Made by a program: the position numbers and the translations under genes. 49,984 nucleotides of DNA from an uncultured Dehalococcoidaceae bacterium (lineage in GTDB: Bacteria > Chloroflexota > Dehalococcoidia > Dehalococcoidales > RBG-16-60-22): contig CAYZOI010000003.1 of assembly GCA_964480145.1 (NCBI GenBank), positions 1 through 49,984 of the forward strand, read 5' to 3'. Of this stretch, positions 1 through 49,984 are shown piece after piece; within the stretch, counting starts at the first letter, position 1; each line of letters starts with the position of its first letter. The notes beneath the pieces are model-generated. The model made no database searches. It was not told the origin of the DNA and saw only the letters and a program-made list of their open reading frames with translations.

Positions 1-70
1 CAAGCTCTTCCAGCGATAGCCCCAGCTCTGACATGGTCAATTCCTGTCCCTTGTGGTATCCTTTCTTCAT
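1..70 (-). CDS. hypothetical protein, first 23 codons only (gene continues left of the window)
   Basis: ATG at 70 (rc) with a GGGAGGA Shine-Dalgarno-like motif at 78-84 (rc). It reads MKKGYHKGQELTMSELGLSLEEL. No family can be assigned from this stub. Confidence 0.35.
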   Translation of the reverse strand, partial: MKKGYHKGQELTMSELGLSLEEL

Positions 71-495
71 CGGTATATCCTCCCTTTCTGTTAGTTGGCT
101 TTCTTATAGGGTAGGATATGCCGATTCCTTTTTCCACCACATTCGGGACACTGCCTTTTACTTAGACCAATGTTAGGTTCTAGTCTGGTAGTTGTCAATG
201 ATTCTAGGAAATCCAACCGTCACATGATGTAGGTGGGATGTTATATCGACAATGCATGAACAGGATATGGGGATAACATATAGTCGCCGAGACTAGTGAG
301 GTGCTTCTTAAACATTAGCTTTCAAGAGTTGGACCCCCGGTAGGCCTTGATTCTTAAGCTCCTCATTTTGAAGCTAAATATTGAGCGTGAAACACTCCTT
401 GTACAAGTGTTAAAGTAAAATCGCAAGTGTGAGTGCTTACCTTTAGCAACTGTTTAAAGCCAGAATTTTCTTGGCGTGTCTTTATTTGGTCCTAA

Positions 496-532
496 AACGA
501 ACTTTTCACCACGATAAATGACAAGGTGGTAC
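496..532 (+). repeat. 37-nt imperfect direct repeat, copy 1 (AACGAACTTTTCACCACGATAAATGACAAGGTGGTAC)
   Basis: 33/37 identical by hand alignment to 1224-1260. Lies about 140 nt upstream of the VOC gene start. Confidence 0.8.
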
Positions 533-536
533 CAAA

Positions 537-565
537 TTGACAATATTAAATCAACGGAGTATATG
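537..565 (+). promoter_or_regulatory. candidate sigma70-type promoter for the VOC gene
   Basis: TTGACA (537-542), 17-nt spacer, TATATG (560-565), about 105 nt upstream of ATG 673. Pattern match only. Confidence 0.3.
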
Positions 566-672
566 TATTTATTAGAGGCAGCACCTCCGAAATTAGATGT
601 ATAATAGGGAAAAACATAACATCGGATAAGTTCCCAGATAGTAAAACAACCAAGAGAAAAAGGAGGTAATAC

Positions 673-1110
673 ATGGGAAATAACTGGGAGTTAGCGCATG
701 CAGGGTTAGTCGTGAGGGATATGGACAAGACTGTTGAATACTACCGTTCCCTAGATATAGGTGCAGAAATCGGCCCCGAGCACATAGGAGACAATAAGTC
801 ACGAGTAGTGACGAGATATGGCAAGATTGCTGATACTGAAGAGAAGTTCAAAATTAGGAATATCCAGATAGGTCCGCTATCCCTTCTTTTAAACCAGCCA
901 CTTGAAGGAAAAACCCATCAGCAAGAATTCCTTGACAAGAATGGTGGTGATGGCATCAACCATATTGCCTTCTATGTGGATGACCTAAAAAGTGAAAGAG
1001 CCAAGATGGTTGCGAAAGGTATTCAAATTATGTTCGAAGTTGAGGGTAATTGCTACTTTGACACCCGCGAATTTGGAAATGTCGTAATACAACTATTACA
1101 GCGGAAATGA
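673..1110 (+). CDS. VOC-family protein (glyoxalase/bleomycin-resistance/extradiol-dioxygenase fold)
   Basis: AAGGAGG RBS just upstream of ATG 673. The 145-aa product has VOC-type beta-alpha-beta motifs (LAHAGLVVRDMDKTVEYY, INHIAFYVDDLKSERAKMVAKG). Confidence 0.8.
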   Translation: MGNNWELAHAGLVVRDMDKTVEYYRSLDIGAEIGPEHIGDNKSRVVTRYGKIADTEEKFKIRNIQIGPLSLLLNQPLEGKTHQQEFLDKNGGDGINHIAFYVDDLKSERAKMVAKGIQIMFEVEGNCYFDTREFGNVVIQLLQRK

Positions 1111-1140
1111 AATAGTATTGCCCAAAAGATAACAGAATAA

Positions 1141-1192
1141 CTTTCCTCCCAAGCAAGGAGCCGCAGGTTCGAGACCTGCACAGCCTGCTGCC
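1141..1192 (+). pseudogene. degenerate tRNA/tmRNA-like 3' fragment (T-arm plus decayed acceptor strand)
   Basis: Perfect T-arm GCAGG-TTCGAGA-CCTGC (1163-1179) followed by ACAGCCTG. No 5' half and no CCA. Aligns loosely with the better-preserved fragment at 11932-11982 (shared TCCCAAG..GGAG..GGTTCGAG..CAGC). Confidence 0.45.
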
Positions 1193-1223
1193 TAATTCCT
1201 CAGTTCTTGCTAACATTTTTGCT

Positions 1224-1260
1224 AACGAACTTTTCACCATCACAAATGACAAAGTGGTAC
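1224..1260 (+). repeat. 37-nt imperfect direct repeat, copy 2 (AACGAACTTTTCACCATCACAAATGACAAAGTGGTAC)
   Basis: 33/37 identical to 496-532. Lies about 220 nt upstream of the MFS gene start and about 30 nt downstream of the tRNA-like fragment. Confidence 0.8.
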
Positions 1261-1481
1261 ATAAATAGTATCGCCCGAAGCTAATCAGGGTATCATGCTG
1301 TATTCTGTTGATTCACTTAGCTTATGGACTTGCCAGTATAAGCCGGTGTAATTGCCTACGGTACTATTCTTTATAGCCACATATTAAGTGTGATATTATC
1401 ACGATATGCAGCCGAATCATCCATTTAAGTTCAGCATATATGTATCTTTAAGGAAGGAGAATACTATCCATTCCATTTTTA

Positions 1482-2738
1482 TTGGGTAATATCAACCATC
1501 AATTCCCTGCCCTCCAGCCACTCAAGAATCGCAACTTCCGACTGCTTTTACTGGGTGAGATTATATTCTTGCTGGGAAATAAAGTTCATTTTATTGTTTT
1601 GGCTTGGCTCGCTCTCCAATTAACGGGTTCCTCGCTCACGCTGGGTTTTGTGTTAATGACAGCAGCTATTCCTAAGGCTTTGTTTATGCTTTTTGGCGGT
1701 GCTCTAAGTGATCGTTTTTCATTGCGGAAATTAATGCTAATCTCAAATTTAGCACGTGCAGCTATTGCCACTGGTATTGCCATTCTTGTATTCAACGAAG
1801 CAATAGAACTTTGGCACTTATATCTTTTTGTGTTACTAATCGGTGTGGCGGACGCTCTATTTCTCCCCGCGCTTATGACTACGATACCAAGCCTCTTAAA
1901 AAAGAATGAATTAGAGGCGGGGAATGCTCTTGCACGTGGAGCAATGCCAATAGGTACCTTGATTGGATCAGCTCCGGCAGGTCTTCTAATATCATCTGTA
2001 GGCATTGCAGCCACATTTGGAATTGATGCCCTTTTCTTTCTACTTGCGGTCACAGTGTTATGGTTAATGGCTGAGGCTATGTCTTATGTATCAACAAGCG
2101 ATGATGTGGTATCCAGAGCAGCGCATCGTTCCAGGAGCTTTGGTGTCTTGGGGGATATTAAGGACGGGCTAGGTTATGCTTGGCGCAGACCAGCGATTCG
2201 AGCACTTTTTATAACTGTCTCTGTAATCCACTTATCTTTTGTCGGTCCCTTTATCGTTGGTCTGGCAACACTGATAGATAGTTCCTTTGCCGGGGGAGCT
2301 ACTGACTTAGGAATAGTACGGTCTTGCTTTGGTGGTGGTGCGTTGTTGGGAGCAATCATTGCTGGCTCGGTTGTTTTCAAACATCGTGGTCTATTGCTTA
2401 TTATCATAACGGCAACACTTGGAGTAAATCTAATGCTTATAAGCTTGGCGCAGGACGTAATATTTGCTTCATTATTTGCCGGGCTGATAGGTATTGGGGA
2501 TGGTCTTATTAATGTTATAAGTTTTACTTGGCTTCAAAAAACAATACCATCGTATATGTTGGGACGCATGATGGGGCTTATCAACTCATCTGCTTTAATT
2601 TTAGCACCGATATCCTATGTTTTAACTGGTGCTATAGCTGAGATAAATCCATCTCTTGTATTTATTGTTGCTGGAATTCCTGTCTTGGTAATCACTATTT
2701 ACCTAGTTACTATTAAAGATTTTCGTCAACTAACCTAA
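1482..2738 (+). CDS. MFS transporter (EntS/MFS_3-like exporter)
   Basis: 418-aa, highly hydrophobic multi-helix product. NRNFRLLLLGEIIFLLG and GGALSDRFSLRKLM are typical MFS N-terminal and loop 2-3 motifs. The TTG start is uncertain because the frame is open from 1452. Confidence 0.8.
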   Translation: MGNINHQFPALQPLKNRNFRLLLLGEIIFLLGNKVHFIVLAWLALQLTGSSLTLGFVLMTAAIPKALFMLFGGALSDRFSLRKLMLISNLARAAIATGIAILVFNEAIELWHLYLFVLLIGVADALFLPALMTTIPSLLKKNELEAGNALARGAMPIGTLIGSAPAGLLISSVGIAATFGIDALFFLLAVTVLWLMAEAMSYVSTSDDVVSRAAHRSRSFGVLGDIKDGLGYAWRRPAIRALFITVSVIHLSFVGPFIVGLATLIDSSFAGGATDLGIVRSCFGGGALLGAIIAGSVVFKHRGLLLIIITATLGVNLMLISLAQDVIFASLFAGLIGIGDGLINVISFTWLQKTIPSYMLGRMMGLINSSALILAPISYVLTGAIAEINPSLVFIVAGIPVLVITIYLVTIKDFRQLT

Positions 2739-2744
2739 ATAAAG

Positions 2745-2796
2745 TGGCAGCGGGTGGATTTGAACCACCGACCAAGGGCTTATTTGGACTGCTGCC
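2745..2796 (-). pseudogene. tRNA-like remnant: acceptor stem plus T-arm minihelix, with D and anticodon arms missing
   Basis: rc reads GGCAGCA-(20 nt)-GGTGG-TTCAAAT-CCACC-CGCTGCC-A. It has a canonical T-loop and 6 of 7 acceptor pairs, but at 52 nt it is too short for a tRNA. Confidence 0.5.
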
Positions 2797-2817
2797 GAGA
2801 TATATGAGCACTTCTGG

Positions 2818-3053
2818 TGTGAACCCCGTTAAACTGGAGTAAATCAGGCCACTAACAAAATACTTTTTAATGTTCTACGAGCATACTGTACCGGGCTCAG
2901 GTAGTCAAGACTCTGATGCAAACGATCGGTTCGATACCAGGCACGGTAGGTTTCCCACCCTGTCCGTGCCTCATGAAAACTCCGGTACTCATGGCGATAG
3001 ATCTCCTCCGTCTTGTAGCTGCTGTTGAATGATTCGATGTATGGTTTGTAGCC
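2818..3053 (-). mobile_element. IS3-family transposase remnant (C-terminal ~65 codons of the rve/integrase-core ORF plus a possible TG..CA terminus)
   Basis: rc frame reads GYKPYIESFNSSYKTEEIYRHEYRSFHEARTGWETYRAWYRTDRLHQSLDYLSPVQYA...*, with its stop at 2844-2846. This matches the IESFN...YN..RxHxxL..xSPxxY end of IS3 OrfB. An upstream in-frame stop lies at 3054-3056, so the 5' part is missing. Sequence near 2818-2843 ends in ..CA on the element strand. Confidence 0.7.
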
Positions 3054-3074
3054 TTACCAAAAGGACTTCTTTTT

Positions 3075-4696
3075 GTGCTATCTGAGAAAAATAAGAAGGT
3101 AACTAAAATGGAGACTTCTTTTCAAAACAAACTAATCGAGATTCTGAAAACTGATCCTCGATTCATAGACCAGGACGGTGAGCTAGTAAAGGCTGCAATT
3201 ATTGACCGAGCCTGGAAGATTGACCGAGACTTGGTCAAGTTGCTTCTTTCTGACGATAGCATCAAGGTAAAATTTTTCGATGAAATTGAAGGACATTGGG
3301 TTTTTAACATCAATACTTTTATCGATTATATATCTGATAAGGATTTCCTTGATAATTCCTACACCCGATTCCGTAATAAGATAGGCTTGAATATAGATGG
3401 TAAGTATCTAAAAGAGCGTGGTGAGGTCTGTTTGGTCTGGCCTTACAAAGATTGCATATTGGAAGGTGGACAGACTAAAGAAGAAGAAAAACGAAAAGAA
3501 ATCTTCTTTAACGAAATTCTAGCTCAGGATGAAATAGACCGGCTATTGGATCCAAAAGTCTTGACCAATTGGAAACGGTACACCATCGATGGCGAGCAAG
3601 GAGTGTCTGAAATCAGGCGAGATGAAGGCGGTTTAATTAAAGAAAACCTGCTAATCAAAGGTAATAATCTACTTACCCTTCATTGCCTTAAACATCAGTT
3701 CATGGGTAAAGTCAAACTTATATATATTGACCCACCTTATAACACAGGTAATGATTCTTTTCGTTACAACGACAGTTTTAATCATTCCAGCTGGCTAACA
3801 TTCATGAAAAATCGCCTAGAAATTGCCAGAAAACTTCTCGCACCGGATGGAACTATTGCAGTGTCAATAGACCATAACGAAATCGCTTACATCTCAGTTC
3901 TGCTAGACGAGACATTTGGAATTAATAATCAAAAAAACATAATAACAGTTAAGAGAGGTTCTGTCACCGGAGCAAAAGTTATCAATCCTGGCGTTGTTAA
4001 CGTTTCGGAATACGTTGTGCTCTATTCAAATAATTTCGATAACTGGAAACCTAACCGAGTATTTAGAACGAGGGAAAGAGATAACCGCTATAACAAATAT
4101 ATAGCGAACATAGAGGAAAACCCTGGACATTGGAAATTTTTGAATTTGTTAGATGCTTTTGCTGAATATAAAGGCATCAATAAAAGTAAGTTAAAGAACT
4201 CTTTGGGAGAAGATTATGAATTAGAATTGGAACGTTTCATAATCAATAACAAAGATAGGGTTATACGTTTCGCCGCTCTTGATGATAGGAGTATCAGTGC
4301 TGATGCTTTAGAATTGAAACGTAAGTCCAAGGAAGATGAATCAAAGGTATTTGTACTTAAAAGAGAAAAAATCGTGACTATCATATCTATCAAGGCGAAT
4401 TAATACTTTTTGCCAGGGACAGGCTAGTAGATATTAATGGCGAGCAAATTTTTGGAGAACTTATTTCTGACATATGGGATGATGTATTACCAAATGACTT
4501 ACACAATGAAGGTAATGTTCAGTTTAGAAAGGGTAAGAAACCTGAAAAATTAATCTCTCGGATAATTGACTTATGCACTGATAAAGGTGACCTCGTTTTG
4601 GATTTCTTTGCAGGCAGCGGTACAACAGGTGCTGTTTCTTTGAAGATGAAAAGGCAATTTATAGTCTGTGAGCGGCTGGGAATCGTTGCATTTTAG
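3075..4696 (+). pseudogene. mod: type III restriction-modification Mod-like N6-adenine DNA methyltransferase, frameshifted and 3'-truncated
   Basis: Frame 1 (probable ATG 3108) carries LIYIDPPYNTGNDSFRYND (motif IV) and stops at 4401-4403. The -1 frame is open from 4361 to 4696 and continues DYHIYQGELILFARDRL...DFFAGSGTTGAV (motif I). The two frames overlap at the A6 run 4366-4371. The ORF ends about 15 aa after motif I, and no res gene follows. Confidence 0.75.
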
Positions 4697-4891
4697 TGAA
4701 TTTAATGTTAGATTTGTGAATCAATTTAAAGGGCTGACTAGGTGATAGTGTTTCACTATATGAAAGTTATACGAGGGATATTTTCAAAAATAAGAAAAAA
4801 CCTTTCCCGAACCGGTGAGGTTTTTCTGCCGTAATGAGAATCGTCCCGACTTCGGTCAGTAGCCCCAGGAATAATTGAATTAGAGGGGATT

Positions 4892-6160
4892 ATGCCAGGC
4901 ATTGATATCGGGGTAGACTTTTGCGGAATTCACCTATCAACTCCGTTTCTTATTGCCTCTGCGCCGTCTACCACAAGAATAGGCGAGATATACAAGCATG
5001 CCGAAAAGATAGCTGAGAACGGCTGGTCAGGTGTCGTAACAAAGACCGTCATCCATAAGGAAAAGTATGACCCGGAATTAAAGCCGCACCTGTGGACTAC
5101 ACCTCAGTTCAGGATAGTGGCCATGCAGAACGCCGGACCACAACTGGATATTTATAGTAAATCTTTGCTAAAAGATCTGAAGAGGGATACTGAAGCAGCC
5201 CACGCCGCAGGCATCAAGGTTATCGTTAGCATAATCGGCAGCACTTATGGCCAGTGGGGAGAGATGGCCAACGAGTGTGAGCAGGCCGGCGCCGACGGGA
5301 TAGAGCTGAATCTAAGCTGCCCATCCTACAGACCTACGATGCAGTCCTCTATGGGAGGGGCGCGGGTGGGTGGAGACCCGGAAGAAGCGGGCAGGGCGGT
5401 CGAAGCAACGGTTTCCGGCACGAATCTTCCAGTCATAGCCAAGTTGACGGCTCATGCTTCGGATATCTCCGCTGTAGCCACGGCATGCCAGGAGGCCGGT
5501 TGCGGCGCTATATCGGCCATCAACACAATGCGCGGGCTTATTGGCATTGATATTCAAACAGAAATGCCCCTGTCCAGTGATATAGAGGGGCGCTGTCATT
5601 ACTCGGGACTATCTGGCCCGCTAATCAAGCCTATTGCCCTGGGTATCTGCGCCAACCTGGCCCTATCGGTTGATGTTCCGATTAGCGCTATCGGTGGAAT
5701 AGTTGACTGGAGAGATACCGTCGAGTTCCTGCTGGCAGGTGCTTCCAATGTTCAGGTGGGCACCGGGATGATGTGGTACGGGTTTGGTCTGGGCACAAGG
5801 TTGCGCAGGGGACTGGAAAGCTATATGAAACAGAAGGGATACAGCTCAATACAAGACTTTAGGGGCCATGCCCTGAAGTATCTCGTGACTACCGAAAAAC
5901 AGGACTCCAGGGGCCATACGGTAAGATATATCTCCACCGCGGCAATACCGGAGGTATATCCAGCGGATTGTCACATGGAGCTTTCTCGGGAGAAGTGCAA
6001 TATGTGTCGGATGTGCCTTATTGCCTGCCGGGATGCTTCGATGGGTGCTATTGAGGAGGTAAACGGAAACCTGCGTATCAATCGCTCTAAATGTACCATT
6101 TGTGGACTATGTATGGTGGTATGCAAACCTGGAGCCATTATTTTACAAAGAAAAGTTTAA
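4892..6160 (+). CDS. dihydroorotate/dihydropyrimidine dehydrogenase-family flavoprotein with C-terminal 2x[4Fe-4S] ferredoxin domain (PreA-like)
   Basis: TIM-barrel motifs FLIASAP, MQNAGP, GADGIELNLSCP and AIGGI. The C-terminus has CNMCRMCLIAC and CTICGLCMVVCKP. RBS GAGGGG lies upstream of the ATG. Confidence 0.75.
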   Translation: MPGIDIGVDFCGIHLSTPFLIASAPSTTRIGEIYKHAEKIAENGWSGVVTKTVIHKEKYDPELKPHLWTTPQFRIVAMQNAGPQLDIYSKSLLKDLKRDTEAAHAAGIKVIVSIIGSTYGQWGEMANECEQAGADGIELNLSCPSYRPTMQSSMGGARVGGDPEEAGRAVEATVSGTNLPVIAKLTAHASDISAVATACQEAGCGAISAINTMRGLIGIDIQTEMPLSSDIEGRCHYSGLSGPLIKPIALGICANLALSVDVPISAIGGIVDWRDTVEFLLAGASNVQVGTGMMWYGFGLGTRLRRGLESYMKQKGYSSIQDFRGHALKYLVTTEKQDSRGHTVRYISTAAIPEVYPADCHMELSREKCNMCRMCLIACRDASMGAIEEVNGNLRINRSKCTICGLCMVVCKPGAIILQRKV

Positions 6161-6255
6161 GTATCAGAGATTAACTTGGCCCAATGTTCTTCAGGCATTT
6201 GAAGTGGCGGTAACCGAAGCCACGTTATTATAGCGAGTATTAAGGGGGGGGAGAG

Positions 6256-7746
6256 ATGACAGAAGCAGTCAGGGGCCGATACGTATTAACCGGTGATATC
6301 CAGGGGAAGGTGATAGAGGATGGAGCTGTGGTATTTGATGGCGGAACCATCCTTGACCTGGGGCCGTTCAGCGAGATGCAGGCTATTTACAATCCGGTGA
6401 AGGTTTACGGTTCCCCCAACCATGTGGTTCTGCCCGGCCTGGTGAACTCGCATAGCCATGGACTCGGGGTAAACCTGCTCCGAGTAGGTCCCGGGGATGA
6501 ACCCTTAGAGCGCTGGTTTATCAACACCTGGTATCACCCGGATGGTAAAAGAGTGCCTATCTTTTATGAGAATACCCTTATCAATGGGCTGCAGATGCTC
6601 AAATCAGGGGTGACCACGGTGGTACACCATCATTATTTCAGCGAGGCCAATAGCGAAAACCATCTGGAGGTGATGAACCTCTGCTTGCAGGCTTACAAGG
6701 ACCTGGGAATGCGGGTGGCCTTTGCGCCTTTTATCAGAGACCGGCATCAATTTGCCTATCTGGATGACAGTGCCTTTATCTCAAGCCTTCCCGCCCATGC
6801 CGTTGACTCCTTAAGAGGGATAGGGAAAATCCCTGTTCGATATCCCACCGCGGCGCAGTATTTTCAGGCCTTTGACAAACTGAGGAGCCAGCATGAAGGT
6901 GACCAGACACGTTTCCTTTTTGGTCCAGCAGGCCCGCAATGGTGTACCCCGCAGCTCCTCAAAGAGATAAAGGAGCGCTCCGAACTGGAAGGTATCGGTA
7001 TCCATACCCATGTTCTGGAGAGTCCGATGCAGAGGAAGTATGGTGAGCGAGAGTATCCCGGCGGGCTTATCGGCTATCTGGAGGAATTGGGCTTGTTGAA
7101 CTCAAGGTTAACCCTGGTACACGGAGTTCAACTGACAAAGCAGGACATAAAAAAACTGGCACATGCTGGTTGCAAGGTAGCCCACAACCCCAGCAGCAAT
7201 CTGAGATTGTTTAACGGTGTGGCTCCCGTCAGAGAGATGCTTGAGGCAGGACTCGATGTAGGGCTGGGAATGGACAGCACCTCCCTGGATGATGATGAAG
7301 ATATGTTCCGGGAAATGAGGTTATGTTCGATATTGCAGCGCCCGCGGAAGATCGACGCCAGTCCAATCCCTAGTTCGCTTATACTGCATATGAACATAGC
7401 TAACGGAGCCAAAATAACCCAGTTTGAAGATGTCATCGGTCCTTTGGAGCGAGGAAAGAAGGCTGACTTAATACTGTTAGACTTCTTGAAAATAGAGGAG
7501 CCATTCATTGGCCCGGAGGCTGATGTGCTCTCTATCATCCTTCATCTAGCCACCAAAAGGCATGTTGATACTGTTTTTATCGACGGGTGTCCCGTTGTGG
7601 AGCAGGGCAAATCAAACCGGATCGACGAAGCGAAATTGCTGCAGGATATCAGGCAAAAGTATCAATTTAAGGGTGATGACCCTGAATCTAAAAAGCTGCG
7701 CCGGGCTATGACTGATGAGTTGATACGCCTTTACTCGGCGTGGTAA
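6256..7746 (+). CDS. amidohydrolase-superfamily protein (TRZ/ATZ-SsnA / aminohydrolase-chlorohydrolase-like branch)
   Basis: Metal-binding HxH in LPGLVNSHSHG. Later motifs are GIHTHVLES, LVHGV, AHNPSSN and GMDS. 496 aa, with a strong GGGGGGAG RBS. Confidence 0.7.
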   Translation: MTEAVRGRYVLTGDIQGKVIEDGAVVFDGGTILDLGPFSEMQAIYNPVKVYGSPNHVVLPGLVNSHSHGLGVNLLRVGPGDEPLERWFINTWYHPDGKRVPIFYENTLINGLQMLKSGVTTVVHHHYFSEANSENHLEVMNLCLQAYKDLGMRVAFAPFIRDRHQFAYLDDSAFISSLPAHAVDSLRGIGKIPVRYPTAAQYFQAFDKLRSQHEGDQTRFLFGPAGPQWCTPQLLKEIKERSELEGIGIHTHVLESPMQRKYGEREYPGGLIGYLEELGLLNSRLTLVHGVQLTKQDIKKLAHAGCKVAHNPSSNLRLFNGVAPVREMLEAGLDVGLGMDSTSLDDDEDMFREMRLCSILQRPRKIDASPIPSSLILHMNIANGAKITQFEDVIGPLERGKKADLILLDFLKIEEPFIGPEADVLSIILHLATKRHVDTVFIDGCPVVEQGKSNRIDEAKLLQDIRQKYQFKGDDPESKKLRRAMTDELIRLYSAW

Positions 7747-7807
7747 GTAGTACTACGTTTGCCGCTGAGTAAGGTCCCACAAATTCAAAGACGGAGGAAT
7801 AAAGAGT

Positions 7808-8956
7808 ATGAGTAAACGAAAGGAAGCAAGCTACGAAAGGTTTATTACCGGCCCGATCCCTCGCTTTGATGATAGAAACGGCGGATTTTCTAAGCTCCAG
7901 AGAGGCGAAATAATTGACTTGGACAACATTGTGACGATGCAAAAAGGTGCAGCGACAGTAATCGAGCGCGCGCTTTCAAGAGACCCCACTAGGAAGGACA
8001 AGAAAGGGTATGAGCAAGAGGACTACGCATTGAAACAGGCGGGCAGAACGGTCGATGTTCATGTCAGGAAGAACTTGTTCTCCAGAGATTCAGAAGTTGA
8101 TGAAAACAAGGTTGATGATTCGGAAAAGGCGACCATAACTCGCAAAATCAAAAGAGTGGCCGGATGGTTTGGAGCAGACTTAGTAGGTATCTGTGAGGTT
8201 AATCCGGCCTGGGTTTATACACACTGGGGGGATAATAACGCCATCAGGAGTGGTATAGCCAACTCAGGAGACCCGATAGAGTTGCCGTCATGGGTTAAAT
8301 CCGCGATTGTCATGGTTATTGCCATGGACTACCAGCGGTTAAGGAGGAGCCCGGCAGCAGAAGGCGGTACGGATTTAGCCTATTCCAAGATGGCATTTAC
8401 GGCAGCGTCCGTGGCAACATATATCCGCAGTCTGGGTTATCATGCTATCCCATGTGGTAATGACCTAGCGCTTAGTATTCCTCTAGCGGTAGATGCTGGG
8501 CTTGGAGAGCTAGGCAGAAACGGCATGCTTATAACTAAGCAATTTGGGCCACGGGTGAGAATTTGTAAAGTTTTCACCGAGCTCTCGCTGGAACCTGATT
8601 CGCCGATAGATATAGGCGTGCAGCATTTCTGCGAGAGATGTGAGATCTGTGCTAAGTCATGTCCAGGCCAAGCCATCAAGCACGGCGATAGAACTGACAA
8701 AGCCTGGGACGATTCAAACAGCATGAACTTGCTCAAATGGCCCGTGAAATCAATGAATTGTCTGACCTACTGGATCAAAAACAGAGCAGATTGCGCCGTT
8801 TGCCTGCGCACCTGTCCATTTAACAAACCAAAGGGGCCGCTTCATTCCGTGGTAAGAGAAACCATAGAAACAACATATTGGTTCGACCGATTATTTATCA
8901 AGATGGACAAAGTATTCAAATACGGTGAGCAAGTCCTTACCGAACTAGAAGACTGA
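7808..8956 (+). CDS. reductive dehalogenase-like corrinoid/Fe-S protein lacking a Tat signal (cytoplasmic RdhA-like)
   Basis: The core matches RdhA: IKRVAGWFGADLVGICEVNPAWVY, AGLGELGRNGMLIT, FGPRVRICKVFT. It has two Fe-S motifs, FCERCEICAKSCPGQAI and CLTYW..CAVCLRTCPFNKP. The N-terminus MSKRKEASYERF has no RRxFLK motif. No small hydrophobic rdhB-like ORF is adjacent. Confidence 0.65.
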   Translation: MSKRKEASYERFITGPIPRFDDRNGGFSKLQRGEIIDLDNIVTMQKGAATVIERALSRDPTRKDKKGYEQEDYALKQAGRTVDVHVRKNLFSRDSEVDENKVDDSEKATITRKIKRVAGWFGADLVGICEVNPAWVYTHWGDNNAIRSGIANSGDPIELPSWVKSAIVMVIAMDYQRLRRSPAAEGGTDLAYSKMAFTAASVATYIRSLGYHAIPCGNDLALSIPLAVDAGLGELGRNGMLITKQFGPRVRICKVFTELSLEPDSPIDIGVQHFCERCEICAKSCPGQAIKHGDRTDKAWDDSNSMNLLKWPVKSMNCLTYWIKNRADCAVCLRTCPFNKPKGPLHSVVRETIETTYWFDRLFIKMDKVFKYGEQVLTELED

Positions 8957-9082
8957 GGCTTCAAGGAAGCTGAGGTTTCCCGGTTGAGAAGGACTAGAGG
9001 TCTTAAAGAAGTAACAGAAGCTTGAATTGTTACCTCATTGCACAATTCAGACGTCCGCGCAAATAATTGTGGGGAGCAGTAA

Positions 9083-10252
9083 TTAAGAGGCCAGTTCTTT
9101 TATCGTCCGCTCTATCCTCTCCAAAGCCTTGCTAATATTTTCCAAAGATGTTGCATAGGAAAATCTTAAAAAACCGCCACCATACTGGCCAAAATGGGCG
9201 CCCGGCAGACAGGCCACGCCAGCCTTATTGAGAAGAATATCAGCCAGTTGTTCGCAGCCAATCCCCACTTCTTTAACGTTTGGGAAAACATAGAACGCTC
9301 CCTTAGGTAGGACGCAGCTTATACCGGCTATCTTGTTGAGTCCGTTAACAATAAGGTCTCTCCGCTTCCTGAACTCGTTAACCATTTGCGGTACGCTGTC
9401 CTGTGGCCCGGTGAGCGCTTCAATGCCAGCATGTTGGGTAAAAGGCGCGGTGCAGGAGACGCTGTTGACAATCAGGCGCACCACTGGCTCTACAAGTTTC
9501 GGTGGTAGGGCAGCATAACCCAGACGCCAGCCAGTCATAGCGTAGGTTTTGGAAACACCGCTTAGGAGAATGGTTCGATCAAGCATACCCGGCAAGCTGG
9601 CGATGCTAAAGGACTCATGTTCGTATACAATATGCTCATAGACTTCATCTGATAGCACCGTTATTTCGCGGTCCTTGACCATTTCTGCGATGGCGAGAAC
9701 ATCATCTTTCTCGAGAACGCCGCCAGTAGGATTATGCGGTGAGTTGAGAACGATGAGCTTGGTGCGCGGCGTAATCTTCTTCTCGAGCTCATCAACATCG
9801 AAGCGGAAGTCCAGTTCCTCCCTGAGCTGAACTGGAACTGATTTAGCCCCTGTGAAGTTGATAGCAGATTCGTATATGGGGTAACTCGGGTCAAGACAGA
9901 TGGCTTCATCGCCTTCCTCAAGCAGTGCCAGTATTGAGAAAAATACTATTGGCTTTGCACCTGGTGTCACAACAATGCGTGCCGGATCTATATCAACATT
10001 TCTCGTTTTCCCCAACTCTTCAGCAATAACGTTTCGTAGAGGGACAATTCCCTGAGAATTGCAATAGTGCGTCTGACCGTTGTCGAGTGCTTTCTTTGCT
10101 GCATTTCGAATATTTTCCGGGGTATCGAAATCGGGTTCCCCTATTTCAAGATGAACAATGTCCATCCCTTTGGCCTCAAGAGCTTGAGCTTTGGCCAGTA
10201 CGCCGAATGCGGTCTCCGTTCCTAACCCGAACATTCTTTGAGCTATTTCCAT
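9083..10252 (-). CDS. class I/II pyridoxal-phosphate aminotransferase (aspartate/aromatic aminotransferase-like)
   Basis: LEIGEPDFDTPENI, NSPHNPTGG and the PLP-lysine motif SKTYAMTGWRLGYA. 389 aa. Confidence 0.85.
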   Translation of the reverse strand: MEIAQRMFGLGTETAFGVLAKAQALEAKGMDIVHLEIGEPDFDTPENIRNAAKKALDNGQTHYCNSQGIVPLRNVIAEELGKTRNVDIDPARIVVTPGAKPIVFFSILALLEEGDEAICLDPSYPIYESAINFTGAKSVPVQLREELDFRFDVDELEKKITPRTKLIVLNSPHNPTGGVLEKDDVLAIAEMVKDREITVLSDEVYEHIVYEHESFSIASLPGMLDRTILLSGVSKTYAMTGWRLGYAALPPKLVEPVVRLIVNSVSCTAPFTQHAGIEALTGPQDSVPQMVNEFRKRRDLIVNGLNKIAGISCVLPKGAFYVFPNVKEVGIGCEQLADILLNKAGVACLPGAHFGQYGGGFLRFSYATSLENISKALERIERTIKELAS

Positions 10253-10286
10253 ATATTTCTACCTCCAAAGATGTGAAAATTTCCCA

Positions 10287-11336
10287 CTACAGCGAGCGAT
10301 GTTCACCAGGTGGCTTAATTTTCAACTCTTTCGCCAAATTAATCAGCTCTTTCCACGTTGTGTCCTCTATCGGTATGCCGTCTCGCATCCTCTTCTCAGC
10401 CTCTCGTTCCTCAATCTCCCCGGGTATGAGTATCTCTGTAAATCCATCCATCGGAGGGCATGACTTCACATTACCAATTAAATGCAATACATCTTCCTTA
10501 TATTCCTCGTAATCCCTGAACCTGCTAATATCAATAACCGTAATAAAAAAACCACCCTGTGTTGATGGATGGGCTTCTATGTATTTGCTCTGTAGAGCGC
10601 CAAGCAACGCGCTCGATAGCACTTCAATTGCCATTACCAGTCCATAACCTTTATACCCGCCAAAGGGGAGAAGAAATCCCTCTAATGCCTCCTTGGGGTC
10701 GGTAGTCGGTTTACCCTGCTTATCCAAAGCCACCCCTTCGGGTATTTCCTTACCCCTGCGAGCTGCCACCCTAATTTTGAAAGCGGCCATGACACTCGTG
10801 GCCATGTCCAGAATTATCGAACTCCCCTCATCCATAGGAAAACCTACACACAGGGGGTTTGTGCCGAACATTTTCTCCCGGCCTCCCCATGGAATCATAA
10901 TAGCCGGTGCGTTTACACAGGCAAACCCGATAAAGCCATGCCCAATAACTTTCTTCATGTAATAAGCCAGCATCCCCACATGTCCAAGATTCCTGACACC
11001 GACTACGCCAACGCCGGTGGATTTCGCTTTATCAATCGCTAAGTCGGTGGCTTTCGTGGCTGCAGGAATGCCAAGGCCGTTTCCCCCGTCCAGCAGGGTT
11101 ATGCTGGAAGACTCCTCAACTACGCGAATATCAGATCCGGGCTGCACGAAACCCTTACGAATACCCTCTACATAGTATGGAATCCGTATAATTCCATGAG
11201 AGTCAACACCCCTCAAGTTCGCTAAAACAAGGTTATCGGCAATGTTCTCAGCATCTTCTTTTGGAACACCGCATTTCTCAAAACATTCAGTGCAGAAATC
11301 CTGTGCTTGCTCAGCTGAAACCTTAACATTCTCCAT
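10287..11336 (-). CDS. Ldh_2-family NAD(P)H oxidoreductase (malate/L-sulfolactate/ureidoglycolate dehydrogenase family)
   Basis: LANLRGVDSHGIIRIPYYVEGIRKG, NLGHVGMLAYY, TNPLCVGFP and GGYKGYGLVMAIEVL are hallmarks of the type-2 malate/lactate dehydrogenase family. Confidence 0.8.
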   Translation of the reverse strand: MENVKVSAEQAQDFCTECFEKCGVPKEDAENIADNLVLANLRGVDSHGIIRIPYYVEGIRKGFVQPGSDIRVVEESSSITLLDGGNGLGIPAATKATDLAIDKAKSTGVGVVGVRNLGHVGMLAYYMKKVIGHGFIGFACVNAPAIMIPWGGREKMFGTNPLCVGFPMDEGSSIILDMATSVMAAFKIRVAARRGKEIPEGVALDKQGKPTTDPKEALEGFLLPFGGYKGYGLVMAIEVLSSALLGALQSKYIEAHPSTQGGFFITVIDISRFRDYEEYKEDVLHLIGNVKSCPPMDGFTEILIPGEIEEREAEKRMRDGIPIEDTTWKELINLAKELKIKPPGEHRSL

Positions 11337-11415
11337 AATTGTAGTTTACCTCCCAGAATTAACCCGGCTTACCCATTGAGACCATTCCACCCAGGTAAAA
11401 TAAAAGTTAACATAC

Positions 11416-11757
11416 TTACCTCATCTTCTTCAATGTTCCCTCCACCCAGTAGAACTTTGTAGCGAAACTGGAAGAGGCGAATAAGAGCAGAAACAGTGGC
11501 TTATTTGATGCTTTGTTACCCATAATATTTAAAACTCTCCTTACCGCCTCATAACTTACATCGTGTTCCTTGGCCAATGCCCTGAGGCCCTTTTTACCGC
11601 GCTCCTGAACTATCGAAGCCCGTTGTGATGTTGATAGATTACTAGTAGAAACAGAAATGTCTCTGATCTGAGGGCACAACACTTCTAACAAATAGGCAAT
11701 TTGCACTTTATAAGCCAGTGCCCCTCGGGGTCGCGTCCAAGATCTTTGGCGTGACAC
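11416..11757 (-). CDS. small helix-turn-helix protein, possibly a mobile-element remnant
   Basis: AT-rich ORF with a GTG start. The segment SQRASIVQERGKKGLRALAKEHDVSYEAVRRVL resembles the N-terminal HTH of transposases, resolvases and sigma region 4. The rest has no recognisable domain. Confidence 0.3.
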   Translation of the reverse strand: MSRQRSWTRPRGALAYKVQIAYLLEVLCPQIRDISVSTSNLSTSQRASIVQERGKKGLRALAKEHDVSYEAVRRVLNIMGNKASNKPLFLLLFASSSFATKFYWVEGTLKKMR

Positions 11758-11931
11758 TGTGTTTGTTCCGAAGCAACAACCTCAGGAAGTAGCACGATTT
11801 CAACGCTTAAAATTTTCGTGAATATTACTGTACTGATGAACCATATCGAGATATAATATAGGCGACCACAATTCAACGAGGGGATTATATTGCTGCCGAA
11901 CCGCAGACTTTTAAACAGCAGAGCAGGAAAT

Positions 11932-11982
11932 CTTGACTTCCCAAGGAGGAAGTCAGGGGTTCGAGTCTCCTCAGCTCCACCA
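11932..11982 (+). pseudogene. 3' end of a tmRNA (ssrA) or tRNA-Ala-type gene (T-arm, acceptor strand, CCA) without a 5' half
   Basis: AGGGG-TTCGAGT-CTCCT-CAGCTCC-A-CCA at 11955-11982. CAGCTCCACCA is the Ala-identity acceptor end found in ssrA and tRNA-Ala. No GGGGCTG or GGAGCTG partner lies within the 75-400 nt upstream that I read. Confidence 0.6.
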
Positions 11983-12007
11983 AGAAAATCCGTGTTGGAG
12001 GTAAAAC

Positions 12008-12652
12008 GTGAAGGTTATTGGCTTTAGCTCCGGCGGTATCGGGCACGAGGGCAATACTGACCGCATGGTCAAGGCAATTATGGCCGGAAGCGGGCACGAA
12101 TACGAATTCGCCAAGCTTTCCGAGTTAAACTATTCGGGCTGCAAGGGATGCGTGCAGCTCTGTGCCAAGCGCCAGGTATGCCTTCTTAAAGACGACCTCC
12201 TGCCCTATTACCAGAAAATCAAGGAGGCTGATGCCATTGTCGTTGGCAGTCCGGTTTATTTCCGGAACATAAACGCCGATTGCTACAGCTTCCTGGAACG
12301 TTTTTTCGGATACCGTCACGTCAAGAGCGCCGTCCAGAACAAACCTTTCGCCCTGGTTGTCTGCGGACAGGACAAGATAGAAGCCGGCGTGGACTATCTT
12401 CAATGGTTCCTGCAGCGTTTCGGGGTAAAGATACTAGACACCGTGCGCTATGTTTCAAAATCGCCTCCCTGTCTCAGCTGCGGACGGCATCAGGAGTGCC
12501 GCATCGGAGGGCTGTACCAGGTCAGAGGTGAAGCTGCTCACTCCCTGATTATTGAGCCGGAGCTCTTCCAGAGATGGGAGGACAACCCGGTCACTATAGA
12601 AGCAGTGGAAGCTGCCGCTGGAAAGCTAAGAGCCCTCGGTGACAACGTTTGA
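12008..12652 (+). CDS. flavodoxin-fold NADPH-dependent FMN reductase / iron-sulfur flavoprotein-like protein
   Basis: MKVIGFSSGG...GNTDRMV, a Cys cluster (CKGCVQLC) and EADAIVVGSPVYFRNINA are typical of the Isf/FMN_red family. GTG start. Confidence 0.65.
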   Translation: MKVIGFSSGGIGHEGNTDRMVKAIMAGSGHEYEFAKLSELNYSGCKGCVQLCAKRQVCLLKDDLLPYYQKIKEADAIVVGSPVYFRNINADCYSFLERFFGYRHVKSAVQNKPFALVVCGQDKIEAGVDYLQWFLQRFGVKILDTVRYVSKSPPCLSCGRHQECRIGGLYQVRGEAAHSLIIEPELFQRWEDNPVTIEAVEAAAGKLRALGDNV

Positions 12653-12778
12653 TTGCAAAGAAGCAAAACGCTTACAATATTTGACCTGCCCCACTCGCCC
12701 TGCCCCCAAAACTGGTCCGGGTTTGATGCGGTACAATGAGAATCGGGTAGCCTACAGAACGGTAGGGGAGGTGCCATA

Positions 12779-14692
12779 ATGTCAAGTCTGGCTCAAGAAG
12801 CGCCCGGCGCTCGCGAATTGCTGATGGGCAATGAAGCAATTGCCAGAGGTGCCCTGGAGGCGGGAGTCCAGTTCGTTACCGGCTATCCGGGAACTCCGTC
12901 TTCGGAGATAGTGGGAAGTTTAGCTAGGATTGCCAATGAAACCGGGATATACGTGGAGTGGTCAACCAACGAGAAGGTCGCCACAGAGGCCGCCGCAGCG
13001 GCTTCTTTCGCCGGATTACGGGCGTTGTCCGTCATGAAAACGGCTGGCATAAACGTCGCTCTGGACTTTCTGTCCCACCTGAATTACTCGGGTCTCGGTA
13101 AAAACGGGGGCGGGCTGGTGGCTGTGGTCTGCGATGACCCCGAGGGGCATTCCAGCGGTGACGAGGCCGACTCGCGCTGGCTAGCCAGCGCTGAAGGCAT
13201 TCCCCTGCTGGAACCAGACAGCCCGGAAGAAGCCAGGGAGATGACAAAATGGGCCTTCGACCTTTCCGAGGAGTTCAACGGGTTCTTCCTGGTAAGAAGC
13301 ACCACCCGTATTTCGCTTTCCAGCGGTCCGGTTACGCTGGGCAAGATAACCGTTACGGGAAGGAAGGCCAGCTTTGATACTTCGCAGTGTATTTCCCCCT
13401 ATCTGGCCAGGCTTCACCATAGCGATGTCCTCGAGAGACTTGCCAGAGTAGAGAAAACCTTTGAGAAATCCTCCTTCAACTGGTACCGGGGCCCGCAAAA
13501 ACCGGAGCTGATTATTGTCTGCAGCGGCGTCAGCACCCGCTACTCTCTGGAAGCAATAGAATCGCTCGGCCTGGGTAAATCGGTCGGCGTATTGAAACTG
13601 GGAACACTCTGGCCGTTTCCCGGAAAATTCGTGGAAAAGCACCTCTCGAAAGCGAACCGGGTTCTGGTAGTAGAGGAAATCGACCCCTTTCTCGAAACCT
13701 TCGTGAAAAAGACGGCCTTTGAGTCGACCGAGCTGACCGGTGACCTGAAAGTCTACGGCAAAGAAACCGGCCACCTGCCTAAGATAGGCGAGTTAAGACC
13801 AGACCTGATATCAAAGGCGCTGGCCGCACTTTTTGAGACCGAATATGTCGATAGGGACGCGGGGTATAAGCAAAAAGCCGACGATGTCGCGGCAAAGCTG
13901 CTGATTGACCGCGGCGTAACCTGGTGCGCGGGGTGTCCACACCGGGCAAGTTTCTGGTCTATCAGAAAGGCCCTGCAGAAAGACGGCCGGGATGGCTTCC
14001 TGACCGGTGACATCGGCTGCTATACGCTGGACGTCTTTCCCGCCGGTGATAAACTGACCAAGGCGCTGCATGCCATGGGCTCCGGGGCTGGACTCGCCAC
14101 CGGCTTCGGCCATCTCAGCCAGTTTGGCTCGGAACAGCCGGTTATGGCCGTGTGTGGTGATTCGACCTTTTTCCATGCTTCCATACCCGCCCTTCTCAGC
14201 GCCATACACAACAAAGCAAATATGGTGATGATAGTGCTGGACAACAGAGCGACGGCAATGACCGGCTTCCAGTCCCACCCCGGGACAACGTTCGATGCGA
14301 TGGGAAATACGGCTCCCGCCATAGATGTGGCGAACCTCTGCCAGAGCCTGGGGTGCCAGGTGGTGATAACCGACCCCTTCGATATAGAAGATACCACCGA
14401 AAAAATACAGCAACTCTTAAAGGAAGACGGGGTCAAGGTCCTGATAATGCGTCGCACGTGCGAGCTGGTGCGAATGAGAGAGGAGAAAAAGCCACCCTTT
14501 ACCGTGTGGGTTGACGCCGAGAAGTGCCGCGGAGAGGATTGCGGTTTTTGCACCAAGTCATTCAAGTGCCCGGCCCTGCCCTGGGACATTGAGACGGAGA
14601 AAGCGATAATCAACAAGGCGGTCTGTTCGGGTTGCGGTGTATGTGTTGGCATCTGCCCGTTTGGGGCAATCGTGAAACAGGAGGCATCATAA
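12779..14692 (+). CDS. iorA: indolepyruvate:ferredoxin oxidoreductase, alpha subunit
   Basis: LMGNEAIARGALEAGVQFVTGYPGTPSSEIV, a TPP-binding region GDIGCYT...GDSTFFHASIPAL, and C-terminal 2x[4Fe-4S] motifs (CRGEDCGFC, CSGCGVCVGICP). Confidence 0.9.
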   Translation: MSSLAQEAPGARELLMGNEAIARGALEAGVQFVTGYPGTPSSEIVGSLARIANETGIYVEWSTNEKVATEAAAAASFAGLRALSVMKTAGINVALDFLSHLNYSGLGKNGGGLVAVVCDDPEGHSSGDEADSRWLASAEGIPLLEPDSPEEAREMTKWAFDLSEEFNGFFLVRSTTRISLSSGPVTLGKITVTGRKASFDTSQCISPYLARLHHSDVLERLARVEKTFEKSSFNWYRGPQKPELIIVCSGVSTRYSLEAIESLGLGKSVGVLKLGTLWPFPGKFVEKHLSKANRVLVVEEIDPFLETFVKKTAFESTELTGDLKVYGKETGHLPKIGELRPDLISKALAALFETEYVDRDAGYKQKADDVAAKLLIDRGVTWCAGCPHRASFWSIRKALQKDGRDGFLTGDIGCYTLDVFPAGDKLTKALHAMGSGAGLATGFGHLSQFGSEQPVMAVCGDSTFFHASIPALLSAIHNKANMVMIVLDNRATAMTGFQSHPGTTFDAMGNTAPAIDVANLCQSLGCQVVITDPFDIEDTTEKIQQLLKEDGVKVLIMRRTCELVRMREEKKPPFTVWVDAEKCRGEDCGFCTKSFKCPALPWDIETEKAIINKAVCSGCGVCVGICPFGAIVKQEAS

Positions 14693-15322
14693 ATGAAATA
14701 TCACGATGACCCTTTGAATGTGGTAATCAGCGGGGTTGGCGGCCAAGGGAATATCCTGCTCTCCCGCCTTATCGGCCAGTGCCTGTTAAGAAAAGGCTAC
14801 CATGTCGCCATAGGTGAGACGCTGGGTGTGGCCCAAAGGGGCGGGGGGGTAATGAGCAATGTACGGATATCAGAAAAAATGCAATTCGGCCCGCTTATCC
14901 CGGAAGGTCAAGCCCATGTCATTCTCAGCCTCGAACCCCTGGAGACCCTGAGGATGCTGGTCAGGTATGGAAACCCGAAGGTAACCACCATAACCAATTT
15001 CAACCCTCTTTTCCCGGTATCAGTGCTCTCCCGAAAGGACCGGTACCCGGAAGATGAAGCCCTCAAGGAAGCCATCGGGCAACTCTCGGCATCAGCCTGG
15101 TTCCTGGATGCCACCGGCATCGGCCTGAAGCTGGGAGCCCCTATCGTGGCCAATGTCATAATCCTCGGGGGATTAATCGGGCTCAATCTACTCCCCCTCA
15201 CCAGAGAAGATATTGCGGCAGAGCTGAAGGCCAGCTTCACCCCGGACAGAGTTAAACTGAACCTGAAGGCACTCGGTCTGGGGATGGAGTCCGTAGCGTC
15301 GAAGGCGAAGGCCAGTAATTAG
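14693..15322 (+). CDS. iorB: indolepyruvate:ferredoxin oxidoreductase, beta subunit
   Basis: Starts immediately after the iorA stop. ISGVGGQGNILLSRLIG is the gamma-domain motif of 2-oxoacid:ferredoxin oxidoreductases. Confidence 0.85.
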   Translation: MKYHDDPLNVVISGVGGQGNILLSRLIGQCLLRKGYHVAIGETLGVAQRGGGVMSNVRISEKMQFGPLIPEGQAHVILSLEPLETLRMLVRYGNPKVTTITNFNPLFPVSVLSRKDRYPEDEALKEAIGQLSASAWFLDATGIGLKLGAPIVANVIILGGLIGLNLLPLTREDIAAELKASFTPDRVKLNLKALGLGMESVASKAKASN

Positions 15323-17128
15323 TTGACCAAAGACCATATGGATATATTTAAGGACGAGTTGCGTCTCTTGAGCACCGGCATACCGGTTACTTCCCTGAGT
15401 CCTTATGCGTCACCTCAGGAAGAATACCGGGCAGCCTTTGAGGATAGGGAACAGCCTTTCCTGGAATACTATTCCTTTGCCGGCAAGCAGATAAAAAAAA
15501 GGGCCTTGACCAGAGGCGCGTTCTGGGACCTGGCCTGTTCTGGAGCCGCCTATCTCGCCGATAACGGCGTCGCAAAAGGCGACCGCATATTGCACTGTTT
15601 TTCCTATAACAACTTATACGATGCCATATTCAGACTGGCGTCGGTCTTTTTGGGATGTGTTCCGGTGACCGTAAACTGGCAGGCAGATGACGATGAACGC
15701 ATCGTTACCAAGGCCGGGATGACGGGTGCCAAATTCATAATCTTCGACGAAGAATTTGCTCCCCGGATAGAAGAGATAAAGTCCAGAGCCTGTATCAAAT
15801 CCGTCCTTGAAGCCGACAAACTGGAATCATATAAAAGTGCCGGCAGCTGGAGGCACGCCGAGCTGCGTCAGGATGACGAAAAAATGGTCATCTTTACTTC
15901 CGGCACCACCGGCGAACCCAAGGGTGCCAGCCTATCATACGGGAACTACCTGGCCAACAGGCTCACCTTTGAGCACTATTTTGACGTATCTGAAACTACG
16001 CAGCTGGACATCTTCCTGGCTAATCCTCTACACCATACCAACTCGACCGCCTTCCTGGACTGGAGTATGCGGCGCAGTGGCACCAGAATATACCTCCTGC
16101 CACGCTACGCCACCCTTTACTGGAAGATACTGGTAGATGCGGCGCAGCGCAAACGCGACCTCCTCATTGCGCCCATGGTTTCCCGGCACGTTGATTTCCT
16201 GGAAGAGCTCCGTAATCGCTCGGAACTGCCGGTGGCACTGGATGAGATAAAAGACGCGCTCAGCAAAACGGATATGATGATAGGCTCGGCGCCTGTCGGG
16301 CCAACCACCATCCAGCGTATGCTTGAATTCAGCAATCATCTGCCCATTGTCCGCTTCGGCTCCACCGAAACCTGCCTTCAGGTGATGGCAACGCCGAGGA
16401 CACTATCCCAGAAGGCACTGAGAAAAGCGTTCGAAGCCGGATGGTCGCACTCTTATCACGATGAAAGCATAGTCGGCTACTACATCGGCCGGGACCATTC
16501 CCCCTTCACACGGGTCAAAGCCGTCAAATCAATCGACCCCGGGCACAAAGATTATTTTCGTACCTGCGATATCGGCGAACCCGGTTACCTGGTCACACAG
16601 GGGGCAAATATCATGAGCCACTACGTGGGTGATGCCGAAGGCACCGAATCTGCCTTCCAGGAAGGGTGGTACACCGGCCTGCGGGATGTCGTCTTTACCT
16701 TAAAAAATAAGGCGGATGGAGAGCTAGACTATTACTGGATGACCAGGGATTCGGCGCTTCTGATTCGCGGCGGGGCTAATTATTCGTATGACCAGATTGC
16801 CGACGAGCTTTCAAGGGGGCTGGTTGAAGATTTCAACCTGAAAAAGGAGCAATTCAGGTTAGCGGTAATCGGGCTGCGCGTTGAAAGCGAACATGAAGAC
16901 AGCTGCTGTGTCACCATTCAGCTCGGCCCGGAGGCGGCGGATAATCGTCCGCAACTGGAGGCTGATTTTATTGACCAGGCCCGCAAAAGAGTCCCCAAGG
17001 GTTTCCGGCCCGATTATGTCCGCTTTGCTGATATTCCGACGAATTTTAAGGGCCTCGTGCTTATCCCCGAATTGAGGCTGGAATATAAGAAAGCGCTGGA
17101 AGAAAAGGGGCTGGCAATATACACCTAG
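15323..17128 (+). CDS. AMP-forming acyl-CoA synthetase/ligase (adenylate-forming enzyme)
   Basis: AMP-binding motif IFTSGTTGEPKG, plus GSTET and TGLRD-type motifs. TTG start abuts the iorB stop. 601 aa. Confidence 0.8.
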   Translation: MTKDHMDIFKDELRLLSTGIPVTSLSPYASPQEEYRAAFEDREQPFLEYYSFAGKQIKKRALTRGAFWDLACSGAAYLADNGVAKGDRILHCFSYNNLYDAIFRLASVFLGCVPVTVNWQADDDERIVTKAGMTGAKFIIFDEEFAPRIEEIKSRACIKSVLEADKLESYKSAGSWRHAELRQDDEKMVIFTSGTTGEPKGASLSYGNYLANRLTFEHYFDVSETTQLDIFLANPLHHTNSTAFLDWSMRRSGTRIYLLPRYATLYWKILVDAAQRKRDLLIAPMVSRHVDFLEELRNRSELPVALDEIKDALSKTDMMIGSAPVGPTTIQRMLEFSNHLPIVRFGSTETCLQVMATPRTLSQKALRKAFEAGWSHSYHDESIVGYYIGRDHSPFTRVKAVKSIDPGHKDYFRTCDIGEPGYLVTQGANIMSHYVGDAEGTESAFQEGWYTGLRDVVFTLKNKADGELDYYWMTRDSALLIRGGANYSYDQIADELSRGLVEDFNLKKEQFRLAVIGLRVESEHEDSCCVTIQLGPEAADNRPQLEADFIDQARKRVPKGFRPDYVRFADIPTNFKGLVLIPELRLEYKKALEEKGLAIYT

Positions 17129-17237
17129 AGGAGAGGAACCTATTCAAGCGCCAGGTTTTTCTATCGGACAAATCCTAGCCCTTCTAATCGGCGAGTACGG
17201 CGAGCGCGACTGGCAGCCACATGATAGCCCGCTGAAC

Positions 17238-17810
17238 GTGCTGGTCCAGACCATCCTTTCTCAGAATACCTCGGACACGAACTCCGGGAGGGCTTTCCGC
17301 TCTCTTCAGGCTTCTTTTCCTCGCTGGGAAGATGTAGTGTCGGCTGACGTGAACGAGATTGCCGACGCCATAAGAAGCGGCGGGCTGGGGGAAATCAAGG
17401 CGGGCCGCATAAAGCAGGCGCTCGGGGAAATCCGGCAGCAGCGAGGTCGACTGGAGCTAGACTTCTTAAACGAACTCCCCCTGGACGAGGCCAGGGACTG
17501 GCTGAAGCAGCTGCCGGGAGTGGGCACCAAGACGGCCAGCTGCGTCTTTCTGTTTTCTCTGCGCCGGCCAGCCCTGCCGGTAGACACCCACGTATACCGC
17601 GTGGCCAAGAGGCTCGGAATTATCGATGACAGGACCACGGTGGAGAAAGCCCACCGGCGGCTGGAAAGCCTGGTGCCACCAGAGAAGGTCTACCCGTTTC
17701 ATGTACTGTTTATCGAGCACGGGAGAAAGGTTTGCAGGGCGCCGCGCCCCCACTGTGATGGCTGTGTATTGAGCAGCCTCTGTCTGTATTTCCGGCAAAG
17801 GCAGTCCTGA
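17238..17810 (+). CDS. nth: endonuclease III-like HhH-GPD base-excision glycosylase
   Basis: LVQTILSQNTSD, the HhH motif LPGVGTKTASCVFLF and the Fe-S loop CRAPRPHCDGCVLSSLC. Homology-like sequence continues upstream of GTG 17238, so the true start may be further upstream (see findings). Confidence 0.8.
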   Translation: MLVQTILSQNTSDTNSGRAFRSLQASFPRWEDVVSADVNEIADAIRSGGLGEIKAGRIKQALGEIRQQRGRLELDFLNELPLDEARDWLKQLPGVGTKTASCVFLFSLRRPALPVDTHVYRVAKRLGIIDDRTTVEKAHRRLESLVPPEKVYPFHVLFIEHGRKVCRAPRPHCDGCVLSSLCLYFRQRQS

Positions 17811-17909
17811 AAGCGAATTTCCTTGACAAGGAAAGGGCAATATAATAAGCTTTTCATCGGGTTTCAAACGAGACCGGTTCTGAACCCCAACTACGATGGA
17901 GGTACATAC

Positions 17910-18845
17910 ATGGAGAAAATAGCGCAGGCGATGGAAAAGGCGGGGTTTCCCAGTGGCGACCTTTTTGCCCTGCCAAGCTCGCCCAAAACCTTCCCTGACG
18001 GCGCGCATTATCGTGTGGAGATTTCCGGGATGGAGACCCCCAAAGTCCTGGCGGCAACATGCGACGAGGCCAAGAAGCAAGGGGTTCCCTTCCACCGCTC
18101 TATTTCCGTGGTACGGGGAGCGTCCATGCTCACCCGCGAACAATTAGCCGAATTTGCCAAAATCGCCCTTGACAACCAGGTGGAGGTTATTATGACGCCC
18201 GGACCGAGGCCTACCTGGTACACCGGCCGGCAGGTTGCCACTCCCGAAGGAGCCCTTTCCGGGCTGAGGATGAGGGGAATGGATTCCGTCAGACATTACC
18301 TGATGGAGATTGAACGCTGCATCGAGCTCGGTTTTCGCGGCTTCCTGGTCTGGGACGAGGGAGTTCTCTCCCTGCTCAACACCATGAAACAGAATGGCGA
18401 CTTCCCCGAGGACATCGTTTTCAAGGTCTCCATCTTCGCCGGTCACGCTAATGCCACCGGCGTCAAGCTGGTGGAGTCTCTCGGGGCAGACAGCTGCAAC
18501 CCCGTGGCTGACCTGACGCTGCCCGAACTGGCTTCAATCAGGAGCGTGGTAGATATCCCTCTCGACATCCATATTCAGCTCTGGAGCTCAATGGGCGGCT
18601 TTAACCGCATCTTTGAGACCCCGGAAATTGCCCGCGTGGCCTCACCCTGCTACTTCAAGATGGAGCCGGGGCCGGGGCTGGGCATGTACATGCCCTGGGG
18701 CATGTCCGACGACATGCTGGCGGAGCTGGGCCGGGAAAAGGTCCGCTCCATCAAGAACATAATCGAACTGGTAAGCCAGGTTCACCCGGAACTGAAAGTA
18801 TCGAAGCAGGGGCCAGAAGACCTGAGAGTGCCTGAGCCAAAGTAA
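17910..18845 (+). CDS. hypothetical protein (311 aa), family not recognised
   Basis: ATG 17910 lies 7 nt after a GGAGG RBS. The ORF-track start at 17823 is TTG without an RBS. Composition is GC-rich and coding-like. It sits directly upstream of panB on the same strand. Confidence 0.6.
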   Translation: MEKIAQAMEKAGFPSGDLFALPSSPKTFPDGAHYRVEISGMETPKVLAATCDEAKKQGVPFHRSISVVRGASMLTREQLAEFAKIALDNQVEVIMTPGPRPTWYTGRQVATPEGALSGLRMRGMDSVRHYLMEIERCIELGFRGFLVWDEGVLSLLNTMKQNGDFPEDIVFKVSIFAGHANATGVKLVESLGADSCNPVADLTLPELASIRSVVDIPLDIHIQLWSSMGGFNRIFETPEIARVASPCYFKMEPGPGLGMYMPWGMSDDMLAELGREKVRSIKNIIELVSQVHPELKVSKQGPEDLRVPEPK

Positions 18846-18865
18846 CCAAAGGAGGATTAAAAATA

Positions 18866-19723
18866 ATGCCAAAGAAGTCCGTTCTCGATTTTGTGGAGAT
18901 GAAAAAGAAGGGTGAGAAAATCACCTACCTCACTGCCTATGATTTCCCCATGGCCAGTTTCTGCGAAAAAGCAGGTATCGACATGATACTGGTCGGAGAC
19001 AGCGCCGCCATGGTGGTCCACGGTCTACCCGGAACAGTACCGATGACCATGGACCAGATGATTCAACATTCCCAGATAGTCAGGAGAGGCGCTCCCAGCA
19101 CCTTCGTCATCGGCGATATGCCCTTCCTCTCCTACCAGGTTTCCAGGGAAGACGCCATCGCCAACGCCGGCCGGTTCTTCAAAGAGGCCAGCGTCGACGC
19201 CATCAAACTGGAAGGCGGCCGGAGGGTCATCAAGCAGATTGAAGGCATCATTGAAGGCGGCATGTCCGTGATGGGCCACATCGGGCTGACGCCGCAGAGT
19301 TCGGGGCAGCTGGGTGGCTTCAAGGCGCAGGGTCGCACCGCGGATACCGCTATGGAAGTGATAAAGGACGCGCTGGCCATTGAAAAGGCGGGTGCCTTTG
19401 CCCTGCTGGTGGAAGCGATTCCCCCGGAAGTGGGTAAAATCATCTCCGAAATGCTCAGCATCCCGGTACTGGGCATCGGCGCCGGCATGTACACCGACGG
19501 ACAGGTGCTTATCATCGGCGATATGCTCGGCTATTTTGAGGCGTTCACGCCGAAATTCGTCAAGAAATATGCCAACCTCGCCGAGGTTATTACCAAGGCT
19601 TTTGGCGAATATATCGAGGATGTCCGAACCAGCAAGTTCCCCGAAGAGAAGCACTGCTATCGCATGGTTGAGGGTGAAAGCGACAAGCTGGAGGCCATGC
19701 TCAAGAACCTGCCGCCACAGTAA
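18866..19723 (+). CDS. panB: 3-methyl-2-oxobutanoate hydroxymethyltransferase (ketopantoate hydroxymethyltransferase)
   Basis: ITYLTAYDFPMASF, ILVGDSAAMVVHG, VIGDMPFLSY, DAIKLEGG, VMGHIGLTPQS and LLVEAIP are canonical PanB motifs. Confidence 0.9.
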   Translation: MPKKSVLDFVEMKKKGEKITYLTAYDFPMASFCEKAGIDMILVGDSAAMVVHGLPGTVPMTMDQMIQHSQIVRRGAPSTFVIGDMPFLSYQVSREDAIANAGRFFKEASVDAIKLEGGRRVIKQIEGIIEGGMSVMGHIGLTPQSSGQLGGFKAQGRTADTAMEVIKDALAIEKAGAFALLVEAIPPEVGKIISEMLSIPVLGIGAGMYTDGQVLIIGDMLGYFEAFTPKFVKKYANLAEVITKAFGEYIEDVRTSKFPEEKHCYRMVEGESDKLEAMLKNLPPQ

Positions 19724-19763
19724 AAAGCATACCGGCGGAACGTAAATTAAGGAACCGTTAAGG

Positions 19764-19793
19764 GCGGCGTGGTGCCATGCCACGCCGCTTTTT
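19764..19793 (+). terminator. rho-independent terminator after panB
   Basis: 9-bp GC-rich stem GCGGCGTGG / CCACGCCGC (19764-19772 and 19780-19788), 7-nt loop, then TTTTT (19789-19793). The T-run overlaps the stop codon of the convergent gene. Confidence 0.7.
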
Positions 19794-21609
19794 AATCGCC
19801 GAATGACAGGCAGCGCAGGAAGGTGTCCTCGAAATCCGGCCTCCCGGACAGCTCGATATGCCGTGCCGCGGAAGCAATCTTCTCCGCCTGGCGTCTTTCT
19901 TCGAGATTGAGCAGGGCTCGCAATGCCCCGTCCATGGCCCCGTTGCCGATGAAATGGATTTTCTCGAGCGGGAAAGGTGGAATCAGCCCCAGGGTGACCG
20001 CCTTTTCACGGTTGATATAGTTGCCGAACACGCCGGCAAGAAGTACCTCCTGGATATCATCGGCGCGGACGCCTGCTTCCTTCATAAGCAGTTCAACTCC
20101 GGCGCGTATGGCCCCCTTGGCGAGCTGCAATTCACGGACGTCCATCTGAGTCAGCGTAACCTCTCCTTTTTCATCTTTGAAGATGACGAATTCCCGCGTC
20201 TCCCCGCGAACCTTCACCATCTTCGCCAGCGCCCCGGCGCTTATCTCCGCCGGTTTGAGAATGCGTCCTTTCCGGTCGAGAACCCCCGCCCGGTAAAGCT
20301 CCGCCACCAGGTCAATCAGGCCGGAGCCGCAAATGCCCTTCGGGGCGCCGCCACCAATGACCGAGTAATTCATGGCCGGAGCTGCCTGAAAAGAACTGAT
20401 GGCGCCTTTTACGGCGCGCATGCCGTACTTTATCCGGCCACCTTCAAATGCGGGGCCGGCCGCCGTGGAGGCGGTCAGAACACCCTTTTCGGTCGCCAGC
20501 ATCACCTCACCGTTGGTGCCGATGTCAATGGCGAGCCTGGGAACACGGCTCTGGTGCAGCCCCGCCGCCAGGATTACCGCCACGGTGTCGGCACCGACAA
20601 AGCTGGCAATCGACGGCATGATATGCACCTTGCCCCCGGGGTGAATCTGCAAGCCGAGTTCTGCCGCCGACAAGTCGAACGACTGATTCAGCCCTCCGAC
20701 GTAAGGCGCCAGCGCTATATTTTTGGCCTCCAGTCCCAGCAGAGTGTGGAGCATGGTGGTATTGCCCACCACCGTGGCCTCGAAGATACGGCCCCGCTCC
20801 CGGCGGGAGTTCCGGCACAGCCGCAAAATCAGCTGATTGAGTCCCTTGACCAGTTCTTTTTGCAGGCTTTCCCTCTTTTCGGGAGCACCCTGCGCATGCA
20901 TGATTCGTGAAATAACATCGGCACCGAAGTTAATCTGAGGATTGAGTTCCGCATCAAGGGCGACCACCTTCCCCGTAGCCAGGTCCACCAGCGCTGCCGC
21001 CAGCGTGGTGGTGCCGATATCTATGGCCATGCCCAACACGTCACCGGCGGAACCGGGCGGGTCGAGCGCCACCACCTCATTCCCCACCACCAGCGCCTCC
21101 CCGCTAAAATTCCATTCCCTGAGGTTGTCAGACAGCTTTCGCAGCAAGGGCAACTCGATGCTCACCGGTCCGGCTGCTGGCTGCTCCAGATATTCGGCGA
21201 GGCGATTCCAGTCCGCCCGCTGGTCCTTTATCGAAGGCTTGCTCAGTTTGAAAGGAATGCTCCCGACATCGGATTGCAGGGAGATTTCCTCTCCAAGCAG
21301 TCCGAAGCTTGCCTTGGCCCGCGAAATCTCCATCTCGGGAAGGCGGACTTCACCGGGTTCCTCCACCATAACCTGACAGGCAAGATGCCAGCCCTCATCC
21401 AGTTCCTTCCGGGACAGCTTCTCCTGCTCCAGCTGCGTATATTTACGACTAATGCCGGAAAGCTGCACCTTGCATTTAAGACATGTGCCCTGCCCTCCGC
21501 AGGGTGAATCAAGGGGGATTCCAACCTCAATGAGCGCGGTGCGCAGGTTATCACCGGCCTTCAGTTTCAGTTCTCTGTCCGGAGGAATGACCCGAACGTT
21601 AACCTTCAT
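19792..21609 (-). CDS. reductive activator of corrinoid proteins (RACo-type; N-terminal [2Fe-2S] ferredoxin plus ASKHA ATPase/DUF4445)
   Basis: Plant-type ferredoxin motif SPCGGQGTCLKCKV at the N-terminus. The long ASKHA-like body has DIGTTT and DIGTNGE phosphate motifs. Confidence 0.85.
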   Translation of the reverse strand: MKVNVRVIPPDRELKLKAGDNLRTALIEVGIPLDSPCGGQGTCLKCKVQLSGISRKYTQLEQEKLSRKELDEGWHLACQVMVEEPGEVRLPEMEISRAKASFGLLGEEISLQSDVGSIPFKLSKPSIKDQRADWNRLAEYLEQPAAGPVSIELPLLRKLSDNLREWNFSGEALVVGNEVVALDPPGSAGDVLGMAIDIGTTTLAAALVDLATGKVVALDAELNPQINFGADVISRIMHAQGAPEKRESLQKELVKGLNQLILRLCRNSRRERGRIFEATVVGNTTMLHTLLGLEAKNIALAPYVGGLNQSFDLSAAELGLQIHPGGKVHIMPSIASFVGADTVAVILAAGLHQSRVPRLAIDIGTNGEVMLATEKGVLTASTAAGPAFEGGRIKYGMRAVKGAISSFQAAPAMNYSVIGGGAPKGICGSGLIDLVAELYRAGVLDRKGRILKPAEISAGALAKMVKVRGETREFVIFKDEKGEVTLTQMDVRELQLAKGAIRAGVELLMKEAGVRADDIQEVLLAGVFGNYINREKAVTLGLIPPFPLEKIHFIGNGAMDGALRALLNLEERRQAEKIASAARHIELSGRPDFEDTFLRCLSFGD

Positions 21610-22404
21610 CTATGACAGCTTCTCCTGCCGGTAGGCGGTGATGTACCCGGCGCAGAACTTGTCCCGGTCCAGAATCGCTTCCGCCGCCACCAGGCCGGCC
21701 ATAAGCTCACGATCGGTGGGGTCAATAATTGCCGAGTCGAGCCCCTGGGACATGGCCGCGACCAGAAAAGTGCGGTTAATCAGTTTCCGTACCGGCAGCC
21801 CGAAGGAGACATTGGTCAGCCCGCAGATGGTGTGCACTTCCGGCATCTGCGCGGTGATTTCCCTGATGGCACCGAGCGCGGCGACCGCTGATTGGGTATC
21901 GGTGGCGATGGGGTAAATGAGCGGGTCAATGAAAATATCTCCCGGTGCCACTCCTTCTTTGGTCAGAATATCGACCATCTTGCGGGCAACATCTACCTTT
22001 TCCTCAACGGTGCCGGCCATGCCGGCATCGCTCTGGCACAGCACGACGATTCTCGTCCCGTACTGTTTGATAAGCGGCAGCAGTCCATCCAAACGCTGTT
22101 TTTCCATCGTGATGGAATTTATCAGACACGGCTGTTTCACCAGCTTCAGAGCGGCGGCGATGGCCGCCGGGTCCGGACTGTCAAGGCAGAGCGGCAACTC
22201 CGTGGCCCCCTGTACGACCTCTACCAGCCAGCACAGGTACTCCGCTTCCTGCCCGACAAAGCTGCCGGCGTTTACATCGATGTACCGGGCACCGGCCTCG
22301 GTCTGAGATTTGGCCTCGTTGCGGATAAAATCGGCGTCTCTGGCTTTTACCGCCTCGCCGATTGACTTGCGCGACGAGTTAATTCTCTCGGCAACAATTA
22401 ACAT
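21610..22404 (-). CDS. methyltetrahydrofolate:corrinoid methyltransferase (pterin-binding, AcsE/MetH-module-like)
   Basis: ATG 22404 follows a GGAGGT RBS. MLIVAERINSSRKSI...ARYIDVNAG and LCLDSPD are typical of the pterin-binding barrel. The longer ORF-track start at 22497 has no RBS. Confidence 0.8.
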   Translation of the reverse strand: MLIVAERINSSRKSIGEAVKARDADFIRNEAKSQTEAGARYIDVNAGSFVGQEAEYLCWLVEVVQGATELPLCLDSPDPAAIAAALKLVKQPCLINSITMEKQRLDGLLPLIKQYGTRIVVLCQSDAGMAGTVEEKVDVARKMVDILTKEGVAPGDIFIDPLIYPIATDTQSAVAALGAIREITAQMPEVHTICGLTNVSFGLPVRKLINRTFLVAAMSQGLDSAIIDPTDRELMAGLVAAEAILDRDKFCAGYITAYRQEKLS

Positions 22405-22429
22405 AATATTACCTCCACAACCGATTGTT

Positions 22430-23629
22430 TTAATCGGGCAGCCTGTCCCGCCCGGCGATATCCCGGAGCAGATTGATGAAGTACTTGAAGTTCTCAAAGG
22501 GAACGTCCGGTGGAACGGCGTGGTCCAGACCGGGGAAGAAACCGCCCGTCTCGCAGAGATACGGCACCTTGCGCATTACCTCTTCCTTCAAAGCCTCTTT
22601 CCCCTTGATAAAAGACCGTTTGTCAATATGCCCGCCCAGAATGAGTTCCTTGCCGTACTTCTTTCTCAGGGCAACGCCGTCCATGCCGGCCGCCACCTCA
22701 ATCGGCCAGGGGAAATTGACCCCGACCTCTTTGAGCCAGATGGGTATCAGCTCGTCGATATTGCCATCGCTGTCCAGGTGGATAATGTCGATTCCCTGGC
22801 TGTGCAGGAAGTCGGTGATTACCTTGTAGCGCGGTACCATGAACTTACTGAACATGGCCGGGGAAATGAGAGGGCCGGCCTTGTAGGCCATGTCCTCCCA
22901 GAAGCGGACAAAGTCAACCCGCAGGTCCTTCAAAGCCCCCTTGGCCACCTCCATGACCAGATAGAGCACCTGGTCCATCATGTCCTCGACCAGCTGCGGG
23001 TCATCATAGAACATGTAAAGCAGTCGCTCGAGACCACACCACTCTCGCAGTATGCCGAAGAAGCCGGAAAAGAGCAGGAGCACCGGCGTATCTTCGCTGT
23101 TATGCTGTTTGACATAGGCATCCCAGTCCTTCGGCCAGCGCTCCGGGGTGTGGGGGTCAAGCCGTTTCTTGTACTCATTCCAGGAAGCCCTGTCCTTAAC
23201 CGGATGGTCCAAATAATGGGGCATACGTAAAGGGTGTTCCTTGTTGACCTCCACCGTCTGCCCGCCAAAGGCGATTTCAACCCGGTGTCTCTCGTCCTCG
23301 CTGATGACTTTCCGGTCAAAGACGGGCACCACCGGCGGCGTGATGAGGTAATGCCCCGGGCCCTGCTGGGAGGGGTCAGCTTTGAGGTCGGCGCGGTTTA
23401 CGCCGCACACAATCTCCTGGGTGCTGTGAATACGGTCGAGCTGGAAATAGTCACGGTTACCGTCTGCGGTCAGGATTTCCTTTGGTGCGCCCTGCTTGAC
23501 CCAGACTTCCGGTGTCTCCGACCAGTACTTGTTGAACCAGTCGAAAATCGGGACATCTCCCGGCCTCTTGCCGAGGCACAGGTCGCGAAACCGCTCCCGA
23601 TTTGGCATCGGAACACCCGTATCTTTCAT
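22430..23629 (-). CDS. URO-D-family methyltransferase (MtaA/MtbA/O-demethylase MT-like), paralog 1
   Basis: 399-aa protein of the uroporphyrinogen-decarboxylase-like superfamily (HLDSDGNIDELIP..., GGHID...). ATG 23629 lies 8 nt after an AAGGAG RBS. Confidence 0.7.
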   Translation of the reverse strand: MKDTGVPMPNRERFRDLCLGKRPGDVPIFDWFNKYWSETPEVWVKQGAPKEILTADGNRDYFQLDRIHSTQEIVCGVNRADLKADPSQQGPGHYLITPPVVPVFDRKVISEDERHRVEIAFGGQTVEVNKEHPLRMPHYLDHPVKDRASWNEYKKRLDPHTPERWPKDWDAYVKQHNSEDTPVLLLFSGFFGILREWCGLERLLYMFYDDPQLVEDMMDQVLYLVMEVAKGALKDLRVDFVRFWEDMAYKAGPLISPAMFSKFMVPRYKVITDFLHSQGIDIIHLDSDGNIDELIPIWLKEVGVNFPWPIEVAAGMDGVALRKKYGKELILGGHIDKRSFIKGKEALKEEVMRKVPYLCETGGFFPGLDHAVPPDVPFENFKYFINLLRDIAGRDRLPD

Positions 23630-23683
23630 CAGTGCCACTCCTTTTTAGTACGCTGGTCAGGCGGTAACTACTTCGTTTTCCAG

Positions 23684-23701
23684 TATAGTATCTTTACTAT
23701 A
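23684..23701. promoter_or_regulatory. perfect 7-4-7 palindrome TATAGTA-TCTT-TACTATA in the gap upstream of URO-D paralog 1
   Basis: Seen directly. On the minus strand it overlaps a possible TTGTGC-18-TATACT promoter. Candidate operator or internal promoter. Confidence 0.3.
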
Positions 23702-23764
23702 GGTTGCACAAACTCCCGGCCAGCTCCGCGATGTAGCGGGGCTTTCCTGCCAGCTCGAAAGGAT

Positions 23765-24322
23765 TTACTTGTCGCTCAGGCCCATCGACTGAGCATTCGG
23801 GCAGATGTTCTTGGCGCTGCAGTGAATGCAGACCACTTTGGTGAAGAGGACAAAGAATCGGAAAAGAAGCAATCCCAGCAAAGCGATGAATATGGCCAGT
23901 ATTACTGGCGAAAAATTGATAATCAGTGCCGGTATCATGGCAATAATAGGGATTGCCAGGGAAGCGATGTACATATTATTGTGGCAGAACAATCCCTGAC
24001 CTCGTTTGGAGAAGTCGTTTATATCCCCTTTTCTGGTGATTTTCGCGGAAATAACATTCAGGCCGGATACGCAGACGGCGTTTTTCATCCCGTAGTACAC
24101 ACAGTTCGGACAGACGGTCAGCGGCATGACCAGATACATTTCCACAAAAGCGAAAACAAGATACAGCGCGCCAAACAGATACGCAAGCCAGGATGGGCCG
24201 TAGCCGAGCATGATGCCAGCCCCACCGAGCAGGAAATGGAGAACGGTGACGCCATTGTAGAGAGCAATGTGTGATACCGGATATCTGGTATATACCTTTG
24301 TTTTTGTGTCCGCGTCAGGCAT
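23765..24322 (-). CDS. Cys-rich integral membrane protein (about 4 TM segments), unknown family
   Basis: 185 aa with four long hydrophobic stretches. Cys motifs are VCPNCVYYG...AVCVSG between helices and VVCIHCSAKNICPN at the C-terminus. Starts 8 nt after the aminotransferase stop. Confidence 0.6.
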   Translation of the reverse strand: MPDADTKTKVYTRYPVSHIALYNGVTVLHFLLGGAGIMLGYGPSWLAYLFGALYLVFAFVEMYLVMPLTVCPNCVYYGMKNAVCVSGLNVISAKITRKGDINDFSKRGQGLFCHNNMYIASLAIPIIAMIPALIINFSPVILAIFIALLGLLLFRFFVLFTKVVCIHCSAKNICPNAQSMGLSDK

Positions 24323-24330
24323 TTCTCCGC

Positions 24331-25698
24331 CTAGAGAAATTCCTTCTCAAAATCGGTGAGGGCGGCGTCAAGCAGGTCAAAGGCTTCGTCTATTACCGGT
24401 TCGGTGATGATAAAGGGGGGCGAGACCAGCAGGGCATCTCCGCTCACACCGTCCTTGATGCCAATGGTAGGGTAGCCCATGACCCCGTGCTTCATGGCGA
24501 TATTCTGCAGGCAGTTCGATGCCCGCCGCTTCATATCAAAGGGCTCTCTTTTTTCTTTATCCTGCACCAGCTCAATACCCATGAGCAGGCCTTTGCCCCG
24601 TATATCCCCCACCACCGGGTGATGGGCCAGCTTTTCCCTCCCCTTCCGGAAAAAGTACTCGCCGAGCCGGGCACAGCGTTCCACCAGTCCTTCTTCCTCC
24701 AGGACATCGAGAACCGCCAGGCAGGTGGCTGCCGAGACGGGGTTGCCCTCCATGGTAAAGCCGTGCAGGAAGCCAGCGCCTGTCTCCGAGAACACCTTCC
24801 CGACCTTTTCATCGATAATTACCACGGCCATCGGCGTATAGCCTCCCGTCATCCCTTTGGCCGAGGTGATGATATCGGGATTGACGCCCCAGTGATTAAT
24901 ACCAAACCACTTGCCCGTCCGGCCAAAGCCGCAGATGACCTCATCATCGATGAGCAGCACTTCGTACTTATCGCAAATCTCACGGATTATGGGATAATAT
25001 TCCGGAACCGGCACCATGCAGGCGGTCCCGGCGCCGCCCACTGCCTCCATAAAGAAGGCGGACACATACTGCGCGCCGACCTGATTGATAATCTCCTCAA
25101 GCGCCCTGGCGCATCTGATACCGCAGCCGGGATAGGTGAGCCCGTAGGCGCAGTGGTAGCATAGCGGGGCCGGTATCTTTGGCCACTGGTGCAGCATCGG
25201 CTCGAATTTTTGTCGTCTCATGGTGTGCCCGGAAACGGAAAGCGCGCCCAGCGTCATGCCGTGATAGCTCTGCCAGCGGGAGAGCGCCATGTACTTCTCC
25301 GGCTTGCCCCTCTCCACGTGATACTGGCGGGCAATCTTTATCGCCGTCTCGTTGGCCTCGGAACCGCTGTTGCAGAACTGGCACATCTTCAAGTTGGGTG
25401 GGGCGACCTTTATAATCCGCTCCGCCAGCTCCAGTAACGGCTCGTTCAGCCAGAAGGCGCGAAAGAAGAAAGACACTTTATCAATCTGGTTTTTCATCGC
25501 CTCCTTTACCCTCGCATTGGCATGCCCGAGGGAGACGACGTGAGGCCCGCCGCTGAAGTCGATGTATTTCCGGTTATTCTGGTCATACAAGTACACGCCA
25601 TCGCCGCGCTCGCAGATGACGTCCGGCGGAACGGTTCCGTGCAATGTCCCGAACATGTGTTTGTCCCGCTTCTGGGCTGCTTCCAATCGGTCTACCAT
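24331..25698 (-). CDS. class III (omega-type) pyridoxal-phosphate aminotransferase
   Basis: NSGSEANETAIK, LLIDDEVICGFGRTGKWFG and the PLP lysine in ITSAKGMTGGY. 455 aa. Confidence 0.85.
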   Translation of the reverse strand: MVDRLEAAQKRDKHMFGTLHGTVPPDVICERGDGVYLYDQNNRKYIDFSGGPHVVSLGHANARVKEAMKNQIDKVSFFFRAFWLNEPLLELAERIIKVAPPNLKMCQFCNSGSEANETAIKIARQYHVERGKPEKYMALSRWQSYHGMTLGALSVSGHTMRRQKFEPMLHQWPKIPAPLCYHCAYGLTYPGCGIRCARALEEIINQVGAQYVSAFFMEAVGGAGTACMVPVPEYYPIIREICDKYEVLLIDDEVICGFGRTGKWFGINHWGVNPDIITSAKGMTGGYTPMAVVIIDEKVGKVFSETGAGFLHGFTMEGNPVSAATCLAVLDVLEEEGLVERCARLGEYFFRKGREKLAHHPVVGDIRGKGLLMGIELVQDKEKREPFDMKRRASNCLQNIAMKHGVMGYPTIGIKDGVSGDALLVSPPFIITEPVIDEAFDLLDAALTDFEKEFL

Positions 25699-25727
25699 AT
25701 ACTCCCCCTTCTCTGTACCTGGGGCAA

Positions 25728-26897
25728 TTATTCCCCGAAGGCCACTTTATACAGCTCTATTATCTCTTCCCTGGTTGCCTGACGCGGGTTATTCGCCGGG
25801 CTGCCGCTGGCAATAGCATCCTCGCTCATTTTCGGCGCCAGCTGTTCGAGCTTTTCCTTGCCCACGCCAAGTTCCCGCATTGACGGTATCCTGACATCTT
25901 TGATGAGCTTCTTGACCGCCTCGGCCCCGCGCTGCGCCGCTTCCAGTTCGGACAGGCCGCTGGCCTTAACGCCCATTGCCCCGGCGATGCGTGCATAGCG
26001 CGCCGGGTTCCCCTCGAGGCTGAATTCCATCACCGCACCGAGGAGGGCGGCATTGGAAGCGCCGTGACGCACGTGGAAATAGGCGCCGATAGGCCGCGCC
26101 ATGCCGTGCACCAGCGCTACCGAAGAATTGCTGAACGCCATCCCCGCCATGAGCGAGCCCATCATGGTCTTTTCTCTCGCCTCCAGGTTTTTCCCGTCCG
26201 ACCACGCCTGCTCCAGGTTGCCGGCGATAAGCTCGATAGCGGCCAGAGCGAGAACATCGCTCATCGGCTGGGCTTTAACCGAAACGTAGGCTTCGATAGC
26301 GTGTGTCAGCGCATCGATGCCGGTGGCGGCGGTAACATCGGGCGGCAATAGCACGGTAAGCTGCGGGTCGACGATAGCTATCTCGGGCATGAGGAAAGGA
26401 CTGCCGATAAGCATTTTAACGTCCCGCCGGGTATCGGTGATGATGGTGAACGGCGTTACCTCGCTGCCGGTGCCGGCCGTGGTGGGCACGGCGATGACCG
26501 GCCTGCCTTTCTCCAGCACCTTGCCCAGCCCCACGTAGTTCTCGATTGAACCCTGGTTGGTGGCCATGACCGATATGGCCTTGGCGGTGTCCATCGGGCT
26601 GCCTCCACCGATGGCAAGAAGGCAATCGCATTTGTTTTCCCGAAACGCCTCCAGCCCTTCCTGAACATGCTCGACGACTGGTTCCGTATTGACGCCGCCA
26701 TATACGGCGTAGGCAACGCCGCTCTTCCGCAGCGATGCCAGGGCGCCATCGACAATGCCCAGCTTGACCTGGTTCTGGTCAGTAACAATCAGGGCCTTCT
26801 TCAAATTCAGCTTTTTTAACTCTTCGCCAACTTGCTTTGAAGACCCGGACCCGGTGATAACGACCTGCGGGACTCGAAACGTCTTTACTGGCAGCAT
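25728..26897 (-). CDS. iron-containing (group III) alcohol dehydrogenase
   Basis: GGGSPMDTAKAI, PTTAGTGSE and the His-rich metal site (THAIEAY, HG..H). Confidence 0.85.
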   Translation of the reverse strand: MLPVKTFRVPQVVITGSGSSKQVGEELKKLNLKKALIVTDQNQVKLGIVDGALASLRKSGVAYAVYGGVNTEPVVEHVQEGLEAFRENKCDCLLAIGGGSPMDTAKAISVMATNQGSIENYVGLGKVLEKGRPVIAVPTTAGTGSEVTPFTIITDTRRDVKMLIGSPFLMPEIAIVDPQLTVLLPPDVTAATGIDALTHAIEAYVSVKAQPMSDVLALAAIELIAGNLEQAWSDGKNLEAREKTMMGSLMAGMAFSNSSVALVHGMARPIGAYFHVRHGASNAALLGAVMEFSLEGNPARYARIAGAMGVKASGLSELEAAQRGAEAVKKLIKDVRIPSMRELGVGKEKLEQLAPKMSEDAIASGSPANNPRQATREEIIELYKVAFGE

Positions 26898-27096
26898 GTA
26901 GACCTCCCGAATTGAGCCTTATACTAAATGATTCTTTTTTCGGCGGAAAAGACGGCTAACGGCATAAGTCTATTATATTCAACTTTTTGCGTCAATCAAT
27001 ATTGGGAACGGGCGGCTCCAGCGGTTTGACAAACTTGGGCTTCATCGCTACGATAATGCCATACTCTACAAACGGTCGCGAAACCCCGGCTTTTCG

Positions 27097-27125
27097 TGAT
27101 TTATCAGCGATGGCAGTGTTATAAT
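27097..27125 (+). promoter_or_regulatory. candidate extended -10 promoter for the 27149 gene
   Basis: TGTTATAAT (27117-27125) matches TGnTATAAT. There is a weak -35 (TGATTT) 17 nt upstream, and the RBS AGGAGG follows within about 10 nt. Confidence 0.3.
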
Positions 27126-27148
27126 TTATTAAAGGAGGCGTGAAAAAG

Positions 27149-28147
27149 ATGGCCAAGGAAACTCATGAACTTTCAATGACCCCGGAATACCTGAAAAGAA
27201 TCGAGCAAATCATTACCGCAGGCGGGCGAAGTTCGCTTTACGGCCCGGAAGATGCGCGCGCCGCTATGACGCAGCCGAACTTTGACAACGAACGCATGTG
27301 GGGCCTGCTGCGCGGCTCTTACGATATCCACCAGCACACCGGCCCTTCATCCACCACCCAGCGCCTTTTCAGCCAGATTGAGTTCGCCCGCCAGGCCTGC
27401 GAGTTGGGGCAGGCGGGCATTGTCTGCAAGGACCATACCCTACCGACGGCTCCCTCTGTGCAGCTCACCCAGATAGTCGTGGATGAATGGGCGGAGGCAC
27501 ACAACAAGAAAAGGACGGAAGTCTTTGGCGGCGTGGTACTCAACTATGCCGTTGGCGGACTGAACCCCGATGCGGTCGTGGCCAGCTACCGGGTGGGGGG
27601 CAAATACATCTGGCTGCCCAACATGGACGCCGCCCATCACCGCAGCGTGACCCGCCACCCCAAAGGCGGGGGTATTTCCGTCATCGATGATAAAGGGGAC
27701 GTGGTGCCGGAGATGAAGGAAATCCTGAAACTGATGGCGGAAACAGACATGGTGCTCGGCCTGTGCCATCAGAGCACGGCGGAGCGCTTCGCCATGGTCA
27801 GGGAAGCAGTGAAAATGGGCGTGGAACGCATTGAAATCAGCCACGTCAATTACCCGCTGACGATGGTGACGCCGGAGCAGGCCAAGGAACTGGCCGACAT
27901 GGGCGCCTATATCGGCATCTATGCCATGCACATGTCGCCGCCGGCTTTCGTCTGGGATGAGGCGATGGCCTTCTACAAGGCGGTCGGCCCGGAGAGAATC
28001 GTTCTCGGCTCCGATACCGGTCATATTGAGACCGGCCTCCCCTGGGAGCAGATGAGAAAGCTGATTCTCGGCTTTCTGTTCCGCGGTGTACCTGATGAAC
28101 ACGTCAAAATGATGTGCCAGACCAACGCGCACAGTCTGCTGCATTGA
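27149..28147 (+). CDS. metal-dependent TIM-barrel hydrolase-like protein (amidohydrolase-related, uncharacterised family)
   Basis: HxH motif in YDIHQHTGPS. Later conserved His/Asp positions are CKDH, AAHH, CHQS, ISHVNY and GSDTGH. ATG 27149 lies 10 nt after an AGGAGG RBS. Confidence 0.55.
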   Translation: MAKETHELSMTPEYLKRIEQIITAGGRSSLYGPEDARAAMTQPNFDNERMWGLLRGSYDIHQHTGPSSTTQRLFSQIEFARQACELGQAGIVCKDHTLPTAPSVQLTQIVVDEWAEAHNKKRTEVFGGVVLNYAVGGLNPDAVVASYRVGGKYIWLPNMDAAHHRSVTRHPKGGGISVIDDKGDVVPEMKEILKLMAETDMVLGLCHQSTAERFAMVREAVKMGVERIEISHVNYPLTMVTPEQAKELADMGAYIGIYAMHMSPPAFVWDEAMAFYKAVGPERIVLGSDTGHIETGLPWEQMRKLILGFLFRGVPDEHVKMMCQTNAHSLLH

Positions 28148-28175
28148 TATAAATAATAAGTGGAGGTGGGGCACG

Positions 28176-29084
28176 ATGGCGACACAACAGGATAATTTAC
28201 TGTTTCGGGAGAAACCGGAGTTAAGACAGCCGTACCTGCTCTGCGGTATAAATGGCTGGGTGGATGGCGGGGAGGCGGCCACCGGCACTGTCCAGTACCT
28301 GATTAAGAAACTGCGTGCCAAGAAGTTCGCGGAAATGCCCATTGCCCGTTACCACGTCTACCAGATGCCGGGGCAGCTAGCCCTCAGACCCCAGATTAAG
28401 ATTGAGAACGGCCTGCTGAAAAAACACGTCCTGCCGCAGAACGAGTTCTTTTACTGGGTCAACACGAACTCAGACCACGACCTGATTCTGTATCTGGGCA
28501 CAGAGCCCAACACCAACTGGGAAGAATATACGGAGAACATACTGGACCTCGCCAGGGACTTCAATGTCAGCCGAATATACGTGCCGGGCGGCGTTCTGGA
28601 CAAAACGCCTCACACCAGGGAGGCCGGCGTATTCTGCGCCTGCAGCTCCAGAGAACTGCGGCAGGAGATGATGAGGTACGCCATGCAGTCGAGCAACTAC
28701 GAGGGGCCGGGCAGCTTCAGCATCACCATGCTCCATATGTCACAGAAGAGGAAAATGCCCTTCGTGAGCATTATCGCCCGGTCCACCTACTACCCCGAAT
28801 TCAACGTCGTCATCCCGCGCAACCCGAAGGCAATAAAGGCGATTGTCCTCCGGCTGAACAGCCTGCTCCATCTTGACCTGGACATCTCCGACCTCGACCA
28901 GGAGGCCAGTGAACTGGAGGTAAAGCTCAACTTCATGGCGAGCCATAACCAGGAATTCCAGGCATATATCGAGGATCTGGAGAAGGAATACGTCGAGGTT
29001 AAATACGAGGCGCCGCTCGACATCACCGCGAATGAAGCAGTACTGCTGGCCGAGGAATTTCTGAAGGAGACGAGGGACGAATAA
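28176..29084 (+). CDS. PAC2-family (proteasome-assembly-chaperone-2-like) protein
   Basis: PYLLCGINGWVDGGEAATGTVQYLIKKL and the later YEGPGSFSITMLHM resemble the bacterial PAC2 family. 302 aa. Confidence 0.55.
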   Translation: MATQQDNLLFREKPELRQPYLLCGINGWVDGGEAATGTVQYLIKKLRAKKFAEMPIARYHVYQMPGQLALRPQIKIENGLLKKHVLPQNEFFYWVNTNSDHDLILYLGTEPNTNWEEYTENILDLARDFNVSRIYVPGGVLDKTPHTREAGVFCACSSRELRQEMMRYAMQSSNYEGPGSFSITMLHMSQKRKMPFVSIIARSTYYPEFNVVIPRNPKAIKAIVLRLNSLLHLDLDISDLDQEASELEVKLNFMASHNQEFQAYIEDLEKEYVEVKYEAPLDITANEAVLLAEEFLKETRDE

Positions 29085-29101
29085 CCCCCGTCCGCCGGTA
29101 T

Positions 29102-30136
29102 CTAGTAGCCCTCTTCGGCGGCGGCAATTATCGCCTTCAGGTTTTCCAGCGGGGTCTGCAGCGATATGGCACACTCCGGCCCGATGGAGTCAACGCCCGC
29201 CTCGATATTGTACCTGGCCTGCCGATAGACATCCTCCGGCGTGCCCTGCAGCAGGGCCTGGATATTGCTGATGCCCCCCAGCAGTGATACCTGCCCCCCC
29301 GCCGCTTCAACCGCCTTTTCCGGGTCATTCTGCCACTCGAAGTGGTAGCCGTCATAGCCCTCGGTAGCGATGTGCGGAATACGGTCGAGGCATGGGCCAC
29401 AGACATGGAGAATGGTGGGGCCGCCGATATACGCCAGCATCTTCCGGTGCACCGGCACCAGGAAATCGGCATAGGTCTGAGCGCTGACCATGGCGCCGGT
29501 GGCATGGTCGGGAAGCACCACGGCGTCGGCACCGGCACGGAGCTGGGCGTTGGCGACGGCAATCGTCACCGGCATATACGCTTCCAGGTAGGCCCTCACC
29601 TGGTCGGGGTCAAGCCGCACCAGGATGAGAAAGTCCTCCACGCCGACCGTATGGTAGCAGATGGTCCACGGGCCCATCACCTTGCCCAGAATAGCCACGC
29701 GGTCGCCGTACTCGCGGCGCAGCCGCGATATAGCGTCAAGCACCACCTTTATGGAAGGTTTTTCCAGCAGGTTATCCGGGATTACAACATCCCCGGGGCT
29801 CTTCGCCGGGTGCGTCATCGTTTCCGGCATCATGGTATCGCTGCCCCAGTTAACGTCACAGCCGAGGGCGGCGGCCTCCTGCTGAACGCTGAACTCCGGC
29901 ATGATGGTATCAAAGCCCAGGACCTCATAGCCGGCAGCGGCCAGTTCCGCCATAGCGCTGGCATCGGTATGGGCATCGGGGAAATGGACGCCAACCTTGT
30001 TTATCAGTTCCACGCAGGCGATTGAGGTGGGGTTGGATACGGAAATGCGCTTGCCCCGGCGACCGCCCATAAGGTTGGCCAGGAAACGCCGCCTCGGGGT
30101 AAGGTCAGTCTTTTCTCCCTTGTTCTCAACGGTCAT
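29102..30136 (-). CDS. URO-D-family methyltransferase (MtaA-like), paralog 2
   Basis: MtaA-like sequence (LMGGRRGKRISVSNPT..., ILHVCG, IGPECAI). ATG 30136 lies 8 nt after AGGAG. An alternative GTG at 30145 would overlap the upstream stop (GTGA). Confidence 0.75.
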   Translation of the reverse strand: MTVENKGEKTDLTPRRRFLANLMGGRRGKRISVSNPTSIACVELINKVGVHFPDAHTDASAMAELAAAGYEVLGFDTIMPEFSVQQEAAALGCDVNWGSDTMMPETMTHPAKSPGDVVIPDNLLEKPSIKVVLDAISRLRREYGDRVAILGKVMGPWTICYHTVGVEDFLILVRLDPDQVRAYLEAYMPVTIAVANAQLRAGADAVVLPDHATGAMVSAQTYADFLVPVHRKMLAYIGGPTILHVCGPCLDRIPHIATEGYDGYHFEWQNDPEKAVEAAGGQVSLLGGISNIQALLQGTPEDVYRQARYNIEAGVDSIGPECAISLQTPLENLKAIIAAAEEGY

Positions 30137-30141
30137 ATTGC

Positions 30142-31269
30142 TCACTCCTGGACTTCAACTGGCAGCCTGCCATACCGCTCAATCAGCTCGACGACCCGGC
30201 CGACACGGTTGATATCGCCGTCAAAGGGCAGGTTATCCCCCATCCCCACGATGAACCGGTACCCCGGGGCCATCTCCCGGAACATGTTCTTTATAAAGGC
30301 GTCAAAGTCCTCGTCGCTATACATCGGCTCGAACAGTATCGACGGTATCCCTCCCCAGATGGTAACCTCGTCGCCCAGCGTTTCCCGAAACTCCCTCATG
30401 CTGACCAGGGTCTGCGGGGCGGGGGTAATGGCTTCGGCGACGTCAATGCCGGTCTCACGGAACATCGGGTTCAGGCGCCGCATTTCGCCGTCGGTGTGCG
30501 CCATGACGAGGCGACCGTGGGAATGAAGGAATTCGCTTACCTCCTGAAACCAGGGAACGAGATACTTCCGGAACACCGGCGTCTGAATATCATCGCTCCA
30601 GTTGGCGCAGACATTGAAGATTTCCAGGTCGCACCCTATCGCCACCTTCAGCTTTCTTCTCTCCAGGTCTTTTACCGCTTCAATCAATTCCTCCACCCTC
30701 GCCGGGCGGTCGGCCAGCTCGTAGAAGAACAGCTCATAGCCTATGATTTCGCGCATGACGCGCTGCACCGGCGACCAGAGCCCGCCGGAGGCGGTCATCA
30801 CCATGCCGTCCTCCCCAACCTCCTCGCGTAATTTTTGATACGGCTCAAAGTTATCCGCCGCCTCGGTGTGCTCCATGACATACTTGAGCACCGGGTAGTC
30901 TTTCTCGCTCTTGAAGAGCTTTTCCATCTCATACTTGATCCAGGGCCCTTCGGAAGTGTCAAAGAGCTCCTTCTTGGCTACGGCGCCGACGGGCGTATGG
31001 TACTCGGTGGTGATATAGGGCGGGTCGTTTGTTTCCACCACTTCCATATCGCGGTATTTTTCCTTGGTTACGGAAAAGAAGCGTGCCTGAGCGCCGGCGC
31101 CCTGGTCGCGCAGAATATCCGTCTGGCTCCAGCCCTGGTATTTATCAGGGAGGGTGCCGTGGGCGGAGTGGTAGTTATACCAGACGTCAATGCGCGCTCC
31201 GAAAGGCAGCCTGTCCAGCTTTTCGCCCCGCGCCGCCGCCAGTATCTGCTGTTTTTTTGTCACGGCCAT
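30142..31269 (-). CDS. URO-D-family methyltransferase, paralog 3
   Basis: ATG 31269 (MAVTKKQQILAAARGEKLDRLPF). The body is URO-D-like (MAHTDGEM..., IWGGIP). The ORF-track start at 31359 would overlap the upstream corrinoid-protein gene. Confidence 0.7.
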   Translation of the reverse strand: MAVTKKQQILAAARGEKLDRLPFGARIDVWYNYHSAHGTLPDKYQGWSQTDILRDQGAGAQARFFSVTKEKYRDMEVVETNDPPYITTEYHTPVGAVAKKELFDTSEGPWIKYEMEKLFKSEKDYPVLKYVMEHTEAADNFEPYQKLREEVGEDGMVMTASGGLWSPVQRVMREIIGYELFFYELADRPARVEELIEAVKDLERRKLKVAIGCDLEIFNVCANWSDDIQTPVFRKYLVPWFQEVSEFLHSHGRLVMAHTDGEMRRLNPMFRETGIDVAEAITPAPQTLVSMREFRETLGDEVTIWGGIPSILFEPMYSDEDFDAFIKNMFREMAPGYRFIVGMGDNLPFDGDINRVGRVVELIERYGRLPVEVQE

Positions 31270-31291
31270 CTTGTCTGTGCCTTTGAAAATA

Positions 31292-31927
31292 CTATTTCCC
31301 GACCAGCTCTCGACACACCGGCACCGCCCGGCCGCCGTCATGGGCGTAGCCATCGGCACCGATGTAGTCGGCGTAGTCCTGCGTCACCGGCGCCCCGCCG
31401 ACGACCACCTTGACGCTGGAACGCAGCCCCACCTCCTCCAGTGCCTTGATGACCTTGCCCATCAACGGCATGGTGGTGGTCAGCAGTGCCGACATCCCCA
31501 GGATATCGGGCTTTTTCTCTTTTACCTCGTCAATGAATTTCTGGGCCGGCACGTTAAGCCCGAGGTCAAAGACCTCGAAGCCGTTGCCGCTGAGAAAGGT
31601 GGCGACCACGTTCTTGCCGATGTCATGCATGTCGCCCTCAACGGTGCCGATGACCACCTTGCCGATGGTCGGAATGCCGGTCTCCTTGAGGGCCGGCGCG
31701 AGTACCTCAAGGGCGGCTTTCATCGCCCGTGCTGCCATGAGCATATCTGGGAGAAAATATTCCCCGCTGGAAAATTTTTCTCCCACTGCGGCCATGCCCG
31801 CCTGCAATCCCTGTGTAACGACGTCCTGCGGGTTATCGCCGGCATCAAGCGCCTTCTGGGTCAACTCTACGGTCTTTTCGCGGTCACCCTGGTCAATCGC
31901 CTGTGCCAAAAGAGACATATCAGCCAT
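31292..31927 (-). CDS. corrinoid (cobalamin-binding) methyl-carrier protein, MtaC/MtbC-like
   Basis: B12-binding DxHxxG motif in VEGDMHDIGKNVV, followed by DLG and SALLTTTM. N-terminal helical cap. 211 aa. AAGGAG RBS. Confidence 0.9.
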   Translation of the reverse strand: MADMSLLAQAIDQGDREKTVELTQKALDAGDNPQDVVTQGLQAGMAAVGEKFSSGEYFLPDMLMAARAMKAALEVLAPALKETGIPTIGKVVIGTVEGDMHDIGKNVVATFLSGNGFEVFDLGLNVPAQKFIDEVKEKKPDILGMSALLTTTMPLMGKVIKALEEVGLRSSVKVVVGGAPVTQDYADYIGADGYAHDGGRAVPVCRELVGK

Positions 31928-32008
31928 CTAACCGACTCCTTTCTTCCCCAATAGGAATCACCGAATATTTCAATTCTATGTAAAAAGTCCTGGTATTGTC
32001 CAGAAAGC

Positions 32009-32611
32009 TCAGGCAACATACAGCTTTTGCTCTTTGATGTAACGGTTGACTGGCTCGGGGACAAGGTGACGCACCGAAAGGCCTCTGGCAACACGCTCTC
32101 TGATATCCGTGGCGTCGATATCAACCTTCGGCTCCTTCGTGAACATAACCCGCTGCTTGATGCCGGGAATTTCCGCTTCCAGTGCCTTTAAATCCGGCTT
32201 TTTAACGCCGGGCCTCGGCGCCGCCGCCAGATAGCAGAGCTGTATGAGGCCTGGAGCGTCATGCCACTGCGGAATCTGCATCAGGCTGTCCTGGCCCAGT
32301 ATAAAGAACAATTCATCGTCAGCATTAAGGCTGTTTTTCAGTGCGTTAAGGGTATCTATCGTGTAAGTTGGCCCAGGCCGTTCTATTTCCATTTCAGAGA
32401 TTCTGAACTGGGGCCTGTCGTCAAGCGCCAGCCGCAGCATCTGCAATCGGTGCTGGGCCGGCGTGATAATCCGTTCTATCTTGAGCCACGGCTGGCCAGC
32501 CGGGATGAAAAGTATCTCATTCAGGTTTAGCTGCTCCTCGGCCACGTCCGCCAGTATAAGGTGCCCGTTGTGAACCGGGTCAAACGTGCCGCCCAAAACA
32601 CCAACATTCAT
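32009..32611 (-). CDS. nadD: nicotinate-nucleotide adenylyltransferase
   Basis: GGTFDPVHNGHL nucleotidyltransferase motif and the C-terminal ISATDIR-type motif (IDATDIRERV). Confidence 0.9.
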   Translation of the reverse strand: MNVGVLGGTFDPVHNGHLILADVAEEQLNLNEILFIPAGQPWLKIERIITPAQHRLQMLRLALDDRPQFRISEMEIERPGPTYTIDTLNALKNSLNADDELFFILGQDSLMQIPQWHDAPGLIQLCYLAAAPRPGVKKPDLKALEAEIPGIKQRVMFTKEPKVDIDATDIRERVARGLSVRHLVPEPVNRYIKEQKLYVA

Positions 32612-32615
32612 GAAA

Positions 32616-33881
32616 CTACCATACCCATTCTACAGTTCCGCAGCGTACTCTGTCACCTGGTTTTACACCGGCTTTCTCCAGTTCCCTGACAATACCCGCC
32701 CTGGAAAGCCGATGCAGGAACTGGGCGCGCAACTCGCTCCCGTCAGCTCCCCCCATCACCACAATGCGTTCCAGCTCGGGTGCCTGGATGACAAAGGCCT
32801 CGCCTTCCCTGATTACTCTTGCGCCCCTCTCTCTGGGTTGAGGACGGAATACCTTCTTCGGCGCCTCCTTGAGAGCCGCACGGCTCGTTTCCATCTGGCC
32901 CAGCTTCTCGGCGGTGGCAGCCACCAGTTCACTCACACCCTGTCCGGTCGCCGCCGATATAAAAAATACCTCGATTCCTGCCTCCCGAAATGACTTCTCT
33001 ATCTCCTGTTGCCTGGCAGCTACCAACGACAGGTCAATTTTATTCACCGCGACAAACTGGGGTTTTTGTGCCAGTGCCGAGTCATAAAGCGCGAGCTCGT
33101 TATTCACCCGTATCATATCTTCCAGCGGCGATTCGTGGCTGCCATCAACCAGGTGGAGCAGCATTTTGGTGCGCAGGCTGTGGCGGAGAAATTCGTGTCC
33201 GAGGCCGCGCCCGAGGTGGGCATCCTCAATCAAGCCCGGTATCTCAGCCAGGACAAAGTTGTGTATCCCTACCTCCGCCGCTCCCAGAATCGGCTCCAGC
33301 GTGGTGAATGGATAGCCGGCGATTTTGGGCTTGGCTCCAGATGCCTTAGACAGCAAAGTTGACTTTCCCGCGTTGGGATAGCCGATAATGCCGACATCAG
33401 CGATGAGCCTCAATTCCAGCACAATGGCGACTTCCTCGCCGGGCTCTCCTCGCTGGGCAATGCGCGGGGCCTGATTGGTAGAGGAGGCGAATCGGGCGTT
33501 GCCCAGGCCCCCTCTTCCCCCCCTGGCCACTACCACCTGTTCCCCGGCTTCCTCCAGGTCGGCAAAAATTTCTTCGCCGGGCAGCATTGTCTTCTTGGTA
33601 ACCAGGGTCCCGGGTGGTACGGTCAGGATCAAATCGCTGCCATTCCGACCATGCTTTTTCTTGTTCCCGCCGTTCCCACCTTCCCCGGCAAGATAGCGCT
33701 TCCGGTGCTGGTATTTCCTCAGGCTAGCGCTGGCTGGCTCGACTTGGACAATCACGTTGCCTCCATTCCCACCATCACCACCATCTGGCCCCCCAAAAGG
33801 AACGAACTTTTCCCGCCTGAAGCTGATTATGCCGTCGCCGCCCACACCTGACTTCACCAGAATCTCTGCCTTATCTATCAT
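32616..33881 (-). CDS. obg: GTPase Obg/CgtA
   Basis: The Obg fold is Gly-rich: GGDGIISFRREKFVPFGGPDGGDGGNGG. G motifs are GYPNAGKST, DIPGLIE and NKID. Confidence 0.95.
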   Translation of the reverse strand: MIDKAEILVKSGVGGDGIISFRREKFVPFGGPDGGDGGNGGNVIVQVEPASASLRKYQHRKRYLAGEGGNGGNKKKHGRNGSDLILTVPPGTLVTKKTMLPGEEIFADLEEAGEQVVVARGGRGGLGNARFASSTNQAPRIAQRGEPGEEVAIVLELRLIADVGIIGYPNAGKSTLLSKASGAKPKIAGYPFTTLEPILGAAEVGIHNFVLAEIPGLIEDAHLGRGLGHEFLRHSLRTKMLLHLVDGSHESPLEDMIRVNNELALYDSALAQKPQFVAVNKIDLSLVAARQQEIEKSFREAGIEVFFISAATGQGVSELVAATAEKLGQMETSRAALKEAPKKVFRPQPRERGARVIREGEAFVIQAPELERIVVMGGADGSELRAQFLHRLSRAGIVRELEKAGVKPGDRVRCGTVEWVW

Positions 33882-33884
33882 TTA

Positions 33885-34158
33885 TATATATAAACCCCAA
33901 ACTGATTAATGCTTACTACTTTGATTAATAGCATATAACATTCTATCCAGTATATGAGAATTTAATAATAATTGTAATAATAACCATCAGGTATTTTTGG
34001 AAAGGATATCAGCTCGTGTTTAAGTTATAAAAAATGATGATAAAAAATAATCAATAAATATTCAAAAAGAAGACAAAGGCAAAGCAATCGCGCAAAGATT
34101 GTTTGAACGGCGAGGGTTGTAATCGACATGGAGAGGTTTCATTTGTCTTATGTTTTGT
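33885..34158. other. strongly AT-rich intergenic region downstream of dnaA (candidate DNA-unwinding element or part of oriC)
   Basis: Three hand-counted 60-nt lines (33901-34080) have 20-27% G+C, against about 55% in flanking genes. I found only degenerate DnaA-box-like words (for example TCTATCCAG). Confidence 0.35.
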
Positions 34159-35499
34159 TTAAGAGTTGAGAATTCTTTTAATGTCCGCGAGCTTCCGTTT
34201 GATGGGTTTGTTATGAACTAATTCCGCAGCGAGTTTTTTTGAGCCGGCGGTTACGGAAGAGGGGTCCCTGCCACCGAGAAGAGTGCCTATCTGGGCGAGT
34301 GAGCAACCGTTCTCCTGGCGAAGGAGATACATGGCAACCCGTCGGGCCAGCGATGTTTCTTTATCTCTCCGGCGGCCTTTCAAATCCTCAGGTTTCAGGT
34401 TGAAGCCCTGGGCAACGGCATCTATGACCCGGCTGTGCGCGCTCGAATCAGTCGCCCTTTCCCTGCTTCCGATGTTTACCACTGCCCTCGCGGCCAGGTC
34501 CAGGGTCGGTGGTGAATTGAATAACTTGGCAAAAGCGGTGACACGGTTCAATAATCCTTCCAGCTCTCTTATGTTTTGCTGGCCCTGCTTGGCGATGAAC
34601 TCAAGCACATCATCGTCGATATTCATTTCTCTCTTCCTGGCTTTTGCCTGTAATATGGCCTGGCGGGTCTCCTGGTCCGGGGACTGAACATCAGCCACCA
34701 GCCCGCTCTCGAAGCGAGAGCGCAGCCTTTTATCCAGGAGGGCGGTGGCTTTGGGTGGCTGGTCGCTGGTGAAGACCATCTGCCGGTTGGCGTTAAAGAG
34801 GGAGTTAAAGGTATGGAAAAAACTCTCCTCGGTCTGCTTTTTGCCACCGATGAAATGGATGTCATCAATTAGAAGCATGCCGGCGTGGCGATATTTCCGA
34901 TTAAAGTCGTCGACTTTATTCTGGCGGACGGCGCTGACGAATTCACTGGTAAACTGCTCCGCGCTGACACAGATGACCTGGATATGCCTGGCCTGTGCTA
35001 ATTGCCCGATAGCATGCAGGAGATGGGTTTTACCCAGCCCCACCGCCCCGCAAATATAGAGGGGATTGTAAACTTTGCCCGGGTTCATGGCGACGCTATG
35101 GGCTGCGGCATAGGCAAGCTGATTGCCATTGCCGACGACGAAGCTATCAAAAGCGTAATTTGGATTAAACTGGTTGGGGTCTGATAGCGTGGGGGCTAGA
35201 AGGGCCGGGCCCGCCGAGTGTCCGTTCGACGAATGGTTGTTTCTGCCGTTTACCTGAAAAGAAACCCGCATCTCTGGGGAGGAGGTGAGGTGGATGAGGG
35301 TTTTTTCAATTAAGGAACGCTGGTTCCGGTCGAGGTATTCGGCGATAAAAGTATTGGGTACGCTGATGACAAAGCGGTTACCCTGGTAATCCAGTCCTTC
35401 CGTTTTTTTCAGCCAGGTCCGGTAATTTGACCTGCTGACCTGCACCTGCAATTCGCCCAGGGCTGCGCTCCAAATTTCTCTTGCTGACTTTGTTTCCAT
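34159..35499 (-). CDS. dnaA: chromosomal replication initiator protein DnaA
   Basis: N-terminal WLK-type domain, AAA+ Walker A GAVGLGKTHLLHAIG, LLIDDIHFIGGK, and the C-terminal DNA-binding helix (ARRVAMYLLRQ...SLAQIG). Confidence 0.95.
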   Translation of the reverse strand: METKSAREIWSAALGELQVQVSRSNYRTWLKKTEGLDYQGNRFVISVPNTFIAEYLDRNQRSLIEKTLIHLTSSPEMRVSFQVNGRNNHSSNGHSAGPALLAPTLSDPNQFNPNYAFDSFVVGNGNQLAYAAAHSVAMNPGKVYNPLYICGAVGLGKTHLLHAIGQLAQARHIQVICVSAEQFTSEFVSAVRQNKVDDFNRKYRHAGMLLIDDIHFIGGKKQTEESFFHTFNSLFNANRQMVFTSDQPPKATALLDKRLRSRFESGLVADVQSPDQETRQAILQAKARKREMNIDDDVLEFIAKQGQQNIRELEGLLNRVTAFAKLFNSPPTLDLAARAVVNIGSRERATDSSAHSRVIDAVAQGFNLKPEDLKGRRRDKETSLARRVAMYLLRQENGCSLAQIGTLLGGRDPSSVTAGSKKLAAELVHNKPIKRKLADIKRILNS

Positions 35500-35834
35500 T
35501 AATTAATTCAGAAAAGCGTAAAAATTTTATCTAATACAGCTTGTCAATTCCTTTATTCAGGATTCAGCCCCCTTTTTTTGGGCAAAAAATACCCCTTAGC
35601 AAAAAATAGATATCAGAAGCTTTTATCAGGGTAGTCGCCTGCTGGAAGGTTGCTTATTTATAAAAACAAACGTTTAATAGAATACTACCGCGCCCTTTTT
35701 CTGGCAAGGGTTTTGCTGGTAATCGCTGGGCATTATCGAACCCCAACAAGCCTTACCAAGTTGTCCAAGCTCTCTCTTTTGCCCGATTTTGCAATCGTAA
35801 ATACAAAAAATAAAGTTGTTGTAAAAAATTAACA
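35500..35834. promoter_or_regulatory. dnaA upstream region, candidate oriC/dnaA promoter
   Basis: AT-rich 335-nt gap at the point where gene orientation switches from minus (left) to plus (right). It holds several 6/9 DnaA-box-like words (TTATCTAAT, TTATCGAAC, TTGTCCAAG) and a 10-nt direct repeat GCAAAAAATA at 35582-35591 and 35599-35608. Confidence 0.4.
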
Positions 35835-36803
35835 ATGTTAAAATTTAAAATAATGAGAGCTGATTTGCGTGTGCTTTTCATGGGTACCCCGGAGTTTGCT
35901 GTCCCCCCTCTAGAAAAGCTTGTTCAGGAGCCTTGTCTGGTGGTGGCGGTTTATACCCGGCCGGACAAACCGGGCGGAAGGGGTCGCTCACTTATAATGT
36001 CGCCGGTGAAGATGGCGGCGCGGCGTCTGGTTTTGCCGGTGGTTCAGCCGGACAGTTTAAAGGGAAGTGAGGCCGTGGCACAGCTTGCCGGCTTTCAGCC
36101 GGAGGTGATTGTGGTGGCGGCATACGGGCAGATACTACCCCAGCCAGTTCTGGACCTTCCGCGCTACGGGTGCCTGAACATTCATCCTTCGCTGCTGCCC
36201 AGGCACAGAGGGGCATCGCCGGTGTCGGCAGCGATACTTGCCGGCGACGCAGGTACTGGCGTTTCTATCATGCTGATGGACAGCGGCCTGGATACCGGGC
36301 CAATCCTTGCGCAGGAAAAGGCGGCGATATCGCCGCAGGATACGACGGGCTCGCTGTCGGGCAAGCTCTCTGATATGGTGGCACAGATGCTTCCCGACGT
36401 GCTTGACCGCTGGGTGAAGGGTGAAATTACCCCTCGACCACAGGATGAGGCGGAGGCCACCTATTCCGCCGCAATCAAAAAGGAGGCGGGCGAAATTGAC
36501 TGGCAACTCCCGGCGGCTGATATCTGGCAGCGCGTCCGCGCCTTCCAGCCCTGGCCGGGAGCATATACCAGCCGGGGTGGCAAACGACTTGAAATCGTTG
36601 AGGCCGTGGCTCTGCCGGAGGAAGGAGAACACAGGGTGGGTGAGGTAGTGGCATTGAAACAGGAGGGAGTTCCCTTTGGCGTCAGCACAGGAGACGGCAT
36701 TCTCGGCATAGTCAAAGTGCAGCTGCAGGGGAAACGGGCCTTGCCCGCCGTTGATTTTCTGAGAGGGCAGCGGCAGTTAATCGGAGCGTTGCTGCCGGAT
36801 TAG
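35835..36803 (+). CDS. fmt: methionyl-tRNA formyltransferase
   Basis: FMGTPEFAVPPL, NIHPSLLPRHRGASP and the C-terminal PUA-like domain. The start could instead be ATG 35853. Confidence 0.9.
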   Translation: MLKFKIMRADLRVLFMGTPEFAVPPLEKLVQEPCLVVAVYTRPDKPGGRGRSLIMSPVKMAARRLVLPVVQPDSLKGSEAVAQLAGFQPEVIVVAAYGQILPQPVLDLPRYGCLNIHPSLLPRHRGASPVSAAILAGDAGTGVSIMLMDSGLDTGPILAQEKAAISPQDTTGSLSGKLSDMVAQMLPDVLDRWVKGEITPRPQDEAEATYSAAIKKEAGEIDWQLPAADIWQRVRAFQPWPGAYTSRGGKRLEIVEAVALPEEGEHRVGEVVALKQEGVPFGVSTGDGILGIVKVQLQGKRALPAVDFLRGQRQLIGALLPD

Positions 36804-36823
36804 GTATCGAGGAGAAGTTAGCT

Positions 36824-37603
36824 TTGCAAAACAACCTTGATAAGTTTGAAACACTGGTTGAAATTATCGCCCGCCTGCGGGGCCCGGGAGGCTGTCCCTG
36901 GGACCGGGAGCAGACCCATGCCTCGCTGCGGGAAGCCCTGCTTGAGGAGTGCTACGAAGTTCTGGAAGCACTTGATGAGAAGAGCAGCCGGAAGCTTTCC
37001 GAGGAACTGGGCGACCTGCTGATGCAGATTGTCTTCCACGCGCAGCTCGCCGCCGAATCGGGCGAATTTAAGCTGAGTGACGTAATCCAGAAAATCAATG
37101 GAAAGCTCATTCAGCGGCACCCCCACGTCTTCGGGTCGGTACGGGTAAAAGATTCCGGTGAAGCGCTGGTCAACTGGGAGGCATTGAAGAAAAAGGAAAA
37201 AGGGGCAAATGCCTCATTGCTGGACAATGTCCCGAAAAAACTGCCGTCGCTGAGCTACAGCCAGGAAATCCAGGGCCGGGCAGCCCGAACCGGCTTTGAC
37301 TGGGAGAACATGGAAGGCGTCATTGACAAGCTGGCGGAAGAAGTTGATGAGCTGAAACGGGCAGAAAACCAGCAGGAAAAAGAGCACGAGTTTGGCGACC
37401 TGCTCTTCACGCTGGTCAACTTCGCGCGCTGGCTGGAGGTGGATCCAGAGTCGGCGCTGCGGGAAACAAACCAGCGGTTTTACCGGCGTTTTACCAGTAT
37501 GGAGGCAGCCTGCCGCAAGCGCGGCGTGAGCCTGGCCGATTTGTCCTTTGACGAGCAGAACGAGCTGTGGGAGGAAGCGAAGCGAGCCGTTGCTGATAAA
37601 TAA
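36824..37603 (+). CDS. mazG: nucleoside triphosphate pyrophosphohydrolase MazG
   Basis: LRGPGGCPWDREQTHASL and two EExxE/EELGDLL MazG repeats. TTG start. Confidence 0.9.
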   Translation: MQNNLDKFETLVEIIARLRGPGGCPWDREQTHASLREALLEECYEVLEALDEKSSRKLSEELGDLLMQIVFHAQLAAESGEFKLSDVIQKINGKLIQRHPHVFGSVRVKDSGEALVNWEALKKKEKGANASLLDNVPKKLPSLSYSQEIQGRAARTGFDWENMEGVIDKLAEEVDELKRAENQQEKEHEFGDLLFTLVNFARWLEVDPESALRETNQRFYRRFTSMEAACRKRGVSLADLSFDEQNELWEEAKRAVADK

Positions 37604-37606
37604 AAA

Positions 37607-37684
<78 letters not shown>

Positions 37685-37692
37685 ACAGCACT

Positions 37693-37722
37693 ATTATAGA
37701 CTGATTTTACCGGTTCTAGCAA
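37693..37722 (-). promoter_or_regulatory. candidate promoter of tRNA-Pro
   Basis: On the minus strand: TTGCTA (37717-37722), 18-nt spacer, TATAAT (37693-37698). The tRNA 5' end lies 8 nt downstream of the -10. Confidence 0.5.
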
Positions 37723-37731
37723 GGAGAGCAG

Positions 37732-38925
37732 ATGAAATACGTTGTTTTAATCATGGACGGCGCCTCCGGCTATCCTATACCGGAGCGTGATGGCAAGACC
37801 TCTCTGGAGCTGGCAGAAACTCCCAATCTGGACGCGCTGGCCAAAGAGGGCACCCTGGGGCTGGCCCGCACCGTGCCGCCCGGGATGGAGGCGAGCAGCG
37901 CCTGCGCCTGCATGTCGGTGCTGGGCTATGACCCTGAAATATATTACAAAGGCCGGGCGGGCATTGAAGCGCGGAGCATGGGCATACCCATCGGCGACGG
38001 GGAGGTCGTCTTCCGCTGCAACCTGGTGGCGGTTAAAGATGGCCGGATGTGGAGCTACAGTTCCGGCTACATCAGCACCGAGGAAGCCCACGACCTGATT
38101 GATGCACTGAATAAGACCCTCGGCAGCGACGAGGTGCAGTTCCATCCCGGCGTCAGCTACCGGCATATCTGCAAAATAAAGGGGCATGAAGAGACGCTCC
38201 GGGCCGAGTGCACATCGCCGCACGATATCCCCGGTAAAGAAATCGGCGAATTCCTGCCCCGTGGACAGGGAAGCGAGATACTGCGTGACCTGATGGCACG
38301 TTCGGAGGCAGTTCTGGCAAAACACGCGGTGAACCGGGAGCGGATAGCCCGGGGAGCCATACCGGCCACCATGCTCTGGCTGTTCTGGGGGAGCAGCCGG
38401 CTGCCGGATATGCCGTCTTTTCAGGGCAGGTACGGCCTCAGAGCGGCCATGACATCGGGAGTTGATTTGCTCAACGGGCTGGCACAGCTTGCCGGGATGG
38501 AGGTGCTGGAAATACCCGGGGTGGCCGATAACCTAGACAACGATTACGCAGCGCAGGCGAAGGGCGCCGTTGCGGCGCTGTCGGCGCATGACCTGGTGGT
38601 GGTTCACATCGAAGCGCCGGACGAGGCAGCTCACGACCGCGCCATAGATGCCAAAATCGATGCCATTCAGAGAATTGACGGCGAGGTGGTAAGTCGGCTG
38701 CGTTCCTTTCCGGGCGATATCCGCCTTCTGGTTATGCCCGACCACCCCACCCCCATTACGCTGCAGACCCACACCGATGAACCGGTGCCCTTTCTCATCT
38801 GGGAAAAAGGGGTGACGCCAAATGGCGCCGGCAGGTTCACCGAGGCGGAAGCTAAAGGAACTGGCCTTTCCCTGGAGAAAGGGTATAAAATAATGGAAAG
38901 ATTCATTCAGAAGGAAGATTGCTAG
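37732..38925 (+). CDS. cofactor-independent phosphoglycerate mutase homolog (archaeal ApgM type / proposed alternative homoserine kinase family)
   Basis: MKYVVLIMDGASGYP...ETPNLDALA, MEASSACACMSVLGYDP, VHIEAPDEAAHD and MPDHPTP are alkaline-phosphatase-superfamily ApgM motifs. Confidence 0.8.
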   Translation: MKYVVLIMDGASGYPIPERDGKTSLELAETPNLDALAKEGTLGLARTVPPGMEASSACACMSVLGYDPEIYYKGRAGIEARSMGIPIGDGEVVFRCNLVAVKDGRMWSYSSGYISTEEAHDLIDALNKTLGSDEVQFHPGVSYRHICKIKGHEETLRAECTSPHDIPGKEIGEFLPRGQGSEILRDLMARSEAVLAKHAVNRERIARGAIPATMLWLFWGSSRLPDMPSFQGRYGLRAAMTSGVDLLNGLAQLAGMEVLEIPGVADNLDNDYAAQAKGAVAALSAHDLVVVHIEAPDEAAHDRAIDAKIDAIQRIDGEVVSRLRSFPGDIRLLVMPDHPTPITLQTHTDEPVPFLIWEKGVTPNGAGRFTEAEAKGTGLSLEKGYKIMERFIQKEDC

Positions 38926-40143
38926 ATGTCTTTAATCGTGCAGAAATACGGTGGTACATCGGTCGCCGACGCCGGGCGCATCAAGAACGTGGCCAGGCGC
39001 ATTGCCCGCACCAAAGACGAGGGCAACCAGGTGGTGGTGGTCGCCTCGGCGATGGGGTCTACCACCGATGAGTTGATAAAGCTGGCCGACCAGCTCTCGG
39101 AAAAGCCGAATAGCCGCGAGATGGATGTCCTGCTCTCCACCGGGGAGGTGGTTACCACCACCCTGCTGGCCATGGCGCTGCACAGCATGGGCTATCCGGC
39201 CATCAGCCTCAGCGGCGCGCAGGCGGGAATTCGCACCGATGCCGCTTACAGCCGGGCGCGCATCCTTAAAATCGAGCCCAAGCGGGTGGTCAGAGAGCTG
39301 GGGAAGGGCAATATCGTCATCGTGGCCGGCTTTCAGGGCATCACCGAGGACATGGATATCACCACGCTGGGGAGGGGTGGCTCGGATACCACCGCCGTCG
39401 CTCTGGCGGCCGGCCTGGGGGCAAAGGAATGCCAGATTTACACCGATGTAGAAGGGGTATACAACGTTGACCCTCGTCTGGTTCCAGAAGCGAAGCCTCT
39501 TGGTGAGATACATTACGAAGAGATGCTGGAGCTGGCGACCTATGGGGCGAAAGTGATGCACCCGCGGGCGGTGGAGCTCGGGGAGCTGTTCAATATCCCC
39601 ATCCTGGTCGCTTCCAGCTTCAACGAAAATCCAGGGACTTTAATACACGGAGGGGTAGCAATGGAAGTTCGGAATAAGGTCAGAAGTATCGCCCATAACC
39701 TTAACATAGGCAAGATAACCGTGGTCGGTGTCCCGGACCGCCCCGGAATTGCCGCCAGCATTTTCGACCCCCTCGCCAAAGCGGGAATCAGCGTGGATAC
39801 CATTGTGCAGAACGCCAGCATTCAGGGCATCACTGACCTGACTTTTACCGTGTTCAAAAGCGACCTTGCCCGGGCGATGGAAGTGGTCAAGCCGATTGCC
39901 ACGCAGATTGGCTCAAGGGAGTGTGCCAGCGATGACACGCTTGGCGCGGTGAGCATCATCGGTACCGGGATGCAGAATACCCCCGGCTTTGCGGCGCGAA
40001 TGTTCAACACCCTCAGCGAGAAAAAGATTAATATACAGCTGATTACGACCTCGGAAATACGGATAACCTGTATCATTAACGCTGACCAGGTCAAAGAAGC
40101 CGTGCGCGTCCTGCACCGGGCGTTTGAAATTGAAGAAGAATAG
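38926..40143 (+). CDS. lysC: aspartate kinase (monofunctional, two C-terminal ACT domains)
   Basis: IVQKYGGTSV, VVVASAMGSTTDEL, TLGRGGSDTTAVALA and the ACT region (ISIIGTGM...NIQLITTSE). Confidence 0.95.
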   Translation: MSLIVQKYGGTSVADAGRIKNVARRIARTKDEGNQVVVVASAMGSTTDELIKLADQLSEKPNSREMDVLLSTGEVVTTTLLAMALHSMGYPAISLSGAQAGIRTDAAYSRARILKIEPKRVVRELGKGNIVIVAGFQGITEDMDITTLGRGGSDTTAVALAAGLGAKECQIYTDVEGVYNVDPRLVPEAKPLGEIHYEEMLELATYGAKVMHPRAVELGELFNIPILVASSFNENPGTLIHGGVAMEVRNKVRSIAHNLNIGKITVVGVPDRPGIAASIFDPLAKAGISVDTIVQNASIQGITDLTFTVFKSDLARAMEVVKPIATQIGSRECASDDTLGAVSIIGTGMQNTPGFAARMFNTLSEKKINIQLITTSEIRITCIINADQVKEAVRVLHRAFEIEEE

Positions 40144-40160
40144 GCGGTTGCCCGGCTACA

Positions 40161-40382
40161 CTAAACCGATACCACTTCCTTTACTTCCGGTATCTGCTCT
40201 TTCAGGATTTTCTCAATTCCCATCTTGAGCGTCATGGTGGACATCGGGCAACCAGCGCAGGCACCGGTCAATCTGACCTTCACGGTGCCGTCATTGACTT
40301 CAACCAGTTCCACATCCCCGCCGTCCCCCTGTAGCTGGGGACGAATCTGGTCCAGTATCTCGGTAACTTTATCCTGCATCAT
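40161..40382 (-). CDS. NifU-like (Nfu C-terminal domain) Fe-S cluster carrier
   Basis: 73 aa. IRPQLQGDGGDVELVEV..GTVKVRLTGACAGCPMSTMTL is the classic Nfu CxxC domain. Confidence 0.85.
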   Translation of the reverse strand: MMQDKVTEILDQIRPQLQGDGGDVELVEVNDGTVKVRLTGACAGCPMSTMTLKMGIEKILKEQIPEVKEVVSV

Positions 40383-40526
40383 AAAACTCCTGTAAAAATT
40401 GCTCTATTTATTATTTTATCTGCTGCAAAAGTCATTAGTCAAATAAATACAAAATCCTCTTGTTAAGTTGGCCCGTTTAATGTAGAATATAATGCTTACA
40501 ATGGGGCGTTTTGTGGGGGAGATTTG

Positions 40527-41345
40527 ATGACGTACCAGGAAGAAAGGCTGGCGAGCCTGAAACGGCAGCGCACCAAGCTGGCAATCGACCTGGCGATGCA
40601 GGGTCGTTGGCGGGAGGCAATCGCCGCCAACAGGGCAATACTGGAGGACTTTCCCAGTGATGTGGACGCCTGGAATCGTCTGGGCCGTGCTCATATGGAA
40701 CTGGGCGAGTACCAGCCGTCGAGGGAAGCCTACCGCCGCACCGCTGAGCTTGACCCTTTCAATACCATTGCCAGGAAGAATCTGCAGCGCCTGACCTATC
40801 TCGGTGAGGCAAAGGTCACCGCCGAGAGCACGGCGCGGAAAGTTGAGCCGCACTGGTTCATTGAGGATATCGGTAAAGCCGGGGTGGTAAACCTCTACCA
40901 CCTGGCGCCAACGCAGGTACGCGCCCGCCTCGTTGCCGGCGACGAGTTGTTTCTCAAAACAAACGGTACCCGTCTGGTTGTTGAGGATGACCTCGGGCAG
41001 TATGCAGGGCATGTTGACCCGAAACACGGGCAGCGCTTAGTCAAGCTAATGGCGGGAGGTAATAAATATTCGGTAGCCGTGGTGAGCTCTACCGAAGAAG
41101 CGATGACCGTCATCATCCGCGAGGTCTATCAGGATTCGAGCCAGATAGGGAAGCAGTCCTTTCCCTCCAAAGGTGTGGAGGAAATCAAGCCTCATGTTGA
41201 CGAAAAGGTATTTAAGATGGAGTCCGAAATTGAGGAAATATTACCGGAGGAATCTGGTTATACCATCATCGGCGGCGACGAAATAGAAGTGTTACCAGAG
41301 GAGTCTACTGGTATCAGTGACGAATCTGCCAGCGAAGAAGAATAG
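40527..41345 (+). CDS. TPR-repeat protein with an acidic C-terminal tail
   Basis: TPR-like helices (GRWREAIAANRAILEDFPSDVDAWNRLGRAHMELGEYQPSREAYRRTAELDP). The C-terminus is rich in E/D (ISDESASEEE). No enzymatic motif. Confidence 0.6.
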   Translation: MTYQEERLASLKRQRTKLAIDLAMQGRWREAIAANRAILEDFPSDVDAWNRLGRAHMELGEYQPSREAYRRTAELDPFNTIARKNLQRLTYLGEAKVTAESTARKVEPHWFIEDIGKAGVVNLYHLAPTQVRARLVAGDELFLKTNGTRLVVEDDLGQYAGHVDPKHGQRLVKLMAGGNKYSVAVVSSTEEAMTVIIREVYQDSSQIGKQSFPSKGVEEIKPHVDEKVFKMESEIEEILPEESGYTIIGGDEIEVLPEESTGISDESASEEE

Positions 41346-41358
41346 GGGGATATAGCGC

Positions 41359-43869
41359 ATGGCCATTGGGACGGTGAAGCCGGTATCAATAGAAAAGGAG
41401 ATGCAGGGCTCGTATCTCGATTACGCGATGAGCGTCATCGTGTCCCGTGCTCTGCCCGATGTTCGTGATGGGTTGAAACCGGTACACCGGCGCATTCTCT
41501 ACGCAGTAAATGACATGGGCCTTACGGCTAACAGTACGCACCGTAAGAGCGCCCGTATTGTGGGTGAGGTTCTGGGTAAATATCACCCTCATGGAGACAC
41601 CTCGGTCTATGATGCTATGGTGCGTATGGCGCAGGACTTCTCCATGCGCTATCCACTGATAAACGGGCAGGGCAATTTCGGCAGCGTGGACAATGACCCC
41701 CCGGCGGCCATGCGGTATACCGAGGCCAAGCTGGGCCGTATCGCCAGCGAGATGCTGATTGACATTGAGAAAGAGACGGTCGACTTCATGCCCAATTTCG
41801 ACGACAGTCTCGAAGAGCCTAAGGTGCTGCCCACCCGCATCCCCAACCTTCTGCTCAACGGGAGCTCCGGCATCGCCGTTGGTATGGCGACCAATATCCC
41901 GCCTCACAACCTCAATGAAATCTGCGATGCCATTTCATGTCTCATCGATAATCCCAATGCTACGACTGAAGAGCTGACGCAGTTCGTCAAGGGGCCGGAC
42001 TTCCCCACCGCCGGCATCATCAAGGGTGTTGAGGGGATCAAGAATGCTTATGCTACCGGGCACGGTAAAATTGTGATTCAGGCCCGAGCCCGTGTTGAAA
42101 ATATCGCCCGGACCGAGCGAAGCCAAATCGTGGTCACCGAGCTCCCTTATCAGACGAATAAGGCTAGCCTGGTGGAAGCGATCGCGGAGCTGGTCAAGGA
42201 AAAGAAAATCACCGGCATCAGTGACCTGCGTGATGAATCCGACCGCCATGGCATGCGCATCGTCATTGAGCTGCGGAAAGAGGCTTTCCCGGAGCAGGTG
42301 CTTAATAACCTTTACAAACATACCGCCATGCAGTCCGCTTTCTTCGCCAACATGGTGGCGCTCGTGGACGGGCAACCGAGGGTTATCAGCCTGAAACAGG
42401 CGCTCAAGAGCTACATTGATTTCCGCCATGAGGTCATCACCCGCCGTTCCAAGTTCGAGCTGAAAGAGGCCAAGGCCAGGGCCCATATTCTGGAAGGGTT
42501 GAAAATTGCCCTTGACCAGATTGATGCCATTATCAGCACTATACGCAAATCGGAAACCGCAGAAGCGGCGCGTCAGGCGCTGATGAATAACTTCGGCCTG
42601 ACCCAGATACAGGCACAGGCCATTCTTGACATGCAGTTGCGCCGTCTGGCTAGCCTGGAGCGGCAGAAGATACTCGATGAATATACGGGGTTATTGAAAA
42701 CGATTTCCTATCTGGAAGACCTTCTCGCCAACCCGCGCCGCATGCTCATTCTTATCCAGGAGGAGGTCAGCGGCCTGAAGGAAAAGTACGGCGATGAACG
42801 GCGGACCGAAATCGTCGAGGGTGGGGAGGTTCAATTTCGTGAGGAGGACCTTATCCCGCACCAGAGGATGGTGGTGACGCTGAGCAACCGGGGCTATGTG
42901 AAACGGGTTCCCGCCCGCCTTTACACCCCGCAGCACCGCGGTGGCAAGGGGATTATCGGGATGATAACCAGAGAGGGCGACCCCGTGCGACTGCTCACCG
43001 TGGCCGATACCCACGATGTCATTTTCTTCTTCACCAACCGGGGCAAGGTGTACAGCCTGAAGTGCCATGAGACACCGGTGGATGGCTCCCGTATCGCGCG
43101 GGGTATGGCCGTGGTCAATCTATTCCCGGTTGCTGATGGCGAAGTGGTGACGGCAATTGTGGCGGTGACCGATTTTACGCCGGAGACTTACCTGCTCATG
43201 GCCACGGTTAAAGGAGAAATAAAGAAGACATCGGTGGACCATTTCGCGGCGGTGCGCAGCAGCGGGCTCATTGCTATGGACCTGGCCGAGGGCGATGAGC
43301 AGGTAGATGCCTGCCTGGCTACGGATAAAGACGAGGTCATCCTGGTCACGGAGACCGGGCAATCCATCAAATTTACCGTGGCGAGCTTGCGGGCGAGTTC
43401 CCGGGTCAGCGGTGGCGTGCGTGCTCTTCGTCTTGCCTCCGGCGACCGGGTCGTCAGCATGGACCACGCCGATGCCGAGGCATGCCTCCTGATAGTGACC
43501 AGCGGCGGCTTCGGCAAGCTGACACCACTGAAGCAGTATCCGCGTCAGCACCGGGCGGGCAGTGGGGTCAGGACTTTTAAAGTTACCGAGAAGACCGGCA
43601 GCATCGCGGCGGCTAAAGTGGTTGCCTTTCAGGACCAGGTGATGATTATATCGGCCAACGGGATTGTTACCCGCACCCCGGTAAAGGAAAAGGACCCCAG
43701 GCAGGGCATTACCCTGCAGGGCAGGAGTACCCAGGGAGTCAGGTTGATGAGACTGGAGACCGGGGACGAAGTGGTGGCAGTGGCCTCCTTCGGAGGAGAA
43801 AAGGAAAAGAGCAAGGACAAACCGGAGAAAAAACCGGAAAAGAAAAAGGAAAAGAAGAGTAAGAAATGA
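41359..43869 (+). CDS. gyrA: DNA gyrase subunit A
   Basis: [27 protein letters not shown], the active-site region ([17 protein letters not shown]; AAMRYTE), C-terminal beta-pinwheel repeats and a Lys-rich tail [23 protein letters not shown]. Confidence 0.95.
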
Positions 43870-44633
43870 GCATGCCAAGTATCTCTCTGGCCGGGAAAGT
43901 AGCCGTTGTTACCGGCAGTTCTCGCGGCATAGGCAAAGGGATTGCCCTCATGTTTGCCGGGGCAGGGGCGGACGTGGTGGTCTGTAGCCGAAACCTGGAT
44001 GGCAAGCTAGAGATGGCGGCTGACGAGGTTCGAAAACTGGGGAGACGCTCTCTGGCCGTCACGGTCGATGTCAACCGGCAGGTGGATATCGATAGCCTGA
44101 TAAAGCAAACCATGGACGGATTCGGTGCCATTGACGTTCTGGTGAACAATGCCGCGGCCGCGGTCAGGGCGCCTGTAATGGAGCAAAGCGAGGAGGACTG
44201 GGACAAAGTAGTTGATACCAACCTGAAAAGTTACTTCCTCTGCTCACGGGCAGTGGGCAGGGTAATGATAGAGCGGAAGCGGGGCAATATCATCAATATT
44301 TCCTCGGTGCGGGGCATTGAGGGGGCACCGGGGAGGGTCGGCTACAGCGTTGCCAAGGCGGGCGTCATCATGCTTACCCGGGTGCTGGCCCTGGAATTCG
44401 TCCAATATAATATACGGGTGAACGCCATCGCGCCTGGCTGGATTATGACGGAGCTTACCGCGCCGCAGTGGAAAGACCCCAAGGTTCGCAAAGAGATTGA
44501 TGCGACGATACCGATGGGCCGATGGGCTTCGGCGGACGAGATGGCCAGCGTGGCCCTCTTCCTGGCCTCAGATATGTCCAGCTATGTGACCGGGCAAACC
44601 CTGGCGGCGGATGGCGGCATCACTGCTGCCTAA
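43866..44633 (+). CDS. short-chain dehydrogenase/reductase (FabG-like)
   Basis: [10 protein letters not shown] cofactor motif, NNAA, and the catalytic S...YSVAKAG. The start overlaps the gyrA stop (ATGA). Confidence 0.85.
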
Positions 44634-46483
44634 CTTATCGCTTTGGACTTTAACCGGCAGTCCGGATGCCAGCGCTGCATTCCGCATGAGTAACAGTCGC
44701 CAAAACGACAGTCCGGTGTCTCTTTGCCCTCCGTCGCGGAGCGGAATTCCTTCTTCAAAAAGGCAGTTGACACCCCGGGGTCGATATGCGCCCAGGGAAG
44801 TAGTTCGTCAAGGGAACGCTCGCGGTGTGCGTAGAAGGCGGGGTCAAGACCGCTCTCGGCGAGAGCATGCTGCCAGTTCTCGTAATTGAAATGTTCGTTC
44901 CAGGCGTCGAATTTGGAGCCAAGTTTCCAGGCACGGTAGATTGTCGTACCCAGACGCCGGTCGCCGCGTGATATAACGGCTTCCAGGAGGCTTGCCTTCG
45001 GGTCCTGCCAGGACAGCTTTGCTCCCAGCCGCCGCAGCCCCTGCCTCAAAATCTCCTGTTTTTTATTTAACTGGGCCTCGTCTTCCTGGGCTACCCACTG
45101 GAAGGGGGTATGTGGCTTGGGCACGAAAGTGGCCGCGCTGACCCTGAGGCCCGGCAACTTTCCCTTCACCTGTTTCCCCACGTTGCGGATTTTTTCCACC
45201 AGCCGGACAATCTCATCGACATCCTCGGCGGTCTCGGTGGGCAGCCCCAGCATAAAGTACAGTTTCATGCCCGTCCAGCCCCGCTCAAAGGCGGTGGCGG
45301 CCGTTTCCAGGAGTTCATCCTCCGGGATGTTCTTGTTGATGACCCGACGCAGGCGCTCACTGCCGGCTTCAGGGGCAAAGGTCAATCCCGTCCGGCTGCG
45401 GGCAGGGAGCGCGCCCATCAAGCGGACGGAGAAATGGCTGACGCGCAGACTGGGCAGCGAAAGGGCAAGGTTCGGGTGCTGGGACGCCAGACCGGCGACC
45501 AGTTCATCAATACCGGCATAGTCGCTGCTGCTCAGTGAGACCAGGGATATTACGTCGTAGCCACAGTGTCCGATGATTTCTGCCGCTGCCTTGAGCACTT
45601 CTTCCCGGGGACGCTCCCGTGCCGGGCGGTAGATAATGCCGGCCTGACAGAAGCGACAGCCACGACTACATCCCCGCTGTATCTCTATGGCGCCGCGGTC
45701 GTGGACGACCTCAATGTACGGGACAACAGGGCTTGTCACTGGAGGTGGCAGCCTGGTTATGATGCGCCGCTGGATGCGGGGTTTCGCTTCCGGTACGTTC
45801 GGAGTGAAGCTCTTCAGGCGGCCATCAGCCTGATATTCAACATGATACAGGCCGGGAACATAGATGCCCGGAATGGCGGCTGCCTGTCGCAGGAAATCGC
45901 TTTTTCGGGCGCCGCCCGCCTTCTCCCATTCGCGGTAAGCATCCAGAAATTCAAGAGTTACCTCTTCCCCGTCGCCGATGACGAATAGGTCGATGAAGTC
46001 GGCCATCGGCTCCGGATTCAGCACGCAGCTGCCCCCGGCGATGACCAGCGGATGGCTCTCCTCCCTTTCCGCGGCAAGGACGGGTATGTGGGCTAGGTCG
46101 AGCATATTCAGTACGTTGGTATAGGTGAGCTCATAGCCGAGGGAGAAGCCGATGATATTAAAATCCCGGAGCGGGCGCCTGGATTCAAGGCTGAAGAGGG
46201 GGATATCCTTTTCCCTCATGGCGGCTTCCATATCTGCCCAGGGGGCAAAGGTGCGTTCGGCAAGCACGTCTGGCTGGCGGTTGAAAAGGTCATAGAGGAT
46301 GGGCAGGGCGATATTGGACATCCCAATTTCATAGACATCGGGATAGCTGAGGGCGATTTTTATCGGCGTGCTGTCCCAGTCCTTGACGATGCTGTTCCAC
46401 TCGCCGCCCGTATAGCGTCCCGGTCTGGTTACCTTGAGTAAAATATTATCCAGATTGGTCAAGTGTTTCCTCCGCGCGGTCAA
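44630..46483 (-). CDS. radical SAM protein with N-terminal B12-binding-like domain (uncharacterised fused rSAM family)
   Basis: VTRPGRYTGGEWN N-terminal signature, CX3CX2C in RGCSRGCRFCQAG, and a long C-terminal extension. 617 aa. Confidence 0.8.
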   Translation of the reverse strand: MTARRKHLTNLDNILLKVTRPGRYTGGEWNSIVKDWDSTPIKIALSYPDVYEIGMSNIALPILYDLFNRQPDVLAERTFAPWADMEAAMREKDIPLFSLESRRPLRDFNIIGFSLGYELTYTNVLNMLDLAHIPVLAAEREESHPLVIAGGSCVLNPEPMADFIDLFVIGDGEEVTLEFLDAYREWEKAGGARKSDFLRQAAAIPGIYVPGLYHVEYQADGRLKSFTPNVPEAKPRIQRRIITRLPPPVTSPVVPYIEVVHDRGAIEIQRGCSRGCRFCQAGIIYRPARERPREEVLKAAAEIIGHCGYDVISLVSLSSSDYAGIDELVAGLASQHPNLALSLPSLRVSHFSVRLMGALPARSRTGLTFAPEAGSERLRRVINKNIPEDELLETAATAFERGWTGMKLYFMLGLPTETAEDVDEIVRLVEKIRNVGKQVKGKLPGLRVSAATFVPKPHTPFQWVAQEDEAQLNKKQEILRQGLRRLGAKLSWQDPKASLLEAVISRGDRRLGTTIYRAWKLGSKFDAWNEHFNYENWQHALAESGLDPAFYAHRERSLDELLPWAHIDPGVSTAFLKKEFRSATEGKETPDCRFGDCYSCGMQRWHPDCRLKSKAIS

Positions 46484-46607
46484 CGATATACGACTTTATC
46501 TTAACAGAGGGGATAAAATCAATAAAGAGAGGTCAAACCTCTCTCCAGTCTTGTTTTGCTTTTCGCAAAGCAAGTTGGCAGATTATTTTCTACCTCACCC
46601 CCTTAAT

Positions 46608-46674
46608 CCCCCTCTCCTTACGAGGGGTCAAAGGAGAGGGGGAGAGGTGTGTAAGAGGGGCTTGCGCCCCTCTT
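46608..46674. repeat. two adjacent perfect GC-rich hairpins (12-bp and 9-bp stems)
   Basis: CCCCCTCTCCTT (46608-46619) pairs with AAGGAGAGGGGG (46631-46642) across an 11-nt loop. AAGAGGGGC (46653-46661) pairs with GCCCCTCTT (46666-46674) across a 4-nt loop. Neither has a flanking U-tract. Confidence 0.7.
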
Positions 46675-46796
46675 TAACTCCCCGTTGGGTAGGGTGGTGG
46701 AGTTAAAAACTGAGGGATAAGCCACAGATGCCGCGAGGGTGGCAGGGTGGGAAAAGATATCTGAAAAGAAAGGGAGAGAGAAGAGGGGACAGATGC

Positions 46797-46931
46797 CTAG
46801 CTCTTTTTCTTCTTTTTATGCTTCTCATTAATTTTAGCTAATATGCCTTCAACTAAGCTTTTGTACCGATTATCATTATTTTGTGTTTTTCGATATTCTT
46901 CCCATACGTCTGAATCTTTCTTCCTTGCCAT
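46797..46931 (-). CDS. possible small Lys-rich protein (44 aa)
   Basis: ATG 46931 follows GGGGGTAAAA. It reads MARKKDSDVWEEYRKTQNNDNRYKSLVEGILAKINEKHKKKKKS. AT-rich, no homology recognisable, and not in the ORF track because it is under 60 aa. Confidence 0.3.
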   Translation of the reverse strand: MARKKDSDVWEEYRKTQNNDNRYKSLVEGILAKINEKHKKKKKS

Positions 46932-46999
46932 TTTTACCCCCCAGGCCTTGAGGCAGCAGTATAGCTTATTTATACTATGAGGATAACCTTAGGTCAATA

Positions 47000-48922
47000 C
47001 TATACCTCTCTAAACTCGCCCTCCACGGCGCCTTCGCCTTCCTCACCACCTTCTCCGCCGCCGCCTTCCGGTTCCGGGGGTGCCTCGCCTTCCGGTGGCG
47101 GGGGTGGTTGCTGGTATACGGCGGCGCCGACTTTCTGCATCATCTCGTTTAACTCCTGGCTTGCCTTCTGGATGGCGGCAACGTCGGAGCCCTGCAGCGC
47201 CGAGCGCACTTCGGAAATCTTGGCTTCCACCTCCTGGTTCAGCTCGGCCGGTATCTTATCCTTGTTGTCGCGGAGGGTCTTCTCGGCGGTATAGGCGAGG
47301 GTATCGGCCATATTGCGTGCTTCCACTTCCTCGCGTCGCTTGTTGTCTTCCGCCGCGTGCATTTCCGCATCTTTCTGCATTTTTTCTATTTCTTCCTTGT
47401 TCAGGCCGCTGGAGGCGGTGATGGTTATCTTCTGCTCCCGGCCGGTGCCCTTGTCCACCGCCTTTACATTGAGGATGCCGTTGGCATCAATGTCGAACGT
47501 GACCTCAATCTGGGGCAGGCCGCGCGGTGCCGGCAGGATGCCATCAAGGATAAAGCGACCCAGTGTGCGGTTGTCAGCGGACATGGGCCGTTCACCCTGG
47601 AGAACGTGGATATCAACGCTCGGCTGGTTGTCCGCGGCGGTGCTGAAAATCTGGCTCTTGGAGGTGGGGATGGTGGTGTTGCGCGTGATGAGAGAGGTGG
47701 CCACACCGCCCAGGGTCTCGATGCCCAGGGTCAGCGGGGTAACGTCAAGCAGCAGGACTTCTTTCACCTCGCCCTTGAGCACACCGGCCTGAATCGCCGC
47801 CCCGATGGCCACGACCTCATCCGGATTCACTCCTTTATGCGGTTCCTTGTCGAAGAACTGCTTCACCTTTTCCTGCACCAGGGGCATTCTGGTCTGCCCG
47901 CCGACGAGGATGACCTCATTGACCTGAGATGCGGTCTTGCCGGCGTCTTCCAATGCCTGTTTGCACGGTCCCAGGGTTTTCTCAACAAGGTCCATAACCA
48001 GCTGCTCCAGCTTGGCCCGCGTGAGCGTATAGTTCAGGTGTTTCGGGCCGCTGGCGTCTGCGGTAACGAAGGGCAGGTTGATTTCTGTCTGCTGGACGGT
48101 GGAGAGCTCAACTTTCGCCCTCTCGGCAGCTTCCTTCAGGCGTTGCAATGCCATCTTGTCCTGTTTGAGGTCGATTCCCTGGTCGCGCTTGAACTCGTCA
48201 CTGAGCCAGTCTATAACGCGCTGGTCGAAATCATCGCCCCCGAGGTGAGTATCCCCGGCGGTTGATTTGACCTGGAAAGTACCCTCGCCGATTTCGAGGA
48301 TTGAGATGTCAAAGGTGCCGCCGCCCAGGTCATAGACGGCAATCGACTCCTCGCCCTTCTTGTCAAGACCATAGGCCAGCGATGCTGCCGTGGGCTCGTT
48401 TATAATGCGCAGCACGTTCAGTCCGGCGATGGTGCCGGCATCCTTGGTAGCCTGTCGTTGCGCATCATTGAAGTAGGCGGGGACGGTGATAACGGCATCG
48501 GTCACCGGTTCGCCGAGGTAGGCCTCGGCATCCGCCTTTATTTTCTGCAGAATCATGGCGGAAATCTCTTCAGGCCGGTACTCCTTGTCTCCCATCTTTA
48601 CCGTGGCTTCGTTGTCCTTGCCTTTAGTTACCGAGTAGGTCTTGCGCTTGGCGTCCTCTTCCACGGGTAGCTCGCGCCCGATGGGTTCTCCCCACTTACG
48701 CCCCATAAATCGCTTTATGCTGTAGATGGTATTATCCGGGTTGACGATAGCCTGGCGCTTGGCGATCTGCCCGACCAGACGTTCTCCGGTCTTGCTTATG
48801 GCCACTACCGATGGGATAAGGTTGCCGCCCTCGGCCGATGGTATGACCACCGGCTCGCCGCCCTGCATCACCGCCACTTCGCTCATCGTTGTTCCAAGGT
48901 CAATGCCAACAGCTCTTCCCAT
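47000..48922 (-). CDS. dnaK: molecular chaperone DnaK (Hsp70)
   Basis: [26 protein letters not shown] and a C-terminal P/E/G-rich tail. The ATG overlaps the grpE stop (TAATG). Confidence 0.95.
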
Positions 48923-49470
48923 TATTCATCCTCCTTATCCACGTTTTCTCCATTGCCCACCACAACCATGGTCGGGCGGACAACTTTGTCATGCAATTGG
49001 TAACCCCTGCGTATTTCCTCTATAATGATTCCTTCCCTGCCTTTCTCCTGTCTCACCGCTTCATGAAGGTTGGGGTCAAATGGTTTCCCCAGCGCTTCAA
49101 TTTGGGTGAGCCCCTGCGCTTCCAGCACGGCTCTTAATTTGCGATAAATGAGTTTGACGCCGTCTACCCAGACGGCGCGGGACAGTTTTGCCGGTACGTT
49201 CGAGATTGCCCTCTCCAGGTCATCCAGGACAGGTAATAGTTCGAGCAAGAGGCCGGCATTGACAAATCGTGTGAATTCCTCTCTCTCCTGCTCGCTGCGC
49301 CGCTTGAAATTTGTGAAGTCGGCCTGCGCACGCTGCCAGCCGGCCAGGTTAGCTTCTGCCTTTGCCTGTTCCTCGGCCAGTTCCTGCCTCAGGCTTTCCA
49401 TATCCTCGCTTTCAACGAGCTCTGGTGCCGCCTCCAAATTCGGCTTTTTTTCTGCTTCCGATGACATCAT
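48922..49470 (-). CDS. grpE: nucleotide exchange factor GrpE
   Basis: Coiled-coil N-terminus, [22 protein letters not shown], and the C-terminal beta domain (FDPNLHEAV...[16 protein letters not shown]). Confidence 0.9.
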
Positions 49471-49534
49471 AATCTATCTTACTTTATTCCTTGAAATTCG
49501 CCTATGACTTAAGTCACGAAATCACCGGACGGCT

Positions 49535-49984
49535 TCAGTAGAGGCCAGACATCAATTCGCGCAATATCTTAGACAGATAATTAACCGTGGTAATAGTATG
49601 CGCGTAAGGCATGCGGGTAGGGCCAAGAACGCTGACCGTACCCGCCGCCTCGTTGGAGATACCGTACTTGCTGGTCACGATACTGTAGTTGTGAAAGGTT
49701 TCATCCTCGTTTTCCATGCCGATGGTAACCGTTACTTTGTGGCTTTCCAGCTCTTTCGGAATGATTGTCTTGATAAGGCGGCGCTTTTCCACCAATTCCA
49801 TGAGACCGCGCATTCTGTCGCTGTGTGTGAACTCGGGCTGGCTGAGCATGAAATGAAACCCATCGAGATACGGTTCTTCATCTTCTTGCTCATCTTCGTC
49901 CTGCATCATACGGCTTAAAACGTCCAGGGTCTGTTCCTCAGCCGGGGAAAACTCGCTTTCTTTCTTCATGATTTGTTCTCGGTT
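49535..49984 (-). CDS. hrcA: heat-inducible transcription repressor HrcA, C-terminal part (gene continues right of the window)
   Basis: C-terminal HrcA signature VSVLGPTRMPYAHTITTVNYLSKIL. The frame is open to the window edge, and it sits upstream of grpE-dnaK. Confidence 0.8.
   Translation of the reverse strand, partial: NREQIMKKESEFSPAEEQTLDVLSRMMQDEDEQEDEEPYLDGFHFMLSQPEFTHSDRMRGLMELVEKRRLIKTIIPKELESHKVTVTIGMENEDETFHNYSIVTSKYGISNEAAGTVSVLGPTRMPYAHTITTVNYLSKILRELMSGLY

Follow-up and report, generated by a model that had tools for sequence, protein, structure and literature searches.

The locus analysed here raises the question of whether a reductive dehalogenase-like protein, encoded directly behind a PreA-like flavoprotein and an amidohydrolase, acts with both in a single pathway, as had been suggested in an initial annotation of the window (the whole 49,984-nucleotide stretch of DNA analysed), or whether it came to lie there independently.

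Organisation of the three genes

The following genes are concerned:

4892-6160, + strand: ORF1, 422 aa, PreA/dihydroorotate-dehydrogenase-like FMN barrel with a C-terminal 2x[4Fe-4S] ferredoxin domain (Pfam, NCBIfam and PDB matches)
6256-7746, + strand: ORF2, 496 aa, metal-dependent amidohydrolase of the TRZ/ATZ, MTA-deaminase, 8-oxoguanine-deaminase branch (Amidohydro_1, NCBIfam and PDB matches, motifs)
7808-8956, + strand: ORF3, 382 aa, leaderless reductive dehalogenase catalytic subunit, RdhA (TIGR02486, structure, motifs)

The genes are co-directional and separated by 95 nt (ORF1/ORF2) and 61 nt (ORF2/ORF3), while 126 nt lie between the rdhA stop codon and that of the convergent gene (9083). 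Each ATG is preceded by a purine-rich Shine-Dalgarno-like stretch (tagaGGGGAtt, aaGGGGGGGGAGAG and acGGAGGAataaagagt for ORF1 to ORF3, respectively). The arrangement given in the initial annotation is thus borne out by the open reading frames and upstream sequences, and its domain assignments hold for all three genes by Pfam and NCBIfam matches and motifs. Neither gap contains a terminator-like hairpin, and a simple consensus scan, of limited power for this organism, revealed no promoter in either. Co-transcription in this strain is possible, and the three genes, with no terminator between them, could work as an operon in this population.

ORF1 matched Pfam DHO_dh (1.4e-26) and Fer4 domains and carries two CxxCxxCxxxC motifs (residues 369-379 and 401-411); its best PDB matches were residues 531-852 of pig DPD, and DHODH B. 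The top NCBIfam match, PreA, scored 275 bits, under the cut-off of 335, and identity to true PreA proteins is merely 33-36%; ORF1 is a member of a divergent clade. No gene for a PreT-like partner was found near ORF1. ORF2 matched Amidohydro_1 at 4.3e-40 and possesses the motifs HSH (66-68) and HTHVLE (250-255). TRZ/ATZ hydrolase, N-ethylammeline chlorohydrolase, 5'-deoxyadenosine deaminase and 8-oxoguanine deaminase were its top NCBIfam matches, every equivalog remaining under its cut-off (TRZ/ATZ as the best with 224 bits vs 540; SsnA with 149 vs 444), and the best PDB match was the MTA/SAH deaminase 4f0r.

ORF3 is a leaderless RdhA

ORF3 scored 228 bits against the RDH model TIGR02486 (cut-off 160.35). 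A classification as QueG, against which the initial annotation had proposed to check the protein, is ruled out by a score of 45 bits vs the cut-off of 200 and by query-normalised Foldseek TM-scores of 0.3-0.4 to QueG. Both Fe-S motifs are present (275-286 and 318-337), and across the C-terminal 220 aa the protein is ~50% identical to PceA. Residues Y192, N218 and R251 align with Y246, N272 and R305 of PceA, and Y192 also with Y426 of NpRdhA; among 114 homologues, no variation occurs at Y192 and R251, and conservation of N218 reaches at least 90%. The AlphaFold model (pLDDT 91, pTM 0.92) gave query-normalised TM-scores of 0.79 to PceA (8q4h) and 0.70-0.73 to NpRdhA, and the predicted fold is a PceA/NpRdhA-like corrinoid fold.

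ORF3 contains neither a TAT leader or RR motif nor a transmembrane helix (top 19-residue Kyte-Doolittle hydropathy of 1.1), and no rdhB candidate (an ORF encoding 45-200 aa and two or more hydrophobic segments) occurs at 3-13 kb. Because TAT leader, membrane helix and rdhB are all absent, a cytoplasmic, non-respiratory role is a reasonable reading. The initial annotation had argued in the same direction, and the same has been published for the leaderless RdhA class (PMC4959651, PMC6129605, PMC12219181). As judged from sequence and predicted fold, ORF3 is a genuine corrinoid/Fe-S RdhA catalytic subunit of a short, leaderless, RdhB-less form.

It might be speculated that this fold serves another corrinoid-dependent reduction, of a non-halogenated metabolite, comparable to the epoxide reduction by QueG. 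A literature search found no biochemically characterised member of the leaderless ~380-aa clade, and the gene neighbourhoods consist of ordinary catabolic genes with no obvious halogen link and with recurrent organosulfonate-flavoured neighbours. However, the Tyr/Arg/Asn set for halide elimination in PceA is kept, the score lies over the trusted RdhA cut-off and far under that of QueG, and the nearest structures are organohalide reductases, which leaves a function other than dehalogenation highly improbable.

Genomic contexts of rdhA

The order PreA-like gene, amidohydrolase gene, rdhA was seen only in L015 and L016, two metagenome contigs of 98% nucleotide identity whose homology to the window begins at 4673. 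At 92-95% amino-acid identity, rdhA copies occur with at least five other neighbour sets:

L006: MR_MLE upstream
L012: convergent MFS transporter downstream
L013/L014: GRDB-like gene upstream, Rce1-like gene downstream
L028/L029: DHDPS and PfkB upstream
L030: TypA upstream, MFS downstream

The sole DNA common to the copies in these other contexts is a short block with unrelated flanks:

7766-9033: shared ~1.26-kb block comprising the RBS, rdhA and a 3' tail of ~75 nt (blastn)

Its nucleotide identity to L006, L012, L013, L014, L028, L029 and L030 is 93.6-95.8%. The ends of the matches are nested and ragged (left at 7766 or 7776, right at 8994 or 9030-9033), and the conserved 5' sequence that travels with rdhA amounts to only 32-42 nt. 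The comparison contigs are mostly short metagenome assemblies, so that some junctions may be assembly chimeras. In none of 50 further RdhA-family loci was a PreA-like or amidohydrolase partner located within 10 kb. Likewise, RdhA is not nearby in the case of the amidohydrolase homologues (73% and 65%) or the PreA-like homologues (55% and 49%). The latter, at 49-55% identity, are accompanied by an IclR regulator, an ABC transporter and an OTCase-like gene, and by a racemase gene in L024/L025 (55%) only. The conservation of synteny on which the initial annotation had made its proposal depend is therefore confined to the 98%-identical contigs.

The base composition of the region is atypical as well. 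GC3 of the genes at 4.9-11.8 kb is 0.47-0.57, vs 0.62-0.74 in core genes, and a further segment lies upstream:

1-4672: low-GC segment (GC3 0.34-0.43, vs 0.62-0.74 in core genes)

This segment contains a decayed Type III methylase. It lies where the sister contigs have a divergent cluster next to the PreA-like/amidohydrolase pair; the cluster encodes a Mo hydroxylase of the XDH family, MocA, an M20 deacylase (ArgE/DapE-type) and a PLP enzyme (CysK-like).

A dedicated cytoplasmic pathway, in which RdhA would dehalogenate a halogenated N-heterocycle, the PreA-like protein would reduce the ring and the amidohydrolase would open or deaminate it, could account for the tight gaps, the RBS of each gene, the lack of a terminator between them and the retention of the order in two independent assemblies of one population. 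The Mo hydroxylase and M20 deacylase of the sister contigs would fit, as would a relative at 58% identity (L035/L037) with two RdhAs inside a tight co-directional cluster of D-hydantoinase-like, XDH-like, OTCase-like and carbamate kinase genes. Because of these two RdhAs, a real link of RdhA to N-rich ring compounds may exist. Three subclades have an XDH-family gene no farther than 10 kb from RdhA, and in L040 the XDH large subunit is encoded 261 nt upstream of RdhA. XDH-family genes are perhaps multicopy per genome in such lineages (an assumed, rough estimate), in which case proximity alone would be weak evidence. Moreover, the synteny is missing in all relatives beyond the 98%-identical population, and the same rdhA allele group elsewhere adjoins sugar-acid, transporter and housekeeping genes. 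Since rdhA belongs to a described cytoplasmic family and has many unrelated neighbours in close relatives, there is no support for a pathway dedicated to these three enzymes, and we consider it unlikely. Thus, of the heterocycle catabolism originally suggested, the part concerning the PreA-like/amidohydrolase pair fits, given the sister contigs, but RdhA as a dedicated third step does not; RdhA is possibly linked to N-heterocycle catabolism in a loose manner.

A second set of partners might be sought downstream:

9083-10252, - strand: class I/II aminotransferase, convergent with rdhA (Aminotran_1_2, 7.5e-68)
10287-11336, - strand: 2-hydroxyacid dehydrogenase of the Ldh_2 family, sharing the convergent unit of the aminotransferase (Ldh_2, 1.2e-122; top NCBIfam match L-sulfolactate dehydrogenase, 294 bits vs 500)

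With these rather than the upstream genes as partners, the substrate of RdhA might be a halogenated amino acid or the corresponding keto or hydroxy acid, e.g. of the halotyrosine type. A class I/II aminotransferase is the commonest immediate neighbour across the RdhA family, in three orientations and three subclades (98%; 58%, L035/L037; 47-49%, L055-L058, L060, L061 and L066). In the 47-48% clade a branched-chain-type amino-acid ABC transporter, RdhA and the aminotransferase share one strand, and in the 75-81% clade RdhA is flanked by a TPP enzyme, a 2-hydroxyacid dehydrogenase and a class III aminotransferase. In L001/L002, 9.3 kb separate the 75% RdhA from an Ldh_2 copy of 80% identity, and at 12.8-17.1 kb the window harbours IOR-like genes as well as one for an AMP-ligase. 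The aminotransferases of the three subclades are, however, mutually only ~33% identical, and none is present in five contexts of 92-95% identity (short contigs). As the substrate is wholly speculative and the literature search yielded no RdhA link to aminotransferases or halotyrosine, a role in amino-acid or 2-oxo-acid metabolism appears quite unlikely.

Proposed explanation

We favour, with moderate confidence, the explanation that a leaderless cytoplasmic RdhA was placed behind an N-heterocycle gene pair by recent gene-sized shuffling and is not part of a conserved pathway. The ~1.26-kb unit would have landed directly behind a catabolic gene pair that was already there, within a compositionally atypical and rearrangement-prone stretch. 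Because only 32-42 nt of 5' sequence are conserved and no terminator was found, transcription from the upstream genes probably continues into rdhA in this strain. The protein, most likely cytoplasmic, would receive low-potential electrons from ferredoxin or a similar donor and pass them through two [4Fe-4S] clusters to the corrinoid, where a soluble organic substrate would lose its halide; Tyr192 and Arg251 are predicted to serve the leaving group. The PreA-like protein and the amidohydrolase, along with the Mo hydroxylase, the M20 deacylase and the PLP enzyme of the sister contigs, would most likely reduce and then hydrolytically open some N-heterocycle, by analogy to XdhD-YgfK-SsnA.

Comparison with known systems

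The initial annotation had not recognised such a pathway as described, which is outdated for RdhA itself. A "simplified cytosolic type" with a mean length of 395 aa has been reported from Desulfobacterota and Chloroflexota (Han et al., Microbiome 2025, PMC12219181), and RdhAs without TAT leader or RdhB from marine Dehalococcoidia (Wasmund et al. 2016, PMC4959651) and Desulfatiglans (Jochum et al. 2018, PMC6129605). By its features, ORF3 matches the published description in length (~380-395 aa), in lacking TAT leader, transmembrane helix and rdhB, in both Fe-S motifs, in the shortened N-terminus without the vestigial second cobalamin domain, and in its relatives, which are named as Chloroflexota and Desulfobacterota MAGs. 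In the accessible parts of these accounts conserved synteny is little reported; the neighbours given are IclR/MarR regulators, beta-oxidation, galactose and tRNA genes, and the PreA-like/amidohydrolase neighbourhood of ORF3 is absent.

The sequence of ORF3 matches respiratory PceA (E 1e-53) more closely than NpRdhA (E 2e-22). With PceA (8q4h, membrane-bound RDH complex; 4uqu, Sulfurospirillum multivorans) it has in common the corrinoid-binding core and 2x[4Fe-4S] domain, at query-normalised TM-scores of 0.65-0.79 and with the C-terminal identity and catalytic residues described above. Unlike PceA, it has no TAT leader or RdhB anchor, is ~80-120 residues shorter with a weakly similar N-terminal third, and is presumably cytoplasmic and uncoupled from quinol or a respiratory complex. 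The catabolic, oxygen-tolerant, self-sufficient NpRdhA/BhbA enzymes (4ras, 6zy1) are likewise cytoplasmic and non-respiratory, but identity in the structural alignment is just ~21-22%, and ORF3 lacks both the extra vestigial cobalamin-binding domain of the ~700-aa NpRdhA and the NAD(P)H reductase module of BhbA-type enzymes.

The XdhD-YgfK-SsnA system is the reductive uric-acid (2,8-dioxopurine) pathway of anaerobes, in which YgfK and SsnA carry out reductive dearomatisation and then hydrolysis (Li et al. 2025, PMC12507026). Unlike in this system and PreT/PreA, a PreT or YgfK-type NAD(P)H module is absent here, the PLP enzyme of the sister contigs is CysK-like and not YgeX, and no protein reached an equivalog cut-off (besides PreA and SsnA, as given above, YgeY with 131 vs 321 and pucD with 541 vs 784). 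As in XdhD-YgfK-SsnA and PreT/PreA-type dihydropyrimidine dehydrogenase, a flavin/Fe-S ring reductase adjoins a TRZ/ATZ-branch amidohydrolase, and the sister contigs add to this pair a Mo hydroxylase of the XDH family, an M20 hydrolase and a PLP enzyme. Such a gene set is in keeping with a reductive catabolism of N-heterocycles (cf. PMC12507026).

Gene arrangement and the two enzymes upstream of RdhA

The region under study comprises three co-directional open reading frames:

4892-6160, + strand, ORF1, PreA-like flavoprotein, 422 aa
6256-7746, + strand, ORF2, amidohydrolase of the TRZ/ATZ branch, 496 aa
7808-8956, + strand, ORF3, RdhA, 382 aa

The coordinates, the spacing (95 nt between ORF1 and ORF2, 61 nt between ORF2 and ORF3) and the purine-rich Shine-Dalgarno-like stretches preceding the ATG of all three genes agree with the initial annotation. 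No significant RNA structure was predicted within the intergenic gaps (z-scores -1.1 to +1.3), and no riboswitch or other RNA element was identified close to the genes, the only RNA found being a tRNA-Pro at 37.6 kb. As no terminator was found and the conserved 5' sequence that accompanies rdhA is too short for a promoter, the three genes may be co-transcribed in the window.

ORF1 consists of a DHO_dh-type FMN barrel and two CxxCxxCxxxC motifs. PreA is its top-scoring model, at 275 bits below the cut-off of 335, and ORF1 shares only about 32-36% identity with named PreA proteins, so that it is best placed in a divergent PreA-like clade. Membership in the NAD-dependent dihydropyrimidine dehydrogenases of the PreA/PreT type was rejected, as ORF1 remains under the PreA equivalog cut-off and lacks an adjoining PreT; no PreT-like gene was found at 1-12 kb of the window or in the sister contig L015. 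ORF2 is an Amidohydro_1 protein of the branch that comprises TRZ/ATZ, MTA deaminase and 8-oxoguanine deaminase, with the metal-binding and catalytic motifs HSH and HTHVLE. It scores under every equivalog cut-off (SsnA, 149 vs 444 bits). An indel of 136 nt (4715-4850) precedes the PreA-like gene in the intergenic space, the stretch being present in the window and in L015 and missing from L027, a related contig.

ORF3 is an RdhA, probably cytoplasmic

Profile classification assigned ORF3 to RdhA (TIGR02486, 228 bits at a cut-off of 160.35) and not to QueG (TIGR00276, 45 bits at a cut-off of 200), the latter match being confined to the Fe-S region at residues 224-341. Both Fe-S motifs of the initial description were recovered, CERCEICAKSCP at residues 275-286 and Cx10CxxCxxxCP at 318-337, and all eight cysteines are invariant among 114 homologues. 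In a phmmer search against PDB chains, the respiratory enzyme PceA ranked first (8q4h, 6.5e-53; 4uqu, 9.7e-51), with about 50% identity across the last 220 residues, followed further down by NpRdhA (2e-22) and QueG (1e-5 to 1e-9); by this measure ORF3 is nearer to PceA than to NpRdhA. Residues Y192, N218 and R251 of ORF3 align with Y246, N272 and R305 of PceA, Y192 also with Y426 of NpRdhA. Among the 114 homologues Y192 and R251 are invariant and N218 is conserved in at least 90%. An AlphaFold model built on the alignment of these homologues (pLDDT 91.1, pTM 0.92) predicts a corrinoid-binding core fold as in PceA and NpRdhA: the Foldseek match to 8q4h_A had an E-value of 8e-29 and a query-normalised TM-score of 0.79 (0.65-0.79 for PceA overall), and NpRdhA reached 0.70-0.73. 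QueG was far behind at 0.3-0.4, which together with its low profile score rules out a QueG identity.

The first 60 residues of ORF3 contain neither an RR motif nor a hydrophobic h-region as expected of a TAT leader. Similarly, no hydrophobic segment or transmembrane helix was predicted anywhere in the protein (maximum 19-residue Kyte-Doolittle hydropathy 1.1), and no candidate rdhB, sought as an ORF of 45-200 aa with at least two hydrophobic segments, was present at 3-13 kb of the window. A respiratory RdhAB system was rejected on these grounds, and the initial proposal of a leaderless, anchorless and probably cytoplasmic, non-respiratory protein is upheld as a prediction from the sequence.

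The three-gene order is restricted to one population

The initial annotation had read the three genes as a dedicated pathway for a substituted heterocycle. This proposal is not supported. The order PreA-like gene, amidohydrolase, RdhA and convergent aminotransferase was found only in the sister contigs L015 and L016, whose amidohydrolase is 99% identical to that of the window and which, being 98% identical at the nucleotide level from position 4673 onward, we take to represent the same population. Outside this population the trio is absent from the loci compared: the other loci of RdhA, of the PreA-like protein and of the amidohydrolase all have different surroundings. Close rdhA copies are preceded by a mandelate-racemase-family gene (L006, RdhA 93% identical), adjoin a convergent MFS transporter (L012, 92%) or lie between an upstream GRDB-like and a downstream Rce1-like gene (L013/L014, 92%). 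At 75-81% identity the neighbours are a divergent TPP enzyme, a convergent 2-hydroxyacid dehydrogenase and a class III aminotransferase, and at 72% MTTB methyltransferase genes are located nearby. A metagenome scan with the clade alignment added 50 loci, among them, in the 92-95% group, L028/L029 with DHDPS and PfkB genes upstream of rdhA and L030 with TypA upstream and MFS downstream; in none of the 50 was a PreA-like gene or an amidohydrolase of the window type located within 10 kb of RdhA.

The homologues of the two upstream enzymes give the same picture. An amidohydrolase 73% identical to ORF2 stands alone among unrelated genes, and one at 65% is the middle one of three tandem amidohydrolases. 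PreA-like homologues of 49-55% identity are accompanied by genes for an IclR regulator, a branched-chain-type ABC transporter, an OTCase-like carbamoyltransferase, an aminotransferase and a thiolase, in L024/L025 only also by an Asp/Glu-type racemase, and in no case by RdhA. In L027, about 94-95% identical, the PLP enzyme and the PreA-like gene are still present, followed by only ~117 codons from the start of the amidohydrolase. At L027 3384-3542, this gene breaks at the equivalent of window position 6608 and continues into a LuxR/FixJ-type HTH fragment, by a real rearrangement or an assembly chimera.

Judged from these neighbourhoods, the adjacency of rdhA to the PreA-like/amidohydrolase pair reads as a recent, population-specific juxtaposition and not as evidence for a dedicated pathway. 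The case illustrates how context can mislead, as a neat three-gene "operon" is restricted to one population while rdhA moves as a gene-sized unit between unrelated neighbourhoods.

Extent and possible mobility of the rdhA unit

DNA homology between the window and the close rdhA copies (93.6-95.8%) is confined to positions 7766/7776 to 8994/9033 and thus comprises the gene with 32-42 nt upstream of its ATG and 40-75 nt downstream of its stop codon. The block ends among the copies are nested, at -83, -42 or -32 on the left and at +40, about +70-75 or +105 on the right. Several vehicles for this 1.26-kb unit were considered. An integron gene cassette was rejected: the attC pattern (RYYYAAC ... 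GTTRRRY) had no match in the intergenic regions and was not above chance window-wide (6 vs 7.8 expected), no integrase (IntI) occurs among the annotated window ORFs, and the ends are ragged. A tRNA-targeted island was likewise discarded, since neither the window nor any of 18 loci has a tRNA adjoining rdhA; L006 has a tRNA-like 3' fragment downstream of the gene, which ARAGORN and Rfam do not recognise. Carriage by phage or plasmid was dismissed, as no relatives were found on viral contigs and plasmid matches were at most 37% identical.

In the two scan loci L028 and L029, a repeat of about 290 nt lies on both sides of rdhA in inverted orientation, with 85-87% identity between the copies:

L028 3334-3626, repeat copy
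L029 1428-1720, repeat copy
L029 3239-3519, repeat copy
L029 4860-5003, repeat copy

The repeat carries an ORF of 74-79 aa without Pfam match, and a piece of about 55 nt, which also occurs in L012, abuts the left end of the rdhA block. The window itself contains an inverted motif of 10-11 nt, CACAAATTCAA at 7778-7788 near the 5' block end, with an imperfect inverted complement, TTGAATTGT, at 9022-9030. A third, direct copy, CACAATTCAGACG at 9041-9053, is located just outside the block and forms an 8-bp hairpin with TTGAATTGT. The motif was noticed post hoc. The raggedness of the ends in other loci speaks against a precise terminal element, and the copies near the block ends may be due to chance. 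The movement of rdhA would best be accounted for by a series of recombination events or by a gene-specific sweep through related genomes.

Surroundings in the window and the sister contigs

Downstream, rdhA faces two convergent genes:

9083-10252, - strand, class I/II aminotransferase
10287-11336, - strand, Ldh_2 dehydrogenase

The genes from 4.9 to 11.8 kb have a GC3 of 0.47-0.57, compared to 0.62-0.74 for dnaA, gyrA, dnaK, obg and other core genes. The step is located at about 11760-12010, and values of 0.62-0.74 prevail throughout from 12.0 kb on, suggesting that everything from the PreA-like gene to Ldh_2 forms an acquired or plastic island that adjoins core genes. Upstream it borders on a second atypical segment:

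1-4697, low-GC segment, GC3 0.34-0.43, with a glyoxalase, an MFS transporter of the efflux type and the decayed methylase of a Type III R-M system

The methylase is frameshifted and 3'-truncated; it is encoded by an ORF at 3075-4403 and, in another frame, at 4400-4696, the latter part containing FAGSGTT and ending at the breakpoint at 4673, where homology to the sister contigs begins. In these contigs, the position of the low-GC segment is occupied by a divergent cluster encoding a CysK-like PLP enzyme, an M20 deacylase of the ArgE/DapE type, a three-subunit XDH-family Mo hydroxylase and MocA. The window belongs to the chromosome and, with dnaA on the minus strand at 34159-35499, lies near the replication origin, which is about 26 kb from rdhA. 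An AT-richer stretch follows dnaA (GC 0.48 over 34-36 kb; 34159-35835), and gyrA, dnaK, grpE and obg are close by. By composition and location, rdhA thus resides in a layered, atypical and rearrangement-prone stretch. In Dehalococcoides, high-plasticity regions flanking the origin hold rdhA genes, and the setting in the window is reminiscent of these by analogy. We flag the shuffling of rdhA near the origin as a feature of interest.

Co-directional genes at 12008-17128 encode an FMN reductase, an alpha (637 aa) and a gamma-type subunit resembling indolepyruvate:ferredoxin oxidoreductase and an AMP-forming ligase (601 aa). Taken together, this set resembles a module leading from arylpyruvate to aryl-acetyl-CoA, and the aminotransferase/Ldh_2 pair is located a few kb away. 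Two further gene sets (19792-23638 and 29102-31927) are those of corrinoid-dependent methyltransferases, with a RACo-type reductive activase, a pterin-binding methyltransferase, URO-D/MtaA-like proteins and a B12-binding protein, indicating that the organism uses corrinoids independently of RdhA.

Gene contexts of related short RdhAs

When the neighbours of 61 loci were clustered and family members were scanned within 10 kb of RdhA, the associations proved to be subclade-specific. A class I/II aminotransferase adjoins RdhA in three subclades and three orientations, convergent at 98% RdhA identity, upstream at 58% and downstream at 47-49%, where an amino-acid-type ABC transporter comes first. 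In three subclades, XDH-family genes occur no more than 10 kb from RdhA. TPP enzymes and 2-hydroxyacid dehydrogenases surround RdhA in the 75-81% clade. In L042-L054 and L063 (RdhA 49-53%), RdhA is accompanied by a protein of about 560-620 aa, whose recognisable part is a C-terminal PEP-utilizers mobile domain; this is the most consistent neighbour of the subclade (9 loci), often along with a divergent LysR regulator. In L055, L058, L060 and L066 (47-48%), one strand encodes a branched-chain-type ABC transporter (binding protein, permeases, two ATPases), RdhA, a class I/II aminotransferase and a cupin, an arrangement which suggests an imported, amino-acid-like substrate.

The most telling case is that of L035 2754-21096 (near-identical in L037), where about 18 co-directional genes are tightly packed, with gaps of 2-76 nt. 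In order, the cluster contains a flavoprotein, a ferredoxin, a glyoxalase-family protein, an AFOR, a TPP enzyme resembling benzoylformate decarboxylase and an aminotransferase of the HisC type; then two RdhAs, a CuyB-like racemase, an OTCase-like enzyme and a bona fide carbamate kinase; and after these the XDH subunits (small, medium, large), another racemase-like protein and a D-hydantoinase/dihydropyrimidinase-like enzyme. Both RdhA paralogues, 58% and 32% identical to that of the window, pass TIGR02486. For an RdhA integrated in N-heterocycle catabolism, the cluster makes a stronger candidate than the window does, and together with the ABC transporter-RdhA-aminotransferase operons it offers the better starting point for substrate discovery.

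Organosulfonate-flavoured genes recur near RdhA as well: the window Ldh_2 (10287-11336) has its best match to L-sulfolactate dehydrogenase (294 bits vs a cut-off of 500), L001 3214-3972 encodes a ComB-like 2-phosphosulfolactate phosphatase domain protein alongside a TRAP transporter, and the L035 racemase at 12426-13106 passes the cut-off for CuyB (cysteate racemase).

Based on the subclade contexts, notably that of L035/L037, a thematic link between cytosolic RdhAs and the catabolism of N-rich rings or amino-acid-like compounds is possible; the trio of the window itself is not a conserved unit. It might further be speculated that short cytosolic RdhAs have repeatedly been recruited into such anaerobic catabolic clusters, in which an XDH-family Mo hydroxylase would be found together with a ring reductase or hydantoinase-type hydrolase, an OTCase-like carbamoyltransferase, a carbamate kinase and aminotransferases. 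The window would then represent a recent recruitment, in which the gene-sized rdhA unit has landed downstream of the PreA-like reductase and TRZ/ATZ hydrolase genes and would enable this population to ferment halogenated heterocycles, with marine bromo- or chloro-pyrimidines, purines, hydantoins or alkaloid fragments as candidate substrates. We consider this scenario unlikely; if true, it would constitute an undescribed non-respiratory link between dehalogenation and N-heterocycle fermentation.

Comparison with known systems

In the reductive uric-acid pathway, XdhD, the flavin/Fe-S reductase YgfK and the amidohydrolase SsnA catalyse successive steps (PMC12507026). The sister-contig cluster, combined with the PreA-like reductase and the TRZ/ATZ hydrolase, appears to mirror this logic. 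An SDMH uric-acid cluster proper (SsnA, YgeY, YgeX) was rejected for the sister-contig genes, with scores of 131 vs 321 for YgeY and 333 vs 351 for the CysK-like PLP enzyme. As no protein reaches equivalog level, the cluster is read here, by analogy, as an uncharacterised counterpart that probably acts on an N-heterocycle.

With respect to RdhA, ORF3 is unlike the self-sufficient NpRdhA/BhbA type, which is about 700 aa long and has a vestigial second cobalamin-binding domain, an NAD(P)H reductase domain at the C-terminus, or both: ORF3 has 382 residues, its alignment covers residues 352-573 of 4ras only, and Pfam recognises Fer4 domains only. Named relatives of ORF3 stem from MAGs of Chloroflexota, Desulfobacteraceae, Deltaproteobacteria and Deferrisomatales; a scan of a genome collection with the ORF3 protein alone gave only distant matches, in Zixibacteria and Sphingobacteriales. 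Leaderless homologues are abundant in marine-sediment Chloroflexota and Desulfobacterota. We found no biochemical characterisation of the short leaderless form in the literature and, as none of these proteins appears to have a known substrate, gene context is the main functional clue. RdhAs lacking both TAT signal and RdhB have been described in marine Dehalococcoidia (PMC4959651) and Desulfatiglans (PMC6129605), and a 2025 survey names a "simplified cytosolic type" with an average of 395 aa in Desulfobacterota and Chloroflexota (PMC12219181). The class itself is thus not new, and ORF3 is an additional member of it; compared with the survey's description, it agrees in length, missing signals, shortened N-terminus and host phyla.
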